NCBI GenBank assembly: GCA_934167695.1 | Contig: CAKPLP010000001.1 | Coordinates: forward strand, 31,806-95,805 | Reading direction: 5' to 3' | DNA: 64,000 bases | DNA from: an uncultured Bacilli bacterium | Lineage (GTDB): Bacteria > Bacillota_I > Bacilli_A > RF39 > UBA660 | In this document: one piece after another, positions 1-64,000 of the stretch | How the letters are laid out: every line of letters starts with the position of its first letter | How positions within the stretch are numbered: the first letter of the stretch is position 1 | Notes under the pieces: generated by a model | The model's input: only the letters and a program-made list of their open reading frames with translations | Told to the model about the DNA's origin: nothing | Databases searched by the model: none | Program-made: the position numbers and the translations under genes

Positions 1-775
1 AAATAACCCCACAATCATTATAATTTTTACTTAAATCTATTTTATATTCACTCATCATAAATTCCTTTAAAATTTCTTTACCATAAAGACCTAAGTCACC
101 CGTAACAATTAAATCATAATAACTAGCATCTCTCTTAGTATCTTCCAAATGAGTTTTAATAGTATCAGCCGCTGCTCCAGCCATTACAGCTCCCATATCA
201 AGAGGATCATTCTGATTATAATCAACAACTTTACCTATTGTACCAGACTCTATTTTTATATCACTAACAACTGAGGAAACAACTGCACTTGCCCCTCCTG
301 TTGCAGTAAATGTTGCAGTCTTAGGTTTAGGTGCCCCATATTCAGTAGGATTTCTAAATTGTTTTTCACTAGACATATTATGAGAACTCACACTACATAA
401 ACATTTATTAATATACTTAGAAGAAACTAAACTAGCTCCAATAATAAGAGCTTCAACATTAGTACTACAAGCATTATAAATTCCAAAAAATGGCCTATTT
501 AAATCTTTAACAGCATAACTAGAGGAACAAACTTGATTTAATAAATCACCTGATATAACCAAATCAATATCATCCTTTGTTAACTTATTTTTCTTTATTG
601 CCATATTCATACTTTCATTCAATATTTTAACTTCAGCTTTTTCCCAAGTATCAGCAGAACAATATAAATTTTTATAACCTCTATCAAAATATTTACCAAG
701 TGGACCATTCTTTTCATAAGGACCAACAACAGTAGCAACTTCATTTAAATAAGCATTTTTAAATTTAAATGTCAT
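1..775 (-). CDS. spoVAD: stage V sporulation protein AD (SpoVAD), 5' part only; the gene runs off the window start
   Basis: The minus-strand translation starts MTFKFKNAYLNEVATVVGPYEKNGPLGKYFD... and has a thiolase/ketoacyl-synthase-like fold typical of SpoVAD. An RBS GGAGGTG sits 5 nt upstream of the ATG at 775..773. The ATGA overlap with the spoVAC stop indicates an operon. Confidence 0.75.
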   Translation of the reverse strand, partial: MTFKFKNAYLNEVATVVGPYEKNGPLGKYFDRGYKNLYCSADTWEKAEVKILNESMNMAIKKNKLTKDDIDLVISGDLLNQVCSSSYAVKDLNRPFFGIYNACSTNVEALIIGASLVSSKYINKCLCSVSSHNMSSEKQFRNPTEYGAPKPKTATFTATGGASAVVSSVVSDIKIESGTIGKVVDYNQNDPLDMGAVMAGAAADTIKTHLEDTKRDASYYDLIVTGDLGLYGKEILKEFMMSEYKIDLSKNYNDCGVI

Positions 776-1218
776 ACTAAGCCACCTCCAATAATTAAGC
801 GAATAACACCAAAGGTCCAAGCAGATACAACACCATATACAATAACAGTACCAGCAAGTTTAAAAGCATTAGCACCTATCCCAGTTACCAACCCTTCCTT
901 TCTATATTCTAAAGATGCACTCATCATAGAATGAGCAAATCCAGTGATAGGAATAATAAGTCCACATTTTCCAAGACTAACCCATTTATCAAAAAAGCCC
1001 ATAGCAGTAAATAAACAAGCTACAAATATTAATGTTACAATCATAAATACTCCAGCCTCTGATCTAGAAATATGAAATCCCATACAATAAAGTTCTATTA
1101 ATATTTCTCCTAATGATCCAATTATTCCACCAACAATAAAAGCTGTTAATGCATTATTTCCTCTTTTCTCCGTAGGTCTATGTTTTTTTACAATTTCTTC
1201 ATATTTTTTATTAACCAT
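772..1218 (-). CDS. spoVAC: stage V sporulation protein AC (SpoVAC)
   Basis: A 148-aa multi-TM protein, NALTAFIVGGIIGSLGEILIELY...GANAFKLAGTVIVYGV, matching the SpoVAC/SpoVAEb family. It sits between sigF and spoVAD, as in clostridial spoVA operons. Confidence 0.8.
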   Translation of the reverse strand: MVNKKYEEIVKKHRPTEKRGNNALTAFIVGGIIGSLGEILIELYCMGFHISRSEAGVFMIVTLIFVACLFTAMGFFDKWVSLGKCGLIIPITGFAHSMMSASLEYRKEGLVTGIGANAFKLAGTVIVYGVVSAWTFGVIRLIIGGGLV

Positions 1219-1270
1219 TTTATCACCATTTATAGTTTAAATATATTTTAAAAAAATATACATAAAAAAA

Positions 1271-1952
1271 CTAAAGTCTTACCTTTAGTTTCTCAAGAAT
1301 CTTAGTTTCCTTTCTAGATACCTGTACTTGACTAATTCCCATCTCTCTAGAAATTTCACTCTGGGTATAACCATTAAAATATCTATCATAAATAATTTTT
1401 TTATCTTCTTCATTAAGAAGATTAATTTGTGTATTCAAATCCATTATATTACTATCCATATTTTTATCATAAACTTTTACAGAGTTATAATAATCACTGC
1501 TATCAGTATCACCAATCTCTTCATCTAAACTTTTTATATAATTAGTAGCTTCTTTTGCTAATGCTATCTTTTCTTCATCTATCTCTAAAAATATAGAAAC
1601 TTCCATATCAGATGGCTCTCTAGATAATTTTTGTCTTAACAATTCCCTTGCTTTTTCAATGGATTTATTAAGCTTTATAATATCTCTACTAATTTTTACA
1701 GTTCTATCTTCACGAATATATTTAGTAACTTCACCTAAAACATAATAATAAGCATAAGTAGAAAATTTAGCACTATTTACACTCTTACAAGAAGTCATAT
1801 TATAAATCACCGCTTTCATTATAATTTTTATAAGCCTTAACTAAAGCCATCATTCCAACTTGATATAAATCTTCATAATTACTATAATTACTAAATTTCT
1901 TAATAACAGAATTCACAACCCATTCATAATCCAAAATGAAGTCAATATCCAT
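1271..1952 (-). pseudogene. sigF: sporulation sigma factor SigF-like gene split over two frames (frameshifted or pseudogene)
   Basis: The N-terminal piece 1800..1952 encodes MDIDFILDYEWVVNSVIKKFSNYSNYEDLYQVGMMALVKAYKNYNESGDL*, which covers sigma region 2.1-2.2. It has a good RBS (GAGGAG) and ends at a TAA at 1800..1802. A 182-aa ORF in the +1 frame (1271..1819) follows, carrying FSTYAYYYVLGE (region 2.3/2.4) and a C-terminus ISQVQVSRKETKILEKLKV that closely matches SigF/SigG region 4. I re-read the codons by hand and the stop is as stated. Confidence 0.6.
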
Positions 1953-1962
1953 AATTATCTCC

Positions 1963-2298
1963 TCACAAATTTAATAAATTAAATGCATCCCTTCTATTAT
2001 CTACATAATATAAACGATTTTTTCCACTACCAATTCTTTCTTGATAGAAATTATTTAAACCATACATAACAACTCTACCACAATTAAGAAAAATTTCTAT
2101 CAATTTACTTTGTAATTTCGAGAGCAGACCTTCTTCTATTCTTAGTACACTACTAAAGTCAAAGGTATAATAACAAACACCCTGCTTATACAATAAATAA
2201 TCAATCTCCTCATTAAAAACATTAAAAGCAGTATTATCAAAAACTCCATCAAATTTTAAAAAAAGAATTCCTCTATTTACTTCAGTTGTTATACTCAT
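1963..2298 (-). CDS. spoIIAA: STAS-domain anti-sigma-factor antagonist (SpoIIAA-like)
   Basis: A 111-aa protein with a STAS fold signature (FDFSSVLRIEEGLLSKL) sits directly upstream of the sigF-like gene, 10 nt away. No SpoIIAB-like kinase ORF lies between them. Confidence 0.6.
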   Translation of the reverse strand: MSITTEVNRGILFLKFDGVFDNTAFNVFNEEIDYLLYKQGVCYYTFDFSSVLRIEEGLLSKLQSKLIEIFLNCGRVVMYGLNNFYQERIGSGKNRLYYVDNRRDAFNLLNL

Positions 2299-2349
2299 TC
2301 TCCCACCTCACATAAAAATATAGAACGTTTTAAAAAAAATATATACCTA

Positions 2350-2392
2350 TTCGACAAAAGATTACATTTTTTTCGTTCGACATATTTCGACA
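2350..2392 (-). promoter_or_regulatory. three Spo0A boxes (TGTCGAA on the minus strand) upstream of the spoIIAA-sigF operon
   Basis: TTCGACA occurs on the plus strand at 2350-2356, 2376-2382 and 2386-2392, which is TGTCGAA in the orientation of the downstream minus-strand operon. TGTCGAA is the B. subtilis 0A-box consensus, and spoIIA is a classic Spo0A~P target. Confidence 0.5.
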
Positions 2393-2458
2393 TTAATAAA
2401 TTCCCTACATTAATATTATTCGTTCTAAATAGTAATTTTAGTCAAAAAAAAAGAATAT

Positions 2459-3175
2459 TTATAACTCATTTTTCTCAAACTTATTTAACATTAATTTTAA
2501 AGCCTCATTAATATTAATAGAAGCTTCTTTTAAAAATTTTTCATACGTAACAACATTATCATCATTAGGAGTATCAGAAATACTTCTAAGAATTAGAAAT
2601 GGAATGTTAGAAAGAAAACAAACTTGAGCAATAGAAGCTCCTTCCATTTCAACACATAAAGCCTCAAACTTCAAATGAATTTTTTCAGCCATTTTTCTTT
2701 CAGTACAAAAAATATCACCAGAAGCAATAGTACCTAAAAAATAATTATATTTATGATTCTTTGTTAAATTAGAAAAAGTATTTTGAGCAAGTCTAATCAA
2801 ATACTCATCACTTTTAATAAATTTACCAATACGTGGAATATAACCCTTTTCGTGATTAAATCCTGTCAGATCAAAGTCATGTTGAACCAAATTCGTTCCA
2901 ACTACAACATCACCAATTTTTAATTTATCACTAATTCCACCTGCAACACCAACATTAAATATATAATCAACCTTTAAATTATCAATAAGTATTTGGGTTG
3001 TTCTAGCAGCATTAACTTTACCAACTCCACTTTCAACTAATATACAAAAAACAGAATTTACGATGCATTCATAAAATTTCAAATCAAATATTTGATATTC
3101 ATTAACTATAGAAATTCCATCTTTAAAAGCATCCATTTCCTCTTCCATAGCAAAAATAATTCCAACTCTTTTCAT
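2459..3175 (-). CDS. mtnN: 5'-methylthioadenosine/S-adenosylhomocysteine nucleosidase
   Basis: 238 aa. The sequence MKRVGIIFAMEEE...GVGKVNAA...CVEMEGASIAQVC is typical of the Pfs/MtnN nucleosidase fold. Confidence 0.85.
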   Translation of the reverse strand: MKRVGIIFAMEEEMDAFKDGISIVNEYQIFDLKFYECIVNSVFCILVESGVGKVNAARTTQILIDNLKVDYIFNVGVAGGISDKLKIGDVVVGTNLVQHDFDLTGFNHEKGYIPRIGKFIKSDEYLIRLAQNTFSNLTKNHKYNYFLGTIASGDIFCTERKMAEKIHLKFEALCVEMEGASIAQVCFLSNIPFLILRSISDTPNDDNVVTYEKFLKEASININEALKLMLNKFEKNEL

Positions 3176-3235
3176 CCTTCGCCTCCCAAAGATTATTATA
3201 CACTATATTAAAAAAACAAAAAATGACAACTTCAA

Positions 3236-4162
3236 CTAATTGTCATCTTTTTCTACTTTAACAAAAGTATAATTATTATCTTTATCTAACTTAAATGTAT
3301 ATTTATATTTTTCAAAATCCTTATAATTACTCTCAATAATACTTTGACTATCATTAACAATTCCACTTTTATATGGAGTGATACTCATAATAGCATCAAT
3401 ATTATCATTTAAAGAATTATACAAATTATAAGCATTATCTAAAGAAGAATTATTATCAGGAGCAGTAACACCATAATATACATCTACATAAGCAAAATCA
3501 CCATTCTTAACATAATTATTTTTATATGATATTACTGAACTAGCAGAAGTACCATCACACCCTAAAACAACATAATAAACTTTTTCATCATCATTATAAA
3601 CTAACATAGGACAATTAGAACCACTAATAGTTTTATTAATTGGAGTAGTACCAAATAAACTATTATACAATTCATTAACATCACTTACATTAATTTGAAA
3701 CTTAATATTACTACGATAAGATTCATAATTACTAGGAAGAAATATTTTGTTAACATCACCATTAACACTTTCTCTTTTTGAAGAATAAATTAATTCATTC
3801 AAAACCAATAATAATTTTTCATCATCACTTAAAATAGACTTTTTTAACAAATCAAAATTAAACTCAAAGCTTACAAAATCAGCATAAGCCTCTCCCGTAG
3901 CATCATATCTCCTACCAGAAAGCTGATCAATTTTTATATTTAAATTCTTTATAACATTAGCATCCGTTATCTTACTAGTAACATTAGAAGTATCCTTTTT
4001 TACATTTTTATCAGACTTCTCTTCAGTAGTAGTTTTATTATTAAAACTTACCCTCTTATCATAAATTATATATAACACTAACCCTAATATAACCAAAACT
4101 AAAAATATCACTAAAATAATTATTTTATTATTTAATTTCTTCTTTTCTAAATTATCATCCAT
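3236..4162 (-). CDS. hypothetical membrane-anchored protein (N-terminal TM, N/K/S/D-rich ectodomain)
   Basis: A 308-aa ORF with a hydrophobic segment IIILVIFLVLVILGLVLYIIY near the N-terminus. I recognise no motif. Confidence 0.45.
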   Translation of the reverse strand: MDDNLEKKKLNNKIIILVIFLVLVILGLVLYIIYDKRVSFNNKTTTEEKSDKNVKKDTSNVTSKITDANVIKNLNIKIDQLSGRRYDATGEAYADFVSFEFNFDLLKKSILSDDEKLLLVLNELIYSSKRESVNGDVNKIFLPSNYESYRSNIKFQINVSDVNELYNSLFGTTPINKTISGSNCPMLVYNDDEKVYYVVLGCDGTSASSVISYKNNYVKNGDFAYVDVYYGVTAPDNNSSLDNAYNLYNSLNDNIDAIMSITPYKSGIVNDSQSIIESNYKDFEKYKYTFKLDKDNNYTFVKVEKDDN

Positions 4163-4247
4163 TATAAATTACTCCCATCACCTATTATAAAAATATATTA
4201 ACACTAAATTTCTAATAAAACAAGAAAATGCCATAGGCATTTTTTTA

Positions 4248-5402
4248 CTATTCACCAACTTCACCAATTATCATTGATTGCATATTTCTTAAATATAATT
4301 GTACAAAATTTAATTTACTAATATCTTGTTTAATTACCAGATCTCCAACATAAACCGTTTTGTTTTTCTCTTTTACAGTAATTTTTCCAACTACACTTTC
4401 TTTTTTTGCAGGTAATTTTATATTATTAATTTTAGTAGTTATCTTATATTTTTTATTATTAACACCTTTATCCTGTAAAATATTAATATCATATTTTGGA
4501 TAAACATTTACATTTTTTATTGAGGCTTTATCTAAAGTTACTTTTTTTATAACATCATTACTTTTTTTAATATTTTGAACCTTTTTATTATTAAAACCAT
4601 AATCTAACAAACCCGTAGTTTCACTATTTCTAATTTTAGCAGTATTTTCTCCTAAAACAATGGCAATTAATCTCATCCCATTTCTTTTAGCCGTTGCGGC
4701 AAGACAATAACCAGCATTATCAGTATGTCCTGTTTTTAATCCATCAGCACCATCATATAAACGTACTAATTTATTAGTATTAACAAGCCAAAACTTATTT
4801 GGAGTATCAACTCTTAAATAATCCTCATAAACAGAAGAAAAATCTAAAATTTGTTTATGAGAAAGAAGCTCCCTTGCTATAATTGCCATATCATAAGCAC
4901 TAGAAAAATGACCATCTTCATCTAATCCAGTACAGTTTTTAAACACAGTGTTTTTTAAACCTAAATCCTGAACTTTCTTATTCATCATTTTTACAAATTT
5001 ACCTTCATTACCAGCAATATATTCAGCCATTGCAACAGTAGCATCATTCGCACTAGCCATACTAATTCCTTTAAATAAGTCCTTAACAGACATTTTTTCA
5101 TCTGCAGATAAATATATTTGAGAACCACCCATATCAGCAGCATTCTTACTTACTGTAACTATATCAGTCCATTTAATTTTATTACTTTCAATATTTTCCA
5201 ATATAATAATTTGAGCAACCATTTTAGTCATAGAAGCAACTGAAACTTGTTTATCCTTTTCCTTCTCATAAATAATAGTACCAGTAGACTCTTCCATTAA
5301 CACTCCACTAACAGCATTAACAATCAAATCATTCTCTGCAAAAGCATTAATAGGAAATAAACATAAAACCAATAAAACTAAAGAAAATAAAAACTTCTTC
5401 AT
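4248..5402 (-). CDS. dacF: serine-type D-alanyl-D-alanine carboxypeptidase (PBP5/DacF-like)
   Basis: It has a signal peptide and the SxxK (VASMTKM), SxN (SANDAT) and KTG (KTGHTDNAGY) motifs. It lies upstream of spoIIAA-sigF, as dacF does in Bacillus and Clostridium. Confidence 0.8.
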   Translation of the reverse strand: MKKFLFSLVLLVLCLFPINAFAENDLIVNAVSGVLMEESTGTIIYEKEKDKQVSVASMTKMVAQIIILENIESNKIKWTDIVTVSKNAADMGGSQIYLSADEKMSVKDLFKGISMASANDATVAMAEYIAGNEGKFVKMMNKKVQDLGLKNTVFKNCTGLDEDGHFSSAYDMAIIARELLSHKQILDFSSVYEDYLRVDTPNKFWLVNTNKLVRLYDGADGLKTGHTDNAGYCLAATAKRNGMRLIAIVLGENTAKIRNSETTGLLDYGFNNKKVQNIKKSNDVIKKVTLDKASIKNVNVYPKYDINILQDKGVNNKKYKITTKINNIKLPAKKESVVGKITVKEKNKTVYVGDLVIKQDISKLNFVQLYLRNMQSMIIGEVGE

Positions 5403-5490
5403 TTAATCACTCCTACTAAAAACTATGTCATTAAGAATCTTTTATTCATATTTTAATAAAAATATGCTATTGTATTAATAGGTGATTTTT

Positions 5491-6348
5491 ATGAAAAATA
5501 TTTTAACATATATAGTAATAATATTATGTTTAACGCTAAGCATATTTCTTGCAAAAAATAATTTATTTAATAAGTCTTCATCTAAAACTAATAAAAAAAC
5601 TAATATAATAGAAAAAAAGAAAGTTGACAATAAAGAAACAAAACCAGATTATTATAATAAAGAATATAAAGAAAGATATACTGCCTATCAAAAAGAATTT
5701 CCAAATATATCATTTGAAGATGTTGTTACAAGAGTAAATATTGGTTTAGACAAACCATATTATACAAATACTAAAAAAACACCATATCAAAATAAAGACT
5801 ATATTTTAGTAAATAAATATATTTATATGGAAAATGATTATATACCAGAAAATTTAGAAGACTTAGATACAAGCTACTCAAGAAGTGGTATGAAACTAGT
5901 AAAAAGTGCTAAAGACTCATTAGAAAAAATGATTGAAAGTGCCAAAAATGATGGTTACACAATAAGAGTAATGTCGAGTTATAGAAGTTACAATTATCAA
6001 GTAAACTTATATAATCGCTATGTAAATACAGATGGCAAAGAAGCCGCAGATACATATTCAGCAAGACCAGGGTTTTCAGAACATCAAACAGGCCTATGTG
6101 TAGATATTGATGATTCAAAAATAAATTACACTAACTTTGAAAAGTCGGAATCATTTAAATGGATGCAAGAAAATGCTCACCTATATGGATTTATTTTAAG
6201 ATATCCTGAAGACAAAACAGAAATAACAGGTTATACATACGAATCATGGCACTATAGATACGTAGGTAAAGAAATAGCAACATACATAAAAAAACATAAT
6301 ATCACATTCGATGAATATTATGTTAAATTTATAGAAAATAAAAAATAA
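5491..6348 (+). CDS. M15-family (VanY-type) D,D-carboxypeptidase
   Basis: The sequence SSYRSYNYQ...FSEHQTGLCVDID...ESWHYRYVG matches VanY/peptidase M15B zinc-ligand motifs. I set the start to the ATG at 5491, which has an AGGTGA RBS; the track's 5482 start is a GTG. Confidence 0.75.
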   Translation: MKNILTYIVIILCLTLSIFLAKNNLFNKSSSKTNKKTNIIEKKKVDNKETKPDYYNKEYKERYTAYQKEFPNISFEDVVTRVNIGLDKPYYTNTKKTPYQNKDYILVNKYIYMENDYIPENLEDLDTSYSRSGMKLVKSAKDSLEKMIESAKNDGYTIRVMSSYRSYNYQVNLYNRYVNTDGKEAADTYSARPGFSEHQTGLCVDIDDSKINYTNFEKSESFKWMQENAHLYGFILRYPEDKTEITGYTYESWHYRYVGKEIATYIKKHNITFDEYYVKFIENKK

Positions 6349-6924
6349 TTAATGATCAAATCTTTTCTTCAAATACTTATAAAAATATATAAATAAAGTA
6401 ATAAGTACCCAAATAAATAATACTAAATTACTAACTTGTATAAAAGAAAGAATAAATTCATCTCTATAAAGACTATAATCCAAAGTAAGTACAATACCAT
6501 TACTAATAATATAACTAAATAATCCTAAAAAACATAAATAAATAAAGGAAAAGAAGATATAATTAATTATCTTTTTTATTTTGTCTATATTATCATTAAT
6601 AATAGTATATATAAACAAAAATGTAACAACTAATATTAATATATAATAAAGCATTATAGATGGAAAGTAATAATAATTCATTAATTTTTTAATAAAACCA
6701 TCAATACAAGAAACTACATATCCATGAAAACCACCACTTATAAATAATAAAATACATATTATAAAAGATGGAACACAAATTTTTATAATCATATTATTCT
6801 TTTTTAGATTTAACATCAAAAATATAAATAGAATTAAAATTACTAAAAACATTTCGATACCTAGAAAAGATGAAATAAAATAATTTAATATTAACCCTAA
6901 CTTATCAATAAAAGATAAATTCAT
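6349..6924 (-). CDS. hypothetical polytopic membrane protein
   Basis: 191 aa with about 5 hydrophobic helices. It is adjacent to the sortase/adhesin cluster. Confidence 0.4.
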   Translation of the reverse strand: MNLSFIDKLGLILNYFISSFLGIEMFLVILILFIFLMLNLKKNNMIIKICVPSFIICILLFISGGFHGYVVSCIDGFIKKLMNYYYFPSIMLYYILILVVTFLFIYTIINDNIDKIKKIINYIFFSFIYLCFLGLFSYIISNGIVLTLDYSLYRDEFILSFIQVSNLVLFIWVLITLFIYFYKYLKKRFDH

Positions 6925-6941
6925 ACATAGTACCTCCCTAT

Positions 6942-7610
6942 TTATACAAGTTCAAATATATAAATTGATTGTGTTGTATCACTATCTTTAGTACAAGTAA
7001 TTAAAGTTAATCCGTTAATATTATAATTAGGTCTATGAATAGCAACCACTCCTACCTTTGGTTGTACTTCTATTTTAACTAACTGATACTTATATTTTTT
7101 ATTATTATAAGTAACATAAGCATAATCACCTATTTTCAATTTATAAAGATAGGCAAAAAAAGAAATATAAGCATCACCAGAATGAGCAATTAATATAAAA
7201 TTACCATTTACTACATCAGGATAATCAGCATTATAAGAAACTGTAACATTATAACTAATATCATTATACTTTGATTCTTTATTTAAAAATCCTCTTTTTA
7301 ACCTTATTTTAGGAATTTCTAAATAACCTATATAATTATAATTACGTTTTGGAATACTACTGCTAATATTATTATTAGTGCTACCAGTGGAATTGGAATC
7401 ATTAGCACTAATATTACTAACCTCACCAGCATCATGCACCTTATCATCACTATTATCACTACTAGTTTGATCTAACATACTTAAACGAACACTTTCATAC
7501 ACTTCTTCTTTTAAAATCCTTAAATGTCCATACGATAAAACAAAAACTCCAACTAATATAAGTAAAGAGCCAAAAAGTAAAATTTGACTCTTTTTAACTT
7601 TTTTCATCAC
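6942..7610 (-). CDS. sortase (probably class D/B-like; divergent)
   Basis: It has an N-terminal TM anchor, the IPKIRLKRGF substrate-channel region, a His in NFILIAHSG and the catalytic Cys in LTLITC (TLxTC). The protein ends 16 aa after the Cys, with no obvious conserved Arg. Confidence 0.7.
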   Translation of the reverse strand: MMKKVKKSQILLFGSLLILVGVFVLSYGHLRILKEEVYESVRLSMLDQTSSDNSDDKVHDAGEVSNISANDSNSTGSTNNNISSSIPKRNYNYIGYLEIPKIRLKRGFLNKESKYNDISYNVTVSYNADYPDVVNGNFILIAHSGDAYISFFAYLYKLKIGDYAYVTYNNKKYKYQLVKIEVQPKVGVVAIHRPNYNINGLTLITCTKDSDTTQSIYIFELV

Positions 7611-7612
7611 CC

Positions 7613-9133
7613 TTAATTATTCTTCTTTGGTTTAGTAGTTACATAAATTACTGCAATACCAATTACTAGAATCATACCACCAATTATATAAATATATATT
7701 GGTATATTCTCTGCAGTATTTGGAACATCTGTAGTTGGAGTATTTTTCATAACTACTTTAGTTATTGTACCATCATCTTTTACTGTAAATGGTACAGATT
7801 CTTTATTAAGTTCATAACCATCTGGTGAAGTAATCTCTGATAATATATAATCCCCTGCAGGTAAACTTACATAATAAGGTTGATCAGTACTTGTCCATTT
7901 AGCAACTTCTTCTCCATTACTATTTTTAATAGATAATTGAGCTCCTGCAACTAGTTTACCATTACTAATATCAGTCTTACTAATTTGAGTAAAATTAACA
8001 TTAATAGTTTTATAAAGTGTTTTATTCACTGTTTTAGCAATAATTGGAATTTGAACACCAGGATCAGATGGAGTATAAGAATAAACCTCATTAGAAGCAT
8101 ATTTTATTGCAACCATAACTTGTAAATTAATTGAATCTGCATCCTTAATTTTTTCAACTGGAATTCTAACTCTAAATTTATTATTAGAAGAAGTAACTCC
8201 TGAACTAGAATTGCCACTTGCATCTACAACAACCGCATCATAAGTATTGTTAGCAAGTCCTATTTGATAATTAATAATAGATAAATTATTTCCTGTAATA
8301 GTAATCTCATTACTCTCTAAATATTTACCATCAGAAGTTAAAGAGTATTTAATACTATCTTTATCAATAGAAATACTAACAGCACCTTGATGTTCTTGAT
8401 TATATTGTACAGCATCATTCGCAAATAAATTTATTGTTCTTGCTACTTCACTTGCTTGACCAGAATCACCAGACAAAAGTAACTTCAACATATTAGAACT
8501 TTGATCACTACTTAATTGCTTATTACCATTACTATCTTTAGCTCCAACCATATCCATATAATACCATATAGCATATTGTGTTATGTATTTTTTACAAGCT
8601 TTAATTTTTTCATCTGCAGACATACCAATTTGCATATCATTAGAAGTAATTGTATAAGTATTATCATCACATCTACTTAAATATTTTGTTGAACCTTCTG
8701 AACCATAACCATTATTTAAAATATAAGCAAGTCCCGGAGCATAAGTATTAGAAACTAATTGAGGATCAGTATATTGAACAGGATTATTTGAAACCATTTT
8801 TTGACCTTCAATACAGTACATTTCATAATTTTGTCCATTTGTATCAGTTGCCTTAAAGTCATATGTCAATGATAACTCAGTTGTTTGATAATATTGATCA
8901 TTCATCAAACTCCAAGCCTTTCCCTGCTCTAATTTTGTTATATTAGAATTCAAAGTTGTTGGTACAATTTCATCAGTAGGCAATGCATAACTGCCCCCAA
9001 TACTATTAGAAGCCATAAACATCGTAAGCATAAAACAAATAAATGTAAATGCTAATACAATATTCGCACTAGACTGTTTATCCAATTTCCACCTTTTTCT
9101 TTTTACTTGTTTTTCACTATTATTAGAATTCAT
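7613..9133 (-). CDS. cell-wall-anchored thioester-domain (TED) adhesin, paralog 1
   Basis: It has a signal peptide and N-terminal YCIEGQ and TQYAIWYY motifs (TED Cys and TQxA(I/V)W Gln motifs). The C-terminus carries a CnaB/SpaA-type prealbumin-like domain (LVAGAQLSIKNSNGEEVAKW...GDYILSEITSPDGYEL). A sorting signal VPNTAEN, a hydrophobic stretch and a KPKKNN tail follow. Confidence 0.65.
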   Translation of the reverse strand: MNSNNSEKQVKRKRWKLDKQSSANIVLAFTFICFMLTMFMASNSIGGSYALPTDEIVPTTLNSNITKLEQGKAWSLMNDQYYQTTELSLTYDFKATDTNGQNYEMYCIEGQKMVSNNPVQYTDPQLVSNTYAPGLAYILNNGYGSEGSTKYLSRCDDNTYTITSNDMQIGMSADEKIKACKKYITQYAIWYYMDMVGAKDSNGNKQLSSDQSSNMLKLLLSGDSGQASEVARTINLFANDAVQYNQEHQGAVSISIDKDSIKYSLTSDGKYLESNEITITGNNLSIINYQIGLANNTYDAVVVDASGNSSSGVTSSNNKFRVRIPVEKIKDADSINLQVMVAIKYASNEVYSYTPSDPGVQIPIIAKTVNKTLYKTINVNFTQISKTDISNGKLVAGAQLSIKNSNGEEVAKWTSTDQPYYVSLPAGDYILSEITSPDGYELNKESVPFTVKDDGTITKVVMKNTPTTDVPNTAENIPIYIYIIGGMILVIGIAVIYVTTKPKKNN

Positions 9134-9198
9134 TTTCTCACCTTACCTTACTATCTACAGTATAACACAAAATAATTTTAAAACAAAATAATTTTAAA

Positions 9199-9236
9199 TA
9201 ATTTATAAAGTTTATACAAAAAAAGAATCTTACGAT
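9199..9236 (-). terminator. intrinsic terminator between the two adhesin genes
   Basis: On the minus strand, GAATCgtaaGATTC is followed by TTTTTTT. Confidence 0.5.
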
Positions 9237-9247
9237 TCCTTCTTCAT

Positions 9248-10804
9248 TTAATTTTTCTTCTTTTTAACAGTTACATAAATTACAGAAATACCAACTATTA
9301 AAATAAATCCACCAATTATATAAACATATCCCGGTATATTTTCTGCAGTATTTGGCACATCTGTAGTTGGAGTATTTTTCATAACTACTTTAGTTATTGT
9401 ACCATCATTTTTTACTTTAAATGCTACTGAAGCTTGATTAAGTTCATAACCATCTGGTGAAGTAATTTCTGATAATGTATAATCTCCTTCACTTAAATTA
9501 ACATAGTATGGATAATTATTAGTAATCCATCTAGCAATCTCCTTACCATTGCTATCTTTAATAGATAATTGAGCTCCTGAAACTAATTTATCATTAGTAA
9601 TATCAGTTTTTGTTATCTCAGTTAAATTAAGAGAAATAGACGTAGTAAATCCTGTTGTAGTTTTTGTTTTATCTGCAACAATAGGAGATTGAGCACCATC
9701 AACTGAAGGTGTATATTTATATACAACATCTTTAGAATATGAAACAGTCATAGCAATATCTAAACTAACAGAATCAATATTTTTTAACTTATCTAATGGT
9801 ATTCTAATTTTAAATTTATTATTAGCAGATACATTTTGTAAATTTGGATTAATATTTCCATCTGAATCAATAAATACAGCTTCTACATTATTTTTAGAAA
9901 AAGCAGCCGTATAAAATAAATTTAAATTTTTATTTGTTGAACTAACAGTAATAAAGTTACTTTCTAAATACTTACCATCATCTGTCACTGTATATTTAAT
10001 ATCAGAAGTATCAATAGAATAAGTACAAACCTCATGACTTTTATCATTATATAATTTTGCCTCATTAGCAAAATTTATAACTTGTTGTGCAACATCAGTT
10101 GCTTGAGTAACATTACCATTAGCATAATTTTCTAAATTTTGTCTTTTTGCTTCTGTTAGTTGAGTATTACCATTACTATCCTTATAACCAACCATATCTA
10201 AATAATACCATATAGCATATTGTGTTAAATACTTTTTACACGCTCTAACTCTATCTCCTACATCAACATTACCAGTACTTGAAATATTATCAATAGTACT
10301 AATAAAATAATTAGGAGCATTAGTATCACAAAACTTCATAAACGAACTATCTGTAGAATTTGGATAACCGTTATTTAAAATATAAGCAAGTCCCGGAGCA
10401 TAAGAATCGTCCATCATTTCATAATTACTATAAGTTATAGTACCCGTACCAATTCCTTTTTGACCTTCTACACAATACATATCATGTTCAACACCAGATG
10501 AGTCTGTTGCCTTAAAATCGTATGGCAAAGTTAACATTAAATTCTCATCACTTTCAGGTTCTGCTACATTTCTAATTAACCACCATCTATAAGTATTATC
10601 AAAATTAGTAAAATTAGATTTTAAAGTAGACATTTCTGGAGTAAGATTTAATGTAAAATTCTCATCTGCAAAACTGCTACCAATACTATTTGAAAACATA
10701 AACATTGTAAGCATAAAACAAATAAATGTAAATGCCAAAACTATATTAGCACTTGACTGCTTATCTAATTTCCATTTTCTCTTTTTATTACTTTCTTTTT
10801 TCAT
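9248..10804 (-). CDS. cell-wall-anchored thioester-domain (TED) adhesin, paralog 2
   Basis: Its N-terminal leader (KKRKWKLDKQSSANIVLAFTFICFMLTMFM) and C-terminal domain plus sorting signal are near-identical to paralog 1. YCVEGQ and TQYAIWYY are present. The middle of the protein has diverged. Confidence 0.65.
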   Translation of the reverse strand: MKKESNKKRKWKLDKQSSANIVLAFTFICFMLTMFMFSNSIGSSFADENFTLNLTPEMSTLKSNFTNFDNTYRWWLIRNVAEPESDENLMLTLPYDFKATDSSGVEHDMYCVEGQKGIGTGTITYSNYEMMDDSYAPGLAYILNNGYPNSTDSSFMKFCDTNAPNYFISTIDNISSTGNVDVGDRVRACKKYLTQYAIWYYLDMVGYKDSNGNTQLTEAKRQNLENYANGNVTQATDVAQQVINFANEAKLYNDKSHEVCTYSIDTSDIKYTVTDDGKYLESNFITVSSTNKNLNLFYTAAFSKNNVEAVFIDSDGNINPNLQNVSANNKFKIRIPLDKLKNIDSVSLDIAMTVSYSKDVVYKYTPSVDGAQSPIVADKTKTTTGFTTSISLNLTEITKTDITNDKLVSGAQLSIKDSNGKEIARWITNNYPYYVNLSEGDYTLSEITSPDGYELNQASVAFKVKNDGTITKVVMKNTPTTDVPNTAENIPGYVYIIGGFILIVGISVIYVTVKKKKN

Positions 10805-10866
10805 AAAAAACACCTTACCTTACAAATAATAATATAACACATATTTTTTGTTAAATAACCCAAAAG

Positions 10867-12090
10867 TTAATTAATTTCAAAAACATCGTCAGAAAGTGTA
10901 AAGTCATTTTTATCATTTACATATAATGTCATCAAAAGATCTCCTTCCTTGACACTTTCACCTACTATTTTATTAAGTATAATTCCTACACTATGATCAA
11001 TTACATCTTCCTTTTCTCTTCTACCAGCACCTAATTCTAAACTAATTTTACCAATTTCCAAAGCATTAATTCCTTTTATAATGCCTGCCTTCTTGCTATA
11101 AATCTTTTCAGTTTTAGAACTAATCTTCATTTTATTTATATCGCCACCCTGATTATGAACTATTTCAATAAATTTATTATAAGCTAATCCATTTGACAAA
11201 ACATTTCTAACAAGAACAGCCGCCTCATCAATAGAAATTTCTTTGGCCATACTAACCATATTACTAGCAAGTTCTACACATAAATCATAAAAAGCACCAT
11301 CCGTATTACCTTTAAGAGTATCAATCGCTTCCATAACCTCTAAACTATTTCCAATACAGCTACCTAATGGATTATCCATATTTGAAATAACATATCTAAC
11401 TTCCTTTTTATATTTAATTCCTATTTTTTTCATTAATTCAGCCAAAACAAGAGCATCATCATAGTTAGAAACAAGAGCACCATTACCATACTTAACATCC
11501 AAAAGAATTTTATCTGCTCCACCAGCTATTTTCTTACTCATAATACTAACTGCAATTAATGGAATTGAAGAAACTGTTGCAGTAACATCTCTCAAAGCAT
11601 AAATAACTTTATCAAGAGGAACCAAATTAGCAGTTTGTCCGGTTATTACAGCACCAACACTTTTTAAAGATACATCAACCTCATCATTAGATAAATCAGT
11701 TCTAAAGCCTTCAATAGACTCTAATTTATCAATAGTACCACCAGTATATCCTAAACCTCTACCACTCATTTTTACAACAGGAATTCCTAAACTAGCAACA
11801 ACTGGTACAATTACCAAAGTAGTTTTATCACCAATTCCACCAGTTGAATGTTTATCAACTTTAATTCCGGGAATATTATCAAAATTTAAAACCTCTCCAC
11901 TATTTATAAAAATATCTGTAAGATTAAAAATTTCATCTTCACTCATTCCATTAATACAAATAGCCATTAATAAACTACTCATCTGATAATCCTTTACAGT
12001 TCCATTCAAATATCCCATAAAGATTTTTTTAAGTTCATCATAACTTAAATCTTTCCCTAATCTTTTTTTATCAATAATATCTTTTATCAT
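10867..12090 (-). CDS. pdp: pyrimidine-nucleoside (thymidine) phosphorylase
   Basis: KHSTGGIGDKTTL and overall collinearity match Pdp/DeoA. Confidence 0.85.
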   Translation of the reverse strand: MIKDIIDKKRLGKDLSYDELKKIFMGYLNGTVKDYQMSSLLMAICINGMSEDEIFNLTDIFINSGEVLNFDNIPGIKVDKHSTGGIGDKTTLVIVPVVASLGIPVVKMSGRGLGYTGGTIDKLESIEGFRTDLSNDEVDVSLKSVGAVITGQTANLVPLDKVIYALRDVTATVSSIPLIAVSIMSKKIAGGADKILLDVKYGNGALVSNYDDALVLAELMKKIGIKYKKEVRYVISNMDNPLGSCIGNSLEVMEAIDTLKGNTDGAFYDLCVELASNMVSMAKEISIDEAAVLVRNVLSNGLAYNKFIEIVHNQGGDINKMKISSKTEKIYSKKAGIIKGINALEIGKISLELGAGRREKEDVIDHSVGIILNKIVGESVKEGDLLMTLYVNDKNDFTLSDDVFEIN

Positions 12091-12158
12091 TATCATCCCT
12101 CTATTCTATTAATAGAATATCAAATTATTAAAAAAAAAACTATAAATTAATATAGTTT

Positions 12159-12518
12159 TTAAAAAAGTTTTTTATTAATAAGTTCTGCACATCTTTTTGG
12201 ATCTTCAATGACTTTGTCATGAAATTTATCATAGCGCCTAACTTCTTTTATAAATTCAATTTCTTCATTTGCCATATACATACCATATTCTCTAGCATTA
12301 CTATCTTCTGCAATTTCATAACTATCATTTCCCATTAAATAATCATAACTAACATTAAACACTCTTGCTAAATCATGTAAATTACTAACAGTAGGAACTC
12401 TCTTACTATTTTCATAATAACTAATAGTAGATTTAGTAACATTAATTTTACTTGCAAGTTCTTCCTGAGTTAAATTGTTTTCTTCACGTAATGTTTTAAT
12501 CCTAACTCCTAGTAACAT
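12159..12518 (-). CDS. XRE-family HTH transcriptional regulator
   Basis: An N-terminal HTH, LTQEELASKINVTKSTISYYENSKRVP. Confidence 0.7.
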   Translation of the reverse strand: MLLGVRIKTLREENNLTQEELASKINVTKSTISYYENSKRVPTVSNLHDLARVFNVSYDYLMGNDSYEIAEDSNAREYGMYMANEEIEFIKEVRRYDKFHDKVIEDPKRCAELINKKLF

Positions 12519-12596
12519 AATAACACCTCATTAATACAAAAATAATTATAAAAATTAGTTATTAATTTTTGTTAAAAGTTAACTAATAGTGAACAA

Positions 12597-12941
12597 TTAA
12601 TTATTACTTTTTTCATCTTCCTTCTTACTAGAAAGAAAAGTAACCTTCTCTGCAATTAATTGAATTTCAGTTTTATTATTCTGATCATTATCTGTTACTA
12701 TTCTGGACTGAATTCTACCTTTTATACCAACAATATCACCTTTCTTACAATAAGTAGAAGTATTAGTAGCCACATTATCCCAAAGTAAACAATCAATAAA
12801 ATCAGTATCATATAACCCATCTTTATTTTTAAAACTTCTAGGAACAGCTAAAGTTATAGTAGCAACCTTTTTACCAGCATCCGTTTTATTTACTTTTATA
12901 TCATAAACAAGTCTACCAACTAATACTATTTGATTAAGCAT
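12597..12941 (-). CDS. ssb: single-stranded DNA-binding protein (short form lacking the acidic C-terminal tail)
   Basis: An OB-fold opening MLNQIVLVGRLVYDIKV...; 114 aa with no DDDIPF-type tail. Confidence 0.7.
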   Translation of the reverse strand: MLNQIVLVGRLVYDIKVNKTDAGKKVATITLAVPRSFKNKDGLYDTDFIDCLLWDNVATNTSTYCKKGDIVGIKGRIQSRIVTDNDQNNKTEIQLIAEKVTFLSSKKEDEKSNN

Positions 12942-13030
12942 ATCTTTCCTCCTTTCAGCTAAATATACTACATTATTTTTTTAAACAGTCAAAAAGCACT
13001 ATTATCTGGTTTAGTAAACTTATAAACATA

Positions 13031-13065
13031 AAAAAAACAAATTGTACTATACAATTTGTTTTTAT
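13031..13065. terminator. bidirectional intrinsic terminator
   Basis: ACAAATTGTActaTACAATTTGT is flanked by an A-run and a T-run. Confidence 0.5.
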
Positions 13066-13086
13066 TAAATAGCTATATAAATAAAT

Positions 13087-14400
13087 TTACAAATTTCTTT
13101 TAATTAACTGATTCAATTCCACTGCATATTCCATTGGTAATTCCTGTCTAAATTGATCCAAGAATCCTAAAATAATTAACTCAGTTGCTTTCTCTCTCGT
13201 AATTCCTCTACTCATCATATAAAACAAATTATCCTCATTAATTTTAGAAACAGTAGCTTCATGTTCTATATTACTAGATTCATTATAATTCATATTAACA
13301 GGAATAGTATCACTCTTTGAAATAGAATCTAAAATTAAAGTATCACACTTAACCATAGCTTCACTATTATTAGCAGATGGAGAAATATAAACTTTACCAC
13401 GATACGTTGCATTACCACCATTTTGACTAATACTCTTTGAAATAATATTACTCTTAGTATTATTACCTAAATGAATCATTCTAGCACCACTATCTTGTTC
13501 CTGATTACTACTAGCCACACTTATAGTAATACAAGTACCTTGAGAATTATCACCCTTTAAAACACAACATGGATACTTCATTGTTTTATAAGAACCAATA
13601 TTTCCATCAATCCACTCCATTGTACCGTTTTCATCTACAAGTGCCCTTTTTGTAACTAAATTATATACATTAGTAGCCCAATTCTGAATAGTAGAATACC
13701 TACATTTACTATTCTTACCAACATATATTTCTACAACCGCAGCATGTAAACTAGATTCACTATAACTAGGAGCAGTACAACCCTCTACATAATGTAAACT
13801 ACTATTATCATCAACAATAATCAAAGTTCTTTCAAACTGTCCCATATTACGACTATTAATTCTAAAATAACTCTGTAAAGGTCTATCTAAAGTAGTATTA
13901 GGTGGTATATATATAAAACTACCTCCACTAAATACCGCAGAATTTAAAGCAGCAAATTTATTTTCATTATTAGAGACAATCTTTCCAAAATACTTTTTAA
14001 CAATATCAGGATATTTTTTCATAGCATCTTCTATAGATGTAAAAATAACCTTTTTCTCTTCTAATTCTTTAATCATATTATGATATATTACTTCACTTTC
14101 ATATTGAACACCCATACCATCTAAATGATTTTCACTTTCAAGAACACCTAAACTATCAAGTTCATCTCTAACAGGTTTTAAAACTTCATTCCAATCACTT
14201 TTAATTTTTTCATCTACTTCATTATTTTTATAATATATTACCTTTTCAAAATCAAGTTTAATTTCAGGACCAAAACTTGGCATTTCAAGATTCTTAAAGT
14301 TTTCATAACTTTTTAATCGAAAATTTTTAATCCAGTCACTTTCTTTTTTTACTGTAGATATTTCTGATATTTTTTCTTCACTTAATCCAATAATTTCCAT
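13087..14400 (-). CDS. sufB: Fe-S cluster assembly protein SufB
   Basis: 437 aa with the C-terminal SufB/SufD beta-helix (GARMIHLGNNTKSNIISKSIS). It sits in the sufCDSUB order. Confidence 0.85.
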   Translation of the reverse strand: MEIIGLSEEKISEISTVKKESDWIKNFRLKSYENFKNLEMPSFGPEIKLDFEKVIYYKNNEVDEKIKSDWNEVLKPVRDELDSLGVLESENHLDGMGVQYESEVIYHNMIKELEEKKVIFTSIEDAMKKYPDIVKKYFGKIVSNNENKFAALNSAVFSGGSFIYIPPNTTLDRPLQSYFRINSRNMGQFERTLIIVDDNSSLHYVEGCTAPSYSESSLHAAVVEIYVGKNSKCRYSTIQNWATNVYNLVTKRALVDENGTMEWIDGNIGSYKTMKYPCCVLKGDNSQGTCITISVASSNQEQDSGARMIHLGNNTKSNIISKSISQNGGNATYRGKVYISPSANNSEAMVKCDTLILDSISKSDTIPVNMNYNESSNIEHEATVSKINEDNLFYMMSRGITREKATELIILGFLDQFRQELPMEYAVELNQLIKRNL

Positions 14401-14840
14401 TATCTTTCATCCAATCTATTTAACATTTTACAAACAGCATTATAAGGAAGTAGAGCACACTTAATGCGATTAGGTTGCATATAAATTTCATCATACACAT
14501 TAAGTTCTCCAAGTAATTCACTATCATAAGGCTTTTCTTCAATCATATTTTTATAATTTTGTAAAATTTCTCTAGCCTTATTAACTCTTTGTCCAATCAA
14601 ATTTCTAATAATTATAGAAGTAGCACTAGTAGAAATAGCACAAGCCTCACCATCAAAGCGAATATCTTCTATTACATCATCAACAACTTTCATTTGCATA
14701 TCGATATTGTCAATACATGATTCATTATTAGTATTCTCCTTTATATAATCACTAGATTCCACAAGTCCTTTATTCATTGGATTTTGATAATTATCTAATA
14801 TAATTTCTCTTCTCATTTCTTTATCTTTTACTATATCCAT
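14400..14840 (-). CDS. sufU: SufU/IscU-like sulfur-transfer scaffold
   Basis: 146-aa NifU-like N-domain with conserved Cys residues (GEACAISTSATS). Confidence 0.8.
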   Translation of the reverse strand: MDIVKDKEMRREIILDNYQNPMNKGLVESSDYIKENTNNESCIDNIDMQMKVVDDVIEDIRFDGEACAISTSATSIIIRNLIGQRVNKAREILQNYKNMIEEKPYDSELLGELNVYDEIYMQPNRIKCALLPYNAVCKMLNRLDER

Positions 14841-14855
14841 ACAATATCCACTCCT

Positions 14856-16061
14856 TTATAAAACTATTTTGAAAATATCTTTACTATTCTTTAAAGCATC
14901 TATAAGTTTATCAACATCATCTTTTGTATTATAAACATACATACTTACTCTACAAGTATTTTTAATTTTTAAGTCATCTTTAAGCATTTTAGTACAATGA
15001 TTACCCGCTCTTATATATATATTATAATGATTTAAGTAAATTGAAGTATCTTGACTAAATACATGATCAAGATTAAAAATAACTATACCACTTTCACTAG
15101 ATTTATTATAAAGTATAACATTATCTATCTTTTCCATTTCACTTACTAAATATTTCTTTAAAGTTAATTCATGTTCATGTATCTTATCAACACCTATTTT
15201 TTTAATATATTTAATTGCCTCACCCATTCCAATAACTTCTGCAATAGGTGGAGTACCAGCTTCAAATTTCAATGGAGGTAATTTTAATTCATAATCCCCA
15301 TTTTCTTCAAAATATTGGTTCATTCCTCCACCATACTCAAGTGGTTCCATTTTTAGAAGCAAGTCATATTTACCATATAAAACTCCAACCCCAGTAGGCC
15401 CCATCATTTTATGAGCAGAAAAAGCCATAAAGTCTATATTACTGTCTACAACATTTATATCTATATGACTGACAGCTTGACTTGCATCTACAACAAAATA
15501 AATATCTTTATCATGACAAATTTGACCTATTGTTTTAACATCACGAATATCACCTACAACATTACTAATATGACTAATAGAAATTACTTTAGTCTTAGAA
15601 GTAATAGACTTTTTAACATTATCTACAGTAAGTTCATAATTTTCATCTAAAGGAATACATTTAACCTTAATTCCTATCTTTTCTTGTAAAACAAGCCAAG
15701 GTAAAACATCACTAGCATGTTCAGCCTTATCAATTAAAACCTCATCATCTTCACTCAAAATATTTTTAAAATATCCAAAAGCAATCATATTAAGAGCTTC
15801 AGTACTACCTTTAGTAAAAACTATTTCATTCTCCTTTTCTGCTTTTATAAAATCTCTAACAATTTCACGAACTCCATCATATTCTTTATTAGTTCTAATA
15901 GCTGCTTGATAATCACCCCTGTGAATATTAGAAGTATAATTACTATAATAATCAACCATCTTATCAACAACACACTTAGGCTTTAATGTAGTTGCACCAT
16001 TATCAAAATAAACAATATCTTGTTGCAACATAGGAAAATCTTCTCTATTCATAAGTTTCAC
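14856..16061 (-). CDS. sufS: cysteine desulfurase SufS
   Basis: Class V aminotransferase with the PLP lysine region SAHKMMGPTGVGVLYGK. Confidence 0.85.
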   Translation of the reverse strand: MKLMNREDFPMLQQDIVYFDNGATTLKPKCVVDKMVDYYSNYTSNIHRGDYQAAIRTNKEYDGVREIVRDFIKAEKENEIVFTKGSTEALNMIAFGYFKNILSEDDEVLIDKAEHASDVLPWLVLQEKIGIKVKCIPLDENYELTVDNVKKSITSKTKVISISHISNVVGDIRDVKTIGQICHDKDIYFVVDASQAVSHIDINVVDSNIDFMAFSAHKMMGPTGVGVLYGKYDLLLKMEPLEYGGGMNQYFEENGDYELKLPPLKFEAGTPPIAEVIGMGEAIKYIKKIGVDKIHEHELTLKKYLVSEMEKIDNVILYNKSSESGIVIFNLDHVFSQDTSIYLNHYNIYIRAGNHCTKMLKDDLKIKNTCRVSMYVYNTKDDVDKLIDALKNSKDIFKIVL

Positions 16062-16065
16062 CTCC

Positions 16066-16668
16066 TTATATTTTTTCTATTTCATCTAAATAATCTTTAA
16101 CCCTATCCTCTAAAACATAATTAGGAATCAAAAATCCTTTCATTAATAAATGGTATGCATTATTTTTATTAAGTCCTCTACTTTCTAAGTAAAACAATTT
16201 GTCCTTACTAAATTTACCAATATATGCAGAATGACTAGATTCAACATCAAAACAATCTATTAACAAATTAGGACATATAGTACTTTTACCATTACTAATA
16301 TTAATAATTTGATTTTCTTGATTACAAACAGCACCATTCATGTCTTTTAAAATTATTCCATTCACTAAAAAATCAAGCTTATTATCTAAAACATTAACAC
16401 CATGATTATATATATTACTTACTGTATTTTTTTTATTATGTTTAATATTAACTGAAACAACATGATTATGGTAATTAATATTACTATAATAATAATTAAC
16501 AGATGCGCCCTCACAATTTAAATTAACCGAAATATTAGAGTCATCATCTATAACAAATTGATAGATATCTACCATACAATTACCATTTATATCTATATTA
16601 ACTTCTTGATCCCCACGATCTATATATAAAATTGTGTCTTTCTCTATTATTTTATTCATTACAATCAT
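16066..16668 (-). CDS. sufD: SufD-like protein, unusually short (200 aa)
   Basis: It sits at the position of sufD between sufC and sufS and has C-terminal beta-helix-like repeats. It is about half the usual SufD length. Confidence 0.55.
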   Translation of the reverse strand: MIVMNKIIEKDTILYIDRGDQEVNIDINGNCMVDIYQFVIDDDSNISVNLNCEGASVNYYYSNINYHNHVVSVNIKHNKKNTVSNIYNHGVNVLDNKLDFLVNGIILKDMNGAVCNQENQIINISNGKSTICPNLLIDCFDVESSHSAYIGKFSKDKLFYLESRGLNKNNAYHLLMKGFLIPNYVLEDRVKDYLDEIEKI

Positions 16669-17416
16669 TCTTTCCTAATACATTTATCCCATTATAACCA
16701 TTTTTTTCAATATCTTTAGCTAAAGAAAAATCACCTGTTTTAACAATCTTTCCTTCTCTTAAAATATGTACGTAATTAGGTTTAATATACTCTAAAATTC
16801 TAGGATAATGAGTAATAATTAATACAGATGTATCTTTATTTTCTTCTAAATATTCATTTATGTTGGTACAAACAACATTTAAACTATCAACATCCAAACC
16901 ACTATCCAATTCATCTAAAATAATAAATTTAGGTTTTAACATTTTTAATTGAAGAACTTCATTTTTTTTCTTTTCGCCACCACTAAAACCTTCATTAATA
17001 GAGCGACTTAACATATCAGACTTCAATTCTAACGCTTTTATATTAGATTCCATTTCTTTTACAAATTGATATAAATTAACTTTTTCGCCACTTGCCTCTT
17101 GCATAGCTTCTTTTAAAAACTCACTATTACTAACACCACTAATTACAGTAGGATCCTGCATAGCCAAAAATATTCCCATTTTTGCACGTTCACAAGTATC
17201 TATATTAGTAATATCTTTATTATTAAAAATAACATTTCCTTCAGTAACTTCATAATTATAATGACCCATAATAATTTTAGACAATGTACTCTTACCAGTA
17301 CCATTGGGTCCCATAATAACATGAATTTCTCCATCATTTATTTTTAAATTAAAATCGGAAAGTATTTTTTTATCTATATCTTTTACTTTACAACTTAAAT
17401 TTTTAATCTCTAACAT
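16652..17416 (-). CDS. sufC: Fe-S assembly ATPase SufC
   Basis: ABC ATPase with Walker A GPNGTGKST, a signature LSGGEKK-like motif and Walker B ILDE. Confidence 0.85.
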   Translation of the reverse strand: MLEIKNLSCKVKDIDKKILSDFNLKINDGEIHVIMGPNGTGKSTLSKIIMGHYNYEVTEGNVIFNNKDITNIDTCERAKMGIFLAMQDPTVISGVSNSEFLKEAMQEASGEKVNLYQFVKEMESNIKALELKSDMLSRSINEGFSGGEKKKNEVLQLKMLKPKFIILDELDSGLDVDSLNVVCTNINEYLEENKDTSVLIITHYPRILEYIKPNYVHILREGKIVKTGDFSLAKDIEKNGYNGINVLGKNDCNE

Positions 17417-17522
17417 ATAAATCACCTCTTTTTTATAATAATCTTTTTTTGTTAAAAAAATTGTAGCATTAAGAAAAGCAATTATATTTTATCACTATTA
17501 AGCCAAAAGTCAAAATCTTATT

Positions 17523-17548
17523 AATAAAAAAAGAAGACTCTCGTCTTC
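17523..17548 (-). terminator. intrinsic terminator downstream of the 17553..19016 gene
   Basis: On the minus strand, GAAGACgagaGTCTTC is followed by TTTTTTT. Confidence 0.55.
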
Positions 17549-17552
17549 TCTC

Positions 17553-19016
17553 TTAAGCTACTTTTCTTTTTACTGTATATGAACTATCAACATCACCATA
17601 GCTACCTAATAATTCACTAACAGATGAAATAATACCATTTAATTTAGCATTTTCTTTACTTGCTTTAGCTTTTAACTTTTCATTTTCTTCTAAATACTCT
17701 TTATTAGTTGCCTCTAATCTTTCAGTCTTATCTTGAAGTCCATTTACTCTATTTTTTAGCATTCTATTTTCATCACCAAATTGACGATTTTGATTTATCA
17801 ATATATTAACTTTCTTTGTCTTTGACTCAAGTTCCATATTAACCTTATCAAGCTTTTGATTTAGCTCTTCAACCTTTTCCTCATAATTTGTAATTTTTTC
17901 TTGAGAAGCTTTTCTATCATTAACTAGTTTTGAAATCATACTACTTAATTGTTCAAATTTATCATTTTCACCATCATAAGAGTCATCAATCATACTAGAA
18001 ACTTCAGTGTTATCAGATGAACTAATTCCAAAGAAATCATCAAATACTTGATTATTATTTTCCTCTTCAACTGATTCTTCTTTACTTTCTACAACATTTT
18101 CACTATCAGCAAAGAAATCAGTTTTTTCATCTTTATTTTCTACTTCTTCTACATTTGTACTATTTTCTTCAGGATCAGGTAAAATAACATTATCCACATT
18201 TACTTCAGATAATTCACTAACATATTCATTACTATCACTTTTCTCTTCAGAAATTACCGGATTGTCCATCTTTTTAGGAGCAAACTTATCAAACATAGAA
18301 ACAGAATCATCAATTTTTCCAAATGTAAATACAGGCATACCAGATTTTTCTATATTTTGAACAAGAACTTTCTCTTCCCCTATTTGTTCTAACTTAGTAG
18401 TATCTGTAACAATATTACTATGAGTATAAACATTTACACCATCTGTTGCAATAAAACTACATTTATCGCCTATATTTTTAACTTCATAATGATCATTAAC
18501 TTTTTCTATTTTATAAATAGCAGCCTCATTATAAGCATCCTCATATATAAATTTTAAATCATCTACAGATACAGGATTAACATCTTTTGCAGTATTAATC
18601 ATTTGATCTTTTATACTTCTACTATCAACAGCAATTTCTTGAACTTTTAAAGCATCTGTTTTCAAACTTTGATTATTTTTAACACTAATCATATTACTAA
18701 CAGCTTTAACACCTACAAATAAATTGTTATCCATCTGTTTAATTTCACTAAACTCAGGAGGCATTAATATTTCACCTTTGTTAGTAATAAGTTGTAAGTT
18801 AGCTGACTCACCTGCACGTAAAGCTCTATGAAGAGTAACTAAAACATTATCACTAACTACAAAAAGATCCCCATCATTAAAATCCCTTTCAACATACAAA
18901 TCTTTTTGAATATTAATACCATCTGCTTTAATTATTCTAAGTTCTACAGCAGCATACTTATCTTGTTCAACCCTTGCTTTAATAATTTTTAATCCACTAT
19001 TTTGACCATCCATCAT
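17553..19016 (-). CDS. hypothetical protein with a globular N-domain, an acidic linker and a C-terminal coiled coil
   Basis: 487 aa counted from the ATG at 19016, which has an AGGTGGTGA RBS; the track's 19028 start is a GTG. The C-terminal ~120 aa are heptad-rich (EEKVEELNQKLDKVNMELESK...). Confidence 0.5.
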   Translation of the reverse strand: MMDGQNSGLKIIKARVEQDKYAAVELRIIKADGINIQKDLYVERDFNDGDLFVVSDNVLVTLHRALRAGESANLQLITNKGEILMPPEFSEIKQMDNNLFVGVKAVSNMISVKNNQSLKTDALKVQEIAVDSRSIKDQMINTAKDVNPVSVDDLKFIYEDAYNEAAIYKIEKVNDHYEVKNIGDKCSFIATDGVNVYTHSNIVTDTTKLEQIGEEKVLVQNIEKSGMPVFTFGKIDDSVSMFDKFAPKKMDNPVISEEKSDSNEYVSELSEVNVDNVILPDPEENSTNVEEVENKDEKTDFFADSENVVESKEESVEEENNNQVFDDFFGISSSDNTEVSSMIDDSYDGENDKFEQLSSMISKLVNDRKASQEKITNYEEKVEELNQKLDKVNMELESKTKKVNILINQNRQFGDENRMLKNRVNGLQDKTERLEATNKEYLEENEKLKAKASKENAKLNGIISSVSELLGSYGDVDSSYTVKRKVA

Positions 19017-19220
19017 CTTAGTCACCACCTATTATCACCATAATAACATAAAAAAAAATTCTAGTAAATGCCTTTTTTAAAATTTTTATTTTTTTCAATT
19101 TTTAGACAAAAAAAGAAGAAGACAATCACCTCTTCTTCAAAAAAATTAATTTTTTCTCTACTATAATCATAAGTTAGCTAATCTTATAAAAAAGTAGGCG
19201 TTTAATGTCATAAATAACTT

Positions 19221-19333
19221 GAGTCCATCTCTCATATTCAATATTCTTACTCTCTCATCTATACTCATATATCGCATACTCTTTTATGCATGAGTCGGTG
19301 CGCACCAATGGGTTAGATTGATATCCCCTATAA
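19221..19333. ncRNA. candidate structured RNA / conserved core of repeat copy 1 (strand and identity unknown)
   Basis: 113 nt that differ from the copy-2 core (19686..19798) at 1 position, while the flanks are ~88% identical. It is locally GC-rich and contains the palindrome GGTGCGCACC and complementary segments ACTCATGCATA / TATGCGATATATGAGT. Candidate ORFs through it are not conserved between the copies. Confidence 0.3.
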
Positions 19334-19510
19334 TTAATGTTAAATTTAATATAATTAATCAAACTTATACAATAAGAATATTTACTATTTTTAATACAAT
19401 AATAATTCTTACTAATCTTCGGAACAATTACTATATAAAGCAATAATACATCACTTATCAAAAAATGATAATTAGTCAACTAAGACCGATATTATTATTA
19501 TCACTTATCT

Positions 19511-19538
19511 TTGACATCTTAATCATACTATATATAAT
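19511..19538 (+). promoter_or_regulatory. consensus sigma-A-type promoter inside repeat copy 1 (TTGACA-16-TATAAT)
   Basis: TTGACA is at 19511-19516, a 16-nt spacer follows, and TATAAT is at 19533-19538. Confidence 0.45.
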
Positions 19539-19685
19539 TTACTATGTCAATAATTTTTTATTTTTTTAGACAAAAAAAGAAGAAGACAATCACCTCTTCT
19601 TCAAAAAAACTAATTTTTTCTCTACTATAATTATAAGCTAGCTAATCTTATAAAAAAGTAGGCGTTTGTTTTCATAAATAAATTT

Positions 19686-19798
19686 GAGTCCATCTCTCAC
19701 ATTCAATATTCTTACTCTCTCATCTATACTCATATATCGCATACTCTTTTATGCATGAGTCGGTGCGCACCAATGGGTTAGATTGATATCCCCTATAA
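19686..19798. ncRNA. candidate structured RNA / conserved core of repeat copy 2
   Basis: See the copy-1 core entry. Confidence 0.3.
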
Positions 19799-19984
19799 CT
19801 AATCGTAAATCTAATATAATCATTTACCTTACACAGTAAGAATATTTACTATTTTTAATACAATAATAATTCCTACTAATCTTCAGAACAACTATTATAT
19901 AAAGCAACAATTCATTGCTTATCAAAAAATGATAATTAGTCAATTAAGACCGATATTATTATTATCATTTATCTTTGACATCCT

Positions 19985-20012
19985 AATCATACTATATATA
20001 AATTATTATGTC
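19985..20012 (+). promoter_or_regulatory. sigma-A-type promoter (TTGACA-16-TATAAA) upstream of the 20082 gene
   Basis: The copy-2 equivalent of the 19511 promoter; it lies ~70 nt upstream of the ATG at 20082. Confidence 0.45.
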
Positions 20013-20081
20013 AATACTATTTTTAAATTTTTTTATTTACATCTTATTTAATAATAGATACAATTAACATGGTGATTAATT

Positions 20082-20828
20082 ATGAAAGAGAAAAATAACC
20101 TAATTCTTACTATGGGCCTACTATATTTATTCGTAATATTGATACTAGGACTAATTTTAATTAGTGAAAAAAAAGATTCTTATATTAAACCCAAAATATA
20201 TAAAAAATTAACTAATTATATTAATAATAAATATAAAGATGAACAAAAAGATTTTAAATATAGTAAGTTAATAAAAGATAATCAAAATAATTACTATATA
20301 AAAATATATAATAAAAACAATAAAAATTTATACTTTAAAACAATATATAATAATAAAAAAATAATAGACACATACAAAAAAGACTATTTAGAAGGAAATA
20401 CACTAAATAAATATATAGAAAAGAAACTTAATAAAGAATTAAATAAAAGAAAAAACAATATAGATACTAAGTATAATAATTACAACATTACTTATAAAAC
20501 AAAGTTTAATAATTGCACAAATTATATAAAAAAGAAATTACTAAAAAACAATTATTTAATACCTATATATACAGTAAACATAGAAGTAACCACTGATAAT
20601 ATAAAACAAACAATTATAGATATTAACAATGATTTAACAAAACTAAATCTTATACCAAAAAATTATAATATTACTATAAATAACAAAAAAAATATTACAA
20701 AAAGTATTAACTTAATAATAGAACCTGCTATAATAGAAAGTAACATTGATGAAGTAGTAAATTTAATAAACAATAATGATTTTACTACTTTAAATAAATA
20801 CAATGTAAAATGTAAATATTTAAATTAA
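20082..20828 (+). CDS. hypothetical K/N/Y-rich protein with an N-terminal TM anchor
   Basis: 248 aa with a GGTGAT RBS. The sequence is low-complexity with no recognisable motif. Confidence 0.4.
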   Translation: MKEKNNLILTMGLLYLFVILILGLILISEKKDSYIKPKIYKKLTNYINNKYKDEQKDFKYSKLIKDNQNNYYIKIYNKNNKNLYFKTIYNNKKIIDTYKKDYLEGNTLNKYIEKKLNKELNKRKNNIDTKYNNYNITYKTKFNNCTNYIKKKLLKNNYLIPIYTVNIEVTTDNIKQTIIDINNDLTKLNLIPKNYNITINNKKNITKSINLIIEPAIIESNIDEVVNLINNNDFTTLNKYNVKCKYLN

Positions 20829-20839
20829 AGGAGAATAAT

Positions 20840-21235
20840 ATGAACGACTGTCTATTTTGTAAAATAATAAATAAAGAAATTCCGTCTAAAACAATATATG
20901 AAGATGATTTAATAAAAGTTTTCTTAGATATTAATCCAAATACAAATGGAGATATGTTGATAATACCTAAAAAACACTATGAGAACATTTTAGAAATAGA
21001 TGAAAATATAATTACACATTGTCATAAAATAATTAAAAATACTCTATTTCCTATAATAAAGGAAAAGCTACAAGCAACAGGACTTACAATAATTCAAAAT
21101 AATGGAACCGGTCAAGAAGTAAAACATTATCATATACATCTAACACCACGTTATGAAAACGATGATTTAAAAATAAGTGCCAATAAAGACATCTTACTAG
21201 AGTTAGATGACATCCAAACAAAGCTAATGAAATAA
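20840..21235 (+). CDS. HIT-family (histidine triad) nucleotide-binding protein
   Basis: The HIT motif HYHIHLTPR (HxHxHxx) is present; 131 aa. Confidence 0.8.
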   Translation: MNDCLFCKIINKEIPSKTIYEDDLIKVFLDINPNTNGDMLIIPKKHYENILEIDENIITHCHKIIKNTLFPIIKEKLQATGLTIIQNNGTGQEVKHYHIHLTPRYENDDLKISANKDILLELDDIQTKLMK

Positions 21236-21736
21236 AAATGTAAAAACAACATCCATAATAAAAACAAAAGATACTAAAACCGTAACAGGAATTGGTATTT
21301 TTTTTATAATAGGATCAACAATAGGTTTAATTACATATATAAGAAACAAACTTCCAATCCCCCATAACAAAGACATTTCCAAAGAAACATAAGGTCCAAA
21401 AGAAAATTTCATTTCACTATAATTCCAAAACTTCTTATGGAAAATTGCTTCTATTAAAATACCACCTAAATATTCAATTAAAGAAAGTAATAAAAAGTTA
21501 CATATAAACAACAAAAATATCTTTACTACCCTATTAGCCTTTACCCTATTAAAAATAAGTCTCATCATAAAAATAGAAATTATTCCTCCAAGTCCATACA
21601 CAGGCAACCAAGGACCATATAAAATACCACTATTCATTCCTTTAAATATAAACATTTTAACTAAAAATTCTAAAATATAACCAATAAACGAATAAATAAA
21701 AAAACTATTTATATAATAAAACATATATATCACCAA
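21224..21736 (-). CDS. hypothetical polytopic membrane protein
   Basis: 170 aa with 4-5 TM helices. Confidence 0.4.
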   Translation of the reverse strand: MVIYMFYYINSFFIYSFIGYILEFLVKMFIFKGMNSGILYGPWLPVYGLGGIISIFMMRLIFNRVKANRVVKIFLLFICNFLLLSLIEYLGGILIEAIFHKKFWNYSEMKFSFGPYVSLEMSLLWGIGSLFLIYVIKPIVDPIIKKIPIPVTVLVSFVFIMDVVFTFLFH

Positions 21737-21779
21737 TAATATTTTTCCAAAAAAAAGAAGTATTATACATACTCTTTTT

Positions 21780-21905
21780 TTAATAATAACAACTATTACG
21801 TCTACTGCTACCTAAAATAATTGCAAGTAAAATATATAAAACAATAATTATAAGAAATCCATCTCTACCTCTTACTGGGGTAGAATTATTTTCATTGCAA
21901 GCCAT
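21780..21905 (-). CDS. tiny TM protein, YjcZ-family-like sporulation peptide (41 aa); not in the ORF track
   Basis: MACNENNSTPVRGRDGFLIIIVLYILLAIILGSSRRNSCYY. It has a GGAGGTG RBS. The GFLIIIVLYILLAIILG core resembles the GFALIVVLFILLIIVG motif of the Bacillus tiny-TM YjcZ family (a recalled consensus). Confidence 0.45.
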   Translation of the reverse strand: MACNENNSTPVRGRDGFLIIIVLYILLAIILGSSRRNSCYY

Positions 21906-21920
21906 AAGACACCTCCTTAA

Positions 21921-22001
21921 TTAGATATAAGCCCCAAGAATTATTATTAATAAGATAAATAATACTAATATAATTGCAGAAGATGATACATAGTTACCCA
22001 T
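21921..22001 (-). CDS. tiny TM protein, YjcZ-family-like (26 aa); not in the ORF track
   Basis: MGNYVSSSAIILVLFILLIIILGAYI. It has a GGAGGAAAA RBS and lies in tandem with the previous gene. A CATAAAATA element about 30 nt upstream resembles a sigma-K -10 (CATA---TA). Confidence 0.45.
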   Translation of the reverse strand: MGNYVSSSAIILVLFILLIIILGAYI

Positions 22002-22146
22002 AGATTTTCCTCCTTTTTTTTGGTATTCACATTATTTTATGGTTAAAGGTAGAAAAGTGTGCTACATGTAAGCAATTTTTTTTAAATAATTTGCACAATA
22101 CCCTATTTTTTGGTATGATTATTATGCAATTACAAGGAGGACAATA

Positions 22147-23160
22147 ATGAAAAATGTAAAAGTATTATATACAATTATTGCAATTTTAATAGTTTCTTTA
22201 GTTGCAAGTATTGTAATAAACTGTAATCAAACAGCAAAACTAAAAAATGGTAAAGAAACAGTTGTAAAAGTTGGTAAGGAAAAAGTAACTGCAGATGAAC
22301 TATATACATCATTAAAAGAAAAATATGCTATGAATATATTAATCAGTAAAATTGATCATATGTTATTAGATAACAAATATAAAACTGATGATAATGAAAA
22401 GAAAACTATTGAAAATCAAATTAGTCAAATAAAAGCCAATTATAATGATGATGCAACATACTTACAAGCAATTAAAAGTTACTACGGAGTAGAATCAGAA
22501 GATGAATTCAAAGAAATGTTATCACTTGAATACAAACGTAACTTAGCAGTTAATGAGTATGTTAAGGAAAAAATAGTAACTGACGATGAAGTTAAACAAT
22601 ACTATGATACAAAAACAATCGGAGATGTTAAAGCTAGTCACATTTTAATAAAATCAAATGCTTCTAGTGATGATTCTGAAGAAACTAAAACTAAGAAAGA
22701 AGAAAAAGCTAAGAAAAAAGCAGAAGATATTATTAAAAAATTAAATGATGGTCAAGACTTTGCTAAACTTGCTAAAAAATATTCTGATGATGAAGGAACA
22801 GCAGACGATGGAGGAAATTTAGGATACTTCAACAATGATGATAATTATGAAGAAAATTTTGTAACAGCTGCTGCACAACTTGAGATTGGAAAATATACAA
22901 CTGAACCAATAAAAACAGAATATGGTTATGAAATAATATTAAAAGTTGCTGAAAAGAATAAACCAAAATTAAGTAAAGTTAAAGATTCTATAAAAAGTAC
23001 TTTAGCAGAAGAAAAACTAAATTCTGACTCTTCATTATATTACAATTCACTAATCGCATTCAGAGAAGATGAAAAAGTTACATTTAAAGACAATGTTGTA
23101 AAAAAACTTTATGATAAATACAATGAAACATTATTAAGCAAATCATCAAATGCATCATAA
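22147..23160 (+). CDS. prsA: foldase PrsA (parvulin-type peptidyl-prolyl isomerase lipoprotein)
   Basis: A lipobox-like VINC follows the signal peptide. The PpiC domain has ASHILIK...GGNLGYF. An extended -10 promoter TTGCAC-17-TGgTATGAT lies upstream. Confidence 0.75.
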   Translation: MKNVKVLYTIIAILIVSLVASIVINCNQTAKLKNGKETVVKVGKEKVTADELYTSLKEKYAMNILISKIDHMLLDNKYKTDDNEKKTIENQISQIKANYNDDATYLQAIKSYYGVESEDEFKEMLSLEYKRNLAVNEYVKEKIVTDDEVKQYYDTKTIGDVKASHILIKSNASSDDSEETKTKKEEKAKKKAEDIIKKLNDGQDFAKLAKKYSDDEGTADDGGNLGYFNNDDNYEENFVTAAAQLEIGKYTTEPIKTEYGYEIILKVAEKNKPKLSKVKDSIKSTLAEEKLNSDSSLYYNSLIAFREDEKVTFKDNVVKKLYDKYNETLLSKSSNAS

Positions 23161-23219
23161 AATATATAAATTATTCTATTAATAATAAAAAGTAAGTTTT
23201 AAAACTTACTTTTTTATTT

Positions 23220-24131
23220 TTATATCTTCCAATCTTGATCCTCTTGCTTCAATAAAGCCCTATCTATTCTTTTTTCCATTTTACCTTTAAAAAATATAAA
23301 TGGAAAACTAAGTACAGTAAAACTAAGTCCAATTATAATTATTAAAAAATTTACTGGATTTTCTTTTGTAATAGCCTTCTCCGGATCATTTTTATTATAA
23401 TACAAATCTATTGTTTGTCCTAAATTATCATCTAAAGAACCCTTAATATAGGAATCATTAATATATATATACCTTTGATCATCTACATAGTAATAAAAAA
23501 CAGGTTTATATAGATCCTTATCTCCTCCTATACTATAAATTTCTGAATATACAGTAGCTGTAGTAACATTATTAGCATTTTTTAAATTTAAATAATTAAC
23601 AATATCATATATTTGTATTATAAGTGCACTTAAACCAAGTACAAATAAAAAAACATAAAACATATAAATACTAGACAGTGATGATTCATTTTCATTTGCT
23701 TTAGTTCTTGTATTAATTACAAAGAACAAACCAATAGCAATTAAAAGTAAAATTACAATAATAATTAAAAATGGATGTAATATGCCTTGATCAATAGAAT
23801 TATTTATATCAAAATAAATACATTCACCATTATTATCCTTAGAACAGTACATAATTACTGTTTTCTGATCTGGTACATCTAATTTAATAATTTCATCATT
23901 AGTATCATATATCTTTTCAACATTTATTATATCATCCTTTAACTCATAATATAAATTACCATAACTACTATAAACATACTGCTTACTATAGTTTCCTTCT
24001 TTTAACTTCCAATTAAGATATGATGAAAAAAAAGTAATAAATACTATTATTCCAGCTATCAAAAAAATCAAGCCAAATACTTTTGCAGGTTTACTTTCAC
24101 CAACACTTTTATTAAACTCATTATAATTCAA
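23220..24131 (-). CDS. hypothetical membrane protein
   Basis: 303 aa with several hydrophobic helices. Confidence 0.4.
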   Translation of the reverse strand: MNYNEFNKSVGESKPAKVFGLIFLIAGIIVFITFFSSYLNWKLKEGNYSKQYVYSSYGNLYYELKDDIINVEKIYDTNDEIIKLDVPDQKTVIMYCSKDNNGECIYFDINNSIDQGILHPFLIIIVILLLIAIGLFFVINTRTKANENESSLSSIYMFYVFLFVLGLSALIIQIYDIVNYLNLKNANNVTTATVYSEIYSIGGDKDLYKPVFYYYVDDQRYIYINDSYIKGSLDDNLGQTIDLYYNKNDPEKAITKENPVNFLIIIIGLSFTVLSFPFIFFKGKMEKRIDRALLKQEDQDWKI

Positions 24132-24146
24132 TATTGTTCACCACCT

Positions 24147-24707
24147 TTAAATAAAAATCGCAAGAGAAAAGGCAAATATAAAATAAATTATTAAAAATAA
24201 TATTGCACTAATTATAGAAGTTCCACCTTTATTATGTGCTATTAACAATAGTTGATCTTCATTTGCAGTTGGATTATCTTTCTTTATTTCTCTTAATTTT
24301 TTAGTTATATGCCATTTATAAATAGGACAAAAAAATATGCCTATAAGAGTACTAATATAACTGCCAGATGGTATTAAATAAACTGAACATAGTATCAAAA
24401 TTGCGATAATTATAGAAATTAAATACATTTTTCTATACGCAAAATACGCAATTCCAAAAAGTATAGCCCATATATTAATCCCACCCTTTTTTACACTATC
24501 ATACATTTTGTCTGCATTTTTACCAATGTAAGCCTTAATAAATTTCTCATCAAAAGTAACTGAATTATTAAATTCATTATTTTTTGGAATATTATTACCT
24601 TGAAATTGATTAGAATCATTAGAATTATTACTCTCAACCACACTCCCACAAACATTGCAATAATGGTCACTTTCTTTTAATGTAGCACCACAATTTTTAC
24701 AATACAT
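24147..24707 (-). CDS. zinc-ribbon-domain membrane protein
   Basis: An N-terminal CxxC...CxxC (MYCKNCG...CNVCGS) is followed by TM helices. Confidence 0.5.
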   Translation of the reverse strand: MYCKNCGATLKESDHYCNVCGSVVESNNSNDSNQFQGNNIPKNNEFNNSVTFDEKFIKAYIGKNADKMYDSVKKGGINIWAILFGIAYFAYRKMYLISIIIAILILCSVYLIPSGSYISTLIGIFFCPIYKWHITKKLREIKKDNPTANEDQLLLIAHNKGGTSIISAILFLIIYFIFAFSLAIFI

Positions 24708-24861
24708 AAAAACTTCACTCCTCTACTTTACATAATCTTACATAACTAAGTATATACTATTTATAAATTCAAAGTCAACATTTTCTTTCGCTTCACTATT
24801 AAAGACTTTGCTTTCGTTAAAGTATAAAATACTTTTAGAAATAAAGTTTAGGAGGTAGGTT

Positions 24862-25134
24862 ATGAATTTATGTGAAATATTAGCAATTAACTTAAAATAT
24901 TACCGTAAAAAATATAACTTATCTCAAGAAAAGTTTGCGGAAGTTTTAGGAACAACATTATCATATTTAAACCAAATTGAAAATAATAAAGTGGATGTAA
25001 AATCTTCAACAATAGATAAATTTGCGAAAAATATAAGAGAATATGATAAAAACTCTAAAATTAAACCTGAGGATTTAGTTACATATTCAAAAAAGCACAT
25101 AACAAATTATTCCAGAATAGATGAAAGAAAATAA
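24862..25134 (+). CDS. small XRE-family HTH regulator
   Basis: The HTH reads LSQEKFAEVLGTTLSYLNQIEN. Confidence 0.55.
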   Translation: MNLCEILAINLKYYRKKYNLSQEKFAEVLGTTLSYLNQIENNKVDVKSSTIDKFAKNIREYDKNSKIKPEDLVTYSKKHITNYSRIDERK

Positions 25135-25162
25135 AAAAAGAAGCAAGTTTTATGACTTGCTT

Positions 25163-25909
25163 CTAATCATATATAGAATAAAACCCTTTACGAAACATAC
25201 CTTCTTTAATTTTTTGTTCTAATTCTCTACCCTCATATTTTTTAGATAATCTCTTCTTTAATTTTTCATACTCTTTATTTTTTAATTCATTATCATCCAA
25301 AAAAGATTGTTCTAAAATGACCTTATCAATAATACTCTTTGAAAAACCATCCTTCATCAAATCAGAATATATCTTTCTTTTTAATAAAGTATTACTTTTA
25401 CTATGGTTAGATCTAATAACTTTTAATACTATTTTTGAGGCCTTTTCATATTGTAAATTACTATCATATAAATTTAAAACATCATCAATAATGGAATTAT
25501 CTATTCCTTTTTTTTGCATCTCAACTCTTATTCTATTAGGTCCATGTGATGTAGTAATTAATTGTTCATTAAAAAAACTATTAGCATAAACCGAATCATT
25601 CAAATACCCTTGTTGTAATAATTTATTAATAACCTCTGAAACATCATCAATATCAAAATTATCTTTTATAAGTTTATTTTTAACCTCTAAAGTACTACGA
25701 CTACGAACATTTATATACTTAATTGCCTTATAATAACATTGCCAAAATTTATTTTCATCTAATAATTTTTTATATTGTTTCTCATCTATTTCTTTTTTTA
25801 ATAATAACTCCTCTTTTAAAATAACCTCTTCATATAGTTCTACACTACAACAATCAAATTCTATTAAATATTTATTATCTTTAAGTTTCTTATACTTTAT
25901 AATTTTCAA
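25163..25909 (-). CDS. recX: RecX-family regulatory protein
   Basis: It has the three-repeat helical architecture, with SRSTLEVKNKLIKDNFDIDDV, EQLITTSHGPNRIRVEMQKKGID and KRKIYSDLMKDGFSKSII matching RecX repeats. Confidence 0.6.
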   Translation of the reverse strand: MKIIKYKKLKDNKYLIEFDCCSVELYEEVILKEELLLKKEIDEKQYKKLLDENKFWQCYYKAIKYINVRSRSTLEVKNKLIKDNFDIDDVSEVINKLLQQGYLNDSVYANSFFNEQLITTSHGPNRIRVEMQKKGIDNSIIDDVLNLYDSNLQYEKASKIVLKVIRSNHSKSNTLLKRKIYSDLMKDGFSKSIIDKVILEQSFLDDNELKNKEYEKLKKRLSKKYEGRELEQKIKEGMFRKGFYSIYD

Positions 25910-25983
25910 TTATCTCACCTCAATATAAAATACGATTAAAAACATCTGTTCGTATAAAAATATTAATAAAAAGTAAGTAAATT

Positions 25984-26190
25984 CTACTTACTAGATTTTT
26001 TTACTTTTAATAGCCCAGCTTCTACTTCTTCTAAAGCTCTACCAATATTTTTCTTACTCTTATATTCAGATTCTTTCATTTGTAAATGTTCAGTTCTAAA
26101 AATCTCTTTGCTTCTTCTTGCCGCAATATGAACTAATTCATACTTTGAAGAAACAATATTAAGTAATTTATCGATAGATGGATATATCAT
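25984..26190 (-). CDS. rpoZ: DNA-directed RNA polymerase subunit omega
   Basis: MIYPSIDKLLNIVSSKYELVHIAARRSKEI matches RpoZ. I trimmed the track's N-terminal extension. Confidence 0.75.
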   Translation of the reverse strand: MIYPSIDKLLNIVSSKYELVHIAARRSKEIFRTEHLQMKESEYKSKKNIGRALEEVEAGLLKVKKSSK

Positions 26191-26278
26191 AGTATCACAC
26201 TCCCTTAACATTAGAATATTACAGAATATATCTGAATGCAAGTAATATGACAGAATTAGACATTTTATGACAAAAGAA

Positions 26279-26300
26279 AAAATCACCGAAGTGATTTAGA
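26279..26300 (-). terminator. hairpin plus T-tract on the minus strand, upstream of rpoZ
   Basis: AAATCACttcgGTGATTT is followed by TTTTCTTTT on the minus strand. Confidence 0.45.
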
Positions 26301-26480
26301 AAATTTTACTATTTAAATTGTGAACAAGAACCACATTGAATATTACTTACTACATTTTCTTCACAACATGAATATTCTGGTCTATAAGTATGACGATAAA
26401 CATGATGATTAATTATTCTAGTTCTAATAGGGCATACATGTGACTTTCCCTTTTTGATAGACAAAAAACGAGTATTAAAT

Positions 26481-26506
26481 ATTTAAATACTCGAAAAAAT
26501 ATCTTA
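26481..26506 (-). terminator. intrinsic terminator of the 26514..27062 gene
   Basis: CGAGTATttaaatatttaatACTCG is followed by TTTTTT on the minus strand. Confidence 0.5.
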
Positions 26507-26513
26507 TCTATTT

Positions 26514-27062
26514 TTATTCATTCTTATCAAGAGTTAACTCACCTGTTGTTATAACCAAGCTATCATAATTAGAATCAACTAAATTAAAACTTCTAGTTTT
26601 TGGTGCAGCATTAATAAGTTCATGAGTACTTGTCTCCTCAACTAAAGTAGTAGTTATTAAATCACTAGAGAATTCATGATTCCCATCAGAAGATAATTGC
26701 TTGAAATATACATTAATTGTACCATTAGCATCAACAGGCAAATTACTAAATACTACATTACCAGAATCATCAGAAGTCTGAACATTTCCATATTGATTAC
26801 CCTCAGCATCTACTCTAACAAAAGTAGCACCTACGATAGGAACACCAGCTACAGTTCCATCTTCTGAAACATGTAAAGTTAAAACACCTTTTGCTGCTAT
26901 CGTAAAGTTATAAATAGTTTCAGTATCAGTAACATTAATAGATGATGGTGTTATTGTAGAATTATCATAACCCAATACATTTGCAGTAACAGCATATTCA
27001 CCATTTAATACCTTTTCTTCCGCTACACCGTTAGTAATATTTATAGTGTATTTTTTTGACAT
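26514..27062 (-). CDS. hypothetical protein (possible beta-sandwich/CnaB-like fold); cargo of the recombinase element
   Basis: 182 aa, Thr/Val/Gly-rich (GTVAGVPIVGATFVRVDAEGNQYGNVQTSDDSGNVVFSNLP). Its stop overlaps the start of the next gene. Confidence 0.4.
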   Translation of the reverse strand: MSKKYTINITNGVAEEKVLNGEYAVTANVLGYDNSTITPSSINVTDTETIYNFTIAAKGVLTLHVSEDGTVAGVPIVGATFVRVDAEGNQYGNVQTSDDSGNVVFSNLPVDANGTINVYFKQLSSDGNHEFSSDLITTTLVEETSTHELINAAPKTRSFNLVDSNYDSLVITTGELTLDKNE

Positions 27063-27373
27063 AAAATAATTTTTCCTCCCTTAATAATTAAATCTTGATA
27101 ATATTTATCATGCAGAATAATCGTGGAGGTTTTTGTCAAATTATTATAAAAATCAAAATACAACTCATCCTGATTTTTAAACTTTTCTAAATAAGAATAC
27201 GGATAATAATAAGGACTTTTAATACCAATATAACCATCAAAATATTTATCTAAATATATATTAGTTTCCCCATAAATTTTTTTCTTATCTATAACATCAC
27301 CATTATTATTATAAATTAATAATTCAAATTCTCTATTTAATAATTGATTATTCAATCTGCATCTTATTAACAA
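27041..27373 (-). CDS. hypothetical protein; cargo of the recombinase element
   Basis: 110 aa, overlapping the downstream gene by 22 nt. Confidence 0.35.
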   Translation of the reverse strand: MLIRCRLNNQLLNREFELLIYNNNGDVIDKKKIYGETNIYLDKYFDGYIGIKSPYYYPYSYLEKFKNQDELYFDFYNNLTKTSTIILHDKYYQDLIIKGGKIILCQKNTL

Positions 27374-27448
27374 AATACACCTCCTCTATTATCTAATATA
27401 TAATATGTACTTAATAATTTTTTGTATAGATAAATACCTCTTAACACA

Positions 27449-28999
27449 TCACTTTCCAAAGGTTAAAATCAAATTTATTCTCTTATCGTCAAATATTTCA
27501 ATTTTTTCAATCAACTGAACAATTAATTCCCTACTTACATTAGACATACTTAAATAATCATTAATAAATTGTTCTACAAAAAATTTTTCTTTAACTTTTC
27601 TCTTTTCCAAACTAGTTTTCTTTAAATAAACCCGTCTACTATTTTTAATTTCTAAATTTTTATATATCCTATCTTTAACCCTAGAAAATTGTTCATCATC
27701 TATAACCTTATTTAACTTATCTATATATACTTCATCCAAATTTTCATTCAACTTATTAATTTCTAAATTAAGCATATTAATTTCTTCTTGTATATTATCA
27801 GTTTGCATGTTAGATAATTCTTCATTAATACTTTTCTTTATTTTTTCAACATCAATAAAATTAAACAAAATTTTTTTTAATTCACTAATAATCTTTTTCT
27901 CCAACAAGTCATAATTATTAGAATGCGTTGTACATACTTTCTCCTTAATATATGCTCTATAATAATTACAAACAGTATAACAATTATTATCTTTTTTTCT
28001 CCTTGAAGTAACAGATATTCTATGACCACAATCACCACAATATAACAATCCATCTAATAAATGTTTTTCTTTTTTTTCACAACGACCCACATTTTTAGGA
28101 ATCAACTTCTGCACCTCAAAAAAAGTATTTCTATCAATAATTGCTTCATGAGTATTTTCAACTACTATATATTTACTAGGATCATTTCTAGCAATTTTCT
28201 TTATTTTATAATTAATTTTATATCTTTTGCCTTGAACCAAATCCCCTATATAAATTCTATTAGTTAAAATATCCTTAATCGTTTTAGCATTCCAACTTCC
28301 AATTTTTAATGAACTATTCTTTTTCCAAACAAAATTATAATATGCAGAAGGATTTTTTACATTTTCAATAGTCAATATTTTTGCAATTTTAAAACAAGTT
28401 AACCCTTCTAAACACATTTTATAAATTCTTTTAACAACTTCAGCTTGGGAAGAATCTATAATCAAATGATTCTTATCAAGAGGATCTTTTTTATATCCAA
28501 ATGCTACTCTACCACTCACCCACTTCCCTTCTTTTTTTTTAGCCATCAAACTAGATCTTATTTTTTTTGAAATATCTTTAGCATACATATCGTTCATTAT
28601 AGCCTTAAAAGGAGCTATATCATTATTGGAACTATCTAAAAAGGTATCAATATTATCAGTAATAGCAACATATCTGACATTATGAGAAGGAAAATATTTT
28701 TCTATAAAGTTTCCTGTTTCAATATAATCCCTACCCAATCTAGACATATCTTTCGTAAGAACCATATTAACATTATTATTTTCAATATCACTAAGTAACT
28801 TCTTAAACGCAGGTCTATTAAAATTCGTACCACTATAACCATCATCTATATATATATCATAAATAGATAAATTATTTTCTTTTACATATTGAAGTAGTAA
28901 ACTCTTTTGATTAGTAATACTTTCACTTTCTTCTTTACTATCTAAATCCTCATGTGACAATCTAATATAAACACCAACATTAAAGACTATATTATTCAA
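27449..28999 (-). CDS. large serine recombinase (resolvase/invertase catalytic domain, recombinase domain and zinc ribbon)
   Basis: The N-terminus GVYIRLSHEDLD...SITNQ has the catalytic Ser in the Y.R.S motif. A central recombinase domain is followed by a Cys cluster YCGDCGHRISV...C..C. It has a TTG start with an AAGGGA RBS. Confidence 0.85.
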   Translation of the reverse strand: MNNIVFNVGVYIRLSHEDLDSKEESESITNQKSLLLQYVKENNLSIYDIYIDDGYSGTNFNRPAFKKLLSDIENNNVNMVLTKDMSRLGRDYIETGNFIEKYFPSHNVRYVAITDNIDTFLDSSNNDIAPFKAIMNDMYAKDISKKIRSSLMAKKKEGKWVSGRVAFGYKKDPLDKNHLIIDSSQAEVVKRIYKMCLEGLTCFKIAKILTIENVKNPSAYYNFVWKKNSSLKIGSWNAKTIKDILTNRIYIGDLVQGKRYKINYKIKKIARNDPSKYIVVENTHEAIIDRNTFFEVQKLIPKNVGRCEKKEKHLLDGLLYCGDCGHRISVTSRRKKDNNCYTVCNYYRAYIKEKVCTTHSNNYDLLEKKIISELKKILFNFIDVEKIKKSINEELSNMQTDNIQEEINMLNLEINKLNENLDEVYIDKLNKVIDDEQFSRVKDRIYKNLEIKNSRRVYLKKTSLEKRKVKEKFFVEQFINDYLSMSNVSRELIVQLIEKIEIFDDKRINLILTFGK

Positions 29000-29100
29000 T
29001 ACATCTCATCCCTTATTTTTCTAATCAATAGAGCAATAATTTTTTCATTAACATCATCATTATTATCACTAAATATAAAGTTAATTTTATAATTATTCAT
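28996..29100 (-). CDS. small ORF (34 aa) whose stop overlaps the recombinase start
   Basis: MNNYKINFIFSDNNDDVNEKIIALLIRKIRDEMY with a GAGGGA RBS. Its function is unknown; it could be an RDF-like protein or a gene fragment. Confidence 0.25.
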   Translation of the reverse strand: MNNYKINFIFSDNNDDVNEKIIALLIRKIRDEMY

Positions 29101-29176
29101 AAAAATCCCTCACTAAATATTGTATACTTAATAAATATGAAAAAAACTTAGAAAATATCAATTCTAAGTTTAAAAA

Positions 29177-31792
29177 TTATAACCATTCACCATATTTATT
29201 AATATATAACTTCTTAATAAGAGAAACTATTACAAAATATATTAAAATTAAAAATGCTAAATAAAAATAAAAATTTAAAGGTAATATAACAAAATGAAAA
29301 GTATCAATTTTATATAGTATTAATGGTGTAATAATAGTTAGAACAAATGAAAATAATGTTAATATGTTAAGCTTAAAACTAGCATTAGATTCTATAAATG
29401 GCTTTTTAGAAGTTCTTACATTGTAAATAATCATTAACTCAGTTGCAAGACAAGTAACAAACCAAGCAGTTTGAAAATATGCCTGTTTATCAACACTATT
29501 ATATTTGAAAACAAACCAAAATATTATAAATGATATAACGTCTATCAAGGAACTAGTAATTCCCATAACCTTCATAAATCGCGATATTCCCTTAGTATCC
29601 CATTTCTTTGGTCTTTCTAAAAATTCATGATCAACATTATCATAAGGAATCCCAATTTGAGAAAAATCATATATAAAATCCTGAAGTAACATTTGAATAG
29701 GTAAAAGTGGTAAAAATGGTAAGAAAATACTAGCAATCATAATACTAAAAACATCACCAAAATCAGCACTCAAAGCCATTTTCATATATTTAATAATATT
29801 ACCATAAACTTTTCTTCCTTCAATTACACCATCATACACAACCTTTAAACTTTGTTTTAAAATAATAATATCACTAGATTCTTTAGCAATAGATGAGGCC
29901 GTATTAACAGATATTCCAACATCTGCTTTACTTAAAGATGGTGCATCATTTACTCCATCACCCATATAACCAACAACATGACCATTTTTTTGGTATAAAC
30001 AAACTACTCTCTCTTTTTGCAACGGATTCATACGTGCAAAAACATCAATACTTTCTAATTTAGATGATAACTCATCATCACTCATTTTATCAATATCACT
30101 TCCAAGTAATATATCATCACCATTTAACCCAACCATATTACAAATATTTCTAGTTGCATAAGGATTATCTCCTGTTAAAATTTTAGTTCTAATACCAACC
30201 TTATATAAATTAGATAAAGTTTTCTTTACATCTTTCTTAGCAGGATCCAAAAATCCTACAAAACCTACAAATACCATAGATTTTTCACAAGAAGCATCAA
30301 ATAAATCCTTTCCCGGATAATTATTTTTCTCAGAAAGAGCAATTACTTGCATTCCATCATTGGCAAGTTCCATCGCTTTATCTTTAATTATTGTAATCAT
30401 ATCAGAATTTATAGAAGTAATTTTTCCATTTATTTTAACCCTATCACAATCATTAATAATTTCTTCCAAGGCACCTTTAGTTATCATACGATAAGAATTC
30501 TTATTTTTAACAACAATACTTTGTTTCTTACGAGTATAATCAAAAGGAATTTCATCAACCTTCTCATATTTTTCTAATTTTTCAGTAATTGAATGTTCAT
30601 TACCATAAACAATTATAGCTCTATCCACTAAATTTTTAATTCCTGTACTATAATAACTATTTAAAAATGCATACTCTAAAATATCGTCATTTTCCTTTCC
30701 CTCAGCATCAATATATTTTTGTAAAGTTATTTTGTTCTCCGTCAGTGTACCCGTTTTATCTGTACATAAAACATCTATTGCCCCTAAATTTTGAATAGAT
30801 TCTATTTTTTTGACAAGCGTTTTTTTCTTAGCCAAACTTTTACTACCTTTAGTCAAGTTAACATTCAAAATCATAGGTAACATACTTGGAGTTATACCAA
30901 CAGCAACAGAAAGAGCAAATAATAGTGCCTCATTTATATTTCTTTTTATAAAACCATCTATTATAATTACAACTAGACAAACACAAACCATATACCTAAT
31001 TAACAACTTCGAAATACTATTAATTCCTTTATCAAAATTAGTTATCTCTTTTTTATTATAAACTTCATTACCAACTTTACCTAAATAAGTATCAAAACCA
31101 GTAGAAATTACAACACCTTCACCTCTACCGCTAACTACAGAAGATCCCATAAGACAAATATTACTTATATCAAATATTTCATCAGCATCTAAACTTTTAA
31201 CATCCTTTTCTACATAAATACTCTCACCTGTAAAAACAGATTGATTAATAAATAAATCTTTACAATCAATAATTTTTATATCAGCCGGAATAATAGTACC
31301 AGCATTAAGCTTAACTATATCACCTACAACAACATTTTCAACTTTTACCTCTTTTTCAATACCATTTCGTTCCACATTAACAGTAGAATAAATACTACTT
31401 TTCAATTTTTTATTAAATTTATAAACAGAATAATCCTGAATAAATCTAATAAATGCGCTAATAAAAGCAATAATTACAATTATTAAAGAACCTAAATTAT
31501 CTCCTAAAAATAAATTTATAATCGCTAAAAATAATAAAATAATAATAAATTCATCCTTAAAAGACATAACAAAAAAATATAATGGACTCTTATCATCATC
31601 CTTTACTACAACATTCTTTCCATATTTATTAAGTCTTTGTTTAGCATCAATATCACTTATACCAGAATATGAAGAATTATATTTATTTAAAATTACATCA
31701 ACATCATCTTTAGAAATATCTAAATATTCTTTAAACATTTCATGATCATCTTTTTTTTGATCATTTTTAACTTTTTTATTAAATATATTCAT
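29177..31792 (-). CDS. mgtA: magnesium-translocating P-type ATPase
   Basis: 871 aa with DKTGTLT (phosphorylation site), TGDN and GDGVNDAPSL, and 10 predicted TM segments. Confidence 0.85.
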   Translation of the reverse strand: MNIFNKKVKNDQKKDDHEMFKEYLDISKDDVDVILNKYNSSYSGISDIDAKQRLNKYGKNVVVKDDDKSPLYFFVMSFKDEFIIILLFLAIINLFLGDNLGSLIIVIIAFISAFIRFIQDYSVYKFNKKLKSSIYSTVNVERNGIEKEVKVENVVVGDIVKLNAGTIIPADIKIIDCKDLFINQSVFTGESIYVEKDVKSLDADEIFDISNICLMGSSVVSGRGEGVVISTGFDTYLGKVGNEVYNKKEITNFDKGINSISKLLIRYMVCVCLVVIIIDGFIKRNINEALLFALSVAVGITPSMLPMILNVNLTKGSKSLAKKKTLVKKIESIQNLGAIDVLCTDKTGTLTENKITLQKYIDAEGKENDDILEYAFLNSYYSTGIKNLVDRAIIVYGNEHSITEKLEKYEKVDEIPFDYTRKKQSIVVKNKNSYRMITKGALEEIINDCDRVKINGKITSINSDMITIIKDKAMELANDGMQVIALSEKNNYPGKDLFDASCEKSMVFVGFVGFLDPAKKDVKKTLSNLYKVGIRTKILTGDNPYATRNICNMVGLNGDDILLGSDIDKMSDDELSSKLESIDVFARMNPLQKERVVCLYQKNGHVVGYMGDGVNDAPSLSKADVGISVNTASSIAKESSDIIILKQSLKVVYDGVIEGRKVYGNIIKYMKMALSADFGDVFSIMIASIFLPFLPLLPIQMLLQDFIYDFSQIGIPYDNVDHEFLERPKKWDTKGISRFMKVMGITSSLIDVISFIIFWFVFKYNSVDKQAYFQTAWFVTCLATELMIIYNVRTSKKPFIESNASFKLNILTLFSFVLTIITPLILYKIDTFHFVILPLNFYFYLAFLILIYFVIVSLIKKLYINKYGEWL

Positions 31793-31976
31793 ATCAATAC
31801 CTTCTTTATAATTAAAAGTATATCACAAAAAAGTAACTTAAACTCATTGCATTAAAAAAAATGTAAAAAATAGTCTTATATTTTTACAAACAACTACTTT
31901 TAATATCGAAGGAAAAGCCGCACTAATAGTATCACCCCTATTAAGTGTTTTTTTATCTTCAAATTTATATCTAACA

Positions 31977-32150
31977 TTAATAAGTACCATTTATAGTAAC
32001 ATTAACTTTAGAACTAGAAATTTTAATTCCACTATCTAATGTAATATCACTACCAAAATAAACATAATCATAACCATTGTCATTTTCTAAAACAGATTTT
32101 AACTCAGCACTAGAAAAGACAACCACCGTATTATTATCAATAATAGTCAT
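31977..32150 (-). CDS. small ORF (57 aa) in the mgtA upstream region; not in the ORF track
   Basis: MTIIDNNTVVVFSSAELKSVLENDNGYDYVYFGSDITLDSGIKISSSKVNVTINGTY with an AGGGTGA RBS. It could be a leader peptide or the remnant of a larger gene. Confidence 0.25.
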   Translation of the reverse strand: MTIIDNNTVVVFSSAELKSVLENDNGYDYVYFGSDITLDSGIKISSSKVNVTINGTY

Positions 32151-32240
32151 AGAATCACCCTAATATATGATATGATACTCAATCATTTATAACAATTTCA
32201 TCCAACTATTTTTATATAATTAATAATCTATCATAAAATA

Positions 32241-32459
32241 TCATACATGTGGTACCTCATGCATAATAGTTCTATGAACACAACGCTCTTGTGGGCATTC
32301 ACTAATTGGTGCAGTATAACCACCCATCATAGTACTGTTATCAATATTTTCTTGTTGCATCATATTAATATCAATGTCATTATAATTTACTCCATTATCT
32401 CCTGTATAACTATTATCAAATTCAAAATTATTCATGTTCGTATTTTGTCTATCAAACAT
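32241..32459 (-). CDS. small Cys/His-containing protein, possibly spore-coat-like
   Basis: 72 aa counted from the ATG, which has a GGAGGA RBS. The C-terminus reads APISECPQERCVHRTIMHEVPHV. Any relation to CotD-type coat proteins is a guess. Confidence 0.35.
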   Translation of the reverse strand: MFDRQNTNMNNFEFDNSYTGDNGVNYNDIDINMMQQENIDNSTMMGGYTAPISECPQERCVHRTIMHEVPHV

Positions 32460-32540
32460 CTCTTTATCCTCCAATCTAGTTTATTGTATGTATAATTCTA
32501 TATAGTGCCTATTATTAAAGCCCAAAAAAATAAAAACACC

Positions 32541-33848
32541 TTAAAAAGGCATTTTCATTCTTCCATTTGTAAATTGTTTCATCATTTTTTTCATTTGATC
32601 AAACTGTTTTAATAATTGGTTTACCTCCTGAACACTAGTTCCACTTCCCTTTGCTATTCTACTTTTACGACTAGCTTTAATAATATCTGGATTACGTCTT
32701 TCCTGAGGAGTCATAGATAAAACAATAGCCTCAACATGATCCATTTGTTTAGGATCAATTTTAACTTGATTAAGCCCCATCTTACTAGCACCGGGAATTA
32801 GTTTTATCAAAGATTCTAAAGGTCCCATTCTTTTTAACTGTTTTAATGTATTCAAGAAATCTTCCAAATCAAATTTTCCATTCTGCATTCTTTTGGCAGC
32901 TTTCTCAGCTTCCTTTTCATCAATAGCATCTTGAGCTTTTTCAACAAGTGAAACAACATCACCCATTCCTAAAATTCGACCTGCCATTCTTTCGGGATCA
33001 AAAGAGTTTAAACCATCAAGTTTCTCACTTGTACCAATAAACTTAATAGGAACATTAGTAAGATGCCTAACAGAAAGAGCAACACCACCCCTAGTATCAC
33101 CATCAAGTTTTGTTAGAATAACACCTGTTAATGGTAATTTATCATGAAAACCAGTAATAACATTAATAGCATCTTGTCCCATCATAGAATCTATTACTAA
33201 AATAATTTCTTCTGGATTTATTTTAGTATTAATATTAATAAGTTCATCCATTAAATCATCATCTATATGAAGACGACCAGCGGTATCGATTAAAACATAA
33301 TCAAAACCATTTTCTTTTGCATATTTAATAGCATTAGAAGATATTTCAACAGGATTATTCTTTTCTTCATCATATACTTCTATATTTAATTGCTTACCTA
33401 TTTGCTTTAACTGATCAATAGCCGCAGGTCTATAAACATCACAAGCAACAAGTAATGGTTTTTTCGCATGTTTTTTTCTTAAATAATTAGCAAGTTTTCC
33501 AATAGTTGTAGTTTTACCACTACCTTGAAGTCCAACTAACATTAAAATAGCTGGATTACCATTCATATTTAATGGTGCACTTTCACCACCTAATAACTCA
33601 GTAAGTTCATCATTAACAATCTTTACAAATAAATCACCCGGATTAATACTAGTTTGAACTTCTTGACCTAAAGCTTTCTCCTTTACAGTATTAGTAAATT
33701 GTTTAACAACTTTATAATTAACATCAGCTTCTAGTAACGAAAGACGAATCTCTTTCATTACATCATTAATATTATCTTCAGTAATTTTTCCATAACCCTT
33801 CATTTTATGAAGTGCACTTTGTAATTTATCACTTAAACTTTCAAACAT
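32541..33848 (-). CDS. ffh: signal recognition particle protein Ffh
   Basis: An NG domain (GLQGSGKTTT, DTAGR) and a C-terminal M domain (Met-rich). Confidence 0.9.
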   Translation of the reverse strand: MFESLSDKLQSALHKMKGYGKITEDNINDVMKEIRLSLLEADVNYKVVKQFTNTVKEKALGQEVQTSINPGDLFVKIVNDELTELLGGESAPLNMNGNPAILMLVGLQGSGKTTTIGKLANYLRKKHAKKPLLVACDVYRPAAIDQLKQIGKQLNIEVYDEEKNNPVEISSNAIKYAKENGFDYVLIDTAGRLHIDDDLMDELININTKINPEEIILVIDSMMGQDAINVITGFHDKLPLTGVILTKLDGDTRGGVALSVRHLTNVPIKFIGTSEKLDGLNSFDPERMAGRILGMGDVVSLVEKAQDAIDEKEAEKAAKRMQNGKFDLEDFLNTLKQLKRMGPLESLIKLIPGASKMGLNQVKIDPKQMDHVEAIVLSMTPQERRNPDIIKASRKSRIAKGSGTSVQEVNQLLKQFDQMKKMMKQFTNGRMKMPF

Positions 33849-33892
33849 TTTTCTTCACCAATTTATATTATAACAAAAAAGAGCTATTATAA

Positions 33893-36475
33893 CTAGCCCT
33901 TAATCTCATCCTCTGTTACAGCTTTACCACCAAATCCTTCTAAAAGAGCATTACTAACATTTTGTCCACCCGGTATAATTACTGCTGGCTTTTCTACCTC
34001 TTGTTTTACATCTGGAATAATAGCAGATTGATTAGAAGCAAATTGTTGATTCAAAGAAACATTAGTACTGTTTTCAGGAGGAGCCATATTAGGTACAAAT
34101 ACATCTACATCAGGGATAATTGATTGAGTTTGATTATTATCAGTACCATTTACAATTTGATTTAATTCATTATTTTCTAAATCGGCACTACCTCCTAAAT
34201 CAGGAATACTAGAAGTAGTATCAACAACATTATCAACTTGTTTATTATTTACATCAACCTCTGCAACAGGACTAACAGCCTCCATTAAATTAGGTTTCTC
34301 ATCTTTAAACAAAGGTATAGCAACATCATTAGTAGGATTATTATTAACTATATTATTTGATAATGAATTATTAAATGGAGAAACATTAGTAGATTGTTCA
34401 ACAAATTTTGGAATTTGAATCTGATCATCACTACTAGATTCATTATCTTCTTCATTTATTTCATCTTCTTCTGTATCTTCATCATCTTCGTCAACTTCTT
34501 CTTCGACTTCATCATCCTCAGCATCAACAAAAGTGACATTATTCTTCAAAGTACTTTCTACATTATTAACACTATCGGTATTATCAACATTTTTATTTTC
34601 ACTACCTAGATCAACAGGAGAAGATACAGACTCTTCTTTAGAAGCTTCTTCTTTTTCAGACTCTAATTCACTAACATCTTCATCATCACTTTCTTCATCC
34701 TCATCATCCTGATAATTACCTTGATTACCATCCCAAATACGTACAACATCACAGTTACCACTTCTAGGTTCAGGATTAGGCATTTCCATCTTAACTATTA
34801 AAGGTATCTTAAAAGCTTGACCAAATGCTAAACAAGTTCCTGCCTGTAATGATTTTTGTTTTTCTACAATTTCTTCACTAATATTAGGAACCATTTTTCT
34901 AATATATTCAACATCAGCAGGGTGATTCATTTTAAAGATCAAGAAGTTAGAGCATTGAGAAATAACTGTATCACTCATTTCAACAGGTCTTTGGGTTATC
35001 AAACCAAGAATAACACCATATTTACGACCCTCTTTTGCAATTCTATCAAAAATATTATATCCAATTAAGAAAGTATCAGTATCATTTTGAATATATCTAT
35101 GAGCTTCTTCAACTATTAAATGAAAAGGTATGCTCGCTCTATCACCTAGACTCTTCGCAAAAGTAAAAATAAGTCTAGAATAAACTTTAACAATAACCTT
35201 TGCAAATGTATCATCCACATCATCTAAATTAATATTAACTAATTGAAATTTTCTACCATTAACAATTAATAAAGAAGATATAAACTGCTCTAAACTAACA
35301 TATTCTTTATAATCAAAAAACTTAGCATTATTACCAGTAATTAAAGAATGAAGTCTTACCTTAATAGTAACAGAATCACCATAAGTATTTTCATTTCTTA
35401 ACCATCCTTCACTTATTAAAGTAAAATTCAAAGCTTTCTCCAAAGTATCTAAAGTATAAAAAACATTGCCACTTGGTTCATAAGAATCATATTCATCCTT
35501 TATAAAAGATGATACATATTCAGTCATTAAAACACTTTCAGTAAAATTACCAAACTGATCTATCAAAAAGCAATCTCTAAACTTTCTTGTATAACCAATA
35601 CCTTTAAGTTCAGTCTCTAAGTTAAACTCTGGAGTTGAACAACTTGCTATTATAGAAAAAATCTCATTTCTCTTATTAGGAGATGTTTCATTAGTATATA
35701 AAATAGTCATAATAGCCTTTGCAATCAAATGATTTTTATAACTATTAGAATCAACCCCTTTTTCAGAAAAAATTCTAGCAAGCTTTAACATTCTTTCTAT
35801 AATAGGTAATTGTGAATGACTAGTAACATTTAAAAGAAGAGCTAAATCATCAACATTAAGTAAATAAATAGGAATTCTTAAAGCTTCACCTAATCCTTCA
35901 GACTCATTAGTAGTAATAAATCTATAATTATAATTAGGATTAATAGTAGACAAATTTCTAAAAGCATTATAATACTCACCAGATGAATCAAACATTAAAA
36001 TATTTGATTTATATGGAAATAATCTTTGATCTTGAAACATATTCTGAAAAATTCTACTAACACCACAACTCTTTCCAGAACCACTATTACCAAAAATAGC
36101 AAAATGGTTACTAAAGAATCCATTAACATTCATAAAAACTTCTTTATCATTATAAAAAGGGCTCTTACCAAACAACATATAACCACGTCTATTTTTACCT
36201 GTAATAAGAGGTATTTCCTTTGGAGAAATAACCCTAACACTAGCATCTAAAGTTGGTTTACGAATTACTCCACCAAGTAACCCCTTATCTGTAATTTCCC
36301 CCAATAGACGAACCTTTACTATATCCTTTGAAATATCATCAACTTCACCTAATATTTTTTTATCTTTATCCTCAAAAATGATATGTAAATTCATCAAATT
36401 AAAAGTTATATCAGCATTTTCTTTTAACTTAACATCACAAACTCTATCCCCTATATAAACAATTTTATCAAACAT
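33893..36475 (-). CDS. HerA/FtsK-superfamily (DUF87-like) P-loop ATPase with a long acidic disordered C-terminal tail
   Basis: An N-terminal HAS-barrel-like segment is followed by Walker A GNSGSGKS, Walker B HLIVEEAHRY and the ITQRP motif. About 280 C-terminal residues are D/E/N/S-rich and low-complexity. Confidence 0.65.
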   Translation of the reverse strand: MFDKIVYIGDRVCDVKLKENADITFNLMNLHIIFEDKDKKILGEVDDISKDIVKVRLLGEITDKGLLGGVIRKPTLDASVRVISPKEIPLITGKNRRGYMLFGKSPFYNDKEVFMNVNGFFSNHFAIFGNSGSGKSCGVSRIFQNMFQDQRLFPYKSNILMFDSSGEYYNAFRNLSTINPNYNYRFITTNESEGLGEALRIPIYLLNVDDLALLLNVTSHSQLPIIERMLKLARIFSEKGVDSNSYKNHLIAKAIMTILYTNETSPNKRNEIFSIIASCSTPEFNLETELKGIGYTRKFRDCFLIDQFGNFTESVLMTEYVSSFIKDEYDSYEPSGNVFYTLDTLEKALNFTLISEGWLRNENTYGDSVTIKVRLHSLITGNNAKFFDYKEYVSLEQFISSLLIVNGRKFQLVNINLDDVDDTFAKVIVKVYSRLIFTFAKSLGDRASIPFHLIVEEAHRYIQNDTDTFLIGYNIFDRIAKEGRKYGVILGLITQRPVEMSDTVISQCSNFLIFKMNHPADVEYIRKMVPNISEEIVEKQKSLQAGTCLAFGQAFKIPLIVKMEMPNPEPRSGNCDVVRIWDGNQGNYQDDEDEESDDEDVSELESEKEEASKEESVSSPVDLGSENKNVDNTDSVNNVESTLKNNVTFVDAEDDEVEEEVDEDDEDTEEDEINEEDNESSSDDQIQIPKFVEQSTNVSPFNNSLSNNIVNNNPTNDVAIPLFKDEKPNLMEAVSPVAEVDVNNKQVDNVVDTTSSIPDLGGSADLENNELNQIVNGTDNNQTQSIIPDVDVFVPNMAPPENSTNVSLNQQFASNQSAIIPDVKQEVEKPAVIIPGGQNVSNALLEGFGGKAVTEDEIKG

Positions 36476-36536
36476 ATTGCCCCTTCTTCCTCTTCATATT
36501 TTCTACTTAAATTATACTATTATATTATTTCTAAGT

Positions 36537-36830
36537 CTAGTTACTATCTATAATATTTTTTATCTGTTTACAAATATCACTATCATCTAAAATAGATTCT
36601 ATTCTATTTTTTTTATCACAAAGCTTCAATTTACTTTCATAATCATCTAATAAATTTTTAGTAATACTAACTTGTCTATAAACAGCATTTCTACTAACAC
36701 CATAATTTTCAGCAATTTCACTAAAAGATAAATTATCAAAGTAATAATCTTCAAAATACTCTTTTTGCTTTACAGTTAATAAATTTTTATATAAATCATA
36801 TAATTCACTATAATAAATAACCTCTTCCAT
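36537..36830 (-). CDS. ylxM: YlxM/UPF0122 putative DNA-binding protein
   Basis: 97 aa containing FSEIAENYGVSRNAVYRQV (sigma-70 region-4-like). It is the conserved partner gene upstream of ffh. Confidence 0.75.
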   Translation of the reverse strand: MEEVIYYSELYDLYKNLLTVKQKEYFEDYYFDNLSFSEIAENYGVSRNAVYRQVSITKNLLDDYESKLKLCDKKNRIESILDDSDICKQIKNIIDSN

Positions 36831-36831
36831 A

Positions 36832-37086
36832 TTATGCTCCTAATAACTTAACAACATTATATATAATAAGAGCTACACCAATAAAAACATATAACAATGT
36901 CATATTTTCTCTCTTATAAAATAATTTGTTATTATAACCCATAATTAACAAATCAAGTCCTAAACAAATACCTAAATAACAAATATAACTATTATTAATA
37001 AAATACATAATAAGTAAAACAATAGCAATAATTGATACAATGGCCTGTAAATATAAAGTAATTAAATTCTTTTTCTTCTTCATCAT
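36832..37086 (-). CDS. small membrane protein (2 TM)
   Basis: 84 aa, hydrophobic, lying between ftsY and ylxM. Confidence 0.4.
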   Translation of the reverse strand: MMKKKKNLITLYLQAIVSIIAIVLLIMYFINNSYICYLGICLGLDLLIMGYNNKLFYKRENMTLLYVFIGVALIIYNVVKLLGA

Positions 37087-37092
37087 ATACTC

Positions 37093-38106
37093 CTATAAAT
37101 CTTTAAATAATCCATAAATATATTTTTCTATATCAAAAACCTGTAAGTCATTCTGCCCTTCACCAAGTCCTATATATTTAACAGGAATATTTACTTTCTC
37201 CTTTATAGCCAAAACTATTCCACCTTTAGCAGTACCATCTAATTTAGTAAGAACAATACCAGTTATTGGAGTAATCTCTTTAAAAGAAATAGCCTGACTA
37301 ATTCCATTTTGCCCAGTTGTAGCATCAATAACTAACAAAACTTCCTGTGGAGCAGATGGTATTAAAGATGAAATTACTCTATTGATTTTTTCTAGTTCCT
37401 TCATTAAATTAACCTTATTTTGAAGACGACCAGCAGTATCAATAAATACTACATCATACTCATCATTTAAAGCTTTTTCAACTCCATCATACACTACACT
37501 AGCAGGATCACTATTTTCCTTACCATAAAAATCAACATGATCTCTATCAGCCCATTCCTTTAACTGTTCAACTGCACCTGCTCTAAAGGTATCAGCACCA
37601 ACCAACAAAACCTTTTTACCTTCATCCTTCATTTTCTTTGCTAATTTACCAATAGTTGTAGTCTTACCAACTCCATTAACACCTACAAATAAAACTACCG
37701 TTGGACCATTATCATTATAGTTAATTTTATTAACAATAACATCATCATTAACATAAATAATAAATAATTCATCAACAATTATTTCCTTTAAAAGTTCAGG
37801 GCTTTCAATACTTTCATGTTTAACACGATCCTTAAGTCTATCAATAAAATCTTCAACAGTACTAACTCCAATATCAGCCATAATAAGAATTTCTTCTAAT
37901 TCATCAAAGTATTCTTCATCAATTTTTTTATATTTATTAGTTAAATTAGCTAAACGAGAAACAAAGCCTTCTCTAGATTTTGTAAGACCTTTTTCATAAA
38001 CTTCTATTTCTTCTTTTTGATCACTTTTCTCTGATAAATTCTCATCATCAACAACCTCATTATTCTCTTTATTAAAAATTGTCTTTATCTTACTAAAAAA
38101 TCCCAT
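37093..38106 (-). CDS. ftsY: signal recognition particle receptor FtsY
   Basis: An NG domain (GVNGVGKTTT, DTAGR). I set the start to MGFFSK. Confidence 0.85.
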   Translation of the reverse strand: MGFFSKIKTIFNKENNEVVDDENLSEKSDQKEEIEVYEKGLTKSREGFVSRLANLTNKYKKIDEEYFDELEEILIMADIGVSTVEDFIDRLKDRVKHESIESPELLKEIIVDELFIIYVNDDVIVNKINYNDNGPTVVLFVGVNGVGKTTTIGKLAKKMKDEGKKVLLVGADTFRAGAVEQLKEWADRDHVDFYGKENSDPASVVYDGVEKALNDEYDVVFIDTAGRLQNKVNLMKELEKINRVISSLIPSAPQEVLLVIDATTGQNGISQAISFKEITPITGIVLTKLDGTAKGGIVLAIKEKVNIPVKYIGLGEGQNDLQVFDIEKYIYGLFKDL

Positions 38107-38209
38107 TCTTATCACCAATAACATTTTAACATAAAGAAATAAAGAAATAAAGAATATGTAAAAGACAATATAAAAAAAGTTTACACTATAGTAAACTATA
38201 AATAATTAA

Positions 38210-39001
38210 TTAAACACCTACACTCATAGTTTCAGGTAAAGTAGATCCTCCATCAATTACAATACCTTGTCCTGTGATATAAGTTGATTCATCACTTGCT
38301 AAAAAAGCAGCCAATTCACCAAGTTCCTCTATAGTACCAAGTCTTTTCATAGGAATACCAGCAGCAATACCTTCTATTACACTGTTAGGATTACTTGCAT
38401 TAGAATCTTTTGCAATACCATCAACCATAGGAGTCATAATATATCCAGGCATAATAGCATTTACTGTAATATTATTATTAACAAGCTCCATTGCTAAACT
38501 TTTAGTAAAGCCAAGAATAGCCGCTTTAGTAGTAGCATAAGCAACTTCACCACTATCTGCAACAACTACTCCAGTAACACTAGATAAATTTACAATACGA
38601 CCATAATTATTTTTAATCATATAAGGAACAACAACCTGACTCATATTCCAAGTACCCTTAATATTTATATCAAAATGATTATCTCTGACAGTTTGAGGCA
38701 TATCAACAAATTTTCCAAGTTTACAAATACCAGCATTATTAACTAATATATCAATTTTTCCTTTCTTATTTACAACATCCTGAACAATATTTTGTAATAC
38801 ACTTTCATCTCTAATATCAGCTTTATATCCTAAAACTTTAGGATTATTTAATTCCTGAATAGTTTTATTTACCTCATCAGAATAATCAATAATAACAACA
38901 TCGGCACCATACTTCAAAAAAGTTTTAACAACCCCTAAACCATTTCCCATAGCACCTCCAGTTACAATAGCAACCTTTCCATCTAATTTCAAATATATCA
39001 C
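38210..39001 (-). CDS. SDR-family oxidoreductase
   Basis: A TGGAMGNGLG Rossmann motif and the NNAG and YxxxK (YATTKAA) motifs. Confidence 0.75.
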   Translation of the reverse strand: MIYLKLDGKVAIVTGGAMGNGLGVVKTFLKYGADVVIIDYSDEVNKTIQELNNPKVLGYKADIRDESVLQNIVQDVVNKKGKIDILVNNAGICKLGKFVDMPQTVRDNHFDINIKGTWNMSQVVVPYMIKNNYGRIVNLSSVTGVVVADSGEVAYATTKAAILGFTKSLAMELVNNNITVNAIMPGYIMTPMVDGIAKDSNASNPNSVIEGIAAGIPMKRLGTIEELGELAAFLASDESTYITGQGIVIDGGSTLPETMSVGV

Positions 39002-39085
39002 ACCTTTCCTATTATTTAGTTAATAATAGTATACCACCTATTTAAAATATTTAAACAAAATAAATTTTTTCAAAAAATAAAGAAT

Positions 39086-39115
39086 AATAGACAAAATTAC
39101 TATTTTAGTGTATAA
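39086..39115 (+). promoter_or_regulatory. promoter of rnjA (TAGACA-17-TGtTATAAT, extended -10)
   Basis: Read directly from the sequence, ~55 nt upstream of the ATG. Confidence 0.4.
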
Positions 39116-39169
39116 TGTAGAAAGTTAGTTCTTTTATGTAAAAACTGAACAATTTAGAAAGGAGATAAA

Positions 39170-40867
39170 ATGGAAAAACAAAAGCCTAATGGAACAAAAG
39201 TAATTGTTTTAGGCGGTTTAGGAGAAGTCGGAAAAAATATGTATTGTATAATGCATAATGACAATATTGTAATTATTGATGCGGGTGTCAGTTTTCCAGA
39301 AAGTGAATTATTAGGAATAGATTATGTCCTACCAGATTTTACATTTTTAAAAGAAAATCAAGACAAAATAAAAGCATTATTAATAACACATGGACATGAA
39401 GATCATATAGGAGGTATTCCTTTTCTATTACAAAGTATTAATATACCAGCTATATATGCACCACGTCATGCTAAAGAATTAATCGCAGTTAAATTAGCAG
39501 ATAAAAATATTAGATATGATAATTTATTTGCATATACAGAAGATACCAAATTAAAATTTGGAGATATTGAAGTAGAATTCTTTAGAACTACACACTCAAT
39601 ACCAGATTCACATGGTATTTCTATAACAACTCCAGATGGAAGAGTTGTAACAACAGGTGACTTTAAATTCGACTTAACTCCAATAGGTCCAGTAGCCGAT
39701 TTATATAAAATGGCAAAAATAGGACACGAAGGAGTAGATTTACTAATTAGTGATTCTACTAACGCCTTAAACGAAGGATTTTCAACAAGTGAATCTAAAG
39801 TAGATGATGCTTTAGGAGAGATGTTTGATACATATCCTCAAGAAAGAATAATTATTGCAACATTTGCATCTAACATATATCGTGTAAAACATATCTTTGA
39901 AACATGTTATAAACATAACAGAAAAATATGTGTATTCGGAAGAAGTATGGAAAATAATATTAAAATTTCTATAGATGGAGGATACATAGATCATAAAGAA
40001 TTATTAATAAATGCAGATGAGGTAAATAATTATAAACCGGGAGAAGTTGCAATACTATGTACAGGTTCTCAAGGAGAACCATTAGCTGCACTTTCACGTA
40101 TGTCAAATGGAACTCATAAATATATTAAATTACGACCAGATGATATTGTAATATTTTCATCATCAGCAATTCCGGGAAATGCATTAAGTATTTCTAAAAT
40201 AATTAATAAATTATGTTTAAATGGTGTAAAAGTATATACAAATAAAGCACTAACAGATTTACATACATCTGGACATGCCAATGAAGAAGAACTAAAATTA
40301 ATGATTAGACTAATAAATCCTAAGTATTTAATGCCATTCCATGGTGATTATCGTATGTTAAAACATCATGCAGATATTGGAATTGACTGTGGTATACCTA
40401 AAGAAAATACTTTTGTAATAAAAAATGGAGATACTCTAAATCTTATAAATCATAAAATTACAAAAGGCGAAAGTATGCCGGGAGCTGACATATATGTTGA
40501 TGGAAACCGCATAGGAGAAATCGGTGGAGCCGTTATAAAAGATAGAAAAACAATGGCAAACGATGGAATATTGGTAGTCATTATAAATGTAGATATGAAA
40601 AAAAGAGAATTATTAATAAGACCAAACATTACAACACGTGGATTTGTACAAGTAAATGAAAATGAAGAACTAATAAAGAAAATAGAAATATTATCAGAAA
40701 AAATCATAAAAGAACAACTAGCTAATCCACATTCTACATTTGCAATTATAAAAAATGAATTAACATCAAAGTTAATTCCATATATAAATGAATTAACAGG
40801 AAGAAAACCAATTATCTTACCTGTAATTCTAGATATTAAAAAAGAAGCTGCTATAGAAATGAAATAG
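39170..40867 (+). CDS. rnj: ribonuclease J
   Basis: A metallo-beta-lactamase HGHEDHIGG motif, a beta-CASP region and a C-terminal domain; 565 aa. Confidence 0.85.
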   Translation: MEKQKPNGTKVIVLGGLGEVGKNMYCIMHNDNIVIIDAGVSFPESELLGIDYVLPDFTFLKENQDKIKALLITHGHEDHIGGIPFLLQSINIPAIYAPRHAKELIAVKLADKNIRYDNLFAYTEDTKLKFGDIEVEFFRTTHSIPDSHGISITTPDGRVVTTGDFKFDLTPIGPVADLYKMAKIGHEGVDLLISDSTNALNEGFSTSESKVDDALGEMFDTYPQERIIIATFASNIYRVKHIFETCYKHNRKICVFGRSMENNIKISIDGGYIDHKELLINADEVNNYKPGEVAILCTGSQGEPLAALSRMSNGTHKYIKLRPDDIVIFSSSAIPGNALSISKIINKLCLNGVKVYTNKALTDLHTSGHANEEELKLMIRLINPKYLMPFHGDYRMLKHHADIGIDCGIPKENTFVIKNGDTLNLINHKITKGESMPGADIYVDGNRIGEIGGAVIKDRKTMANDGILVVIINVDMKKRELLIRPNITTRGFVQVNENEELIKKIEILSEKIIKEQLANPHSTFAIIKNELTSKLIPYINELTGRKPIILPVILDIKKEAAIEMK

Positions 40868-40892
40868 CAGTTTTTTATTGCAAAAAAAGAAA

Positions 40893-42458
40893 CTATTTAG
40901 CTTCTTCTGTAGCTCTAGTTTCTCTTACAACAGTAATTTTAATTGTACCCGGATACTTCATAGTTGACTCAATCTTTTCTTTAACATCATGTGCTATTTT
41001 ATGAGCCATTAAATCATCAACCTGTTCTGGTTTTACTACAACTCTAAGTTCACGACCAGCTTGAAGCGCATAAGTTTTTTCAACTCCATCTATTGTATTA
41101 CCTACATCTTCAAGTTGAGATAATCTTTGAATATAATTCTCTAATGAATCATTTCTAGCCCCCGGTCTAGATGCACTTAGACTGTCTGCTATTGCAACAA
41201 TATTGGCAATAACACTATTTGCAGCGCAATCACCATGGTGAGATGCAATAGTATTAATAACTATTTCATCTTCATGGAATTTCTTAGCAATATTAACACC
41301 CAATTCAACATGACTACCTTCTATATCATGATCGATTGCTTTACCAATATCATGTAATAATCCTGCTCTTTTTGCAAGAGATACATCCTCACCAAGTTCA
41401 CTAGCAAGTACACCAGAAAGTTGTGCAACCTCCATAGAATGTTGTAAAGCATTTTGACCATAACTTGTTCTAAAATGTAATTTACCAATAATTTCAATTA
41501 AGCTAGAATCCATTTTAGTTATACCAAGCTCAAATAAAGCATCATTACCATAATCAACAATTTTCTGCTTCATTTCCTTACTAACCTTATCGTAAATTTC
41601 CTCTATCCTAGTTGGATGAATTCTTCCATCTTTAATCAATGTTTCAAGAGTTAGTCTTGCAAGTTCCCTTCTTAAAGGATCAAAACTAGATACAACAACA
41701 GCTTCAGGGGTATCATCAATAATCAAATCAACTCCACAAACAGCCTCAATAGTTCTAATATTTCTACCTTCTCTACCAATAATTCGACCCTTCATATCAT
41801 CATTTGGAAGATCAACTACAGTAACAGTCTGATCACTGGCAATATCTGCTGCATATCTCTGCATAGAAGTTACAATAATCTCTTTAGCTTTTTTATCAGC
41901 AGTTAATTTTGCTTCCTCTTCCTGTTCTTTTATATATTGTGTAACCTCTTTAGTCATATTTTTCTTCACTTCACTCATTAACATATCCTGAGCATTTTCC
42001 TTAGTCATTTCTGCAATTTTTTGAAGTAAATCTAACTGTTCATTTTTAATCTCATCCACTTTACTTTTCTCTATTTGAATTTCATTAGCTCTATCATTTA
42101 ATTTTTCTTCTTTTTCATCAAGAACAGATTCCCTTTTTTGATAAAGTTCATCTCTTTTATCCATACTAGCTTCTCTTTGTAAAATTCTATCTTCACTATT
42201 TTTTAAATCTTCTTTTTTCTCTTTTATTTCATTTAAAGCAACAGTTCTAATCTGTTCTAATTCCTTTTTTTGTTCTGCAAGAGCCTCTTTTTTCAAAATT
42301 TCTGCCTTTTCTTTTGCATCTTCTAAAAGTCGTTTAGCATTCATCATGGCTCTTTTTCTTTTCAAGTGTTCAAACAAAGTTGTTATTAAAAAACCAACAA
42401 CTAATCCAATTACTAAAAGTAAAATGGAGAATACCATATTATTCATTAACTCCTCCAT
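40893..42458 (-). CDS. rny: ribonuclease Y
   Basis: An N-terminal TM, a coiled coil, a KH domain (GRIIGREGRNIR) and an HD domain (LLHDIGK). Confidence 0.85.
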   Translation of the reverse strand: MEELMNNMVFSILLLVIGLVVGFLITTLFEHLKRKRAMMNAKRLLEDAKEKAEILKKEALAEQKKELEQIRTVALNEIKEKKEDLKNSEDRILQREASMDKRDELYQKRESVLDEKEEKLNDRANEIQIEKSKVDEIKNEQLDLLQKIAEMTKENAQDMLMSEVKKNMTKEVTQYIKEQEEEAKLTADKKAKEIIVTSMQRYAADIASDQTVTVVDLPNDDMKGRIIGREGRNIRTIEAVCGVDLIIDDTPEAVVVSSFDPLRRELARLTLETLIKDGRIHPTRIEEIYDKVSKEMKQKIVDYGNDALFELGITKMDSSLIEIIGKLHFRTSYGQNALQHSMEVAQLSGVLASELGEDVSLAKRAGLLHDIGKAIDHDIEGSHVELGVNIAKKFHEDEIVINTIASHHGDCAANSVIANIVAIADSLSASRPGARNDSLENYIQRLSQLEDVGNTIDGVEKTYALQAGRELRVVVKPEQVDDLMAHKIAHDVKEKIESTMKYPGTIKITVVRETRATEEAK

Positions 42459-42549
42459 TTCTAGAATCTATATTTAAATCATTATTTAAATCATCATCTA
42501 ATTTTATTGTAAGAGGGTTTTAACTACTTGTCAAGTTAGGATTAAAAAA

Positions 42550-43959
42550 TTAACTATCAATAAAGTAACTTTTTATAACATCATAATCACAATATGGTAT
42601 TTTTTCATCACCAACTGCCATATAATTATCTCTTCCCTTTCCTATTATTAAAACCAAATAATCATCCTTAGCAAGCGATAATGCTTTTTCTATAGCAAAA
42701 CTTCTATCAATAACTCGTTCATAATTATTTAAATTAGTAGTAGATGTAAGTTGATCTATAATTTTATTAACATCTTCATTACGAGGATCATCCATAGTAA
42801 AAATAACATAATCAACATTTTTTAAAAGCATTTCACCTATTTTTGATCTTTTTTCAACCTCTCTACCCCCTGCTGCTCCAGTTACTACAATTATTTTGCT
42901 ATAATTAAAATTCTTTAAGTTCATAATAATGTTATAGATACCATTATATGTATGAGCATAATCTAAAATTATTGTGTAATTTTGTCCAAAATCAATAAAT
43001 TCTCCTCTACCACTTACACTATCAATATCACTAATTTTCTTAATAATTGATTTTGACTGAATTCCATATAAATATGCAATAGTAAATGCAAGAGTTATAT
43101 TATATATATTATAAACACCAAATAATTTACTATTTATGATATAAGTACTATCTTTATGTATTATCATAAAATTAGTACTATTTTTTTGACAATTAATTTT
43201 ACATATTTTAAAATCAGCATTATCACTTTTTCCATATGAATATACATTATATTTACAACATTTTTTGACATTTAAATAATTACTATCATCAATATTTAGA
43301 ATTGAAATACCATTTTCTCTAACAAGAGAAAACAACTTTTTCTTTGATGAAATATAGTTTTCCAAAGTTTTATGAACATTTAAATGATCTTCTGTTATAT
43401 TAGTAAAACATACAATATCAAATTTAAAATTATCAACACGTCCATGCAAAAGTGCTTCACTTGACACTTCCATGACAACAGTTTTACATCCAAGCTCTTT
43501 TAACTTTACAAGATAATCATACATATCACATATTTCTGGTGTTGTGTTATTACTATTCCAACTTTTTCCACGATAAGTAACTCCATTAGTTCCTATATAA
43601 CAACAGTCTAAAATATTTGCAGTAATTGTCGCTGTAGTAGTTTTTCCATCAGTACCAGTTATTCCAATAAACTTAAAATCATTTTCAATATGATCATAAA
43701 AATTTGAAAGTAAATTAAATAAAGTTTTATTTATATCGTCAACTTTTATATAAATTGAATTTATATTAACATTATCATCCTCGCCAATAACTGCTATAGC
43801 TCCTTTTTCTATAGCATCATTTATGTATAAACTATGATCTACATTATAACCTTTAACTGCAACAAATAAATCACCTTTTTGAACTTTGCGAGAATCAGTT
43901 TTTATTCCTGAAATAGGAACACTATAAACACAATCTATTAATTCACATAACCTCTTCAT
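42550..43959 (-). CDS. murE: Mur ligase family protein, probably UDP-MurNAc-tripeptide synthetase MurE
   Basis: GITGTDGKTTTAT (P-loop) and DSRKVQKGDLFVAVKG at the N-terminus. I set the start to MKRLCEL so the gene does not overlap recA. Confidence 0.7.
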   Translation of the reverse strand: MKRLCELIDCVYSVPISGIKTDSRKVQKGDLFVAVKGYNVDHSLYINDAIEKGAIAVIGEDDNVNINSIYIKVDDINKTLFNLLSNFYDHIENDFKFIGITGTDGKTTTATITANILDCCYIGTNGVTYRGKSWNSNNTTPEICDMYDYLVKLKELGCKTVVMEVSSEALLHGRVDNFKFDIVCFTNITEDHLNVHKTLENYISSKKKLFSLVRENGISILNIDDSNYLNVKKCCKYNVYSYGKSDNADFKICKINCQKNSTNFMIIHKDSTYIINSKLFGVYNIYNITLAFTIAYLYGIQSKSIIKKISDIDSVSGRGEFIDFGQNYTIILDYAHTYNGIYNIIMNLKNFNYSKIIVVTGAAGGREVEKRSKIGEMLLKNVDYVIFTMDDPRNEDVNKIIDQLTSTTNLNNYERVIDRSFAIEKALSLAKDDYLVLIIGKGRDNYMAVGDEKIPYCDYDVIKSYFIDS

Positions 43960-43996
43960 ATAATAATTTATGAAAACAATAAAAAAAAGGAAACAC

Positions 43997-45028
43997 TTAT
44001 TTACCAGTTCCCTTTTTTGGCTCATCTAAACTTATTTGATAATATTCTCTAACCTTTTTCTCAATTTCATTTTTTAAATCAGGATTATCCTTTAAAAGTA
44101 ATTTAACATTTTCTTTTCCTTGTCCCAATTTTTCACCTTGATATGAATACCAAGCACCAGTTTTTTCAACAATTCCAGCTTCTACTCCAAGGTCAATAAC
44201 TTCTCCTTCTTTACTAACACCTTCACCATACATAATATCAACAACAGCAGTTTTAAAAGGAGGAGCAACCTTGTTTTTAACAACTTTAATATTTGTTTTA
44301 TTACCTACTACCCCATCACCCATTTTTAATTGTTCACTACGTCTAACTTCAAGTCTAATAGTAGAATAAAATTTTAAAGCTCTACCACCCGGAGTTGTTT
44401 CTGGATTACCAAACATAACTCCAACCTTTTCACGTAATTGATTAATAAAAATTGCTATTGTATTAGTTTTACTAATCGTACCTGATAATTTTCTTAATGC
44501 TTGACTCATCAATCTTGCTTGAAGACCTACATGAGAATCTCCCATTTCTCCATCAATTTCAGCTTGAGGAACAAGTGCTGCTACTGAGTCTATGACAACA
44601 ATACTAATAGCCTGACTTTTAACTAAAGCATCGCATATCTCCAAAGCTTGTTCACCAGTATCTGGTTGACTAAGAAGCAATTCATTAATATTGACACCCA
44701 ACTTTTGTGCATACACAGGATCAAGAGCATGCTCTGCATCAATAAAAGCTGCACGACCACCTGATTTTTGAACAGATGCAATAGCTTGTAAAGCAAAAGT
44801 TGTTTTACCACTTGATTCAGGTCCATAAATTTCAATAATTCGACCACGTGGATAACCACCAACACCTAAAGCAATATCAAGAGATAAACATCCACTTGAA
44901 ACAACATCAACCTTCATGTGTTTATTTTCTCCTAACTTCATAATTGAACCTTTTCCAAATTGTTTTTCAATATCCATTAATACTTGTTCTAGAGCTTTAT
45001 CTTTATCATTAATTTCTGTTTTTTTCAT
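43997..45028 (-). CDS. recA: recombinase RecA
   Basis: GPESSGKTT Walker A and a highly conserved RecA sequence throughout. Confidence 0.95.
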
Positions 45029-45095
45029 ATTATCCTCCTACAAACTCCTTACAAAATCATTGTAACTTACTATTTTAAAAAACGCAAGACTTTTT

Positions 45096-45109
45096 CGAAC
45101 ATATTTTCG
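45096..45109. promoter_or_regulatory. LexA (Cheo) box-like palindrome upstream of recA
   Basis: CGAACATATTTTCG reads CGAAAATATGTTCG in the recA orientation, a 13/14 match to the Firmicutes consensus CGAACATATGTTCG. Confidence 0.45.
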
Positions 45110-45197
45110 TCAAAAAACTTTTTTGTCTATTTTTTTATTATCAAAACAACAAAAAAAATAGTTAAATCTAAAAATTTAACTATTATAACCGCTCAAA

Positions 45198-45803
45198 TTA
45201 TAAAATTTTCTCTTCCTGTTCAAAAAACAAATTCTTATTCATTCTGTAATACTGTATACCAGAAACAATAGACATTACAGCTCCAAATAACAATAAGAAA
45301 TCAGCAACATCTATACCCAAAAGTTCAAATGGCATATTGTAAAAAAATGCAAGTACAATACCTATCATTAAAGATGCTGTTTTTAACTTACCACTCTTTA
45401 TTGCCGCAACAACAACGCCTTTACTAGCAGCCTGCATTTTAATAGCATCTACAAAAATATCACGTAAAACTATTACAACAGGAACCAAAATATTAATAAA
45501 ACCATGACATGCTAATATTATTAAAACTGAATCAACTAATATTTTATCAGCTATAGCATCAAGCATTTTACCAAGATCAGTAACTTGATTATTTTTACGA
45601 GCTAAATACCCATCAATAAAATCAGTCAAACTAGCAATTATAAACAAAATACCAGCAATAACATATTGACTTTTAATTATAATTCCATTAACTGTAAATT
45701 GGAAAAAATTAATTCCAACAGAGTAAAAAGGAAAAATCAAAAGTAAAATAATAACAAATGTTAATAATATCCTAAAAACAGTTAATTTAGTAGGTAAATT
45801 CAT
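45198..45803 (-). CDS. pgsA: CDP-diacylglycerol--glycerol-3-phosphate 3-phosphatidyltransferase
   Basis: An MNLPTKLTVFRILL start and the CDP-alcohol phosphatidyltransferase motif DGYLAR...G...D...AD. Confidence 0.8.
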   Translation of the reverse strand: MNLPTKLTVFRILLTFVIILLLIFPFYSVGINFFQFTVNGIIIKSQYVIAGILFIIASLTDFIDGYLARKNNQVTDLGKMLDAIADKILVDSVLIILACHGFINILVPVVIVLRDIFVDAIKMQAASKGVVVAAIKSGKLKTASLMIGIVLAFFYNMPFELLGIDVADFLLLFGAVMSIVSGIQYYRMNKNLFFEQEEKIL

Positions 45804-46287
45804 AATATTCCTCCAAAGAACCACTAAGTTCAGAGTTTCTGATTGGTTCTTTATTAATATTTTTAATTATTATTAATGAAATAGATATAACTATTAAAAT
45901 AGTGCCAATCCAAATTAAAATTGGCCAAATATCAATTTTTCTCTTATGAAAAGTAGTATATGGCGATCTTATTTTATTTTTTTCTTCTTTTTCTTTTTGT
46001 ATAGCCTTTTTTTGAGCTTCTTTAATATCAGAAATAGAAATTTTAGAAGTTTTTTCAAATAAAAAATCATTAAAAGTATCAATAACTAAATTAGAATCAA
46101 GTCCTAAGTATTTAGCATATATACTTACATATTCTTTTAGTTTATAAATATCTTTAAACGCCCTTGTATTGCCACTTTCTATATTTTCAAGTTGTGTTAC
46201 AGAAAGTTCCATATCATCTGCTGCTTCTTCTAAACTAACACCATTACTAATCCTAGTTCTTTTCAAATAACTGCCCAAATCTTTCAA
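45787..46287 (-). CDS. RodZ-like HTH membrane protein (YmfM homolog)
   Basis: An N-terminal HTH (LKRTRISNGVSLEEAADDM), then a TM segment. It sits upstream of pgsA as in B. subtilis ymfM-pgsA-(cinA)-recA. It has a non-ATG (TTG) start. Confidence 0.55.
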   Translation of the reverse strand: MKDLGSYLKRTRISNGVSLEEAADDMELSVTQLENIESGNTRAFKDIYKLKEYVSIYAKYLGLDSNLVIDTFNDFLFEKTSKISISDIKEAQKKAIQKEKEEKNKIRSPYTTFHKRKIDIWPILIWIGTILIVISISLIIIKNINKEPIRNSELSGSLEEYYEFTY

Positions 46288-46309
46288 AATATAACACCTC
46301 TTTATAAAC

Positions 46310-46665
46310 AAATAATATTTAATAAGCCATGTTCTGTACCTTAAAAGGTGACAAACATTTATCTACTGATTTCTCAGTCCCTAACATTGGTTCTTAATTT
46401 CCTAGTTAAAGCTCCCCTACCATAATTTGGGTTTCTCACTCGTGGAGTTTACCGCGTTTCACTTCTTAATTTCTTAAGAATTCGTCACTGTGGCACTTTA
46501 TAGGTAACAATCATATCATTGACTTAGATTATCACCTAGTCGTTAGAATTATCTACCTTAGGTTATTTTTTTCCTAAGCACGAACACTACAAACATCACA
46601 GTTTGTGTGAGCATGGACTTTCCTCAATACTCTTTAAGAGTACCGCGTTTGTCTAAAATATTATT
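46310..46665 (-). ncRNA. rnpB: RNase P RNA (type B); ends approximate
   Basis: The minus strand contains GAGGAAAGTCCATGCTCACAC (P4 5' strand), GTAGTGTTCGTGCTTAG, AAAGTGCCACAGTGACGAA, GTGAAACGCGGTAAACTCCACGAGTGAGAAACCCAAATTATGGTAGGGGAGC and ACAGAACATGGCTTA (P4 3' strand). These closely match B. subtilis RNase P RNA, and the position next to gpsB matches Bacillus synteny. Confidence 0.85.
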
Positions 46666-47026
46666 TATTATCTTCACTACTATCGGCACTATTATTATTG
46701 CCTTTGCATTCATTATAAACCATCTTTTCAAGATTAGAAAGTCTTCTCATAATATCAACATTAGTAATTTCAGGAGCCTCATTATTCTTAACAATTTCAA
46801 CATTCATTTTAGCATTCCTAAGTTCCTGTTTAAGACTCATTATTTCGGCTAAAAGATCAGTCTTCTCCTGTTCTAAACTACTAATAATATTAAAAAATTG
46901 TTCATAATCCCCAATAATAATATCAAGAAACTGGTCAACTTCTTTTAAACGATAACCTCGTGTATCTATTTTAAACTCTTTTTCCAAAATTTCTTGTGGC
47001 GTAAGTGCAATTTTATTTTGATACAT
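46661..47026 (-). CDS. gpsB: DivIVA-domain cell-cycle protein GpsB
   Basis: LTPQEILEKEFKIDTRGYRLKEVDQFLDIIIGDYE is the DivIVA/GpsB N-domain. I trimmed the start to MYQNKI. Confidence 0.7.
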   Translation of the reverse strand: MYQNKIALTPQEILEKEFKIDTRGYRLKEVDQFLDIIIGDYEQFFNIISSLEQEKTDLLAEIMSLKQELRNAKMNVEIVKNNEAPEITNVDIMRRLSNLEKMVYNECKGNNNSADSSEDNK

Positions 47027-47328
47027 ATTCTTCACCAATCCCTTTACGATATCTATTATCTCAAAAAGTAATATCTTTGTCAATTATTAGCATTTCTAAT
47101 TGTAGTAATTCTTTTTTCCAATTTAATATACTTTACATTTTCTATCATTTTATTAATTTTAAAAATTATTTCTTCACTCATATTATTCACCATTATCATT
47201 ATAATACTTAAACATAAAAAAAACAGAAATTCGACATACTTAGATAATCTTTTTACAATATAAAATAAATTAACAAAAACAGATGCAAAAATATATTATT
47301 TATAGTATAATATAGGATAGGTGATGAG

Positions 47329-47901
47329 ATGAATTATCCAAATGGTTTAAAGAAAAAAGAAACCTCTTCTAGTATAAATAAAAATTATATAAATTATGCC
47401 AATAGAGGTATGAATTTAGAAGAAGATTTAAACTTAACAAACGAATATTATAGGAAAATAGATAAAGCTTATATTTATAAAAAACCTACTCCAATAAAAA
47501 TTGTAAAGGTGGACTATCAAAAAAACAAAATAACTGAAGGATACTTTGATACCCCTTCAACTACAGATTATAATGGATTATATAAAGGAAAATATATTGA
47601 CTTTGAAGCAAAAGAAACTACATCATTAACATCATTTCCATTAAGTAATATTCACAAACATCAAATAAAGCATCTAGAAAACATTGATAAACATCATGGT
47701 ACCGCCTTTCTAATAGTAAGGTTTACTAAACGAAATGAAACCTATCTATTATTACAAAAAGACTTTAAAAGTTATATAGAATTAAATAAAAGAAAATCAA
47801 TTTCTATAAACTACTTTAAAGAGAAAGGTTATCTTATTAAAGAAAAATATACACCTAGAATAGATTATCTAGAAGTATTAGATAAAATAGGAGGAATATA
47901 A
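47329..47901 (+). CDS. recU: Holliday junction resolvase RecU
   Basis: 190 aa, with conserved RecU blocks (YANRGMNLEE...IVKVDYQ...YKGKYIDFEAKETT) and the recU-ponA operon arrangement. Confidence 0.8.
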   Translation: MNYPNGLKKKETSSSINKNYINYANRGMNLEEDLNLTNEYYRKIDKAYIYKKPTPIKIVKVDYQKNKITEGYFDTPSTTDYNGLYKGKYIDFEAKETTSLTSFPLSNIHKHQIKHLENIDKHHGTAFLIVRFTKRNETYLLLQKDFKSYIELNKRKSISINYFKEKGYLIKEKYTPRIDYLEVLDKIGGI

Positions 47902-47902
47902 A

Positions 47903-50764
47903 ATGGCTCAAAAAAAAGCGTATAATAAAAATAAGAAAGAAACTACATCAACAAAGAAATATCAAACTAAAAATTTTAAACAAAAAAGTACTAATACAAG
48001 AGCAAAAATTAATGAAAAAAACAAATCAAATAAAAATAGTAAAAATTTATGGATACCATGGATAGTATTTTGTTCAATAATATTAATTTTATGTCTTGTT
48101 AAACTAGGAATACTAGTTACAGCATTTACAGCAATCTTAATGATTTTAATATCAAGTATAACCTATCTTTTAAAGAACATTAAGACAAATACTAGAAAAA
48201 AGAAAATAATTAATATTCTTTTAATTATCTTCCTGACATTATTCATTGTAGGATTACTCGCATTTGGAGCATTTCTAATATATATAACAGTAACGGCTCC
48301 AAAATTTGATCCAAAAGCATTAAATACTAAAGAGTTATCTATACTTTATGATAAAGATGGTAATGAATATGCTAAGCTAGGTAGTGAAAAAAGAGAAAAA
48401 GTTAAATATGATGAACTTCCTCAAGTATTGGTAGATGCAATAATTTCAACAGAAGATTCTAGATTCTTTAGTCACAACGGTTTAGATGCACCAAGATTTA
48501 TAAAAGCAACAGTAGGACAAGTATTAGGAAGGTCAAATGCAGGTGGTGCATCAACCCTTTCAATGCAAGTGGTAAAAAACTCATTTACTTCTACAACATC
48601 TAGAGGTATTAAAGGTATTATTCGTAAATTTACCGATATTTATCTAGCAGTATTTAAACTAGAAAAAAATTATACAAAAGAAGAAATAATTGAATTTTAT
48701 GTAAACAATCACAGTTTAGGTGGAAATATATATGGTGTTGAAGAAGCAAGCCAAGCATATTTTAACAAAAGCGTTAGTGAATTAAACTTAAGTGAAGCAG
48801 CAATAATTGCAGGTATGTTTAAAGCACCAAACTATTATAAACCAACTTCTAACCCAGAAAATGCTGCAGCAAGAAGAAAAACAGTTTTATATTTAATGAA
48901 AAAGCATGGATATATTACTGAAAAACAAGAAAAAGAAGCCAACTCAATTTCAGTTGAATCATTAACAGGAGCATCATCCGGAGGAACAAAAAGCTCAGAT
49001 AATCCATATCAAGGATATATTGATACAGTAGTTGACGAATTAGAAGACAAATATGGAGTAAATCCTTATACAACATCAGTACTTGTATATACAAACTTAG
49101 ATAGATCAAAACAAGATGGCATTAATGATGTAATAAATGGAAAAACATATACATGGAAAGATGATCAAATCCAATCAGGAGTATCAGTATTAGATAGTGA
49201 AACTGGAAAAGTCTTAGCAATCGGTGCTGGTAGAAATAGAAAAATAGGAGATTTCAATTACGCTACTCAAGGAAAAAGACAACCGGGTTCTACAGCTAAA
49301 CCATTATTCGATTATGGTCCTGGTATTGAGTACAATAACTGGTCTACATATACTCTATTCGCAGATCAACCATATTCATATTCAAATGGAAGATCAATAA
49401 GTAACTGGGATAATTCATATATGGGTACAATGACATTGAGAAGGGCCCTAGCACTTTCACGTAATATTCCAGCATTAAAAGCATTCCAACAAGTAGATAA
49501 TTCAAAAATAATAGAATTCGTAGAAAACTTAGGAATAAAACCAGAAGTAGAAAATGGAAAAATTCATGAAGCACATGCTATTGGAGCCTTCACAGGTACT
49601 AATCCATTAGAAATGTCAGCTGCTTATGCAGCATTCTCAAACGGCGGTTACTATAATGAACCTTATACCGTATCAAAATTTGTTGATCGTGAAACTGGAG
49701 AAACTGTTAAACACAAAGAAAATAAGAAAAAAGTAATGAGTGAAGCAACAGCTTATATGATCAGTAGTGTATTACAAGATGTAGCTTTAACTGGTGGTTC
49801 TATTAAAAACGTTGCAGCAAAAACTGGTACTACAAACTTTGATGAAAAATTTATAAAAAGCCTAAACCTTCCATCAGATGCAATCCGTGATTCATGGGTA
49901 GTTGGTTTTACAACAAAAACAGTTATCGGTATGTGGTATGGTTATGATAAAACAATAAGCAATCAATACTGTTTAAGAAACTTACCAGCATCAATGGCAA
50001 AAGATAGATTATTTAAAGCTTATGCAGCAGGAGCATTTGAAAATAATAAAGAAGAATTTAAAATGCCAGACTCTGTAGTAAAATTACCAATAATATCTGG
50101 AAGTAACCCTCCAAAAGTTGCACCAGAAGGATATACAGGATCAGTAGTATACGAATTATTTAAAAAAGATGCTCAACCTGAAGAAAATACAACACAAGAA
50201 GAAACTAAACTAGCTAAACCGGGTAATTTAAAATCCACATATTCAAATGGCAAAGTAACATTGACATGGGATGCAGTTAGCGCCAGTGCAAATGAAAGCT
50301 ATGGAGAATTAGGTTATAATATATATTTAGGAGATACACTAATAACATTTACAACAGGAACAAGTTATACATATTCAACAACACAAACAGGAAATTTAAC
50401 ATTTAAAGTAATTGCAACATATAAAAGTTACTCTGCACTAGCAAGTGATGCCGCAACAACAACAGTAAAAATAGAAGCAACCCCAACGACATCACCAATA
50501 AAATACATTATAGAATACTACTGTGGTACTAAACTGTTAACATCATCAGAAAAAACAATTAATTCAACAACACAAACAATAACAATTAATACAAAAGATT
50601 TAACAAGTATTAATCCAACAAACTACGATCCAGCAACAACATGTACACAGAGTATAGATTATCAAAAAACTAATCAAACATTTACAGTTTCAAATAATAG
50701 TACAATTAAAATATATTATACAGAAGGAGCAAATCAAAATAATAATCCTTCTACTACACCATAA
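47903..50764 (+). CDS. ponA: bifunctional class A penicillin-binding protein 1A (glycosyltransferase/transpeptidase) with a C-terminal FN3-like extension
   Basis: GT51 motifs EDSRFFSHNG and RKxxE, transpeptidase motifs SxxK (STAKP), SxN and KTGT, and a C-terminal ~230-aa Thr/Ser-rich beta domain. Confidence 0.85.
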   Translation: MAQKKAYNKNKKETTSTKKYQTKNFKQKSTNTRAKINEKNKSNKNSKNLWIPWIVFCSIILILCLVKLGILVTAFTAILMILISSITYLLKNIKTNTRKKKIINILLIIFLTLFIVGLLAFGAFLIYITVTAPKFDPKALNTKELSILYDKDGNEYAKLGSEKREKVKYDELPQVLVDAIISTEDSRFFSHNGLDAPRFIKATVGQVLGRSNAGGASTLSMQVVKNSFTSTTSRGIKGIIRKFTDIYLAVFKLEKNYTKEEIIEFYVNNHSLGGNIYGVEEASQAYFNKSVSELNLSEAAIIAGMFKAPNYYKPTSNPENAAARRKTVLYLMKKHGYITEKQEKEANSISVESLTGASSGGTKSSDNPYQGYIDTVVDELEDKYGVNPYTTSVLVYTNLDRSKQDGINDVINGKTYTWKDDQIQSGVSVLDSETGKVLAIGAGRNRKIGDFNYATQGKRQPGSTAKPLFDYGPGIEYNNWSTYTLFADQPYSYSNGRSISNWDNSYMGTMTLRRALALSRNIPALKAFQQVDNSKIIEFVENLGIKPEVENGKIHEAHAIGAFTGTNPLEMSAAYAAFSNGGYYNEPYTVSKFVDRETGETVKHKENKKKVMSEATAYMISSVLQDVALTGGSIKNVAAKTGTTNFDEKFIKSLNLPSDAIRDSWVVGFTTKTVIGMWYGYDKTISNQYCLRNLPASMAKDRLFKAYAAGAFENNKEEFKMPDSVVKLPIISGSNPPKVAPEGYTGSVVYELFKKDAQPEENTTQEETKLAKPGNLKSTYSNGKVTLTWDAVSASANESYGELGYNIYLGDTLITFTTGTSYTYSTTQTGNLTFKVIATYKSYSALASDAATTTVKIEATPTTSPIKYIIEYYCGTKLLTSSEKTINSTTQTITINTKDLTSINPTNYDPATTCTQSIDYQKTNQTFTVSNNSTIKIYYTEGANQNNNPSTTP

Positions 50765-50769
50765 AAGCA

Positions 50770-50800
50770 TTTCAAAGTAGAAATGCTTTTTTATTTAATT
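50770..50800 (+). terminator. intrinsic terminator after ponA
   Basis: AAGCATTTCaaagtaGAAATGCTT is followed by TTTTTT. Confidence 0.55.
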
Positions 50801-50888
50801 ATTGAATTAACTATATCTTGATATATAATCTTTCGTATTCTCTTCATAGATATAGATTCAATTAATTGATACAATAAAAGAATTATTC

Positions 50889-51527
50889 CTATTCTGAAAT
50901 AATTCTTTTATTTTTTTCCTTACATATATTAATCAACGAACAATTATTACAAGATGGTTTTATTGCTTTACAATAGTATCTCCCAAATAATACTAATTGT
51001 TTATGTCTTTTACACCAAGTTTCCCTTTTAAATTTTCTTTTTAACTTTTCTTCTATTATAAGAACATTATCTTGCATTTTAACAAGTCCTAATCTTTTAC
51101 TAACTCTCTCCACATGAGTATCAACTGCAAAAGCAGGAATATTATAAAATTCACTAAAAAAAACATTAACAGTTTTTCTACCAACCCCCGGGAAAGATTC
51201 TAAAATTTTTCTATCAACTGGAACATTATCATTAAATTCCTCATTAAGAATTTTGGCGATTTCTTTTACATACAAACTCTTTTTATGAAAAGATCCTAAT
51301 GGTTTTAATATATTTTCTACATCAACAATATCAGCATCCTTCAATAATTCTAATGTTGGATACTTATTAAATAAAATACCAGTAACCTGATTTACCCTTT
51401 TATCAGTCGTTTGAGCACTTAAAACAATAGCAATTAAAAGTTCATAATCTTTGTTAAAATTAAGTTCACATACTGGATTAGGAATTAGCTCATCAAGATA
51501 TTCTCCAATCTGCTTAGTTCTATTCAT
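50889..51527 (-). CDS. nth: endonuclease III
   Basis: An HhH-GPD fold (LPGVGRKTVNVF) and a C-terminal 4Fe-4S cluster loop C-x6-C-x2-C-x5-C. Confidence 0.85.
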   Translation of the reverse strand: MNRTKQIGEYLDELIPNPVCELNFNKDYELLIAIVLSAQTTDKRVNQVTGILFNKYPTLELLKDADIVDVENILKPLGSFHKKSLYVKEIAKILNEEFNDNVPVDRKILESFPGVGRKTVNVFFSEFYNIPAFAVDTHVERVSKRLGLVKMQDNVLIIEEKLKRKFKRETWCKRHKQLVLFGRYYCKAIKPSCNNCSLINICKEKNKRIISE

Positions 51528-52191
51528 CAAATCCATCATCATCCTCAAACCAATTATAATCAAATAATTCCTCTTTTTCTTCCTTTTCCTCTTTTTTCCT
51601 AAATTTATTTCTATTTTTCTCTACATCATCCTTAGTTTTAATACCCTTTTTACCCCACTCATACAATATTTTATCAATATACCTTAAATTATTAACCCCA
51701 TTAAAAGTAGCCTCTTTAACAGCTTCTTTAATAAGCTCATCACTATGTCCACCCAAAGTCCAAGCCTTAATAATTTCATACTCCATAGGACTTAAAGTTC
51801 TACCAAATTCCTTTTCTATAAATTCAAAACAACTAGAATCAACATTATCCTCATTAGAAAAACTATCCAGCATCATCAAAGAAACCTTCTCATAAAAAGA
51901 ATTTAATGAAATTACCTCTTCACTAGTATTCTTTTCATTATTTACAACTTTTACATCAATATAATTTTTATCACTCAAATTAGAAATGAGCATCATAACA
52001 TCTTTAACATTAATACCCAAATCCTCTCCAAATTTATTAGGATTAAATGGAATCATATCACCCAAATTATACAAATACATCAAAAATATAAAATCTTTAT
52101 ATTCTAAATGAAACTTATCAAAATTTTGTAACAAATAAAGAGGAATTACTACATTCCCATATTTAAACAAATTAATAAGCTTTTTGTCCAT
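51520..52191 (-). CDS. dnaD: DnaD-domain replication initiation/membrane attachment protein
   Basis: 223 aa with a C-terminal DnaD-like DDBH2 domain (YEIIKAWTLGGHSDELIKEAVKEA). The dnaD-nth adjacency matches Bacillus. Confidence 0.7.
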   Translation of the reverse strand: MDKKLINLFKYGNVVIPLYLLQNFDKFHLEYKDFIFLMYLYNLGDMIPFNPNKFGEDLGINVKDVMMLISNLSDKNYIDVKVVNNEKNTSEEVISLNSFYEKVSLMMLDSFSNEDNVDSSCFEFIEKEFGRTLSPMEYEIIKAWTLGGHSDELIKEAVKEATFNGVNNLRYIDKILYEWGKKGIKTKDDVEKNRNKFRKKEEKEEKEELFDYNWFEDDDGFDE

Positions 52192-52224
52192 ATAGTAAAA
52201 CCTCCTTTTTCGCCAATTATAATA

Positions 52225-53322
52225 TCATACTTTTAAATAATTATCCATACAATACTTAATTAAAGAATCTTTATCATTTTCCAAACTGCCGCTTAAAATC
52301 ATTTTTTCTAAATTATCATAAATATTTTTCAAATAAGGACCCGGTTTTTTATTTAAAATTTTAACAATATCATCAACATCTATACAAATATCTCTTCTAC
52401 TATGAATTAATAAACTACTATATACTTTAGTTATAGTAACATTTGAGATTCCCTTTATTTCACCAGCAACACTGTTAACATAAAGACCATTTTTATATAA
52501 ATAATATGGATCAAGATTATCATGTACTAAAGCATCTTGAACTCCTACAATTAATTCCCTTTCATTATTACTAAAATGATAAATATCACAAACATCAAGA
52601 ATAGCCCATATACCTATTAAAGAATCAGTATATGTAACCTTCTTTAAATTAGGAATTTCTAAATCAACATCAAGTCCTAATTTTAAAATAAGTTCTATAC
52701 CATATTTAGCATTACTACAGGTAAATATCTTATCTAATTCCTCTTTTTTCCTTTCATAAGAAATATTTTTAAGTAAATGTTTGTTTTTTTCAATAGACTT
52801 AACTACATCATCATCCAATTTAAAGTTAAGCTTAGCAGCAAAACGAACAGCTCTCAATATTCGTAAAGCATCATCTGAAAATTTTTTATTACTATCACCA
52901 ACAGTTTTAACTATTTTATTATCTATATCATCTTTACCATTAAGTATATCAATAATATTTTTATCTTTATCCATACACAAAGTATTAATAGTAAAATCTC
53001 TTCTTAAAATGTCTAATTCTAAAGAATCGATATATTCAACTTCTTCTGGTCTTCTATTATCCACATACTTTATTTCTCTTCTAAAAGTAGTAATTTCAAA
53101 TCTAATATTTTTATAAAATAATGTAACAGCACCATAATCTTCCTTAGGTATCTTTGCATTATCAAAAATTTCTAGTAATTCTTTAGGTTTTGCATTCGTA
53201 CAAACATCTATATCATTAGATTGAATTCCTAATAAATAATCTCTAACAAAACCTCCAACTAAATAAGCCGAATATCCAGCATCATTTATTTTTTGTAAAA
53301 CTTTTAAGCTATCTTCTAGCAT
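52225..53322 (-). CDS. cca: CCA-adding tRNA nucleotidyltransferase
   Basis: GGFVRDYLLG...DIDV is the polymerase-beta head. I trimmed the start to MLEDSLKV. Confidence 0.8.
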   Translation of the reverse strand: MLEDSLKVLQKINDAGYSAYLVGGFVRDYLLGIQSNDIDVCTNAKPKELLEIFDNAKIPKEDYGAVTLFYKNIRFEITTFRREIKYVDNRRPEEVEYIDSLELDILRRDFTINTLCMDKDKNIIDILNGKDDIDNKIVKTVGDSNKKFSDDALRILRAVRFAAKLNFKLDDDVVKSIEKNKHLLKNISYERKKEELDKIFTCSNAKYGIELILKLGLDVDLEIPNLKKVTYTDSLIGIWAILDVCDIYHFSNNERELIVGVQDALVHDNLDPYYLYKNGLYVNSVAGEIKGISNVTITKVYSSLLIHSRRDICIDVDDIVKILNKKPGPYLKNIYDNLEKMILSGSLENDKDSLIKYCMDNYLKV

Positions 53323-53406
53323 AACATCCTCCTTAAAGCCTATCTCACTTATATTATACAACAAAAAGAAAAAGACAAAAAGACCTTTTTATCTTTGACC
53401 AAACTA

Positions 53407-54039
53407 TTATTCATTAATATTAAGACCATTAGAAGTTGTAGTTGTATCCTCATCATTAATCTTTTGAGTTGCTTCTATTCTAAGTCTTACTTTAAATTTA
53501 GTTCCCATCACAGCATTATCAGCACTATCTGCAATCCAAATATGTAAAGTATAATTTTCCTCTAATGCTGGAGATAAAGTACCAGTTCCAATACTTCTTG
53601 TAATAAAACCGTCATCATTTGTAAAAGCAGTGTGAACAGTAAGTAATGAAGGATTGGCAACCTCTCCACCTTTAGTTAACGAAAACTTAATATATTTATC
53701 AGGCATTCTAGGAGCATCACTTATAGTAACATCATCTAAATAAATTGCATAATCACTATCAATATTACCAGTGTTTTTTATAGTAAAATTATATGCAGTA
53801 GTAGAAAGCCCCTCTTCATCACTAATAGGTTCTGCATTTGAAAGAGTAATAGCAGAAGAACTAGTATCATCAAAAGTTATTTGTAACTCCCCACTAGTTA
53901 GAGTAATTTCTTTTTCACCTGTAACAGTAAGTTTATAAAAAGCATAAGAACATCCAAAAAGTAAAACTATTGCAGCCACCATAACTCCTATAATTAATTT
54001 ATTAGGATTTAAATAAAACTTATTTTTCATTAGCATCAC
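53407..54039 (-). CDS. hypothetical secreted protein (N-terminal signal/TM; possibly a TasA/SipW-cognate-like class)
   Basis: 210 aa; after the hydrophobic segment it reads YAFYKLTVTGEKEITLTSGELQITF. The family assignment is tentative. Confidence 0.35.
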   Translation of the reverse strand: MMLMKNKFYLNPNKLIIGVMVAAIVLLFGCSYAFYKLTVTGEKEITLTSGELQITFDDTSSSAITLSNAEPISDEEGLSTTAYNFTIKNTGNIDSDYAIYLDDVTISDAPRMPDKYIKFSLTKGGEVANPSLLTVHTAFTNDDGFITRSIGTGTLSPALEENYTLHIWIADSADNAVMGTKFKVRLRIEATQKINDEDTTTTSNGLNINE

Positions 54040-54128
54040 ATACCTTCACGATTATTATAACAAATTTATATTTGAAGGTCAAAACAAATACTAATTAAAA
54101 CAAAAAAAAAGCCACAAGGGCTATTTTT

Positions 54129-54404
54129 TTATTCATTAACAGCATCTTTTAATGCAGAACCTGCTTTAAAAGTAATTGCTTTACGAGCAGCGATTTGAAC
54201 AGTAGCTCCAGTTCTTGGATTACGTCCTTCACGAGCAGCTCTTTCTGATACAGCAAAAGTTCCAAATCCAACTAATGGTACTTTATCACCTTTTACAAGA
54301 GCATCAGTAATTGTTTTAAATGTAGCATCAATAGCACGAGTAGCATCTGCTTTAGTTAATCCTGCTTCTTCAGCTACAGCTTCAACTAATTCAACTTTTT
54401 TCAT
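54129..54404 (-). CDS. hup: DNA-binding protein HU
   Basis: 91 aa, a near-canonical HU sequence (GFGTFAVSERAAREGRNPRTGA). Confidence 0.95.
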   Translation of the reverse strand: MKKVELVEAVAEEAGLTKADATRAIDATFKTITDALVKGDKVPLVGFGTFAVSERAAREGRNPRTGATVQIAARKAITFKAGSALKDAVNE

Positions 54405-54516
54405 AGTATTAATATACCTCCCTTAGATTTATTAAGCACATACCATGCTTACATATATAAACTTATCACGAGTTAAATCAAAATGCAACAAAAATGACTA
54501 TATTTTACAACAAATT

Positions 54517-54855
54517 TCACTTTCTAAGCTTACTATTTATATCATTTAGAATATTAACAACATGACCAAGCCAAAAAATGAACATACAAATAATAAAACT
54601 TACAAACCAAGTCATAATAGTTAAAGAAATATTAAACTCAGTAACTACACAATTAGTACTATATAATCCTCTAGATTGACAAGATGGAAAAATGTTTCCA
54701 AGAATAATACCACCAAAGAAACTAACAATCATTATTAAAAATGATACATACTGATAAAAATTAAAAGGATATTTTTCAACTTCTTTTATTTTTCCTTTAA
54801 CCTTTGGTAAATCTTTTTTCTGCTTATCTATTTGTTCAAATAAATCATCTTTCAT
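54517..54855 (-). CDS. hypothetical small membrane protein
   Basis: 112 aa with 2 TM helices. Confidence 0.4.
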   Translation of the reverse strand: MKDDLFEQIDKQKKDLPKVKGKIKEVEKYPFNFYQYVSFLIMIVSFFGGIILGNIFPSCQSRGLYSTNCVVTEFNISLTIMTWFVSFIICMFIFWLGHVVNILNDINSKLRK

Positions 54856-55497
54856 TTACTTTTCCACCTTCTTACTATCTTTTTTATTCTTAGCTTTACT
54901 ATCCTCATAGTCCTTATATAAATATATATATCTGCCAAACAAAATAGTATAAATAGCATCAAATAATGATAAAACAACACCATCAAAGTTAACTGCACCA
55001 ATTAAATTTACAAGTAATACTAAACCACTAAGTGTACAAATCATATAAAAATACCATTCATTCTTTATTTCATCAAATGGAGCTTTATAAAGTTTTAATT
55101 CCTTCCAATACCTAGTATCCTTAATAAAAGTATAAATCATATAAAATAATATAATAAAATTTAATAATAAATTAGCAAGACTAGCAATTCCAAATGATTG
55201 AAAAATAGTAAGAAAAGCCGCAAGAACCATTAATAAGTACAAAGCAATATAAATAACATTTATAAAATTAAAATATTTTTTACCAACATTAGACTTAATA
55301 AAGCAGAAATATACAAGTCCCAAAATATATGTAGTATTATGATTTAATAAACTTCTAACAGTATTAACAGTACCTATATTATTTTTAACAGCAAAAGCCT
55401 GACTCATTATAATAGTTATTAAAATAACAGCAATAATAATAGATGTTAAAATATTAGGATTATCATACCATTCCTTCTCTGTTTGAATTCTTTCCAT
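54856..55497 (-). CDS. hypothetical polytopic membrane protein
   Basis: 213 aa with 5-6 TM helices. Confidence 0.4.
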   Translation of the reverse strand: MERIQTEKEWYDNPNILTSIIIAVILITIIMSQAFAVKNNIGTVNTVRSLLNHNTTYILGLVYFCFIKSNVGKKYFNFINVIYIALYLLMVLAAFLTIFQSFGIASLANLLLNFIILFYMIYTFIKDTRYWKELKLYKAPFDEIKNEWYFYMICTLSGLVLLVNLIGAVNFDGVVLSLFDAIYTILFGRYIYLYKDYEDSKAKNKKDSKKVEK

Positions 55498-55670
55498 AAC
55501 TCACCTCTCCTATTTAAATTATAACACTTATAATTTATTATATAAAATATTTGTCAAAATTTCTTAAAAAAGACAAAATTATAGACAATAAAATGTAAAG
55601 TTATAATTTCATATACCATTTACAAATTAGGCAATATATGTTAAAATCTGTACAGAAAAGAGGTGGGAAT

Positions 55671-56978
55671 ATGTTACCAACCGTTGCACTAGTAGGACGT
55701 CCAAATGTTGGAAAATCTACCCTATTTAATAAAATCGCAGGTAAAAAAATATCTATTATTGAAGATACCCCGGGTGTAACAAGAGATAGGATATACGAAG
55801 AAATAACATACAATAATTATAAGTTCAATTTAATAGATACTGGTGGAATTGATGCCACCGAAATGACATTTAATGATGAAATAAAAATGCAAGCAGAACT
55901 TGCAATAAATGAAGCAGATATTGTGGTCTTTATAGTAGACGGAAAAGAAGGACTAACAGAAAATGATCGTATTGTTAGAGATATATTAAGAAAAAGTAAA
56001 AAAGAAGTAATTGTAGCAATTAATAAAATTGATGTAAAAAATGCTCAAGACAACATATATGATTTTTATGAATTAGGATTCAACACCTACATACCAATAA
56101 GTGCAATTCATAATACTGGTTATATTGATCTTATGGACAACATCTGTAAAGACTTTAAAAAAATTGAAAAGGAAGAAATAGATCCTAGATTAAAAATATC
56201 TATTATAGGAAGACCAAACGTTGGAAAAAGTTCATTAATGAATGCTCTTTTAAATGAAGAAAGAGTTGTAGTATCAAATATCGCAGGTACAACAAGAGAT
56301 TCCATAGATAGTGTTTTAAAATATAATAAAAAAGAATACATTTTAATTGACACAGCAGGTATGAGAAAAAAAGGAAAAATATACGAATCTGTTGAAAAAT
56401 ATAGTTTAATTCGTTCAATGCGTGCCATAGATAGAAGTGATATTTGCCTACTAGTTATAAATGCAGAAGAAGGCATAAAAGAACACGACAAACACATCGC
56501 AGGATATGCCATAAACTCAGGAAAAGGTATAATAATTGTAGTAAATAAATGGGATACTATGAAAGATGAAACAATAAATGACTATAAAAAGAAGATAAGA
56601 AATGAATTTCAATTTATGCCTTATGCACCAGTCGTATTTCTTTCAGCATTAACAAAAAAAAGAATATCTACATTAATGCCTGAAGTTATAAAAGTAAGTG
56701 AAAATATTACAAAAGAAATAAAAACAAGTTTATTAAATAATGTTATTAATGAAGCCTATCTTTTAAATATTCCACCAAGCTATAAAGGGAAAAGATTAAA
56801 AATATACTTCACAAATCAAACAGATATAAAACCACCAAAATTCACATTTAGAGTAAATGATAAAGGTTTAGTACATTTCTCATATGAAAGATATCTAGAA
56901 AATAAAATAAGAGAAAACTTTGATTTAACAGGAACACCAATAACACTACAATTCAAAAACAGAAGGGATGATGATTAA
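55671..56978 (+). CDS. der: ribosome-biogenesis GTPase Der (EngA)
   Basis: Tandem G-domains (GRPNVGKSTLFN and GRPNVGKSSLMN) and a KH-like C-terminus. I set the start to MLPTVALVG. Confidence 0.9.
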   Translation: MLPTVALVGRPNVGKSTLFNKIAGKKISIIEDTPGVTRDRIYEEITYNNYKFNLIDTGGIDATEMTFNDEIKMQAELAINEADIVVFIVDGKEGLTENDRIVRDILRKSKKEVIVAINKIDVKNAQDNIYDFYELGFNTYIPISAIHNTGYIDLMDNICKDFKKIEKEEIDPRLKISIIGRPNVGKSSLMNALLNEERVVVSNIAGTTRDSIDSVLKYNKKEYILIDTAGMRKKGKIYESVEKYSLIRSMRAIDRSDICLLVINAEEGIKEHDKHIAGYAINSGKGIIIVVNKWDTMKDETINDYKKKIRNEFQFMPYAPVVFLSALTKKRISTLMPEVIKVSENITKEIKTSLLNNVINEAYLLNIPPSYKGKRLKIYFTNQTDIKPPKFTFRVNDKGLVHFSYERYLENKIRENFDLTGTPITLQFKNRRDDD

Positions 56979-57162
56979 TTTGTTATTTAATTTTTCTAAA
57001 AAAAATCCTGAAAAAGAATTGGAAAATCTGAAAAAAGCATACGAAATATTAAATGAAAGATACGAAAAAAAGACAATAACATTAGAAGAATTCACAAAAC
57101 AATGCAACGATCTAACTAAGAAAATAGAAAAATACCAAAAACTAGTTAATAAAAATAACTAA
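56971..57162 (+). CDS. hypothetical small helical protein
   Basis: About 63 aa, charged and helical, overlapping the der stop. Confidence 0.3.
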   Translation: MINLLFNFSKKNPEKELENLKKAYEILNERYEKKTITLEEFTKQCNDLTKKIEKYQKLVNKNN

Positions 57163-57201
57163 AAAGATACTTTCTACATATACTTATGTAGGAGGTTTTT
57201 T

Positions 57202-57441
57202 ATGTTTGGAGATAATTTCTTTAAAAGAGTTGAAAACAAAACCAATGTCGATAAAAATACAATTCTTAATTTAGCAAAAAAATTACAAAATTCTAATATG
57301 AAAGATGAGAGTACTATAAGAGAAGTAGTAAAAGAAATAAGTAATTTAACAGGAAAAGAAGTTAGTAAAGAAAAAGAGGACAAAATAGTAAACACCATTA
57401 TTAACGACAATGTTCCTAAAGATATTGATAAAATGTTTTAA
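57202..57441 (+). CDS. spoVIF: stage VI sporulation protein F
   Basis: 79 aa; FFKRVENKTNV...ILNLAKKLQNSNMKDESTIREVVKEISNLTGKEVSKEKEDKIV aligns block by block with B. subtilis SpoVIF as I recall it. Confidence 0.6.
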   Translation: MFGDNFFKRVENKTNVDKNTILNLAKKLQNSNMKDESTIREVVKEISNLTGKEVSKEKEDKIVNTIINDNVPKDIDKMF

Positions 57442-57452
57442 TTTATCAAAAA

Positions 57453-57492
57453 TAAAAGAACTTAGCTTTAATTAGTTCTTTTTTTATTTTAC
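57453..57492 (+). terminator. intrinsic terminator after spoVIF
   Basis: AAGAACTtagctttaattAGTTCTT is followed by TTTTTT. Confidence 0.5.
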
Positions 57493-57525
57493 AAACATAA
57501 ATTTAATTGAAGAAAGGAAAGGATT

Positions 57526-59001
57526 ATGGAAAAATTAGAAATTATTAAGAATATTGCCGAAAGAACAGGCGGAGACATATATTTAGGGGTTGTTGGTGCA
57601 GTCCGTACTGGTAAAAGTACTTTTATAAAACGTGTAGTAGAAACACTAATAGTTCCTAATATAGAAGATACCTATGAGAAAAAAAGAGCATTAGACGAAG
57701 TTCCACAATCAGCACAAGGCAAAATGATTATGACAACAGAACCTAAATTTGTTCCTAATCAAGCTGCTAAAATTAAAATAGATGACTTTGATTGTAATAT
57801 CAGATTAATTGATTGTGTTGGTTACGTTATAGATAATGCCAAAGGAATCGAGGATGAAAATGGCCCAAGAATGGTAAAAACACCATGGTATGATGAAGAA
57901 ATTCCATTTATTGAAGCTGCCGAAATAGGAACAGAAAAAGTAATAAAAGATCATTCAACAATAGGAATAGTTGTAACAACAGATGGTTCAATAGGAGAAT
58001 TTAACAGAGGAGATTACCTAAATGCAGAAGAAAGAGTAATAACAGAACTAAAAAGTCTAAATAAGCCATTTATTGTTATTTTAAATACAACACATCCAAC
58101 ATTACCAGAAACAGAACGATTAGCAGAATCCATAAAAGAAAAATATGATGTTCCAGTTATGCCTATAAACGTAGAAGCAATGACAGAAATAGATATGTAT
58201 AAAATATTAAGAGAAGCTCTATATGAATTCCCAGTACTAGAAATAAAAGTAAGTATGCCAGAATGGATAGCAATATTAAATCACAACCACCCATTAAAGA
58301 AAAAATATATAGAAGCAATTAAAGAAAGTGTTGTAGAAGTAGACAAATTAAGAGATATTGAAACTATTACAAATCACTTTTTAAATTGTGAAGAAATAGA
58401 AAAATCTTATATATCAAATGTTGATCCTAAAACAGGAATCGTTACAATTACCTTAACAGCACCTAATGATTTATACGATAAGACATTAAGTGAAATAATT
58501 GATGTAGATGTAAAAAGTAAGGCAGATCTATTAGGTATCTTCCAAGAATTTAATACAGCAAAAAGAGAATACGATCAAATAAAATATGCCCTAAAAATGG
58601 TAAAACAAACAGGATATGGTATTGCAATACCATCAATACAAGATATGAAATTAGAAACGCCAGAAGTAGTAAAACAAGGGCCAAGATATGGTATAAGATT
58701 AAAAGCAGTAGCCCCTTCTATACACATGATAAAAGTTGATGTTGAATATACATTTGAACCTATTATTGGTAGTGAAACTCAATCAAAAGAGTTAATTGAT
58801 TATTTAATGAAAGATTACAAAAAAGATCCTACTTCCATTTGGCAAAGTGAACTATTTGGAAGAAGTCTAGATAATATTGTCCAAGAAGGAATACAATCAA
58901 AAATAAATATGATGCCAGACAATATTAGATTTAAATTACAACAAACACTATCAAAAGTAGTAAACAAAGGCTCAAATAATATAATTACAATCGTAATATA
59001 A
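57526..59001 (+). CDS. spoIVA: stage IV sporulation protein A (spore coat morphogenetic ATPase)
   Basis: MEKLEIIKNIAERTGGDIYLGVVGAVRTGKSTFIKRVVE is near-identical to the SpoIVA N-terminal Walker A region; 491 aa. Confidence 0.9.
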   Translation: MEKLEIIKNIAERTGGDIYLGVVGAVRTGKSTFIKRVVETLIVPNIEDTYEKKRALDEVPQSAQGKMIMTTEPKFVPNQAAKIKIDDFDCNIRLIDCVGYVIDNAKGIEDENGPRMVKTPWYDEEIPFIEAAEIGTEKVIKDHSTIGIVVTTDGSIGEFNRGDYLNAEERVITELKSLNKPFIVILNTTHPTLPETERLAESIKEKYDVPVMPINVEAMTEIDMYKILREALYEFPVLEIKVSMPEWIAILNHNHPLKKKYIEAIKESVVEVDKLRDIETITNHFLNCEEIEKSYISNVDPKTGIVTITLTAPNDLYDKTLSEIIDVDVKSKADLLGIFQEFNTAKREYDQIKYALKMVKQTGYGIAIPSIQDMKLETPEVVKQGPRYGIRLKAVAPSIHMIKVDVEYTFEPIIGSETQSKELIDYLMKDYKKDPTSIWQSELFGRSLDNIVQEGIQSKINMMPDNIRFKLQQTLSKVVNKGSNNIITIVI

Positions 59002-59003
59002 GA

Positions 59004-59468
59004 CTAGCAATAGTCTTTTTTTATATATATACATTTATCAAAATCTATCTCATCTTCAAAAACAATTTGACCCATATCAATAACCGATAAAATATTATCA
59101 ATACTATCTAAATCAACATAATAATTATCATTATAGAAAATAATATTAGAAACATCGCTTATATATGAAATGTCACTAGTTTTTAAATACATTTCCTTAT
59201 TGAAAATAACCATAACTCTAAATTCAATATCACTTCCATCATAATTATCATCATCAAGCTTAATAACTTCAATAAAAACACCAACCTCATGTGGATATAT
59301 TTTTATTTTATAAAAACCCTTTAATTGCACTTTATAATACTTTTTAACTTTTAAAATAATATCCCTAATACTCTCTTCTATTGTAGATTTACTATCCCAA
59401 ATAACATCCTTAAAATAAATATTATTTAAAAATATATTTATGCCATCATTATTTTCTTCTACCTTCAT
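59004..59468 (-). CDS. hypothetical acidic protein
   Basis: 154 aa with no confident motif; there is weak resemblance to adaptor-like proteins. Confidence 0.35.
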   Translation of the reverse strand: MKVEENNDGINIFLNNIYFKDVIWDSKSTIEESIRDIILKVKKYYKVQLKGFYKIKIYPHEVGVFIEVIKLDDDNYDGSDIEFRVMVIFNKEMYLKTSDISYISDVSNIIFYNDNYYVDLDSIDNILSVIDMGQIVFEDEIDFDKCIYIKKDYC

Positions 59469-59500
59469 ATTATCACCTAAAATATAATATGAAAAAAAGA

Positions 59501-60094
59501 CTAAATAGTTTCATCTACTAGTCCTTCTATTTTTTTCAAAGTTTCATCTCTTCCTAGTTTAGTAACACTTGAGAAAACAATAATATCATCCCCTACTACT
59601 AAATCTATAGTATCCATAATTTGTTTTAAACATCTTTCCTTTTTACTACCACCAACTTTATCAGCTTTAGTAGCAATAATAGTAACAGGCAAATTATAAT
59701 ACTTTAAAAAATTATACATAAGAATATCATCTTCCGTAGGTTTTATCCTAAAATCAACAAGCATAAAAACTCTTTTTAACTGTTGCCTTTTTTGAAGATA
59801 CTCCTCTATCATCATTCCAAACTTTTCTTGAACTTTCTTTGAAACACTCGCATAGCCATACCCCGGTACATCTATCAAATAAAAATTTTTATTTATCAAA
59901 TAAAAGTTTAAAGTTTGAGTTTTCCCTGGTCTTGCAGAAGTATAAGCAAGATTCTTCCTACCAAGAACAGTATTAATAAAACTACTTTTTCCAACATTAC
60001 TTCTTCCTACTAATAAAAATTCAGGTAATCCACCATCAGGATATTGACTTCTTCTAGTAGCAAGTATTTCTAAATCAGCACTTTTAATTACCAT
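59501..60094 (-). CDS. engB: ribosome-biogenesis GTPase EngB (YsxC/YihA)
   Basis: G1 GRSNVGKSSFIN, G3 DVPGYG and G4 TKADK motifs. Confidence 0.85.
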   Translation of the reverse strand: MVIKSADLEILATRRSQYPDGGLPEFLLVGRSNVGKSSFINTVLGRKNLAYTSARPGKTQTLNFYLINKNFYLIDVPGYGYASVSKKVQEKFGMMIEEYLQKRQQLKRVFMLVDFRIKPTEDDILMYNFLKYYNLPVTIIATKADKVGGSKKERCLKQIMDTIDLVVGDDIIVFSSVTKLGRDETLKKIEGLVDETI

Positions 60095-60097
60095 ATT

Positions 60098-61054
60098 TTA
60101 CTCTCCTAACTCGTTAACTTTAATATATTCTTCACAAGTTTTATCTAAATCATGAATAATACTATGAGCTTCCTCAAAAGTTGCTACTTTAACACCACTA
60201 GCAAATTTATGGCCACCACCATTATGGTTTTCAGCAACCTTATTAATTTCTGGTCCACGTGATCTAATCGAAATCCTAATTTGACCATTTTTAACATCCT
60301 CTGTAATAGTAACCCAAACTAAAACTTCTTTTATAAAGTTAAAATTATTAACCATATTTCCAGCAGCTGCACTATCTACCTTAAATTTTGATTGAATATC
60401 ATCAGTAATATCAATATATGCAACTCCATTATCAGTAACAATCATATTTTGAGCAATGTATCCCTCTAATCTAACTTCATTAAGATCCCTCAAATATAAA
60501 TTTTGATAAACTTCACTAATATCAAATGGATAACTTTCTAAATATTTAGAAACTAAATCAAAAGTTTTAGAGGTACTACTAGTAAATAAGAAACGATTAG
60601 AGTCACTAATCAAACCATAATAGAGTACCTTAGCAATTTCATTATTACAAGTCAACTTAGTATTAAGAAGTAAATCCATTATAATTTGACTAGCGCTAGA
60701 AGCAGTATCCTCTATATATTCAATACCCCCAAAATCTTCTATAAAAGGATGATGATCAATTTTTATGACATAATCAAAATTTTCAGGTCTAGCAGAATCA
60801 ATTCTCTTTATATCAGGAGTATCAACTACAATTAATAAAGCATTATCATAACTTTCCAACTTATCAAGTTTACCAATATATGAAAATCTACTAGTTCCCA
60901 TTCCAATCGCATAAACTTTTTTATTAGGAAAAGTTAACTTAATAGAATCTCTCAAAGCAATCTGACTAGCAAGAGCATCAGGATCGACACCAACATGTCT
61001 AGCAATAACGATCGTATCGTATTTCTTAATTATCTTATATATTTGTTTAAACAT
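60098..61054 (-). CDS. nrnA: DHH/DHHA1 phosphoesterase (NrnA-like nanoRNase/pAp phosphatase)
   Basis: DHH motifs (IARHVGVDPDALAS...DHH) and a C-terminal DHHA1 motif GGGH. Confidence 0.75.
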   Translation of the reverse strand: MFKQIYKIIKKYDTIVIARHVGVDPDALASQIALRDSIKLTFPNKKVYAIGMGTSRFSYIGKLDKLESYDNALLIVVDTPDIKRIDSARPENFDYVIKIDHHPFIEDFGGIEYIEDTASSASQIIMDLLLNTKLTCNNEIAKVLYYGLISDSNRFLFTSSTSKTFDLVSKYLESYPFDISEVYQNLYLRDLNEVRLEGYIAQNMIVTDNGVAYIDITDDIQSKFKVDSAAAGNMVNNFNFIKEVLVWVTITEDVKNGQIRISIRSRGPEINKVAENHNGGGHKFASGVKVATFEEAHSIIHDLDKTCEEYIKVNELGE

Positions 61055-61067
61055 CTAATCATCCATT

Positions 61068-62249
61068 CTAATTACCAAGAAGTCTAAGTGTATCACGAGC
61101 AATCATTAACTCTTCATCAGTTGGAACAACATATACTGAGACACTAGAATCATCTGAACTAATTTTAGCAAATTCACCATGAATATTGTTCTTTTCTAAA
61201 TCCAATTTTACACCTAAACAAGCTAAATTTTCACAAACTTTTTGACGGAAAGGAATACTATTTTCACCTACTCCAGCAGTAAAGCAAATAACATCTGCTC
61301 CACCTAATTCTACATAATAACTAGCAATATAATTAGTAACACTACGACAATATTTATTAAAAGCTAATAAACATTTTTCATCACCAGAATTCATTCCATC
61401 AATAATATCTCTCATATCACTACTTTTTTCACTAATACCAAGAAGACCACTCTGTTTATTTAAAGAATCTACAACCTCACTAGCATTCATTCCCTCTTTT
61501 TCCATAACATATGGAATAATTGAAGAATCAATATCCCCACTACGAGTTCCCATAATAATACCAGCAAGTGGAGTAAATCCCATAGTAGTATTTACACATT
61601 TACCATCTTTAATAGCTGAAATACTACCACCGTTACCAATATGACAGTTAATAATTTTTAAATCATTTCTACCAAGTTTATTAGTAAGAAACTCTGTAAT
61701 ATAACGATGACTAGTACCATGAAAACCATATTTACGAACTCCATAATTCCTATACCAATCATAAGGAACTGCATATAAATAATTTTCACTATTCATAGTT
61801 TGATGAAAAGCAGTATCAAAAACTCCAACCATTTTTACATTAGGTAATGCCTCACGAAAAGCATTAATTCCAAGAACATTGGCAGGATTATGAAGTGGAG
61901 CAAAATCTTTAAAATCAAGTAAATCCTGAACAACTTCATCAGTAATAACAACAGACTCACTATATTTATCCTTACCATGAACAAGACGATGTCCAACACC
62001 ATCAATTTCATCTAATGAACTAATAATACCTAAACTTAAAAGTCTATCTAATAAAATATGAACAGCATCAGTATGATCCTTCATCTCTATCTCCTGTTCA
62101 ATTTTTTGTCCATTAAACTTAATAATACAGTTACTATTTTCTATACCTATTCTCTCAAATAAGCCACTAACAATTACCTCTTCAGTATCCATATTAAATA
62201 AACTAAACTTTAATGAACTACTTCCTGCATTAATAGACATTATTTTCAT
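61068..62249 (-). CDS. ackA: acetate/propionate-family kinase, paralog 1
   Basis: An MKIMSINAGSSSLKFSLF N-terminus and conserved ASKHGK-family blocks (HRLVHGKDKY, FDTAFHQT, HIGNGGSISA). Confidence 0.8.
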   Translation of the reverse strand: MKIMSINAGSSSLKFSLFNMDTEEVIVSGLFERIGIENSNCIIKFNGQKIEQEIEMKDHTDAVHILLDRLLSLGIISSLDEIDGVGHRLVHGKDKYSESVVITDEVVQDLLDFKDFAPLHNPANVLGINAFREALPNVKMVGVFDTAFHQTMNSENYLYAVPYDWYRNYGVRKYGFHGTSHRYITEFLTNKLGRNDLKIINCHIGNGGSISAIKDGKCVNTTMGFTPLAGIIMGTRSGDIDSSIIPYVMEKEGMNASEVVDSLNKQSGLLGISEKSSDMRDIIDGMNSGDEKCLLAFNKYCRSVTNYIASYYVELGGADVICFTAGVGENSIPFRQKVCENLACLGVKLDLEKNNIHGEFAKISSDDSSVSVYVVPTDEELMIARDTLRLLGN

Positions 62250-62333
62250 ATATTTATCCCTCTTTTCTAATAGTCTATTATATTATACTATATTTACACC
62301 TTTTTTCAAAGTCTAAAATAAAAAAGAAAAGAA

Positions 62334-62588
62334 CTAATTGTTCTCTTCATCAGATAAATATTCCTGTATATCTTGCCATTCTTGATCAGTTAAATCAAAC
62401 AAAGTATTTATACCATTATTATTTTCAACTCTCAAAGTATAAACCAATATATTATCACTATCATCTTCCTCGTTTTTAGTATAAACAATATAATGTGAAC
62501 CTTCAACACTTTCAAGTTCAGTTACTAATTCTACTTTTTCTTCACTACCATCATCATTAGTAATTGTAATTATTTTATCATCATCCAT
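62334..62588 (-). CDS. DUF1292/YrzB-like small acidic protein
   Basis: 84 aa; the pattern ITITNDDGSEEKVELV...YIVY resembles the UPF0473 family. Confidence 0.45.
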   Translation of the reverse strand: MDDDKIITITNDDGSEEKVELVTELESVEGSHYIVYTKNEEDDSDNILVYTLRVENNNGINTLFDLTDQEWQDIQEYLSDEENN

Positions 62589-62598
62589 AAAATCACCA

Positions 62599-63789
62599 TT
62601 AATTAGAAGCTAATTGATAAGTATCTTTAGCAATCATCAACTCTTCATCCGTTGCCATAACATATACTGGAATTGAACTATCATCAGCAGTAATAAGTCC
62701 TTCAACACCTTTTCTTACAATAGTATTTTTATTTTTAATAGGATCAATAATAACTCCAAGTGGAGATAATTTCTTTAATACCTCACTTCTTATTATATCA
62801 TCATTTTCTCCACCACCAGCAGTAAAACAAATTGCATCAATACCATCTAAAAGTAAATAATAATTAGCAATATAATTAGCAATTCTTCTAGTATACATAT
62901 CAATAGCTAATTTAACCTTTCTATCATTAGCAATAAAAGCCCTATCTATATCCCTTAAATCACTCATTCCTGTAATACCTTGAAGTCCACTCTTTTTATT
63001 TAAAATATCATCTACTTCTTTATAAGAAAGATTCTCCTTCTTCATAACATATCCAATAATACTATAATCAATATCACCAGATCTAGTTCCCATCATAATA
63101 CCAGCATTTGGAGTAAATCCCATAGAAGTATCAATACATTTTCCATCTTTAATAGCTGATATGCTTGCACCATTTCCAATATGACAAACAACTAAATTAA
63201 ACTTCTCTTTATTTAGTAATTTACTCATTTTCATACTAATATATTTATGACTAAGTCCATGAAAACCATACTTACGAATATCATATTTCACATACCACTC
63301 ATAAGGAATTGAATATAAGTAATTTTCCTCAGGAATACTTTGATGAAATGCTGTATCAAAACATACTACTTCTAAAGCATTAGGAATAGCAGTCATAAAA
63401 GCAGAAATACCAACTAAAGCAGCCGGATTATGAAGTGGAGCAAAATCTTTAATATGTTCAATCTCAGAAAGTACCCTTTCAGTTACAACAACACTATTAC
63501 TATACTTATTACCACCATGAACAACTCTATGTCCAACAGCTTCAATTTCATTCATTGACGAAATAACACCATTATTTAACAACTGATCAAGTAACATATT
63601 AACTGCATCTTGATGATTATTCAAAACAACTTTACCTTGAACCTTATTATCCCCTATTCTAATACTATAATTACTATTAACAGAACCTATTTGTTCAAAA
63701 CTACCTTTCATTAACACCTTTTCATCAGGCATTTCATAAAGCCTAAACTTTAAGGTAGAACTACCAGAATTTATCGCTAATAATTTCAT
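62599..63789 (-). CDS. acetate/propionate-family kinase, paralog 2 (possibly another short-chain acid kinase)
   Basis: MKLLAINSGSSTLKFRLY, HRVVHGGNKY, FDTAFHQS and HIGNGASISA. By eye it is roughly 50% identical to paralog 1. Confidence 0.75.
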   Translation of the reverse strand: MKLLAINSGSSTLKFRLYEMPDEKVLMKGSFEQIGSVNSNYSIRIGDNKVQGKVVLNNHQDAVNMLLDQLLNNGVISSMNEIEAVGHRVVHGGNKYSNSVVVTERVLSEIEHIKDFAPLHNPAALVGISAFMTAIPNALEVVCFDTAFHQSIPEENYLYSIPYEWYVKYDIRKYGFHGLSHKYISMKMSKLLNKEKFNLVVCHIGNGASISAIKDGKCIDTSMGFTPNAGIMMGTRSGDIDYSIIGYVMKKENLSYKEVDDILNKKSGLQGITGMSDLRDIDRAFIANDRKVKLAIDMYTRRIANYIANYYLLLDGIDAICFTAGGGENDDIIRSEVLKKLSPLGVIIDPIKNKNTIVRKGVEGLITADDSSIPVYVMATDEELMIAKDTYQLASN

Positions 63790-63826
63790 AAAAGCCTCCT
63801 ATAGCACAAGAGTACAAAACAAACAT

Positions 63827-64000
63827 CTATTTGTCAAGACTATTAATATCTTTTAAATGAAATAATAAATGACCATTTAAAAGCATTAAATCATAATAAA
63901 TCTTAGTAAGATTTTGATCTTCACTATCACTATTAGAATCATCATAACCTATAAATTTATTTTTAATAGGATCATTATTAAGTGAAGAAAACTTTTTAAG
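63827..64000 (-). CDS. 3' end of an unidentified gene running off the window
   Basis: An open frame of 57 codons ending at a TAG at 63827..63829; the product is unknown. Confidence 0.25.
   Translation of the reverse strand, partial: LKKFSSLNNDPIKNKFIGYDDSNSDSEDQNLTKIYYDLMLLNGHLLFHLKDINSLDK

Follow-up and report, generated by a model that had tools for sequence, protein, structure and literature searches.

How does a bacterium that retains late sporulation genes encode sigma-F when the sigma gene lies in two reading frames and the gene for the SpoIIAB kinase is missing from the locus? In endospore formation, sigma-F acts as the first compartment-specific switch, and the SpoIIAA/SpoIIAB/SpoIIE partner switch is a textbook circuit. 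The locus lies in a window of 64,000 nucleotides (the whole stretch of DNA that was analysed) from an uncultured Bacilli bacterium of the RF39 lineage. A sequence-only reading had offered three explanations: a sequencing indel, a genuine pseudogenisation of sigF, and a two-piece or recoded sigma factor. The evidence assembled here favors two pieces. The locus is probably the spoIIA-equivalent operon of uncultured, reduced-genome gut Bacilli, in which sigma-F is made as two polypeptides from separate, translationally coupled genes. Its features are as follows.

4248..5402, minus strand: dacF-like D-Ala-D-Ala carboxypeptidase gene (Peptidase_S11 4e-78, plus PBP5_C), upstream, a synteny marker of the spoIIA locus
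2350..2392, minus strand: Spo0A-box cluster in the operon promoter region, three perfect TGTCGAA
1963..2298, minus strand: STAS gene, 111 aa, by profile comparison a SpoIIAA homologue without a phosphorylatable Ser
1800..1952, minus strand: sigF-N (ORF1), 50 aa, sigma regions 2.1-2.2 (Sigma70_r2 E 2.7e-5)
1796..1811, minus strand: ORF1/ORF2 junction, with GGTGAT at 1806-1811, TAA at 1800-1802, one nucleotide, and ATG at 1796-1798
1271..1798, minus strand: sigF-C (ORF2), 175 aa, sigma regions 2.3-2.4, 3 and 4 (SigF profile, 126 bits)
772..1218, minus strand: spoVAC (Pfam SpoVAC_SpoVAEB 1.4e-30), adjoining the sigma gene downstream
1..775, minus strand: 5' part of spoVAD, which leaves the window (Pfam SpoVAD 4e-96; ATGA overlap with spoVAC)

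The gene order first read from the letters, dacF, STAS, sigma, spoVAC and spoVAD, agrees with ORF reading and Pfam, and direct reading confirmed that the TGA of the STAS gene is followed after 10 nt by the ATG of the 50-aa ORF. The label "clostridial" attached to this synteny was wrong, as the relatives are uncultured Bacilli, not Clostridia. With dacF upstream, spoVA genes downstream and Spo0A boxes in the promoter region, the locus has the synteny of spoIIA. It resembles the B. subtilis operon (SpoIIAA, SpoIIAB, sigma-F) in these flanking elements and in placing a SpoIIAA-homologous STAS gene first and a SigB/F/G-family sigma factor last. It differs in that the split-clade operon has no SpoIIAB, its STAS protein has no phospho-Ser, and its sigma factor is divided between two genes and lacks about 30 N-terminal residues of canonical SigF. 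The three perfect Spo0A boxes before the operon lie at 2386-2392, 2376-2382 and 2350-2356 on the minus strand; TGTCGAA occurs only four times on both strands of the 64-kb window, three of them in this promoter region. Of the 15 split and unsplit loci examined, 14 retain the proximal box and only L011 lacks it; about two-thirds of the 15 retain the second box with unchanged spacing. In all related loci, spoVAC occupies the same position downstream of the sigma gene. The genes spoVAC, spoVAD, spoVAEB and spoIVA are intact, as are all other long genes of the window. The presence of a sortase and of spoVAD fits a placement in RF39.

Within the operon, the sigma ORF is interrupted as the sequence-only reading described. 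ORF1 has its own ribosome-binding site (GAGGAG) and ends in ...NYNESGDL followed by TAA (1802-1800). ORF2 lies in the +1 frame relative to ORF1, open from 1840 and ending at 1271; this part of the earlier description stands, whereas the start assigned to ORF2 (ATG 1819) does not. That codon would give a protein of 182 aa, for which an exact look-up returned no match. The conserved start is ATG 1798, which gives 175 aa, was chosen by gene callers, and lies one nucleotide past the TAA with GGTGAT ahead of it. The closest ORF2 homologues are all 173-179 aa long, lack any match to region 2 (PF04542) and start some 10 codons ahead of KFSTYA; the ATG at this point is conserved even though the flanking residues vary. 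A Shine-Dalgarno (SD)-like motif precedes the ORF2 ATG in all eight lineages tested, with anti-SD energies of -6.9 to -13.5 kcal/mol against a background median of about -3, and the duplex at the junction described here (-13.5 kcal/mol) is stronger than any gene-internal window.

ORF1 and ORF2 together form collinear sigma regions 2, 3 and 4. Aligned to family profiles (Pfam, NCBIfam), ORF1 matches Sigma70_r2 and positions 23-60 of the SigF profile, and ORF2 matches positions 60-230 along with Sigma70_r3 (1.7e-10) and Sigma70_r4 (3.8e-13), covering the SigF profile without gap or overlap. SigF is the best NCBIfam family for ORF2 and also for the concatenated halves, which score 148.6 bits against it, followed by SigG (116.5) and SigB (76.8). 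By these scores, the split sigma is a diverged member of the SigB/SigF/SigG subfamily, closest to SigF; because 148.6 bits falls below the SigF equivalog cut-off of 321 (TIGR02885, spore_sigF), orthology to SigF rests on best-hit rank and synteny. The 64-kb window holds no sigma paralogue. ORF1 belongs to a family of stand-alone proteins 47-58 aa in length, which fall into 12 clusters at 90% identity, and every clade member has two ORFs in place of a single sigma polypeptide.

The cut falls at position 60 of the NCBIfam SigF profile, in the variable loop that connects the helices of regions 2.2 and 2.3 (the "FDxxxxx-KFSTYA" loop). Aligning a full-length relative, P0017, to the solved sigma-F structure 1L0O_C, its best PDB match (E 3e-24), supports this placement. 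An AlphaFold model of the concatenated halves predicts helices at residues 10-19, 26-43 and 62-80 and a disordered stretch at 44-61, with pLDDT below 50 at 48-58. The best fold match of this model is S. aureus sigma-B in the RNA polymerase open complex. We found no characterised natural precedent for a cut inside sigma-2 rather than between domains, and a literature search for split, truncated or frameshifted sigF gave nothing relevant.

Could the split stem from an indel introduced by sequencing or assembly? The DNA probably comes from a metagenome assembly, and the earlier statement that the junction has no homopolymer is not strictly true, as an A5 run (1825-1829) falls within the zone where the frames overlap. 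This run is immaterial, however, because the split is reproduced in independent assemblies. An identical ORF2 is read on 23 contigs from different samples, the exact ORF1 protein is recorded on 37 contigs, and the junction recurs on dozens of contigs. The loci that carry the split (L084-L092, L094, L095 and L001) were obtained from different samples with different assemblers; L091 and L001 are two assemblies of one lineage. The split spans at least ten diverged lineages with different junction sequences and ORF2 identities of 52-74%. Given this spread over dozens of independently assembled contigs and at least ten lineages, the split is not a sequencing error, and the indel explanation retains a negligible probability. 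With ORF1 as query against 1.84 billion representatives, the genuine stand-alone ORF1 proteins formed two clusters at 50% identity; 11 other short matches that were examined proved to be heterogeneous fragments or sporadic frameshifts and not a family. Most matches listed by a GTDB genome scan were canonical sigF loci of Bacillus and Paenibacillus; unsplit relatives were also listed, and among these matches L001 was the only split locus. A JGI metagenome scan with the ORF1 profile returned one relative, L096, which is unsplit. The split recurs in related lineages, and sister lineages with an unsplit gene also exist.

It is also very unlikely that the gene is a pseudogene decaying as its lineage loses sporulation. 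Repeated loss of sporulation is reported for related orders (PMC10868615), and an unrelated contig (L093) carries a sporadic break at another site in the sigma gene together with a truncated spoVAC. Selection at the present locus argues the other way: pairwise dN/dS is well below 1 in both halves (0.06-0.37 for ORF1 and 0.12-0.38 for ORF2), with dS of about 0.6 or more and saturated in several pairs, and it ranges from 0.10 to 0.43 in the STAS gene. All three genes evolve under purifying selection, with ORF1 better conserved than ORF2 (68-87% vs 52-74% amino-acid identity). Neither half carries further stops or indels, the split persists through a clade of such diverged members, and the neighboring sporulation genes and Spo0A boxes are intact. 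Pseudogenisation was rejected on the strength of this selection.

Programmed recoding would join the halves differently, with a prfB-like +1 ribosomal frameshift at the ORF1 stop producing one full-length sigma-F. The window superficially resembles the prfB layout in having an SD-like GGTGAT directly before UUA UAA U and a continuation in the +1 frame past an in-frame stop, and the +1 relation is common to most lineages. However, ORF2 is in frame 0 in L094, where the junction reads AGT TAG TGA TAA AAT ATG with three consecutive in-frame stops, and in frame -1 in L095 (TAATG). In L091, L001 and L094 the downstream frame is closed until past the ORF1 stop, leaving no open overlap for a shift. 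The last ORF1 codons differ as well (TTA, GAG, GAA, GCA, ATC, ATG, AGT), with no conserved slippery sequence. What is conserved is the stop, the SD-like motif and the ORF2 ATG, while length and frame vary, and neither a conserved shift site nor a constant frame is found across the homologues. The junction behaves as an intercistronic spacer. Because the frame varies by lineage and three loci have no open overlap, we reject recoding, for which only a slim chance is left; of the earlier "two-piece or recoded sigma", the two-piece part is the one that survives. Transcriptional slippage was also rejected, as A runs are only 4-5 nt long and are not conserved. The skin element, a large DNA insertion in sigK of B. 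subtilis and C. difficile whose removal by a recombinase restores one ORF, similarly leaves a sporulation sigma gene in two pieces in the genome. The sigF pieces, in contrast, abut or overlap. With nothing inserted between them, there is no rearrangement of the DNA that could bring them into one frame, and a skin-like insertion was rejected.

The core split clade is monophyletic, with 60/60 and 50/50 neighbour-joining bootstraps. L092 falls outside it in both the sigma and SpoVAD trees, and its ORF1 resembles that of the core clade. The ORF1 signature DYEWVVHSVI is shared by two lineages that neither the ORF2 tree nor the SpoVAD tree groups as sisters. Recent transfer is excluded because synonymous divergence is high in both halves. 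If the split is adaptive, its occurrence in the L092 type would mean that it arose there independently or that a useful allele spread horizontally.

The STAS protein encoded upstream of ORF1 scores below the Pfam STAS cut-off as a single 111-aa sequence (E=0.073, 13.3 bits against 22.6). A profile of its clade nevertheless matches canonical SpoIIAA over 107 columns (hhalign, probability 96.3%, E 1.7e-9), and its top PDB matches are all SpoIIAA (1TH8_B at 1.6e-5, 1TID, 1AUZ). Judged by these profile comparisons, it is a SpoIIAA homologue. In the window protein, IEEG takes the place of DSSG, the motif whose phosphorylatable Ser marks the start of helix 2 in SpoIIAA. The Glu that had been placed at the phospho-Ser position is supported by MAFFT and not by HMMER, which puts Gly there; neither alignment places a Ser or Thr at this position of the protein. 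Across the clade this column is mostly Glu or Asp, with Thr in one of 13 close relatives (L008). Searches by tblastn with five SpoIIAB queries found no SpoIIAB in the 64-kb window or in any of 31 clade loci (20 unsplit or related and 11 split), whereas the same queries were positive in all 60 canonical loci. The proposal of a locus with neither SpoIIAB nor a phospho-Ser therefore receives support for the locus, the window and the relatives examined. Given Glu or Gly in place of the phospho-Ser, the STAS protein must, as far as its sequence indicates, act in a kinase-independent way. In RF39, spoIIAB and spoIIE are reported as reduced or absent, and these bacteria are predicted to sporulate "with markedly different regulation" (PMC10868615). 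The classical control module appears to be gone, with SpoIIAB absent at the locus and both spoIIAB and spoIIE reported absent from RF39. The combination of a Ser-less STAS partner without its kinase and a split sigma-F points to a rewired start of spore formation.

How might a sigma factor in two chains work? Transcription of the operon would be Spo0A-dependent at the onset of sporulation, and ribosomes finishing ORF1 would re-initiate at the adjacent ORF2 ATG, so that both chains would be made in roughly equal amounts. The mini-subunit with regions 2.1-2.2 would contribute the helix for docking on the beta-prime clamp helices; the large subunit would account for -10 recognition and melting (FSTYAYYY...) and would also provide sigma-3 and sigma-4. 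The chains may then re-form the sigma-2 helical bundle non-covalently, either free or on core RNA polymerase, and the reassembled sigma would direct sigma-F-type transcription.

It is also conceivable, if unlikely, that the products have separate functions, with ORF2 acting alone as a truncated sigma or with borrowed regions 2.1-2.2, and ORF1 serving as an independent RNA-polymerase-binding regulator, for example by acting as a beta-prime clamp-helix decoy that partly replaces the lost anti-sigma factor. The missing classical anti-sigma factor fits this idea, as does the higher conservation of ORF1, and the presence of DYEWVVHSVI in two non-sister lineages hints at special constraints on ORF1. 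What is established about sigma structure speaks against it: regions 2.3-2.4 are packed onto 2.1-2.2, and core binding depends mainly on region 2.2, so that poor core binding would be expected of a sigma lacking region 2.2. Moreover, the tight adjacency and coupling signals suggest equal co-production, and ORF1 keeps exactly the residues found in unsplit relatives.

A two-chain sigma-F has a partial parallel in SigO-RsoA (YvrI-YvrHa) of B. subtilis, a characterised natural two-subunit sigma (MacLellan et al. 2009, cited in PMC7826278). As described there, SigO-RsoA is ECF-like and acid-stress responsive, with sigma-2 and sigma-4 divided between two chains. In both systems, two adjacent polypeptides share sigma functions and the small one carries region 2 core binding; in the split sigF locus both polypeptides are conserved, and co-expression is suggested by adjacency and coupling signals. 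In contrast to SigO-RsoA as so described, the split sigF encodes a group-3 sporulation sigma whose cut lies inside sigma-2, between regions 2.2 and 2.3, and its best families are SigF, SigG and SigB. In addition, its unsplit ancestral state is still visible in sister lineages.

The split may itself be adaptive. Following the loss of SpoIIAB and SpoIIE, the restriction of sigma-F activity to the forespore might have come to depend on regulated assembly of the halves, with the Ser-less, kinase-independent STAS protein holding one half until asymmetric division. We regard this extension of the two-polypeptide reading as speculative and rather improbable. The combination of a Ser-less STAS partner without its kinase and a split sigma-F points to a rewired start of spore formation.

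Loss of spoIIAB and spoIIE in the order RF39 is already published (PMC10868615), and we found no report of the split. RF39, RFN20 and ML615J-28, as treated there, resemble the present clade in being uncultured, small-genome, AT-rich, host-associated Bacilli with reduced sporulation gene sets. That work operates at the level of gene presence and absence, however; its sporulation section describes neither a split sigF nor a Ser-less SpoIIAA, and the terms "sigF" and "spoIIAA" have no occurrences in its main text. Annotation may be affected too: where gene content is surveyed across uncultured gut Bacilli, this sigF could be scored as truncated or its 50-aa half overlooked.

The clade described here retains sigma-F, Spo0A control and late sporulation genes. 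The same clade has discarded the kinase at the locus (and the phosphatase too, if it follows RF39), disabled the SpoIIAA phosphorylation site, and cut the sigma factor inside its core-binding domain. If the two chains reassemble, sigma-2 can accommodate a naturally occurring break in its 2.2-2.3 loop, which would offer a ready-made design for split-sigma logic gates. It would also be a second, independent multi-subunit bacterial sigma, with unsplit sister lineages available for comparison, and a minimal system for forespore-specific transcription without the classical partner switch.

The operon lies on the minus strand of the window, whose G+C content is ~26%, and has the following layout.

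4248-5402: dacF-like carboxypeptidase gene, upstream of the operon
160 nt, minus strand: intergenic region before the STAS ORF (direct reading)
1963-2298, minus strand: STAS ORF, 111 aa, with ribosome-binding site GAGGTGGGAG (direct reading)
1800-1952, minus strand: ORF1 (sigF-N, sigma regions 2.1-2.2), 50 aa, 10 nt after the STAS ORF, with a GAGGAG site and the end ...NYNESGDL-TAA (direct reading)
Open from 1840, ATGs at 1819 and 1798, end at 1271, minus strand: ORF2 (sigF-C, regions 2.3-4), in the +1 frame relative to ORF1 (direct reading)
772-1218, minus strand: spoVAC, next after ORF2
After spoVAC, minus strand: spoVAD, running past the window edge

Direct reading thus bears out the earlier sequence-only reading of a STAS ORF, a 10-nt gap and a sigma gene in two ORFs, the second in the +1 frame. 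Between the dacF-like gene and the STAS gene (2459-4162), this lineage carries a 308-aa membrane protein without a family match and an MTA/SAH-nucleosidase-like gene, which also adjoins the STAS gene in locus L088 but not in L084, L087 or L089. In Pfam and NCBIfam searches, ORF1 matches sigma region 2 and SigF profile positions 23-60, and ORF2 matches positions 60-230, including regions 3 and 4. When concatenated, the two score highest against SigF (148.6 bits), with SigG and SigB behind it, and miss the equivalog cut-off of 321. Judged from these profiles, ORF1 and ORF2 together are one diverged SigF-like sigma, cut at position 60, where the halves meet; of the SigF and SigG profiles that the sequence-only reading had proposed for locating the break, SigF scores higher.

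That reading had offered a sequencing indel, genuine pseudogenisation, or a two-piece or recoded sigma as explanations. The same ORFs recur: the 175-aa product from ATG 1798 is read on 23 contigs from different samples, and records place the 50-aa ORF1 product on 37 contigs and the STAS protein on 22. The 16 closest ORF2 homologues (ranks 1-15 and 18 of the homologue listing) are 59-100% identical and all 167-179 aa long, with a start codon ~10 codons ahead of the KFSTYA motif, and none of the 16 has a region 2 match (PF04542). An intact gene exists among relatives, though not the closest: remoter ones are single proteins, mostly 201-225 aa, with region 2 included. Split loci with fetched DNA (L084/85, L086/87, L088, L089, L090, L091, L001, L092, L094 and L095) share one order, namely STAS (104-119 aa), a region 2.1-2.2 ORF (47-56 aa), a ~175-aa ORF and spoVA genes, the last being spoVAC-spoVAD-spoVAEB where the contig extends far enough. 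The remaining long genes of the window are all intact, including spoIVA (364 bits). The 23 and 37 contig records and the recurrence across lineages rule out sequencing or assembly error. Among 1.84 billion representative proteins searched with ORF1, the two clusters described here are the only coherent stand-alone family.

Pseudogenisation is ruled out by the dN/dS ranges of both halves. Nei-Gojobori comparisons among seven lineages give 0.06-0.37 for ORF1, 0.12-0.38 for ORF2 and 0.10-0.43 for the STAS gene, at a synonymous divergence of ~0.6 or more, with several pairs saturated. ORF1 is the more conserved half, with 68-87% amino-acid identity versus 52-74% for ORF2. Locus L093 (3001-3641) provides a contrast, showing the pattern of decay or error: its sigma has an unrelated break at a different site, giving 72 and 122 aa, beside a truncated spoVAC on a single contig seen once, as would be expected of either a one-off error or genuine pseudogenisation.

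The third explanation divides into recoding and two pieces. In favor of recoding, the window junction resembles the prfB programmed frameshift, with an SD-like GGTGAT directly ahead of UUA-UAA-U and ORF2 in the +1 frame, a frame shared by most relatives. Across lineages, the junctions are as follows.

L084, L087, L092: 8-nt overlap
L089, L090: 14-nt overlap
L088: 17-nt overlap
Window: 1-nt gap
L091 and L001 (two assemblies of one lineage): 7-nt gap, with their own TGA in the +1 frame after the ORF1 stop
L094 (1008-1022): 9-nt gap, ORF2 in the same frame as ORF1 after three in-frame stops, TAG TGA TAA
L095 (1648-1652): TAATG stop-start overlap, placing ORF2 in the -1 frame

These changing layouts and frames (+1, 0 and -1), together with a final sense codon ahead of the ORF1 stop that differs in every lineage, rule out a programmed frameshift. 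As the L094 triple stop and the L095 TAATG illustrate, the junction has evolved in the manner of a spacer between cistrons. Constant features are the stop codon, the ATG ~10 codons before KFSTYA, beside which residues vary freely, and, 3-11 nt ahead of this start codon, an SD-like element rich in purines. Pairing of this element with the 16S rRNA 3' end (-6.9 to -13.5 kcal/mol) is comparable to that of ORF1 ribosome-binding sites and falls within the top 0-10% of internal windows, whose median is ~-3. By sequence, the conserved stop, ATG and SD-like element are the hallmark of two cistrons coupled in translation, and the two-piece alternative stands: the gene very probably consists of two conserved cistrons. 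A Cys at or near the fourth ORF2 codon is kept in many split lineages despite variable surroundings (codons 1-4 at 1787-1798 in the window, and homologues P0002-P0007 and P0015; M-x-x-C in most, with N-S-C further in for P0002).

Unsplit relatives read ...LYQVGMMGL(x)KA(x)KNY, then 5-8 variable residues, then KFSTYAYYY.... In the full-length relative P0017, which matches the solved G. stearothermophilus sigma-F (1L0O_C) at E 3e-24, this stretch aligns opposite 'KSVDKFDLSYDVKFSTYA', which we take from sigma-70 anatomy to be the loop between the region 2.2 and 2.3 helices. In an AlphaFold model built on the two halves joined end to end (mean pLDDT 76; best fold match S. aureus sigma-B in an RNA polymerase open complex), helices lie at 10-19, 26-43 and 62-80, with a disordered stretch at 44-61. 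Its pLDDT falls below 50 at 48-58, exactly the ORF1 tail, often acidic, and the variable ORF2 head, both of which are extra to the unsplit loop. A region 2.1-2.2 helix docks on the beta-prime clamp helices in all sigma-70 proteins. Given the cut position in alignment and model, the small chain would carry this docking helix, and the large chain the melting and -10-recognition helix, sigma-3 and sigma-4. Selection, coupling signals and structural logic suggest that the two products probably reassemble into a working sigma-F. All uncultured-clade sigmas, split or unsplit, lack the N-terminal ~30 residues of canonical SigF and begin directly at region 2.1 (~211 aa versus 237-255 aa; window 1796-1952 compared with L041, L044, L049 and L069).

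Neighbour-joining trees recover the core split clade as monophyletic in 60/60 sigma and 50/50 SpoVAD bootstraps, and in the SpoVAD tree its sister is the unsplit L006. The split also occurs in L092 (2626-3691; ORF1 clusters P0140, P0144 and P0145), a second lineage read on 23 contigs, which both trees place amid unsplit lineages and which is monophyletic with the core in 0-1 replicates; its ORF2, STAS and SpoVAD all show this affinity to unsplit lineages. Its ORF1 has the split-clade signature DYEWVVHSVI and resembles core-clade ORF1s more closely than the N-termini of the lineage's apparent relatives. Both halves are highly diverged at synonymous sites, so a transfer, if there was one, is old. 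L092 may reflect an independent origin, recombination long ago or an artefact of the trees; the split may have a single origin (with poor tree resolution) or two, or may have spread by recombination.

The window STAS protein alone matches Pfam STAS weakly (E 0.073). By hhalign, the clade STAS profile has a full-length match to canonical SpoIIAA (probability 96.3%, E 1.7e-9), and its best solved-structure matches are SpoIIAA 1TH8, 1TID and 1AUZ. Traced from canonical proteins through intermediate lineages to the split clade, the canonical DSSG motif becomes DIKG, DSYG or DCYG in deeper unsplit relatives, TDEN or VEEG in closer ones and IEEG, IDES or ISEE in the split clade. The suggested loss of the phospho-Ser holds in both MAFFT and HMMER alignments of the window protein, neither of which places Ser or Thr at that column; the proposed Glu appears with MAFFT, whereas HMMER gives Gly. 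The reported lack of SpoIIAB is borne out for the window and related loci: tblastn with five SpoIIAB queries is negative in the window and in 31/31 uncultured-clade loci examined, and positive in 60/60 canonical sigF loci (Bacillus, Paenibacillus, Clostridia and Erysipelotrichales). Loss of the kinase from these loci thus extends well beyond the split lineages. PMC10868615 reports spoIIAB and spoIIE as reduced or absent in order RF39, for which it still predicts sporulation under 'markedly different regulation'. The STAS gene upstream of sigma is itself missing in several unsplit relatives (L002, L010, L013, L014, L015 and L017), indicating that the Ser-less protein is dispensable in some lineages.

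In B. subtilis, spoIIA is under Spo0A control, and predicted Spo0A boxes of the window operon match this arrangement. Only four TGTCGAA heptamers occur in 64 kb, three of them clustered at 2350-2392, immediately before the STAS gene. Of these, the proximal box keeps a constant spacing in all examined loci but one, split and unsplit alike, and a second is kept in about two thirds. Conservation of these putative boxes supports a working sporulation operon.

Elsewhere, the window encodes a 516-aa large serine recombinase (27449-28999; Resolvase, Recombinase and Zn ribbon) with small ORFs lacking annotation (26514-27373) beside it and an rpoZ-like ORF nearby, a region that may be an integrated element. 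At 6942-10813, a sortase precedes two surface-protein paralogues of ~510 aa that bear thioester (TED) and SpaA domains, an arrangement resembling a pilus or adhesin locus; srtA/B are reported missing in orders RFN20 and ML615J-28, so the sortase argues against these orders. Together with spoVAD, the sortase suggests that the window may come from RF39 or an order close to it. Also present are tandem acetate kinase genes (61068-63789; 393 and 396 aa; Pfam 502 and 482 bits), an 860-aa HerA/DUF87-type ATPase (33893-36475) with a long, acidic, low-complexity C-terminal half, and a 491-aa protein without a family match (17553-19028) whose C-terminus is acidic, Glu/Lys-rich and possibly coiled-coil.

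Among known divided sigma factors is sigK, whose gene the skin element interrupts in the DNA itself. PMC7826278 and PMC10141391 describe SigO-RsoA of B. subtilis as a natural two-subunit sigma with sigma-2 and sigma-4 on separate polypeptides. This is a precedent for two subunits, but the sigma of the window is instead cut inside sigma-2. No published description of a split sigF turned up in a literature search. The locus presents a group-3 sporulation sigma cut inside sigma-2, in a lineage whose partner-switch also appears dismantled.

Follow-up and report, generated by a model that had tools for sequence, protein, structure and literature searches.

A conserved locus of uncultured gut Bacilli pairs thioester-domain adhesins with a candidate sortase carrying glutamine at the arginine position

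What kind of system is encoded by a locus in which genes for thioester-domain (TED) adhesins adjoin a sortase gene whose product lacks the canonical arginine? We considered this question for the window, the whole stretch of 64,000 nucleotides analysed here from an uncultured Bacilli bacterium. The preliminary description had proposed TED adhesins with a CnaB/SpaA stalk, a tripartite sorting signal and a dedicated adjoining sortase. Pfam matches agree with this proposal, and every sequence feature that it named was found where it had been placed. The locus is laid out as follows:

6349-10854, minus strand: TED-sortase-5TM interval, comprising two paralogous TED adhesin genes, a sortase gene and a gene for a protein with five predicted transmembrane (TM) helices (5-TM)
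10826-10854, minus strand: promoter-like site upstream of TED-A (TTAACA, 17-nt spacer, TATTAT)
10831-10839, minus strand: extended -10 TGTTATATT of the TED-A promoter, overlapping TATTAT; the ribosome-binding site (RBS) AAGGTAAGGTG is next
9248-10804, minus strand: TED-A, predicted Class II TED adhesin, 518 aa from ATG 10804
9218-9245, minus strand: terminator-like hairpin directly past the TED-A stop codon (GAATC-GTAA-GATTC, then a T run)
9139-9167, minus strand: second copy of the promoter and RBS block, upstream of TED-B
9159-9167, minus strand: extended -10 TGTTATACT of the TED-B promoter
9139-9149, minus strand: TED-B RBS AAGGTAAGGTG
7613-9133, minus strand: TED-B, predicted Class II TED adhesin, 506 aa
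6942-7610, minus strand: sortase gene, 222 aa, starting 2 nt past the TED-B stop codon
6349-6924, minus strand: 5-TM membrane protein gene, 191 aa, starting 17 nt past the sortase stop codon

The ATG at 10804, preceded by the RBS AAGGTAAGGTG, is a likelier start for TED-A than the GTG at 10813 of the ORF list. The hairpin is AT-rich and weak, and was read by eye from the sequence, not called by the scan. TED-A and TED-B are 51% identical overall (E = 5e-180), with the distribution that had been noticed earlier of conserved ends and divergent middles: identity reaches 97% in the signal peptide (residues 16-45) and 83-90% over the last ~60 codons, and is only 25-50% in the TED body. Eighty species of uncultured gut Bacilli share the TED-sortase-5TM order at a single syntenic place in the chromosome, where the three genes overlap or abut, and the ssb-to-dac region is syntenic as a whole across the relatives. 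A single substrate gene is found at the locus in 78 of the 80 genomes, and the TED duplication is confined to the present species and one other of the 80. The antigenic diversification suggested for the paralogs in the preliminary description would be conjectural.

Both adhesins scored above the Pfam cut-offs for TED (PF08341; TED-B 33.6 bits, TED-A 32.8 bits, cut-off 22) and SpaA (PF17802; TED-B 65.3 bits, TED-A 56.9 bits, cut-off 23.1). Their relevant residues are:

10472-10474, minus strand: TED-A thioester Cys111, in YCVEGQ
10208-10225, minus strand: TED-A TQYAIW
9689-9691, minus strand: TED-A predicted thioester Gln372
9599-9616, 9440-9472 and 9368-9388, minus strand: TED-A SpaA/CnaB residues (ITKTDI, SEITSPDGYEL and VVMKNTP)
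9344-9358, minus strand: TED-A VPNTA, then a TM helix and a KKKKN tail
8813-8815, minus strand: TED-B Cys107, in YCIEGQ (residues 106-111)
8564-8581, minus strand: TED-B TQYAIW (residues 185-190)
8051-8053, minus strand: TED-B predicted thioester Gln361
TED-B residues K386, E433 and N464: predicted isopeptide triad
7712-7726, minus strand: TED-B VPNTA (residues 470-474), then a TM helix and a KPKKNN tail

YCIE in TED-B and YCVE in TED-A fit the [YFL]C-hydrophobic-hydrophilic motif defined for the bond-forming Cys (PMC6194298), and C107, Q186, W190 and Q361 (TED-B numbering) are invariant in all 81 substrates encoded beside this sortase. The Cys and TQYAIW, previously put forward as TED hallmarks, are thus present, but the accompanying choice of the TQYAIW Gln as the thioester partner has to be given up, because the TQxxW motif is dispensable for bond formation (Miller et al. 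2018, PMC6194298) and because phmmer aligned Q361 to chain position 235 of 6fwv, which is BaTIE Gln266, the crystallographic thioester Gln (numbering from PMC6194298). We predict that the partner is Q361 in TED-B and Q372 in TED-A. Q361 lies 175 residues from the TQ motif in the segment VQIPII, which fits the weak hydrophobic-Q-x-hydrophobic motif of the strand Gln, and the Q361/Q372 position is likewise occupied by Gln in 81/81 substrates. The same alignment placed K386 on BaTIE Lys475 and N464 on BaTIE Asn555, an observed isopeptide pair (numbering from PMC6194298). K386, E433 and N464 are conserved.

The AlphaFold model of TED-B (mean pLDDT 77.7) contains an all-beta block at residues 254-355. 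Its best fold matches in the PDB were the Class II TED proteins BaTIE (6e-20) and EfmTIE86, with 6fwv and 6fwy as the best structures. The slipknot fold of Class II calls for a beta-sandwich of at least ~75 residues between helix alpha3 and the Gln strand; sequence and model agree with it, and on this basis we assign TED-A and TED-B to the Class II TEDs. They resemble BaTIE (B. anthracis BA5258, PDB 6FWV), SaTIE and EfmTIE86 in having the beta-sandwich inserted before the bonded Gln, CnaB-type domain(s) and a C-terminal sortase signal. BaTIE is the best match in sequence (2.5e-21) as well as in fold. Its stalk is made up of three domains, and it has a disordered linker and ends in an LPATG signal (PMC6194298). 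Here, by contrast, TED-A and TED-B have one stalk domain each, with none in 63 of the 81 orthologous substrates, the signal takes the form VPxT(G/A/S), and a sortase gene dedicated to the adhesins adjoins.

The sorting signal consists of VPNTA, ~8 residues, a hydrophobic helix of ~22 residues and the basic tail. Across the 81 orthologous substrates the pentapeptide consensus is V-P-D-T-G, with the Thr kept in all 81 and the Pro in at least 71; VPNTA occurs in five only and is a local variant of this VPDTG family signal. The preliminary description had rightly located VPNTA, but its tie to LPNTA and the class D sporulation sortases is weak, because the consensus is VPDTG and the class D models score below their cut-offs (see below).

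The sortase matched Pfam Sortase (PF04203; cut-off 26.6) with 46.8 bits. An N-terminal TM helix and a low-complexity linker precede its catalytic domain (about residues 91-222). The relevant positions are:

7182-7184, minus strand: H143
7032-7034, minus strand: R193, in the beta6/beta7 loop
6993-6995, minus strand: C206, in TLITC
6969-6971, minus strand: Q214, at the place of the canonical Arg

A family HMM aligned H143 to S. aureus SrtA H120 and C206 to C184. In the structure model, which is of moderate overall quality (mean pLDDT 68) and for which every top fold match is a sortase, beta4 ends at H143, beta7 ends at C206 and beta8 begins at Q214. Together with the TLxTC signature, these results place the protein in the sortase superfamily, which has an eight-stranded barrel fold. 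No Arg is present among the 16 residues (TKDSDTTQSIYIFELV) between C206 and the C-terminus. Across the family (334 distinct sequences), conservation is 99% at each of H143, C206 and Q214, and the canonical Arg position is filled by Arg in none. With the family profile, at least 284 clusters (50% identity) were matched at E < 1e-30; among the best 150, almost every one that spans the C-terminus has Gln just ahead of strand beta8, and none has Arg there. We equate Q214 with the Arg from its place where beta8 begins and from its conservation, as the beta7/beta8 loop has no sequence alignment to known sortases. The Gln is 99% conserved in the 334 members, and the missing Arg is a clade-wide trait and not a truncation. 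Thus, the absence of a catalytic Arg was correctly seen beforehand, but what had been read as the possible divergence of a single protein belongs to the whole clade. R193, which is 90% conserved, may reach the active site. Reviews hold Arg to be indispensable for sortase activity (PMC13257024; PMC11231552), and the Gln sortase may be slow, inactive or reliant on another residue.

We compared the sortase with the described classes. Its best NCBIfam match was class C (E 1.3e-14), at 54.5 bits against a cut-off of 160. The DP[WFY] lid motif occurs in 0 of the 334 family members, and the family proteins stop 15-32 residues past the Cys, too soon for a C-terminal TM helix; class C was rejected on these three grounds. 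Class D was rejected because its models remained under cut-off (25.1 against 165, and 39 against 140 for the 'LPxTATN-specific' model) and because the substrate consensus is VPDTG, not of LPxTA type. Class E was rejected at 27.9 bits against a cut-off of 160. The clade to which the enzyme belongs is accordingly unclassified. The nearest solved sortase in a profile search was C. perfringens SrtD (PDB 4D70; class D subfamily 5; 4.8e-10), which is similarly small, lidless and N-terminally anchored; its source, too, is a spore-forming Firmicute. The triad is complete in CpSrtD (His109-Cys171-Arg178), and its preferred sequence is LPQTGS (PMC4498605); the present enzyme differs in the Gln at the start of beta8, in a signal that starts with Val and in falling short of the NCBIfam class D cut-offs. 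The pairing of a Gln-sortase with a VPxT(G/S) substrate recurs in the more distant members L083, L085, L086 and L088. We tentatively raise the possibility, to which we give somewhat less than an even chance, that this is a seventh, undescribed sortase class with a His-Cys-Gln centre, which would act specifically on V-P-x-T-(G/A/S) signals of thioester adhesins and, in its chromosomal form, would work with a dedicated 5-TM subunit; one such enzyme-substrate pair would then serve, throughout a large lineage of uncultured gut Bacilli with reduced genomes, as the conserved means of covalent host attachment.

The 5-TM protein, whose ORF (6349-6924, five predicted TM helices) the preliminary description had passed over, gave no match in any family library. 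Its conserved residues are S18-S19, E24, N39, Y84-x-Y-F-P88, Y153 and Q163-x-S-N166. The 5-TM partner is missing from some distant members (L086, L087 and L088), and so is not obligatory across the clade. Its most likely role is accessory, as a subunit on which the enzyme, the acceptor or the substrate helix docks.

Taken together, we interpret the module as a chromosomal system for the display of covalent adhesins on the cell surface through anchoring by the Gln-sortase, with a probability of about 60%. As judged from sequence, this would be a known kind of system, a sortase-anchored covalent adhesin, and its novelty would lie in the His-Cys-Gln variant of the enzyme and in the uncharacterised membrane partner. 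The tandem TED genes, each under its own copy of one promoter, would yield secreted adhesins built from a Class II TED, one CnaB/SpaA stalk with a Lys-Asn isopeptide and the C-terminal sorting signal, and the sortase gene, coupled translationally to TED-B, would yield a membrane-anchored enzyme. After Sec export the C-terminal helix would keep the adhesin in the membrane, where Cys206 of the sortase would attack the Thr-Ala bond of VPNT|A to give a thioacyl intermediate. An amine of a cell-wall precursor would then resolve this intermediate and leave the adhesin on peptidoglycan. Finally, the buried thioester (C107-Q361 in TED-B, C111-Q372 in TED-A) would react with an amine of the target surface to form a permanent isopeptide link. 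In the place of Arg, the carboxamide of Gln214 could form hydrogen bonds to the substrate and the oxyanion. Enzymes of the papain family have a Cys-His pair and a Gln side-chain amide (papain Gln19) that forms the oxyanion hole; the fold is unrelated to that of this sortase, and the likeness of the Gln, which we infer, is a mechanistic analogy.

Other readings differ in what is displayed, where and to what end. The anchoring could be the same and the target another bacterium instead of the host, in aggregation or mating-pair formation, as for TIEpLS20, the conjugation adhesin of B. subtilis pLS20, which is likewise a Class II TED surface adhesin of a Firmicute. Two distant Gln-sortase/TED pairs (L087 and L088) do lie amid a DNA methylase gene and small ORFs in a setting like that of a mobile element. 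We nevertheless regard a bacterial target as unlikely: the module occupies a syntenic core-genome site, genes for a relaxase, a coupling protein or type IV secretion are missing from its surroundings in the window and the 80 related species, and TIEpLS20 is plasmid-borne, lacks a sorting signal and needs no sortase (PMC8092201). Sporulation-linked class D sorting, as by B. anthracis SrtC or B. subtilis YhcS, would put the TEDs on the forespore or spore envelope. The organism had been taken for a spore former, and the window indeed encodes SpoIVA, SpoVAC and SpoVAD; a DacF-like carboxypeptidase and a spoIIA/spoVA-like cluster lie a few genes from the module, one distant relative adjoins gpr and spoIIP, VPNTA shares N-T-A and the preceding P with LPNTA, and the nearest solved sortase is the class D enzyme CpSrtD. 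Set against this are the class D scores and the minority standing of VPNTA in the VPDTG family. The dac/spo adjacency may be mere core-genome order given the ssb-dac synteny, and a frameshift splits the sigma-F-like gene of the window. Moreover, 76 of 79 related loci have a TGnTATA(C/A)T element and TAAGGTAAGGTG arranged in this way before the TED gene; this conserved extended -10 promoter is of the housekeeping sigma type, which argues against sporulation-specific expression. We thus consider spore-envelope display decidedly unlikely.

That the sortase is a dead relic left after the loss of Arg, and that the C-terminal helix alone keeps the TEDs in the membrane, we find quite improbable. Arg mutation kills activity in characterised sortases (PMC13257024; PMC4498605), and genomes and wall synthesis are reduced in these lineages (PMC10868615), but a dead enzyme would lose its nucleophile, and here conservation over the 334 sequences, from a family of at least 284 clusters, is 99% for each of His, Cys and Gln. 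Alongside the enzyme, the substrate motif has kept its Thr and Pro, and the translational coupling is retained in 80 species. Very little credence is given to pilus assembly, in which a class C-like sortase would build a short TED-tipped polymer fibre from both adhesins or from TED-B alone. Besides the class C model being the best NCBIfam match, sortase-substrate clustering is typical of pilus loci (PMC13257024), the adhesin C-terminus weakly matches the SpaH/EbpB pilin model, and the pneumococcal pilin RrgC, whose sortase gene is also clustered with its substrate, is sorted by VPDTG, the consensus of the present family; Leu at position 1 is likewise lacking in pneumococcal pilin signals (PMC11231552). 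However, class C enzymes are pilin polymerases equipped with a lid, the catalytic Arg and a C-terminal TM helix, and none of these traits is found here, where the class C score also falls short of its cut-off. The YPK pilin motif is in neither TED-A nor TED-B, nearly all of the genomes have one substrate gene at the locus, and because most substrates are stalkless there is no conserved pilin Lys besides the isopeptide Lys.

If the adhesins are anchored by the Gln-sortase as we propose, the consequences concern both the enzyme family and the organisms. Every sortase is described as having a His-Cys-Arg triad with an indispensable Arg (PMC11231552, PMC13257024), whereas in this clade, which comprises at least 284 clusters at 50% identity, the His and Cys are retained and an invariant Gln takes the place of the Arg. 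If the Gln enzymes are active, the chemical role of Arg needs to be rethought as one of hydrogen bonding rather than charge, and the enzyme would offer a new scaffold and a VPxTG recognition motif for sortase-based protein ligation. Orthology-based surveys have found related orders to be without sortases and hence poor in displayed surface proteins (PMC10868615); surveys of this kind could overlook so divergent a sortase. The module is single-copy and at a fixed position in 80 species, which suggests that covalent adhesion is central to the gut persistence of these small-genome Bacilli.

On the minus strand of the window, where G+C content is approximately 26%, five co-directional genes run from 12096 to 6349, beginning with pdp and ending with the gene for a membrane protein that we term the 5-TM protein.

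10867-12096, minus strand, pyrimidine-nucleoside phosphorylase (pdp)
9248-10804, minus strand, thioester-domain (TED) adhesin TED-A
7613-9133, minus strand, paralogous adhesin TED-B
6942-7610, minus strand, sortase
6349-6924, minus strand, 191-aa protein with five predicted transmembrane helices (5-TM protein)

A plus-strand VanY-type carboxypeptidase gene is convergent with the 5-TM gene. The VanY gene ends at 6348 and the 5-TM gene at 6349, stop abutting stop with zero spacer (window 6346-6351), so the terminators of the convergent transcripts would have no room. A weak hairpin with a T-run separates TED-A from TED-B. The sole intrinsic terminator call, at 7564-7593, was dismissed, as it falls within sortase coding sequence and the call count did not exceed that for shuffled sequence. 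Every motif quoted in the preliminary description was found at its location, and the HMM check that it proposed returned Pfam TED, SpaA and Sortase matches above gathering scores. NCBI names the orthologues “Cys-Gln thioester bond-forming surface protein” and “sortase”.

TED-A and TED-B are 51% identical. The pattern noted earlier, of paralogs with alike ends and a divergent middle, was borne out: identity is 97% in the signal peptide (residues 16-45), 83-90% over the last ~60 codons and 25-50% in the body. Gene conversion is disfavored as the origin of the identical signal peptides. Since third-codon-position identity there is only 0.70, purifying selection appears to fit better. In the last ~60 codons this value is ~0.9, and gene conversion is possible. 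Conservation of residues ~14-45 (KLDKQSSANIVLAFTFICFMLTMFM) across the subclade is far above that usual for signal peptides, and a KLDKQSSA motif precedes the hydrophobic core. This region may be a specialised secretion or retention signal.

The thioester partner had been assigned to the Gln of the TQYAIW motif. This was wrong; the predicted bonded Gln is Q361 (TED-B numbering throughout), at a separate site. In TEDs, the bonded Gln sits in a separate weak motif and the TQxxW residues are inessential for the bond (Miller et al. 2018, PMC6194298). An alignment of 29 homologues revealed four invariant residues, C107, Q186, W190 and Q361. We also took the gene upstream of each sortase from 80 related loci of species-representative genomes, and all four residues are invariant in the resulting 81 substrates (81/81). 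By phmmer alignment, Q361 corresponds to position 235 of the 6fwv chain, which is Gln266 of BaTIE, the crystallographic thioester Gln (Glu35-Lys557 construct, allowing for three extra N-terminal residues). The same alignment matches K386 to BaTIE Lys475 and N464 to Asn555, an observed isopeptide pair; E433 lies within a conserved SEITSPDGYEL segment. In the AlphaFold model of TED-B (mean pLDDT 77.7), an all-beta block separates the helical lobe from Q361, and BaTIE (6e-20) and EfmTIE86, both Class II TED structures, are the top matches to the model in the PDB. Taken together, the invariant Q361, the BaTIE alignment, and the beta block and fold matches of the model indicate that TED-A and TED-B are TIE proteins of Class II, each with a single stalk domain and a predicted thioester.

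The sorting signals of the 81 substrates give the consensus VPDTG, a pentapeptide that the pneumococcal pilin RrgC also carries as its signal (PMC11231552). Thr at position 4 is universal (81 of 81) and Pro at position 2 is present in at least 71. Position 1 is V in 48, T in 12, A in 11 and S in 5; position 3 is D in 54 and N in 10; position 5 is G in 43, A in 15 and S in 14. VPNTA occurs in only 5/81 substrates. Thus, the likeness to LPNTA of the Bacillus class D sortases, to which the preliminary description drew attention, is a local accident of a variable position. A SpaA stalk is present in only 18/81 substrates, the other 63/81 consisting of a bare TED and a signal.

In the sortase, a low-complexity linker joins an N-terminal transmembrane helix to the catalytic domain. 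It is not truncated, as all relatives stop 15-32 residues past the Cys. None of the class-specific NCBIfam models reached its cut-off for this protein (Class C, 54.5 bits, cut-off 160; Class D LPxTATN-specific, 39 bits, cut-off 140; Class E, 27.9 bits, cut-off 160; Class D, 25.1 bits, cut-off 165). A fold search of the sortase model returned PDB 2kw8, a class A SrtA, and the nearest solved structure by family profile is Clostridium perfringens SrtD (4.8e-10). The latter has the triad His109-Cys171-Arg178, whose Arg belongs to beta8 (PMC4498605); in the window sortase, the position at the start of beta8 is occupied by Q214. In the predicted model, H143 ends beta4, C206 ends beta7 and Q214 begins beta8, which are the positions taken by the triad of characterised sortases (PMC13257024). 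When the family HMM is aligned with S. aureus SrtA, H143 falls on H120, C206 on C184, and R193, which belongs to the beta6/beta7 loop, on E171. In the SrtA sequence used, H120, C184 and R197 stand at the expected positions.

Across the family (334 distinct sequences), conservation reaches 99% at each of H143, C206 and Q214, and 90% at R193. At least 284 clusters matched at E < 1e-30 when 1.84 billion representatives were searched. Among the best 150 clusters that span the C-terminus, nearly all have a Gln just ahead of the beta8 hydrophobic run, and none has an Arg at that position. Two recent papers describe His-Cys-Arg as present in all sortases and the Arg as indispensable (PMC13257024, PMC11231552); we found no description of an Arg-less sortase clade in the literature searched. 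The lid motif and the C-terminal helix are both absent from the Gln-sortase family. One family outlier, P0264 (TLVTCKRPDYKKYYLVLVF), encoded at 6001-6717 of the related locus L081, lacks both the Gln and a neighbouring TED gene. It is flanked by spoIIP/gpr and by a prepilin peptidase/T2SS-F pair, with a 5-TM homologue kept downstream.

The gene order ssb - (XRE) - pdp - TED - sortase - 5TM - VanY (opposite strand) - PBP5-type carboxypeptidase is found in 80/80 species. These loci come from gut and rumen metagenome-assembled genomes labelled Bacilli, Tenericutes, Mycoplasmatota, Erysipelotrichaceae or Candidatus Faecimonas, the last of which NCBI places in Bacilli incertae sedis. The TED gene usually runs 30-50 nt into the sortase gene, and only the window and locus L062 have two TED genes. 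More distant Gln-sortases maintain the partnership with VPxT(G/S/E) substrates: a 601-aa TED protein with three stalk domains and VPNTG (L083, with a 278-aa homologue of the 5-TM protein), a SpaA protein with VPNTS (L085, with a 5-TM homologue), TED proteins with VPITG (L086) and VPNTS (L088), and a VPDTE substrate (L087). The distant Gln-sortase genes of L087 (347-1033) and L088 (5001-5636) adjoin an N6/N4 DNA methylase gene and runs of small ORFs. This setting looks like a conjugative or phage element, and the Gln-sortase clade therefore appears to travel on mobile DNA too. The 5-TM protein carries conserved YFP and Q-x-S-N motifs and had zero matches in Pfam, NCBIfam and the PDB, either as a single sequence or as a 15-member profile; its homologue search returned only close relatives, all of them unnamed.

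Each paralog gene is preceded by its own copy of a block in which the ribosome-binding site AAGGTAAGGTG comes after an extended -10 (TGTTATAYT). In the form TGnTATA(C/A)T followed by TAAGGTAAGGTG, this leader precedes the TED gene in 76/79 loci (L001-L079), compared with ~4% expected from base composition. It lies ~20-30 nt upstream of each TED start, at 9139-9167 and 10811-10839 of the window. The ribosome-binding site TAAGGTAAGGTG is unusually long, and the leader is kept although the intergenic surroundings have diverged. Retention of the extended -10 in 76/79 loci points to transcription of the TED gene by the housekeeping sigma factor.

Several other features were located in the window.

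57526-59001, plus strand, intact SpoIVA, three of three Pfam domains
772-1218, minus strand, SpoVAC
2-820, minus strand, SpoVAD, clipped by the window edge
1271-1952, minus strand, sigma-F-like sigma factor gene, broken by a frameshift near 1800-1819
1963-2298, minus strand, 111-aa ORF
3236-4162, minus strand, 308-aa ORF with an N-terminal transmembrane helix
27449-28999, minus strand, large serine recombinase with Resolvase, Recombinase and zinc-ribbon domains
46318-46660, minus strand, class B bacterial RNase P RNA (284 bits)

On the strength of SpoIVA, SpoVAC and SpoVAD, the organism possesses, or until recently possessed, an endospore programme. The split sigma-F-like gene comprises a 50-aa ORF with region-2-like sequence (DLYQVGMMALVKAYKNY) and an overlapping 182-aa ORF in which FSTYA precedes Sigma70 regions 3 and 4; the gene is a pseudogene unless the assembly is in error. 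Between this gene and the 111-aa ORF there is no ORF the size of SpoIIAB. The 111-aa and 308-aa ORFs, situated between the carboxypeptidase and sigma factor genes, have no Pfam match at E < 0.001. The serine recombinase gene adjoins small unannotated ORFs (26514-27373) and may belong to a prophage or integrated-element remnant, or encode a sporulation-type excision recombinase. The whole 64 kb contains no tRNA genes. The G+C content and the class B RNase P RNA indicate a source among the low-GC Bacillota.

Similarity of the sortase to SrtD, together with the SpoIVA, SpoVAC and SpoVAD genes in the window, could suggest sporulation-linked class D sorting. However, the class D models failed, the substrate consensus is VPDTG and the conserved promoter is of housekeeping type, and we consider this explanation improbable. 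Pilus assembly by the sortase is also unlikely, as the enzyme has neither lid nor C-terminal helix, a pilin motif is missing from the TED proteins, and there is usually one substrate, in the majority of cases without a stalk. The departure from His-Cys-Arg might instead mark a dead enzyme; this is unlikely given the 99% conservation of the nucleophile, His and Gln and the conserved substrate motif.

We favor an active sortase that anchors covalent adhesins. Sec would export the adhesins, to be retained by their C-terminal helix, and C206 would attack the Thr-Ala bond of the sorting signal. A wall-precursor amine would then resolve the thioacyl enzyme; in the related orders RF39 and ML615J-28, peptidoglycan has been predicted in a survey to be of the m-DAP type (PMC10868615). 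Once exposed, the thioester domain would react with a target amine; this target is possibly, though not probably, bacterial instead of host. By analogy, we propose that the Gln carboxamide stands in for the hydrogen bonds of the Arg in the sortase. Papain uses Gln19 in a similar hydrogen-bonding role, and a neutral citrulline can reportedly replace R197 in SrtA, in work attributed to Bentley et al. in 2008. As speculation, R193 might determine the form of the recognition loop between beta6 and beta7, or it might pair with signal position 3, where Asp/Asn is conserved.

A sortase-anchored covalent adhesin is an already known and annotated kind of system. What appears to be new, from sequence comparison, is the sortase clade with His-Cys-Gln, the consistency with which this clade is paired with thioester adhesins bearing VPxT(G/A/S) signals, and the uncharacterised 5-TM partner at one fixed chromosomal site across a large uncultured gut lineage.

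Follow-up and report, generated by a model that had tools for sequence, protein, structure and literature searches.

Organization of the ffh-rpoZ interval

In the clade of the source organism, the interval between ffh and rpoZ contains a conserved Cys/His-rich gene of about 113 amino acids. In the window (the whole stretch of 64,000 nucleotides that was analysed, from an uncultured Bacilli bacterium) this gene is found in two pieces, its 5' half adjoining ffh and 5.8 kb separating it from the 3' half; all features given below with coordinates lie on the minus strand. The 5' fragment (32241..32459) consists of 72 codons and a TGA stop, matches residues 1-72 of the intact homologues P0121-P0125, and ends in ...HEVPHV*, its stop being contributed by the end of the intervening DNA. 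The 3' fragment (26309..26440), which reads (H)VCPIRTRIINHHVYRHTYRPEYSCCEENVVSNIQCGSCSQFK*, matches residues 71-113 of intact homologues and is identical to the same stretch of P0122 at 40 of 41 positions. It is contained in a start-less open frame of about 52 codons (26309..26464), which an earlier sequence-only reading of this DNA had correctly placed between two hairpins. Folding supports both of these terminator-like structures with their U-tracts, one after the split gene (26274..26297; -5.9 kcal/mol, z = -2.0), the other after a 182-aa ORF and next to the right arm of the element (26463..26493; -9.7 kcal/mol, z = -2.2); a generic terminator scan called none, because the stems are A+T-rich.

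When the halves are joined in silico at a CA dinucleotide, an in-frame gene of 113 codons results, with the predicted junction sequence GAGGTACCACATGTATGCCCTATTAGAAC. Its product is 81-86% identical, at 100% coverage, to intact homologues of 105-121 aa. The CA belongs to the codon of His71, inside the near-invariant motif VPHVCP. The gene map is thereby corrected: two small ORFs, "hypothetical" so far, make up a single gene. A 111-aa protein of the 5'-fragment cluster, P0254, which might have passed for a read-through form, is an artefact of translating TGA as Trp.

Both junctions have a 10-nt core, CACATGTATG, in common and in the same reading frame. The left site, attL (32226..32271), is made of a host arm (32271..32250), the crossover CA (32249..32248) and an element arm (32247..32226, TGTATGATATTTTATGATAGAT); in attR (26417..26462) an element arm (26462..26441, GTCTATCAAAAAGGGAAAGTCA) is followed by the crossover CA (26440..26439) and a host arm (26438..26417). 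The element arms are 22 nt each and, counted from the sequence, symmetric at 13 of the 22 positions, and the element ends carry an outer inverted repeat, TCTATCA/TGATAGA. CA is the sole dinucleotide identical between the two junctions at 25 of 25 loci.

The intervening element (26439..32247) is 5,809 bp long, with 24.9% G+C. Its virtual excision leaves a sequence colinear with the empty locus L104, to which it gives a single match running through the junction (78.8% over 693 nt). The order of genes at the empty site in related species is ftsY, ylxM, DUF87, ffh, intact gene, rpoZ, recX, and loci L104-L107 have an uninterrupted gene of 114 aa between ffh and rpoZ-recX. Sequence comparison thus documents both the split gene and the empty site. 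Since the empty site joins ffh, the intact gene, rpoZ and recX, the element measures 5,809 bp and includes mgtA; likewise, junctions at 32248-32249 and 26439-26440 place mgtA and a 57-aa ORF within it. Recombination between the junctions is predicted, in silico, to yield the restored gene and a circle with a 46-bp symmetric attachment site, the circle junction being GGGAAAGTCACATGTATGATATTTTATGATAG.

The sequence-only reading had drawn the element at half its true size, as a 2.9-kb unit (26301..29170) wedged between rpoZ and mgtA, with mgtA as a flanking housekeeping gene and with the ORFs at its edges (26309..26464 and 28996..29100) as fragments of one gene. The recombinase and the start-less frame in this account are real, and its general idea of a gene interrupted by an element of the skin/SpoIVCA kind is right. 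The limits and the partner, however, were wrong. Only the start-less frame is a genuine fragment, the 34-aa ORF at 28996..29100 being homologous to a conserved recombinase-associated ORF, and the true 5' half is at 32241..32459. Joining the two edge ORFs had restored no frame because the 52-codon frame was paired with the wrong 5' partner. We give the 2.9-kb version virtually no credence. A repeat search limited to 26301..29170 found chance-level A+T-rich repeats only, because the true pair of junctions falls outside that range.

Recombinase and its small companion ORF

The recombinase gene (27449..28999) starts with TTG and encodes 516 aa. Its matches to the Pfam families Resolvase (PF00239, 85.5 bits), Recombinase (PF07508, 83.4 bits) and Zn_ribbon_recom (PF13408, 34.4 bits) are all above the cut-offs, and the motifs YIRLS and SRLGRD are invariant across 26 relatives. 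Judged by this composition (catalytic Ser domain, recombinase domain and zinc ribbon), the protein is a large serine recombinase, in agreement with the sequence-only reading. Its nearest relative outside the species is 67% identical. Among solved structures the best match is the catalytic domain of TnpX (E = 1e-26), and the best NCBIfam match is CcrC (E = 1e-36); a score of 126.5 bits against the equivalog cut-off of 900 (NF047347) speaks against CcrC identity.

Upstream, and translationally coupled to it, lies a 34-aa ORF (28996..29100), whose TGA stop overlaps the TTG start of the recombinase in the sequence TTGA, as had been noticed before. Almost all related recombinases are preceded by a small ORF, kept even in diverged lineages and in most cases 58-65 aa long, of which the 34-aa ORF is a shorter homologue; short forms (33-39 aa) also go with recombinases of other lineages that use this site, in L089, L058, L053 and L045. 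The gin element has a proven directionality factor of 42 aa, GirX (PMC5595907), and by this analogy the 34-aa protein is a candidate for the same role.

For the recombinase operon of the window, the search for a sporulation-type promoter yielded no assignable candidate. A generic scan gave 59 promoter-like sites, against 56.9 in shuffled sequences, and CATAAGTTTAAG, conserved in the recombinase operons of relatives, is too close to the ribosome-binding site to serve as a sporulation-type -10 box.

Cargo

The largest gene of the element, mgtA (29177..31792), encodes a magnesium-translocating P-type ATPase (TIGR01524, 936 bits against a cut-off of 611). It is missing from the empty site of related species, and a copy 80% identical to it is cargo of another element, in L089; here mgtA is mobile cargo that codes for a cellular transporter. 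Compared with strain L015, it has 24 synonymous and 3 non-synonymous changes.

Two small overlapping genes follow the recombinase, as the sequence-only reading had it: a 110-aa ORF (27041..27373), in which changes within the species are mostly non-synonymous, and a 182-aa ORF (26514..27062). The CnaB-like fold proposed for one of them would apply to the latter, for which matches to prealbumin-like folds are weak and sub-threshold (CarboxypepD_reg, E = 1.3e-4; SpaA, E = 8e-3). At the other end, the 57-aa ORF (31977..32150) is probably a gene remnant and belongs to a variable left-hand segment; strains L001, L002 and L019 differ in it by a 1-nt indel, and in L015 this segment is swapped for a different 0.9 kb. 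In a PHROGs search of the element, the match was strong for the recombinase only; for the 110-aa ORF there was a single match, weak and of unknown function (E = 0.0026), and for the three other small ORFs tested there was none. The element contains no phage structural, packaging or lysis genes, and is thus neither a prophage nor a defective one.

Conservation within the species

All 23 contigs read from the species of the window carry the element at the same site. The check for an empty site therefore had a mixed outcome: related species show it, with the intact gene, and none was seen among these 23 contigs. The recombinase is full length in every strain (17 synonymous and 18 non-synonymous changes relative to L015), and both gene halves are intact, whereas the 182-aa ORF is frameshifted in two strains (L015 and L018) and the 110-aa, 182-aa and 57-aa ORFs are decaying.

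These data bear on the notion that the element is a locked-in remnant, which has lost the ability to excise because the small ORF is truncated and the arrangement rearranged, so that the gene is permanently inactivated. Several observations agree with it: the small ORF is 34 aa long instead of the 58-65 aa of most relatives, a distance of 1 kb, in place of the usual 17-26 nt, separates the recombinase from the right junction, three ORFs decay, the empty site is lacking in 23 contigs, and the recombinase has no relative outside the species closer than 67%. We nonetheless consider a remnant improbable. The recombinase is complete with all catalytic motifs in all strains, the 10-nt identity and the symmetric arms are kept at both junctions, both gene halves are unmutated, and the short ORFs in L089, L058, L053 and L045 indicate that 33-39 aa is not peculiar to the window.

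A mobile family of elements in one gene

A scan of GTDB species-representative genomes left 80 loci, at 37 of which the same gene is split at the same CA, with a recombinase between the halves. These elements are 2.8-7.8 kb in size, and four recombinase lineages use the same target gene. The cargo of the relatives includes mgtA, Fic, NERD and HD genes, and others. None of the 37 downstream (3') fragments has an internal stop; their pN/pS of 0.46 is only moderately low, and in many hosts a recent insertion could be enough to explain why the halves are intact.

The identity between recombinases is uncorrelated with that between Ffh proteins (r = -0.06, 435 pairs). Loci L047 and L024 share a 5.8-kb element with 99.2% identity, yet their ffh genes are 74.6% identical at the DNA level; because near-identical elements occur in divergent hosts, the family is mobile. 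The same observations bear on the alternative of a vertically inherited, resident recombinase that marks the ffh-rpoZ interval as a hot spot of gene capture, akin to integrons or SCC, with no discrete gene-splitting element. In every species examined a recombinase is indeed found in this interval, with variable genes on both sides, and CcrC is its best NCBIfam match. But the recombinase does not co-diverge with Ffh, the element has discrete limits inside a single ORF, the score to CcrC is 126 against a cut-off of 900, and there is an empty site with an intact gene. We regard a resident recombinase as ruled out by the lack of correlation with Ffh, the near-identical elements in divergent hosts and the empty site, leaving it hardly any probability.

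Sporulation context and similarity to CotD

Genes for SpoIVA (E = 4e-109) and SpoVAC (E = 1e-30) are present in the window, and the host is an endospore former. The split gene has, 31 nt before its ATG, a sigma-K-type -10 box, CATACAATA (32482..32490), of the form CATAnnnTA, which is the consensus of B. subtilis sigma-K promoters. The same pattern is found 25-33 nt upstream of the ATG of this gene in 21 of 30 species, and at -21 and -52 in two more.

Searches of Pfam, NCBIfam and PDB with the joined protein gave nothing significant: NCBIfam returned no match, and the score to Pfam Spore-coat_CotD (PF11122), 10.2 bits (E = 1.2) against a gathering threshold of 22 bits, does not admit it to that family. 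A weak signal came only from a member-by-member Pfam scan, in which 56 of 62 family members had sub-threshold matches to PF11122 (best E = 1e-4), and from a profile-profile comparison of the gene family with true CotD (hhalign, E = 4e-4, probability 33.5%). By these comparisons the product of the split gene distantly resembles CotD, and we do not file it as a member of the family.

Proposed excision of the element during sporulation

On balance, and with somewhat better than even confidence, we read the region as a 5,809-bp non-phage integrative element residing in a CotD-like gene and excised during sporulation, in the manner of skin, SPbeta and gin. The element would stay integrated in the germ line, as do skin, SPbeta, vfbin and gin, and the recombinase would excise it in the terminally differentiating mother cell, probably aided by the product of the small ORF as a directionality factor. 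The coat-like gene would then become expressible from its sigma-K-type promoter, and cargo such as mgtA would benefit the vegetative cell without burdening spore formation. Acting alone, the recombinase would insert the circle into an intact copy of the gene in a further host, which would explain the spread of the family between species. It is from context that we infer the timing of excision.

The products of such a reaction were sought in sequence collections. Patterns for the predicted circle junction, both specific to the window and consensus for the group, had no match in JGI metagenome contigs, where gut hosts may be rare and circles rarely assemble; an exact look-up of the reconstituted protein, in three allelic versions, found none in a collection of 15 billion proteins.

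That no excision product came from the assemblies searched, and that the recombinase operon showed no recognizable sporulation promoter, would also be expected of an ordinary site-specific element without a developmental role, which inactivates a dispensable small gene and excises rarely, for horizontal transfer. The gene may be dispensable, since many relatives have it whole and many others interrupted, and the elements do spread horizontally between species. We judge an ordinary element rather unlikely, though worth serious attention. Against it stand the open frames of all 37 downstream fragments, with 40 of 41 residues of the window's fragment identical to an intact orthologue; the persistence of the recombinase and gene halves in 23 of 23 contigs while other cargo decays; the convergence of four recombinase lineages on the same gene; and the combination of an endospore-forming host with a sigma-K-type -10 box. 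In such a sporulation setting, every case tested has turned out to be developmentally excised (PMC5595907).

Comparison with known elements

The best named matches of the recombinase, SCC recombinase CcrC and TnpX of Tn4451, belong with it to small cargo elements moved by large serine recombinases, CcrC being remote from it by the family cut-off (126 against 900). SCC goes into the 3' end of rlmH, which remains unsplit, and TnpX elements have a looser choice of target.

Sporulation elements that interrupt genes are already known from cultured Bacillus and Clostridium; the host group and the target gene are new here. Among the nearest known counterparts of the element of the window is gin, the gerE-intervening element of Bacillus cereus ATCC10987 (PMC5595907). 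Both are of non-phage type and interrupt a very small gene, one of sporulation in gin and of putative sporulation function here; both combine a large serine recombinase (GirC in gin) with a tiny partner protein, both have arms that are inverted repeats and a short common core around a central dinucleotide, and both occur as closely similar copies in different hosts. They differ in size and complexity, gin having 28.6 kb and three recombinases, and the element of the window 5.8 kb (2.8-7.8 kb across the family) and one. They differ also in the target, gerE in gin and a CotD-like gene here, and in the hosts, which here are uncultured low-G+C gut Bacilli. Excision and the role of the small protein are proven for gin (PMC5595907), and are proposed from likeness for the element of the window.

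In skin of B. subtilis (in sigK, with SpoIVCA) and skinCd of C. difficile, too, a large serine recombinase is encoded inside the element that interrupts a gene, there a mother-cell gene; in skinCd the recombinase is CD1231, and the small factor CD1234 sets directionality (PMC5025042). Those elements are larger and prophage-like and interrupt a sigma-factor gene that controls late sporulation, whereas the element of the window is devoid of phage genes and its target is a putative structural coat gene. SPbeta, inserted in spsM, provides a parallel for the proposed reaction: there, in the mother cell, a serine integrase (SprA) together with a directionality factor (SprB) restores a gene of the spore envelope, and the integrase is also used when the element is transferred (PMC4191935, PMC5499854). 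SPbeta is a prophage still able to make infectious phage; the element of the window has neither phage nor conjugation genes.

Implications

With this element, developmental gene interruption would reach a new target gene and, as hosts, uncultured gut Bacilli of very low G+C content. The family is also a large natural series of compact pairs of recombinase and attachment site, with a 46-bp symmetric site, a CA crossover and a conserved codon motif as the target. Genome sequences give the donor and target sites directly, and such pairs may be useful as genome-engineering tools. Two questions become testable with this family: the convergence of recombinase specificity on one site, and the setting of directionality by a co-translated protein of 34-65 aa.

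A broader view, which we advance tentatively as possible and somewhat short of probable, is that the VPHVCP codons are a landing pad throughout the clade, and that no smaller self-sufficient cassettes for developmental gene interruption are known than these compact elements, which would ferry cargo between species. At least four diverged recombinase lineages would then have converged on these codons in uncultured gut spore-formers, and the co-translated mini-proteins of each lineage could represent a new family of directionality factors. If true, elements of 2.8-7.8 kb would ferry cargo for the vegetative cell (mgtA, Fic, NERD, HD and others), and the spore would be spared any cost because the elements remove themselves in the mother cell.

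Organization of the locus

Between 25 and 34 kb of the window, every gene lies on the minus strand. In the direction of transcription, ffh (32541..33848) is followed by a 72-codon ORF (32241..32459), a 57-aa ORF (31977..32150), mgtA (29177..31792; magnesium P-type ATPase, TIGR01524, 936 bits), a 34-aa ORF (28996..29100), a 516-aa recombinase ORF (27449..28999), ORFs of 110 aa (27041..27373) and 182 aa (26514..27062), an open frame with no start codon (26309..26464), rpoZ (25984..26190) and recX (25163..25909). Directly upstream of ffh, in a placement kept across the clade, is the gene of an 860-aa DUF87/HerA-like ATPase with a long, acidic, low-complexity C-terminal tail (33893..36475, minus strand).

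The 516-aa protein has the complete domain set of large serine recombinases and the YIRLS motif, and its TTG start shares TTGA with the stop of the 34-aa ORF. Folding places a hairpin followed by a U-tract 3' of mgtA, of the 182-aa ORF and of the start-less frame. The features that had been noticed in a sequence-only reading, among them the recombinase, its overlap with the 34-aa ORF and the start-less frame, are thus real. The nearest enzymes by sequence are CcrC, XisF and TnpX, all far under the family cut-offs.

A small gene split by the element

The 72-codon ORF ends in CCA CAT GTA TGA, and the start-less frame contains, in the matching frame, TCA CAT GTA TGC CCT. Joined across the common CACATGTATG, the two halves give a 113-aa protein with 517 relatives, mostly of 105-121 aa and covering the whole query. 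One intact homologue (P0121, 113 aa) is 86% identical to the joined protein; another (P0124, 114 aa, found on 151 contigs) is 81% identical. The comparison with genomes lacking the element, proposed in the sequence-only reading, yields an empty site: the P0124 locus reads ftsY, ylxM, DUF87, ffh, intact gene, rpoZ, recX, and the virtual excision product aligns with it in a single match across the junction (78.8% over 693 nt). The frame-matched join, the full-length relatives and this alignment thus identify the start-less frame as a true 3' gene fragment. Of the two edge fragments suspected earlier, 26309..26464 is therefore genuine; its partner is not 28996..29100 but the ORF 5.8 kb away at 32241..32459. 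A 111-aa "extended" 5' fragment (P0254, on a 570-bp ENA contig) was ruled out as a read-through or reconstituted protein, being a gene-calling artefact of a low-G+C contig with TGA read as Trp (code 4).

Junctions

Comparison of left with right junction at the 25 loci where both are available shows a single stretch that matches every time, the CA of the His71 codon. The crossover CA pairs of the window are 32249-32248 and 26440-26439, and the element measures 5,809 bp (24.9% G+C). Its joined ends read GTCTATCAAAAAGGGAAAGTCA-CA-TGTATGATATTTTATGATAGAT, with arms of 22 nt each that by our count are symmetric at 13 of 22 positions and carry an outer repeat TCTATCA/TGATAGA; such an arrangement is typical of phage-type sites of serine integrases. 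Equivalent ends in the main group are TCTATCAAAAAAGGGCAAGGACA and AGAGTGATAATTTATGATAGAC. The target codes for VPHVCP, near-invariant across the protein family, so that one site can serve many hosts. Element length ranges from 2.8 to 7.8 kb (median 4.85 kb, n = 25), and in compact elements 17-26 nt separate the recombinase stop from the crossover. The same CA is used by four recombinase lineages that are 51-66% identical among themselves. At one such site (L089, 9308..14457), a recombinase 55% identical to that of the window is accompanied by an mgtA 80% identical to the window's, on the opposite side of the recombinase; cargo exchange between element lineages appears to have occurred.

Recombinase relatives and mobility

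A search with the recombinase returned one 99% cluster from the same species, followed by over 100 clusters with identities of 62-67%, from metagenome-recovered "Bacilli bacterium" gut genomes. In other species the homologue likewise sits between ffh and rpoZ-recX, flanked on both sides by different genes. With one genome taken per species, the scan gave at least 582 loci, of which the best 80 were analysed. In these, recombinases 60-69% identical to the window's are downstream of ffh wherever the contig extends there, and those of a 52-55% group are mostly at other genomic positions. The latter group also occurs on viral contigs of 40-56 kb (L110 and L111, from IMG/VR; the sister-group loci are L062-L103), and some genomes hold both kinds (e.g., L027 with L069, L046 with L073).

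An ORF of 33-69 aa ending at the recombinase start accompanies nearly all relatives, the phage-borne group included; the sister recombinases of the 52-55% group have the same one. Its N-terminus has the conserved core (M)xKYK(I/V)N..F....(I/L)N(D/E)I...VLK.EL; the 34-aa ORF of the window (MNNYKINFIFSDNNDDVNEKIIALLIRKI...) is a short form of this small ORF and a plausible candidate directionality factor. In the main recombinase group there is also a non-coding leader of about 450 nt, in which a long inverted repeat (GTAATACTAAAT...TGTGTAAT...ATTACACA...ATTTAGTATTAC) is highly conserved about 60-110 nt upstream of the small ORF in L008, L024, L047, L050 and others. The repeat may form an RNA hairpin or act as an operator; it is absent from the window's element.

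Recombinase identity does not correlate with Ffh identity (r = -0.06, 435 locus pairs). Between loci L047 and L024 a stretch of 5.8 kb is 99.2% identical, with ffh DNA only 74.6% identical, and between L048 and L039 one of 5.0 kb is 97.9% identical; the recombinase locus is thus mobile, not host-inherited. The shared blocks end at the 3' end of the small post-ffh ORF and just upstream of rpoZ, which pointed to the true junctions. Another IMG/VR contig (L109, 19.4 kb) starts 8 nt before the left-arm sequence and has the right arm at 10883. Such a start points to a break in the assembly, or to trimming of a provirus, precisely at the attachment site, and could reflect mixed integrated and excised populations.

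Conservation within the species

All 23 contigs retrieved with the exact RpoZ sequence contain the element, and none has an empty site. Compared with L015, the most divergent strain, synonymous and non-synonymous changes number 24 and 3 in mgtA and 17 and 18 in the recombinase, and those in the 110-aa ORF are mostly non-synonymous; the 182-aa ORF is frameshifted in L015 and in L018, and the left-hand cargo segment varies from strain to strain. Both halves of the split gene are open and hardly change, and across species none of 37 downstream fragments has an internal stop. The recombination machinery and the gene halves are thus maintained while cargo decays, as expected of an intervening element that is useful to its host. 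Alternatively, insertion may have been recent in many hosts, leaving the halves undecayed. The main rival, a plain integrative element merely knocking out a dispensable gene, we regard as rather unlikely.

Starting at the 34-aa ORF, one contig (L017, 1..4266) matches the window at 99.6% identity. Its left part is different, with the 3' end of ffh (79%), an HD_4/AAA_28 gene and an mgtA (80%), and lacks the split gene's 5' fragment; either the assembly is chimeric here or this strain has lost its left junction.

Possible link to sporulation

The window codes for SpoIVA (all three domains, E = 4e-109) and SpoVAC (E = 1e-30), and the host is therefore an endospore former. Just upstream of spoVAC, a sigma-factor gene (1271..1952, minus strand) is split into two overlapping frames, one a 50-aa region-2-like ORF (...DLYQVGMMALVKAYKNYNESGDL*) and the other, of 182 aa, containing regions 3 and 4; the frameshift, near 1800-1820, may be programmed, mark a pseudogene or stem from an assembly error. 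Two paralogous surface proteins with TED and SpaA (thioester/prealbumin-fold) domains, followed by a sortase (6942..10813, minus strand), make up a pilus-like adhesin cluster; in L008 the split-gene locus, too, is closely followed by a SpaA/sortase gene.

Neither Pfam nor NCBIfam gives a significant match for the joined protein. Sub-threshold matches to Spore-coat_CotD came from 56 of the 62 family members scanned (best E = 1e-4), the next commonest Pfam families being hit by 2 members each, and a profile of true Bacillus CotD aligned with the family over 66 columns (E = 4e-4, probability 33.5%). These scores fall short of formal CotD membership, and we treat the gene as CotD-like. In 21 of 30 species the ATG is preceded, at a distance of 25-33 nt, by CATAnnnTA, the -10 consensus of sigma-K promoters in B. 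subtilis; two more species have the motif at -21 and -52. B. subtilis cotD is itself sigma-K-dependent. Excision in the mother cell, with the small ORF giving directionality, seems on balance probable.

Comparable elements have been published in sigK, spsM, spoVFB (vfbin), gerE (gin) and yabG (yin); our literature search found no description of one in cotD or from these hosts. Most similar is gin, likewise non-phage and splitting a very small gene (225 bp), but 28.6 kb long and with three recombinases (PMC5595907). What stands out here is how small the element is, how abundant such elements are in uncultured gut spore-formers, and that several recombinase lineages have converged on a single dinucleotide.
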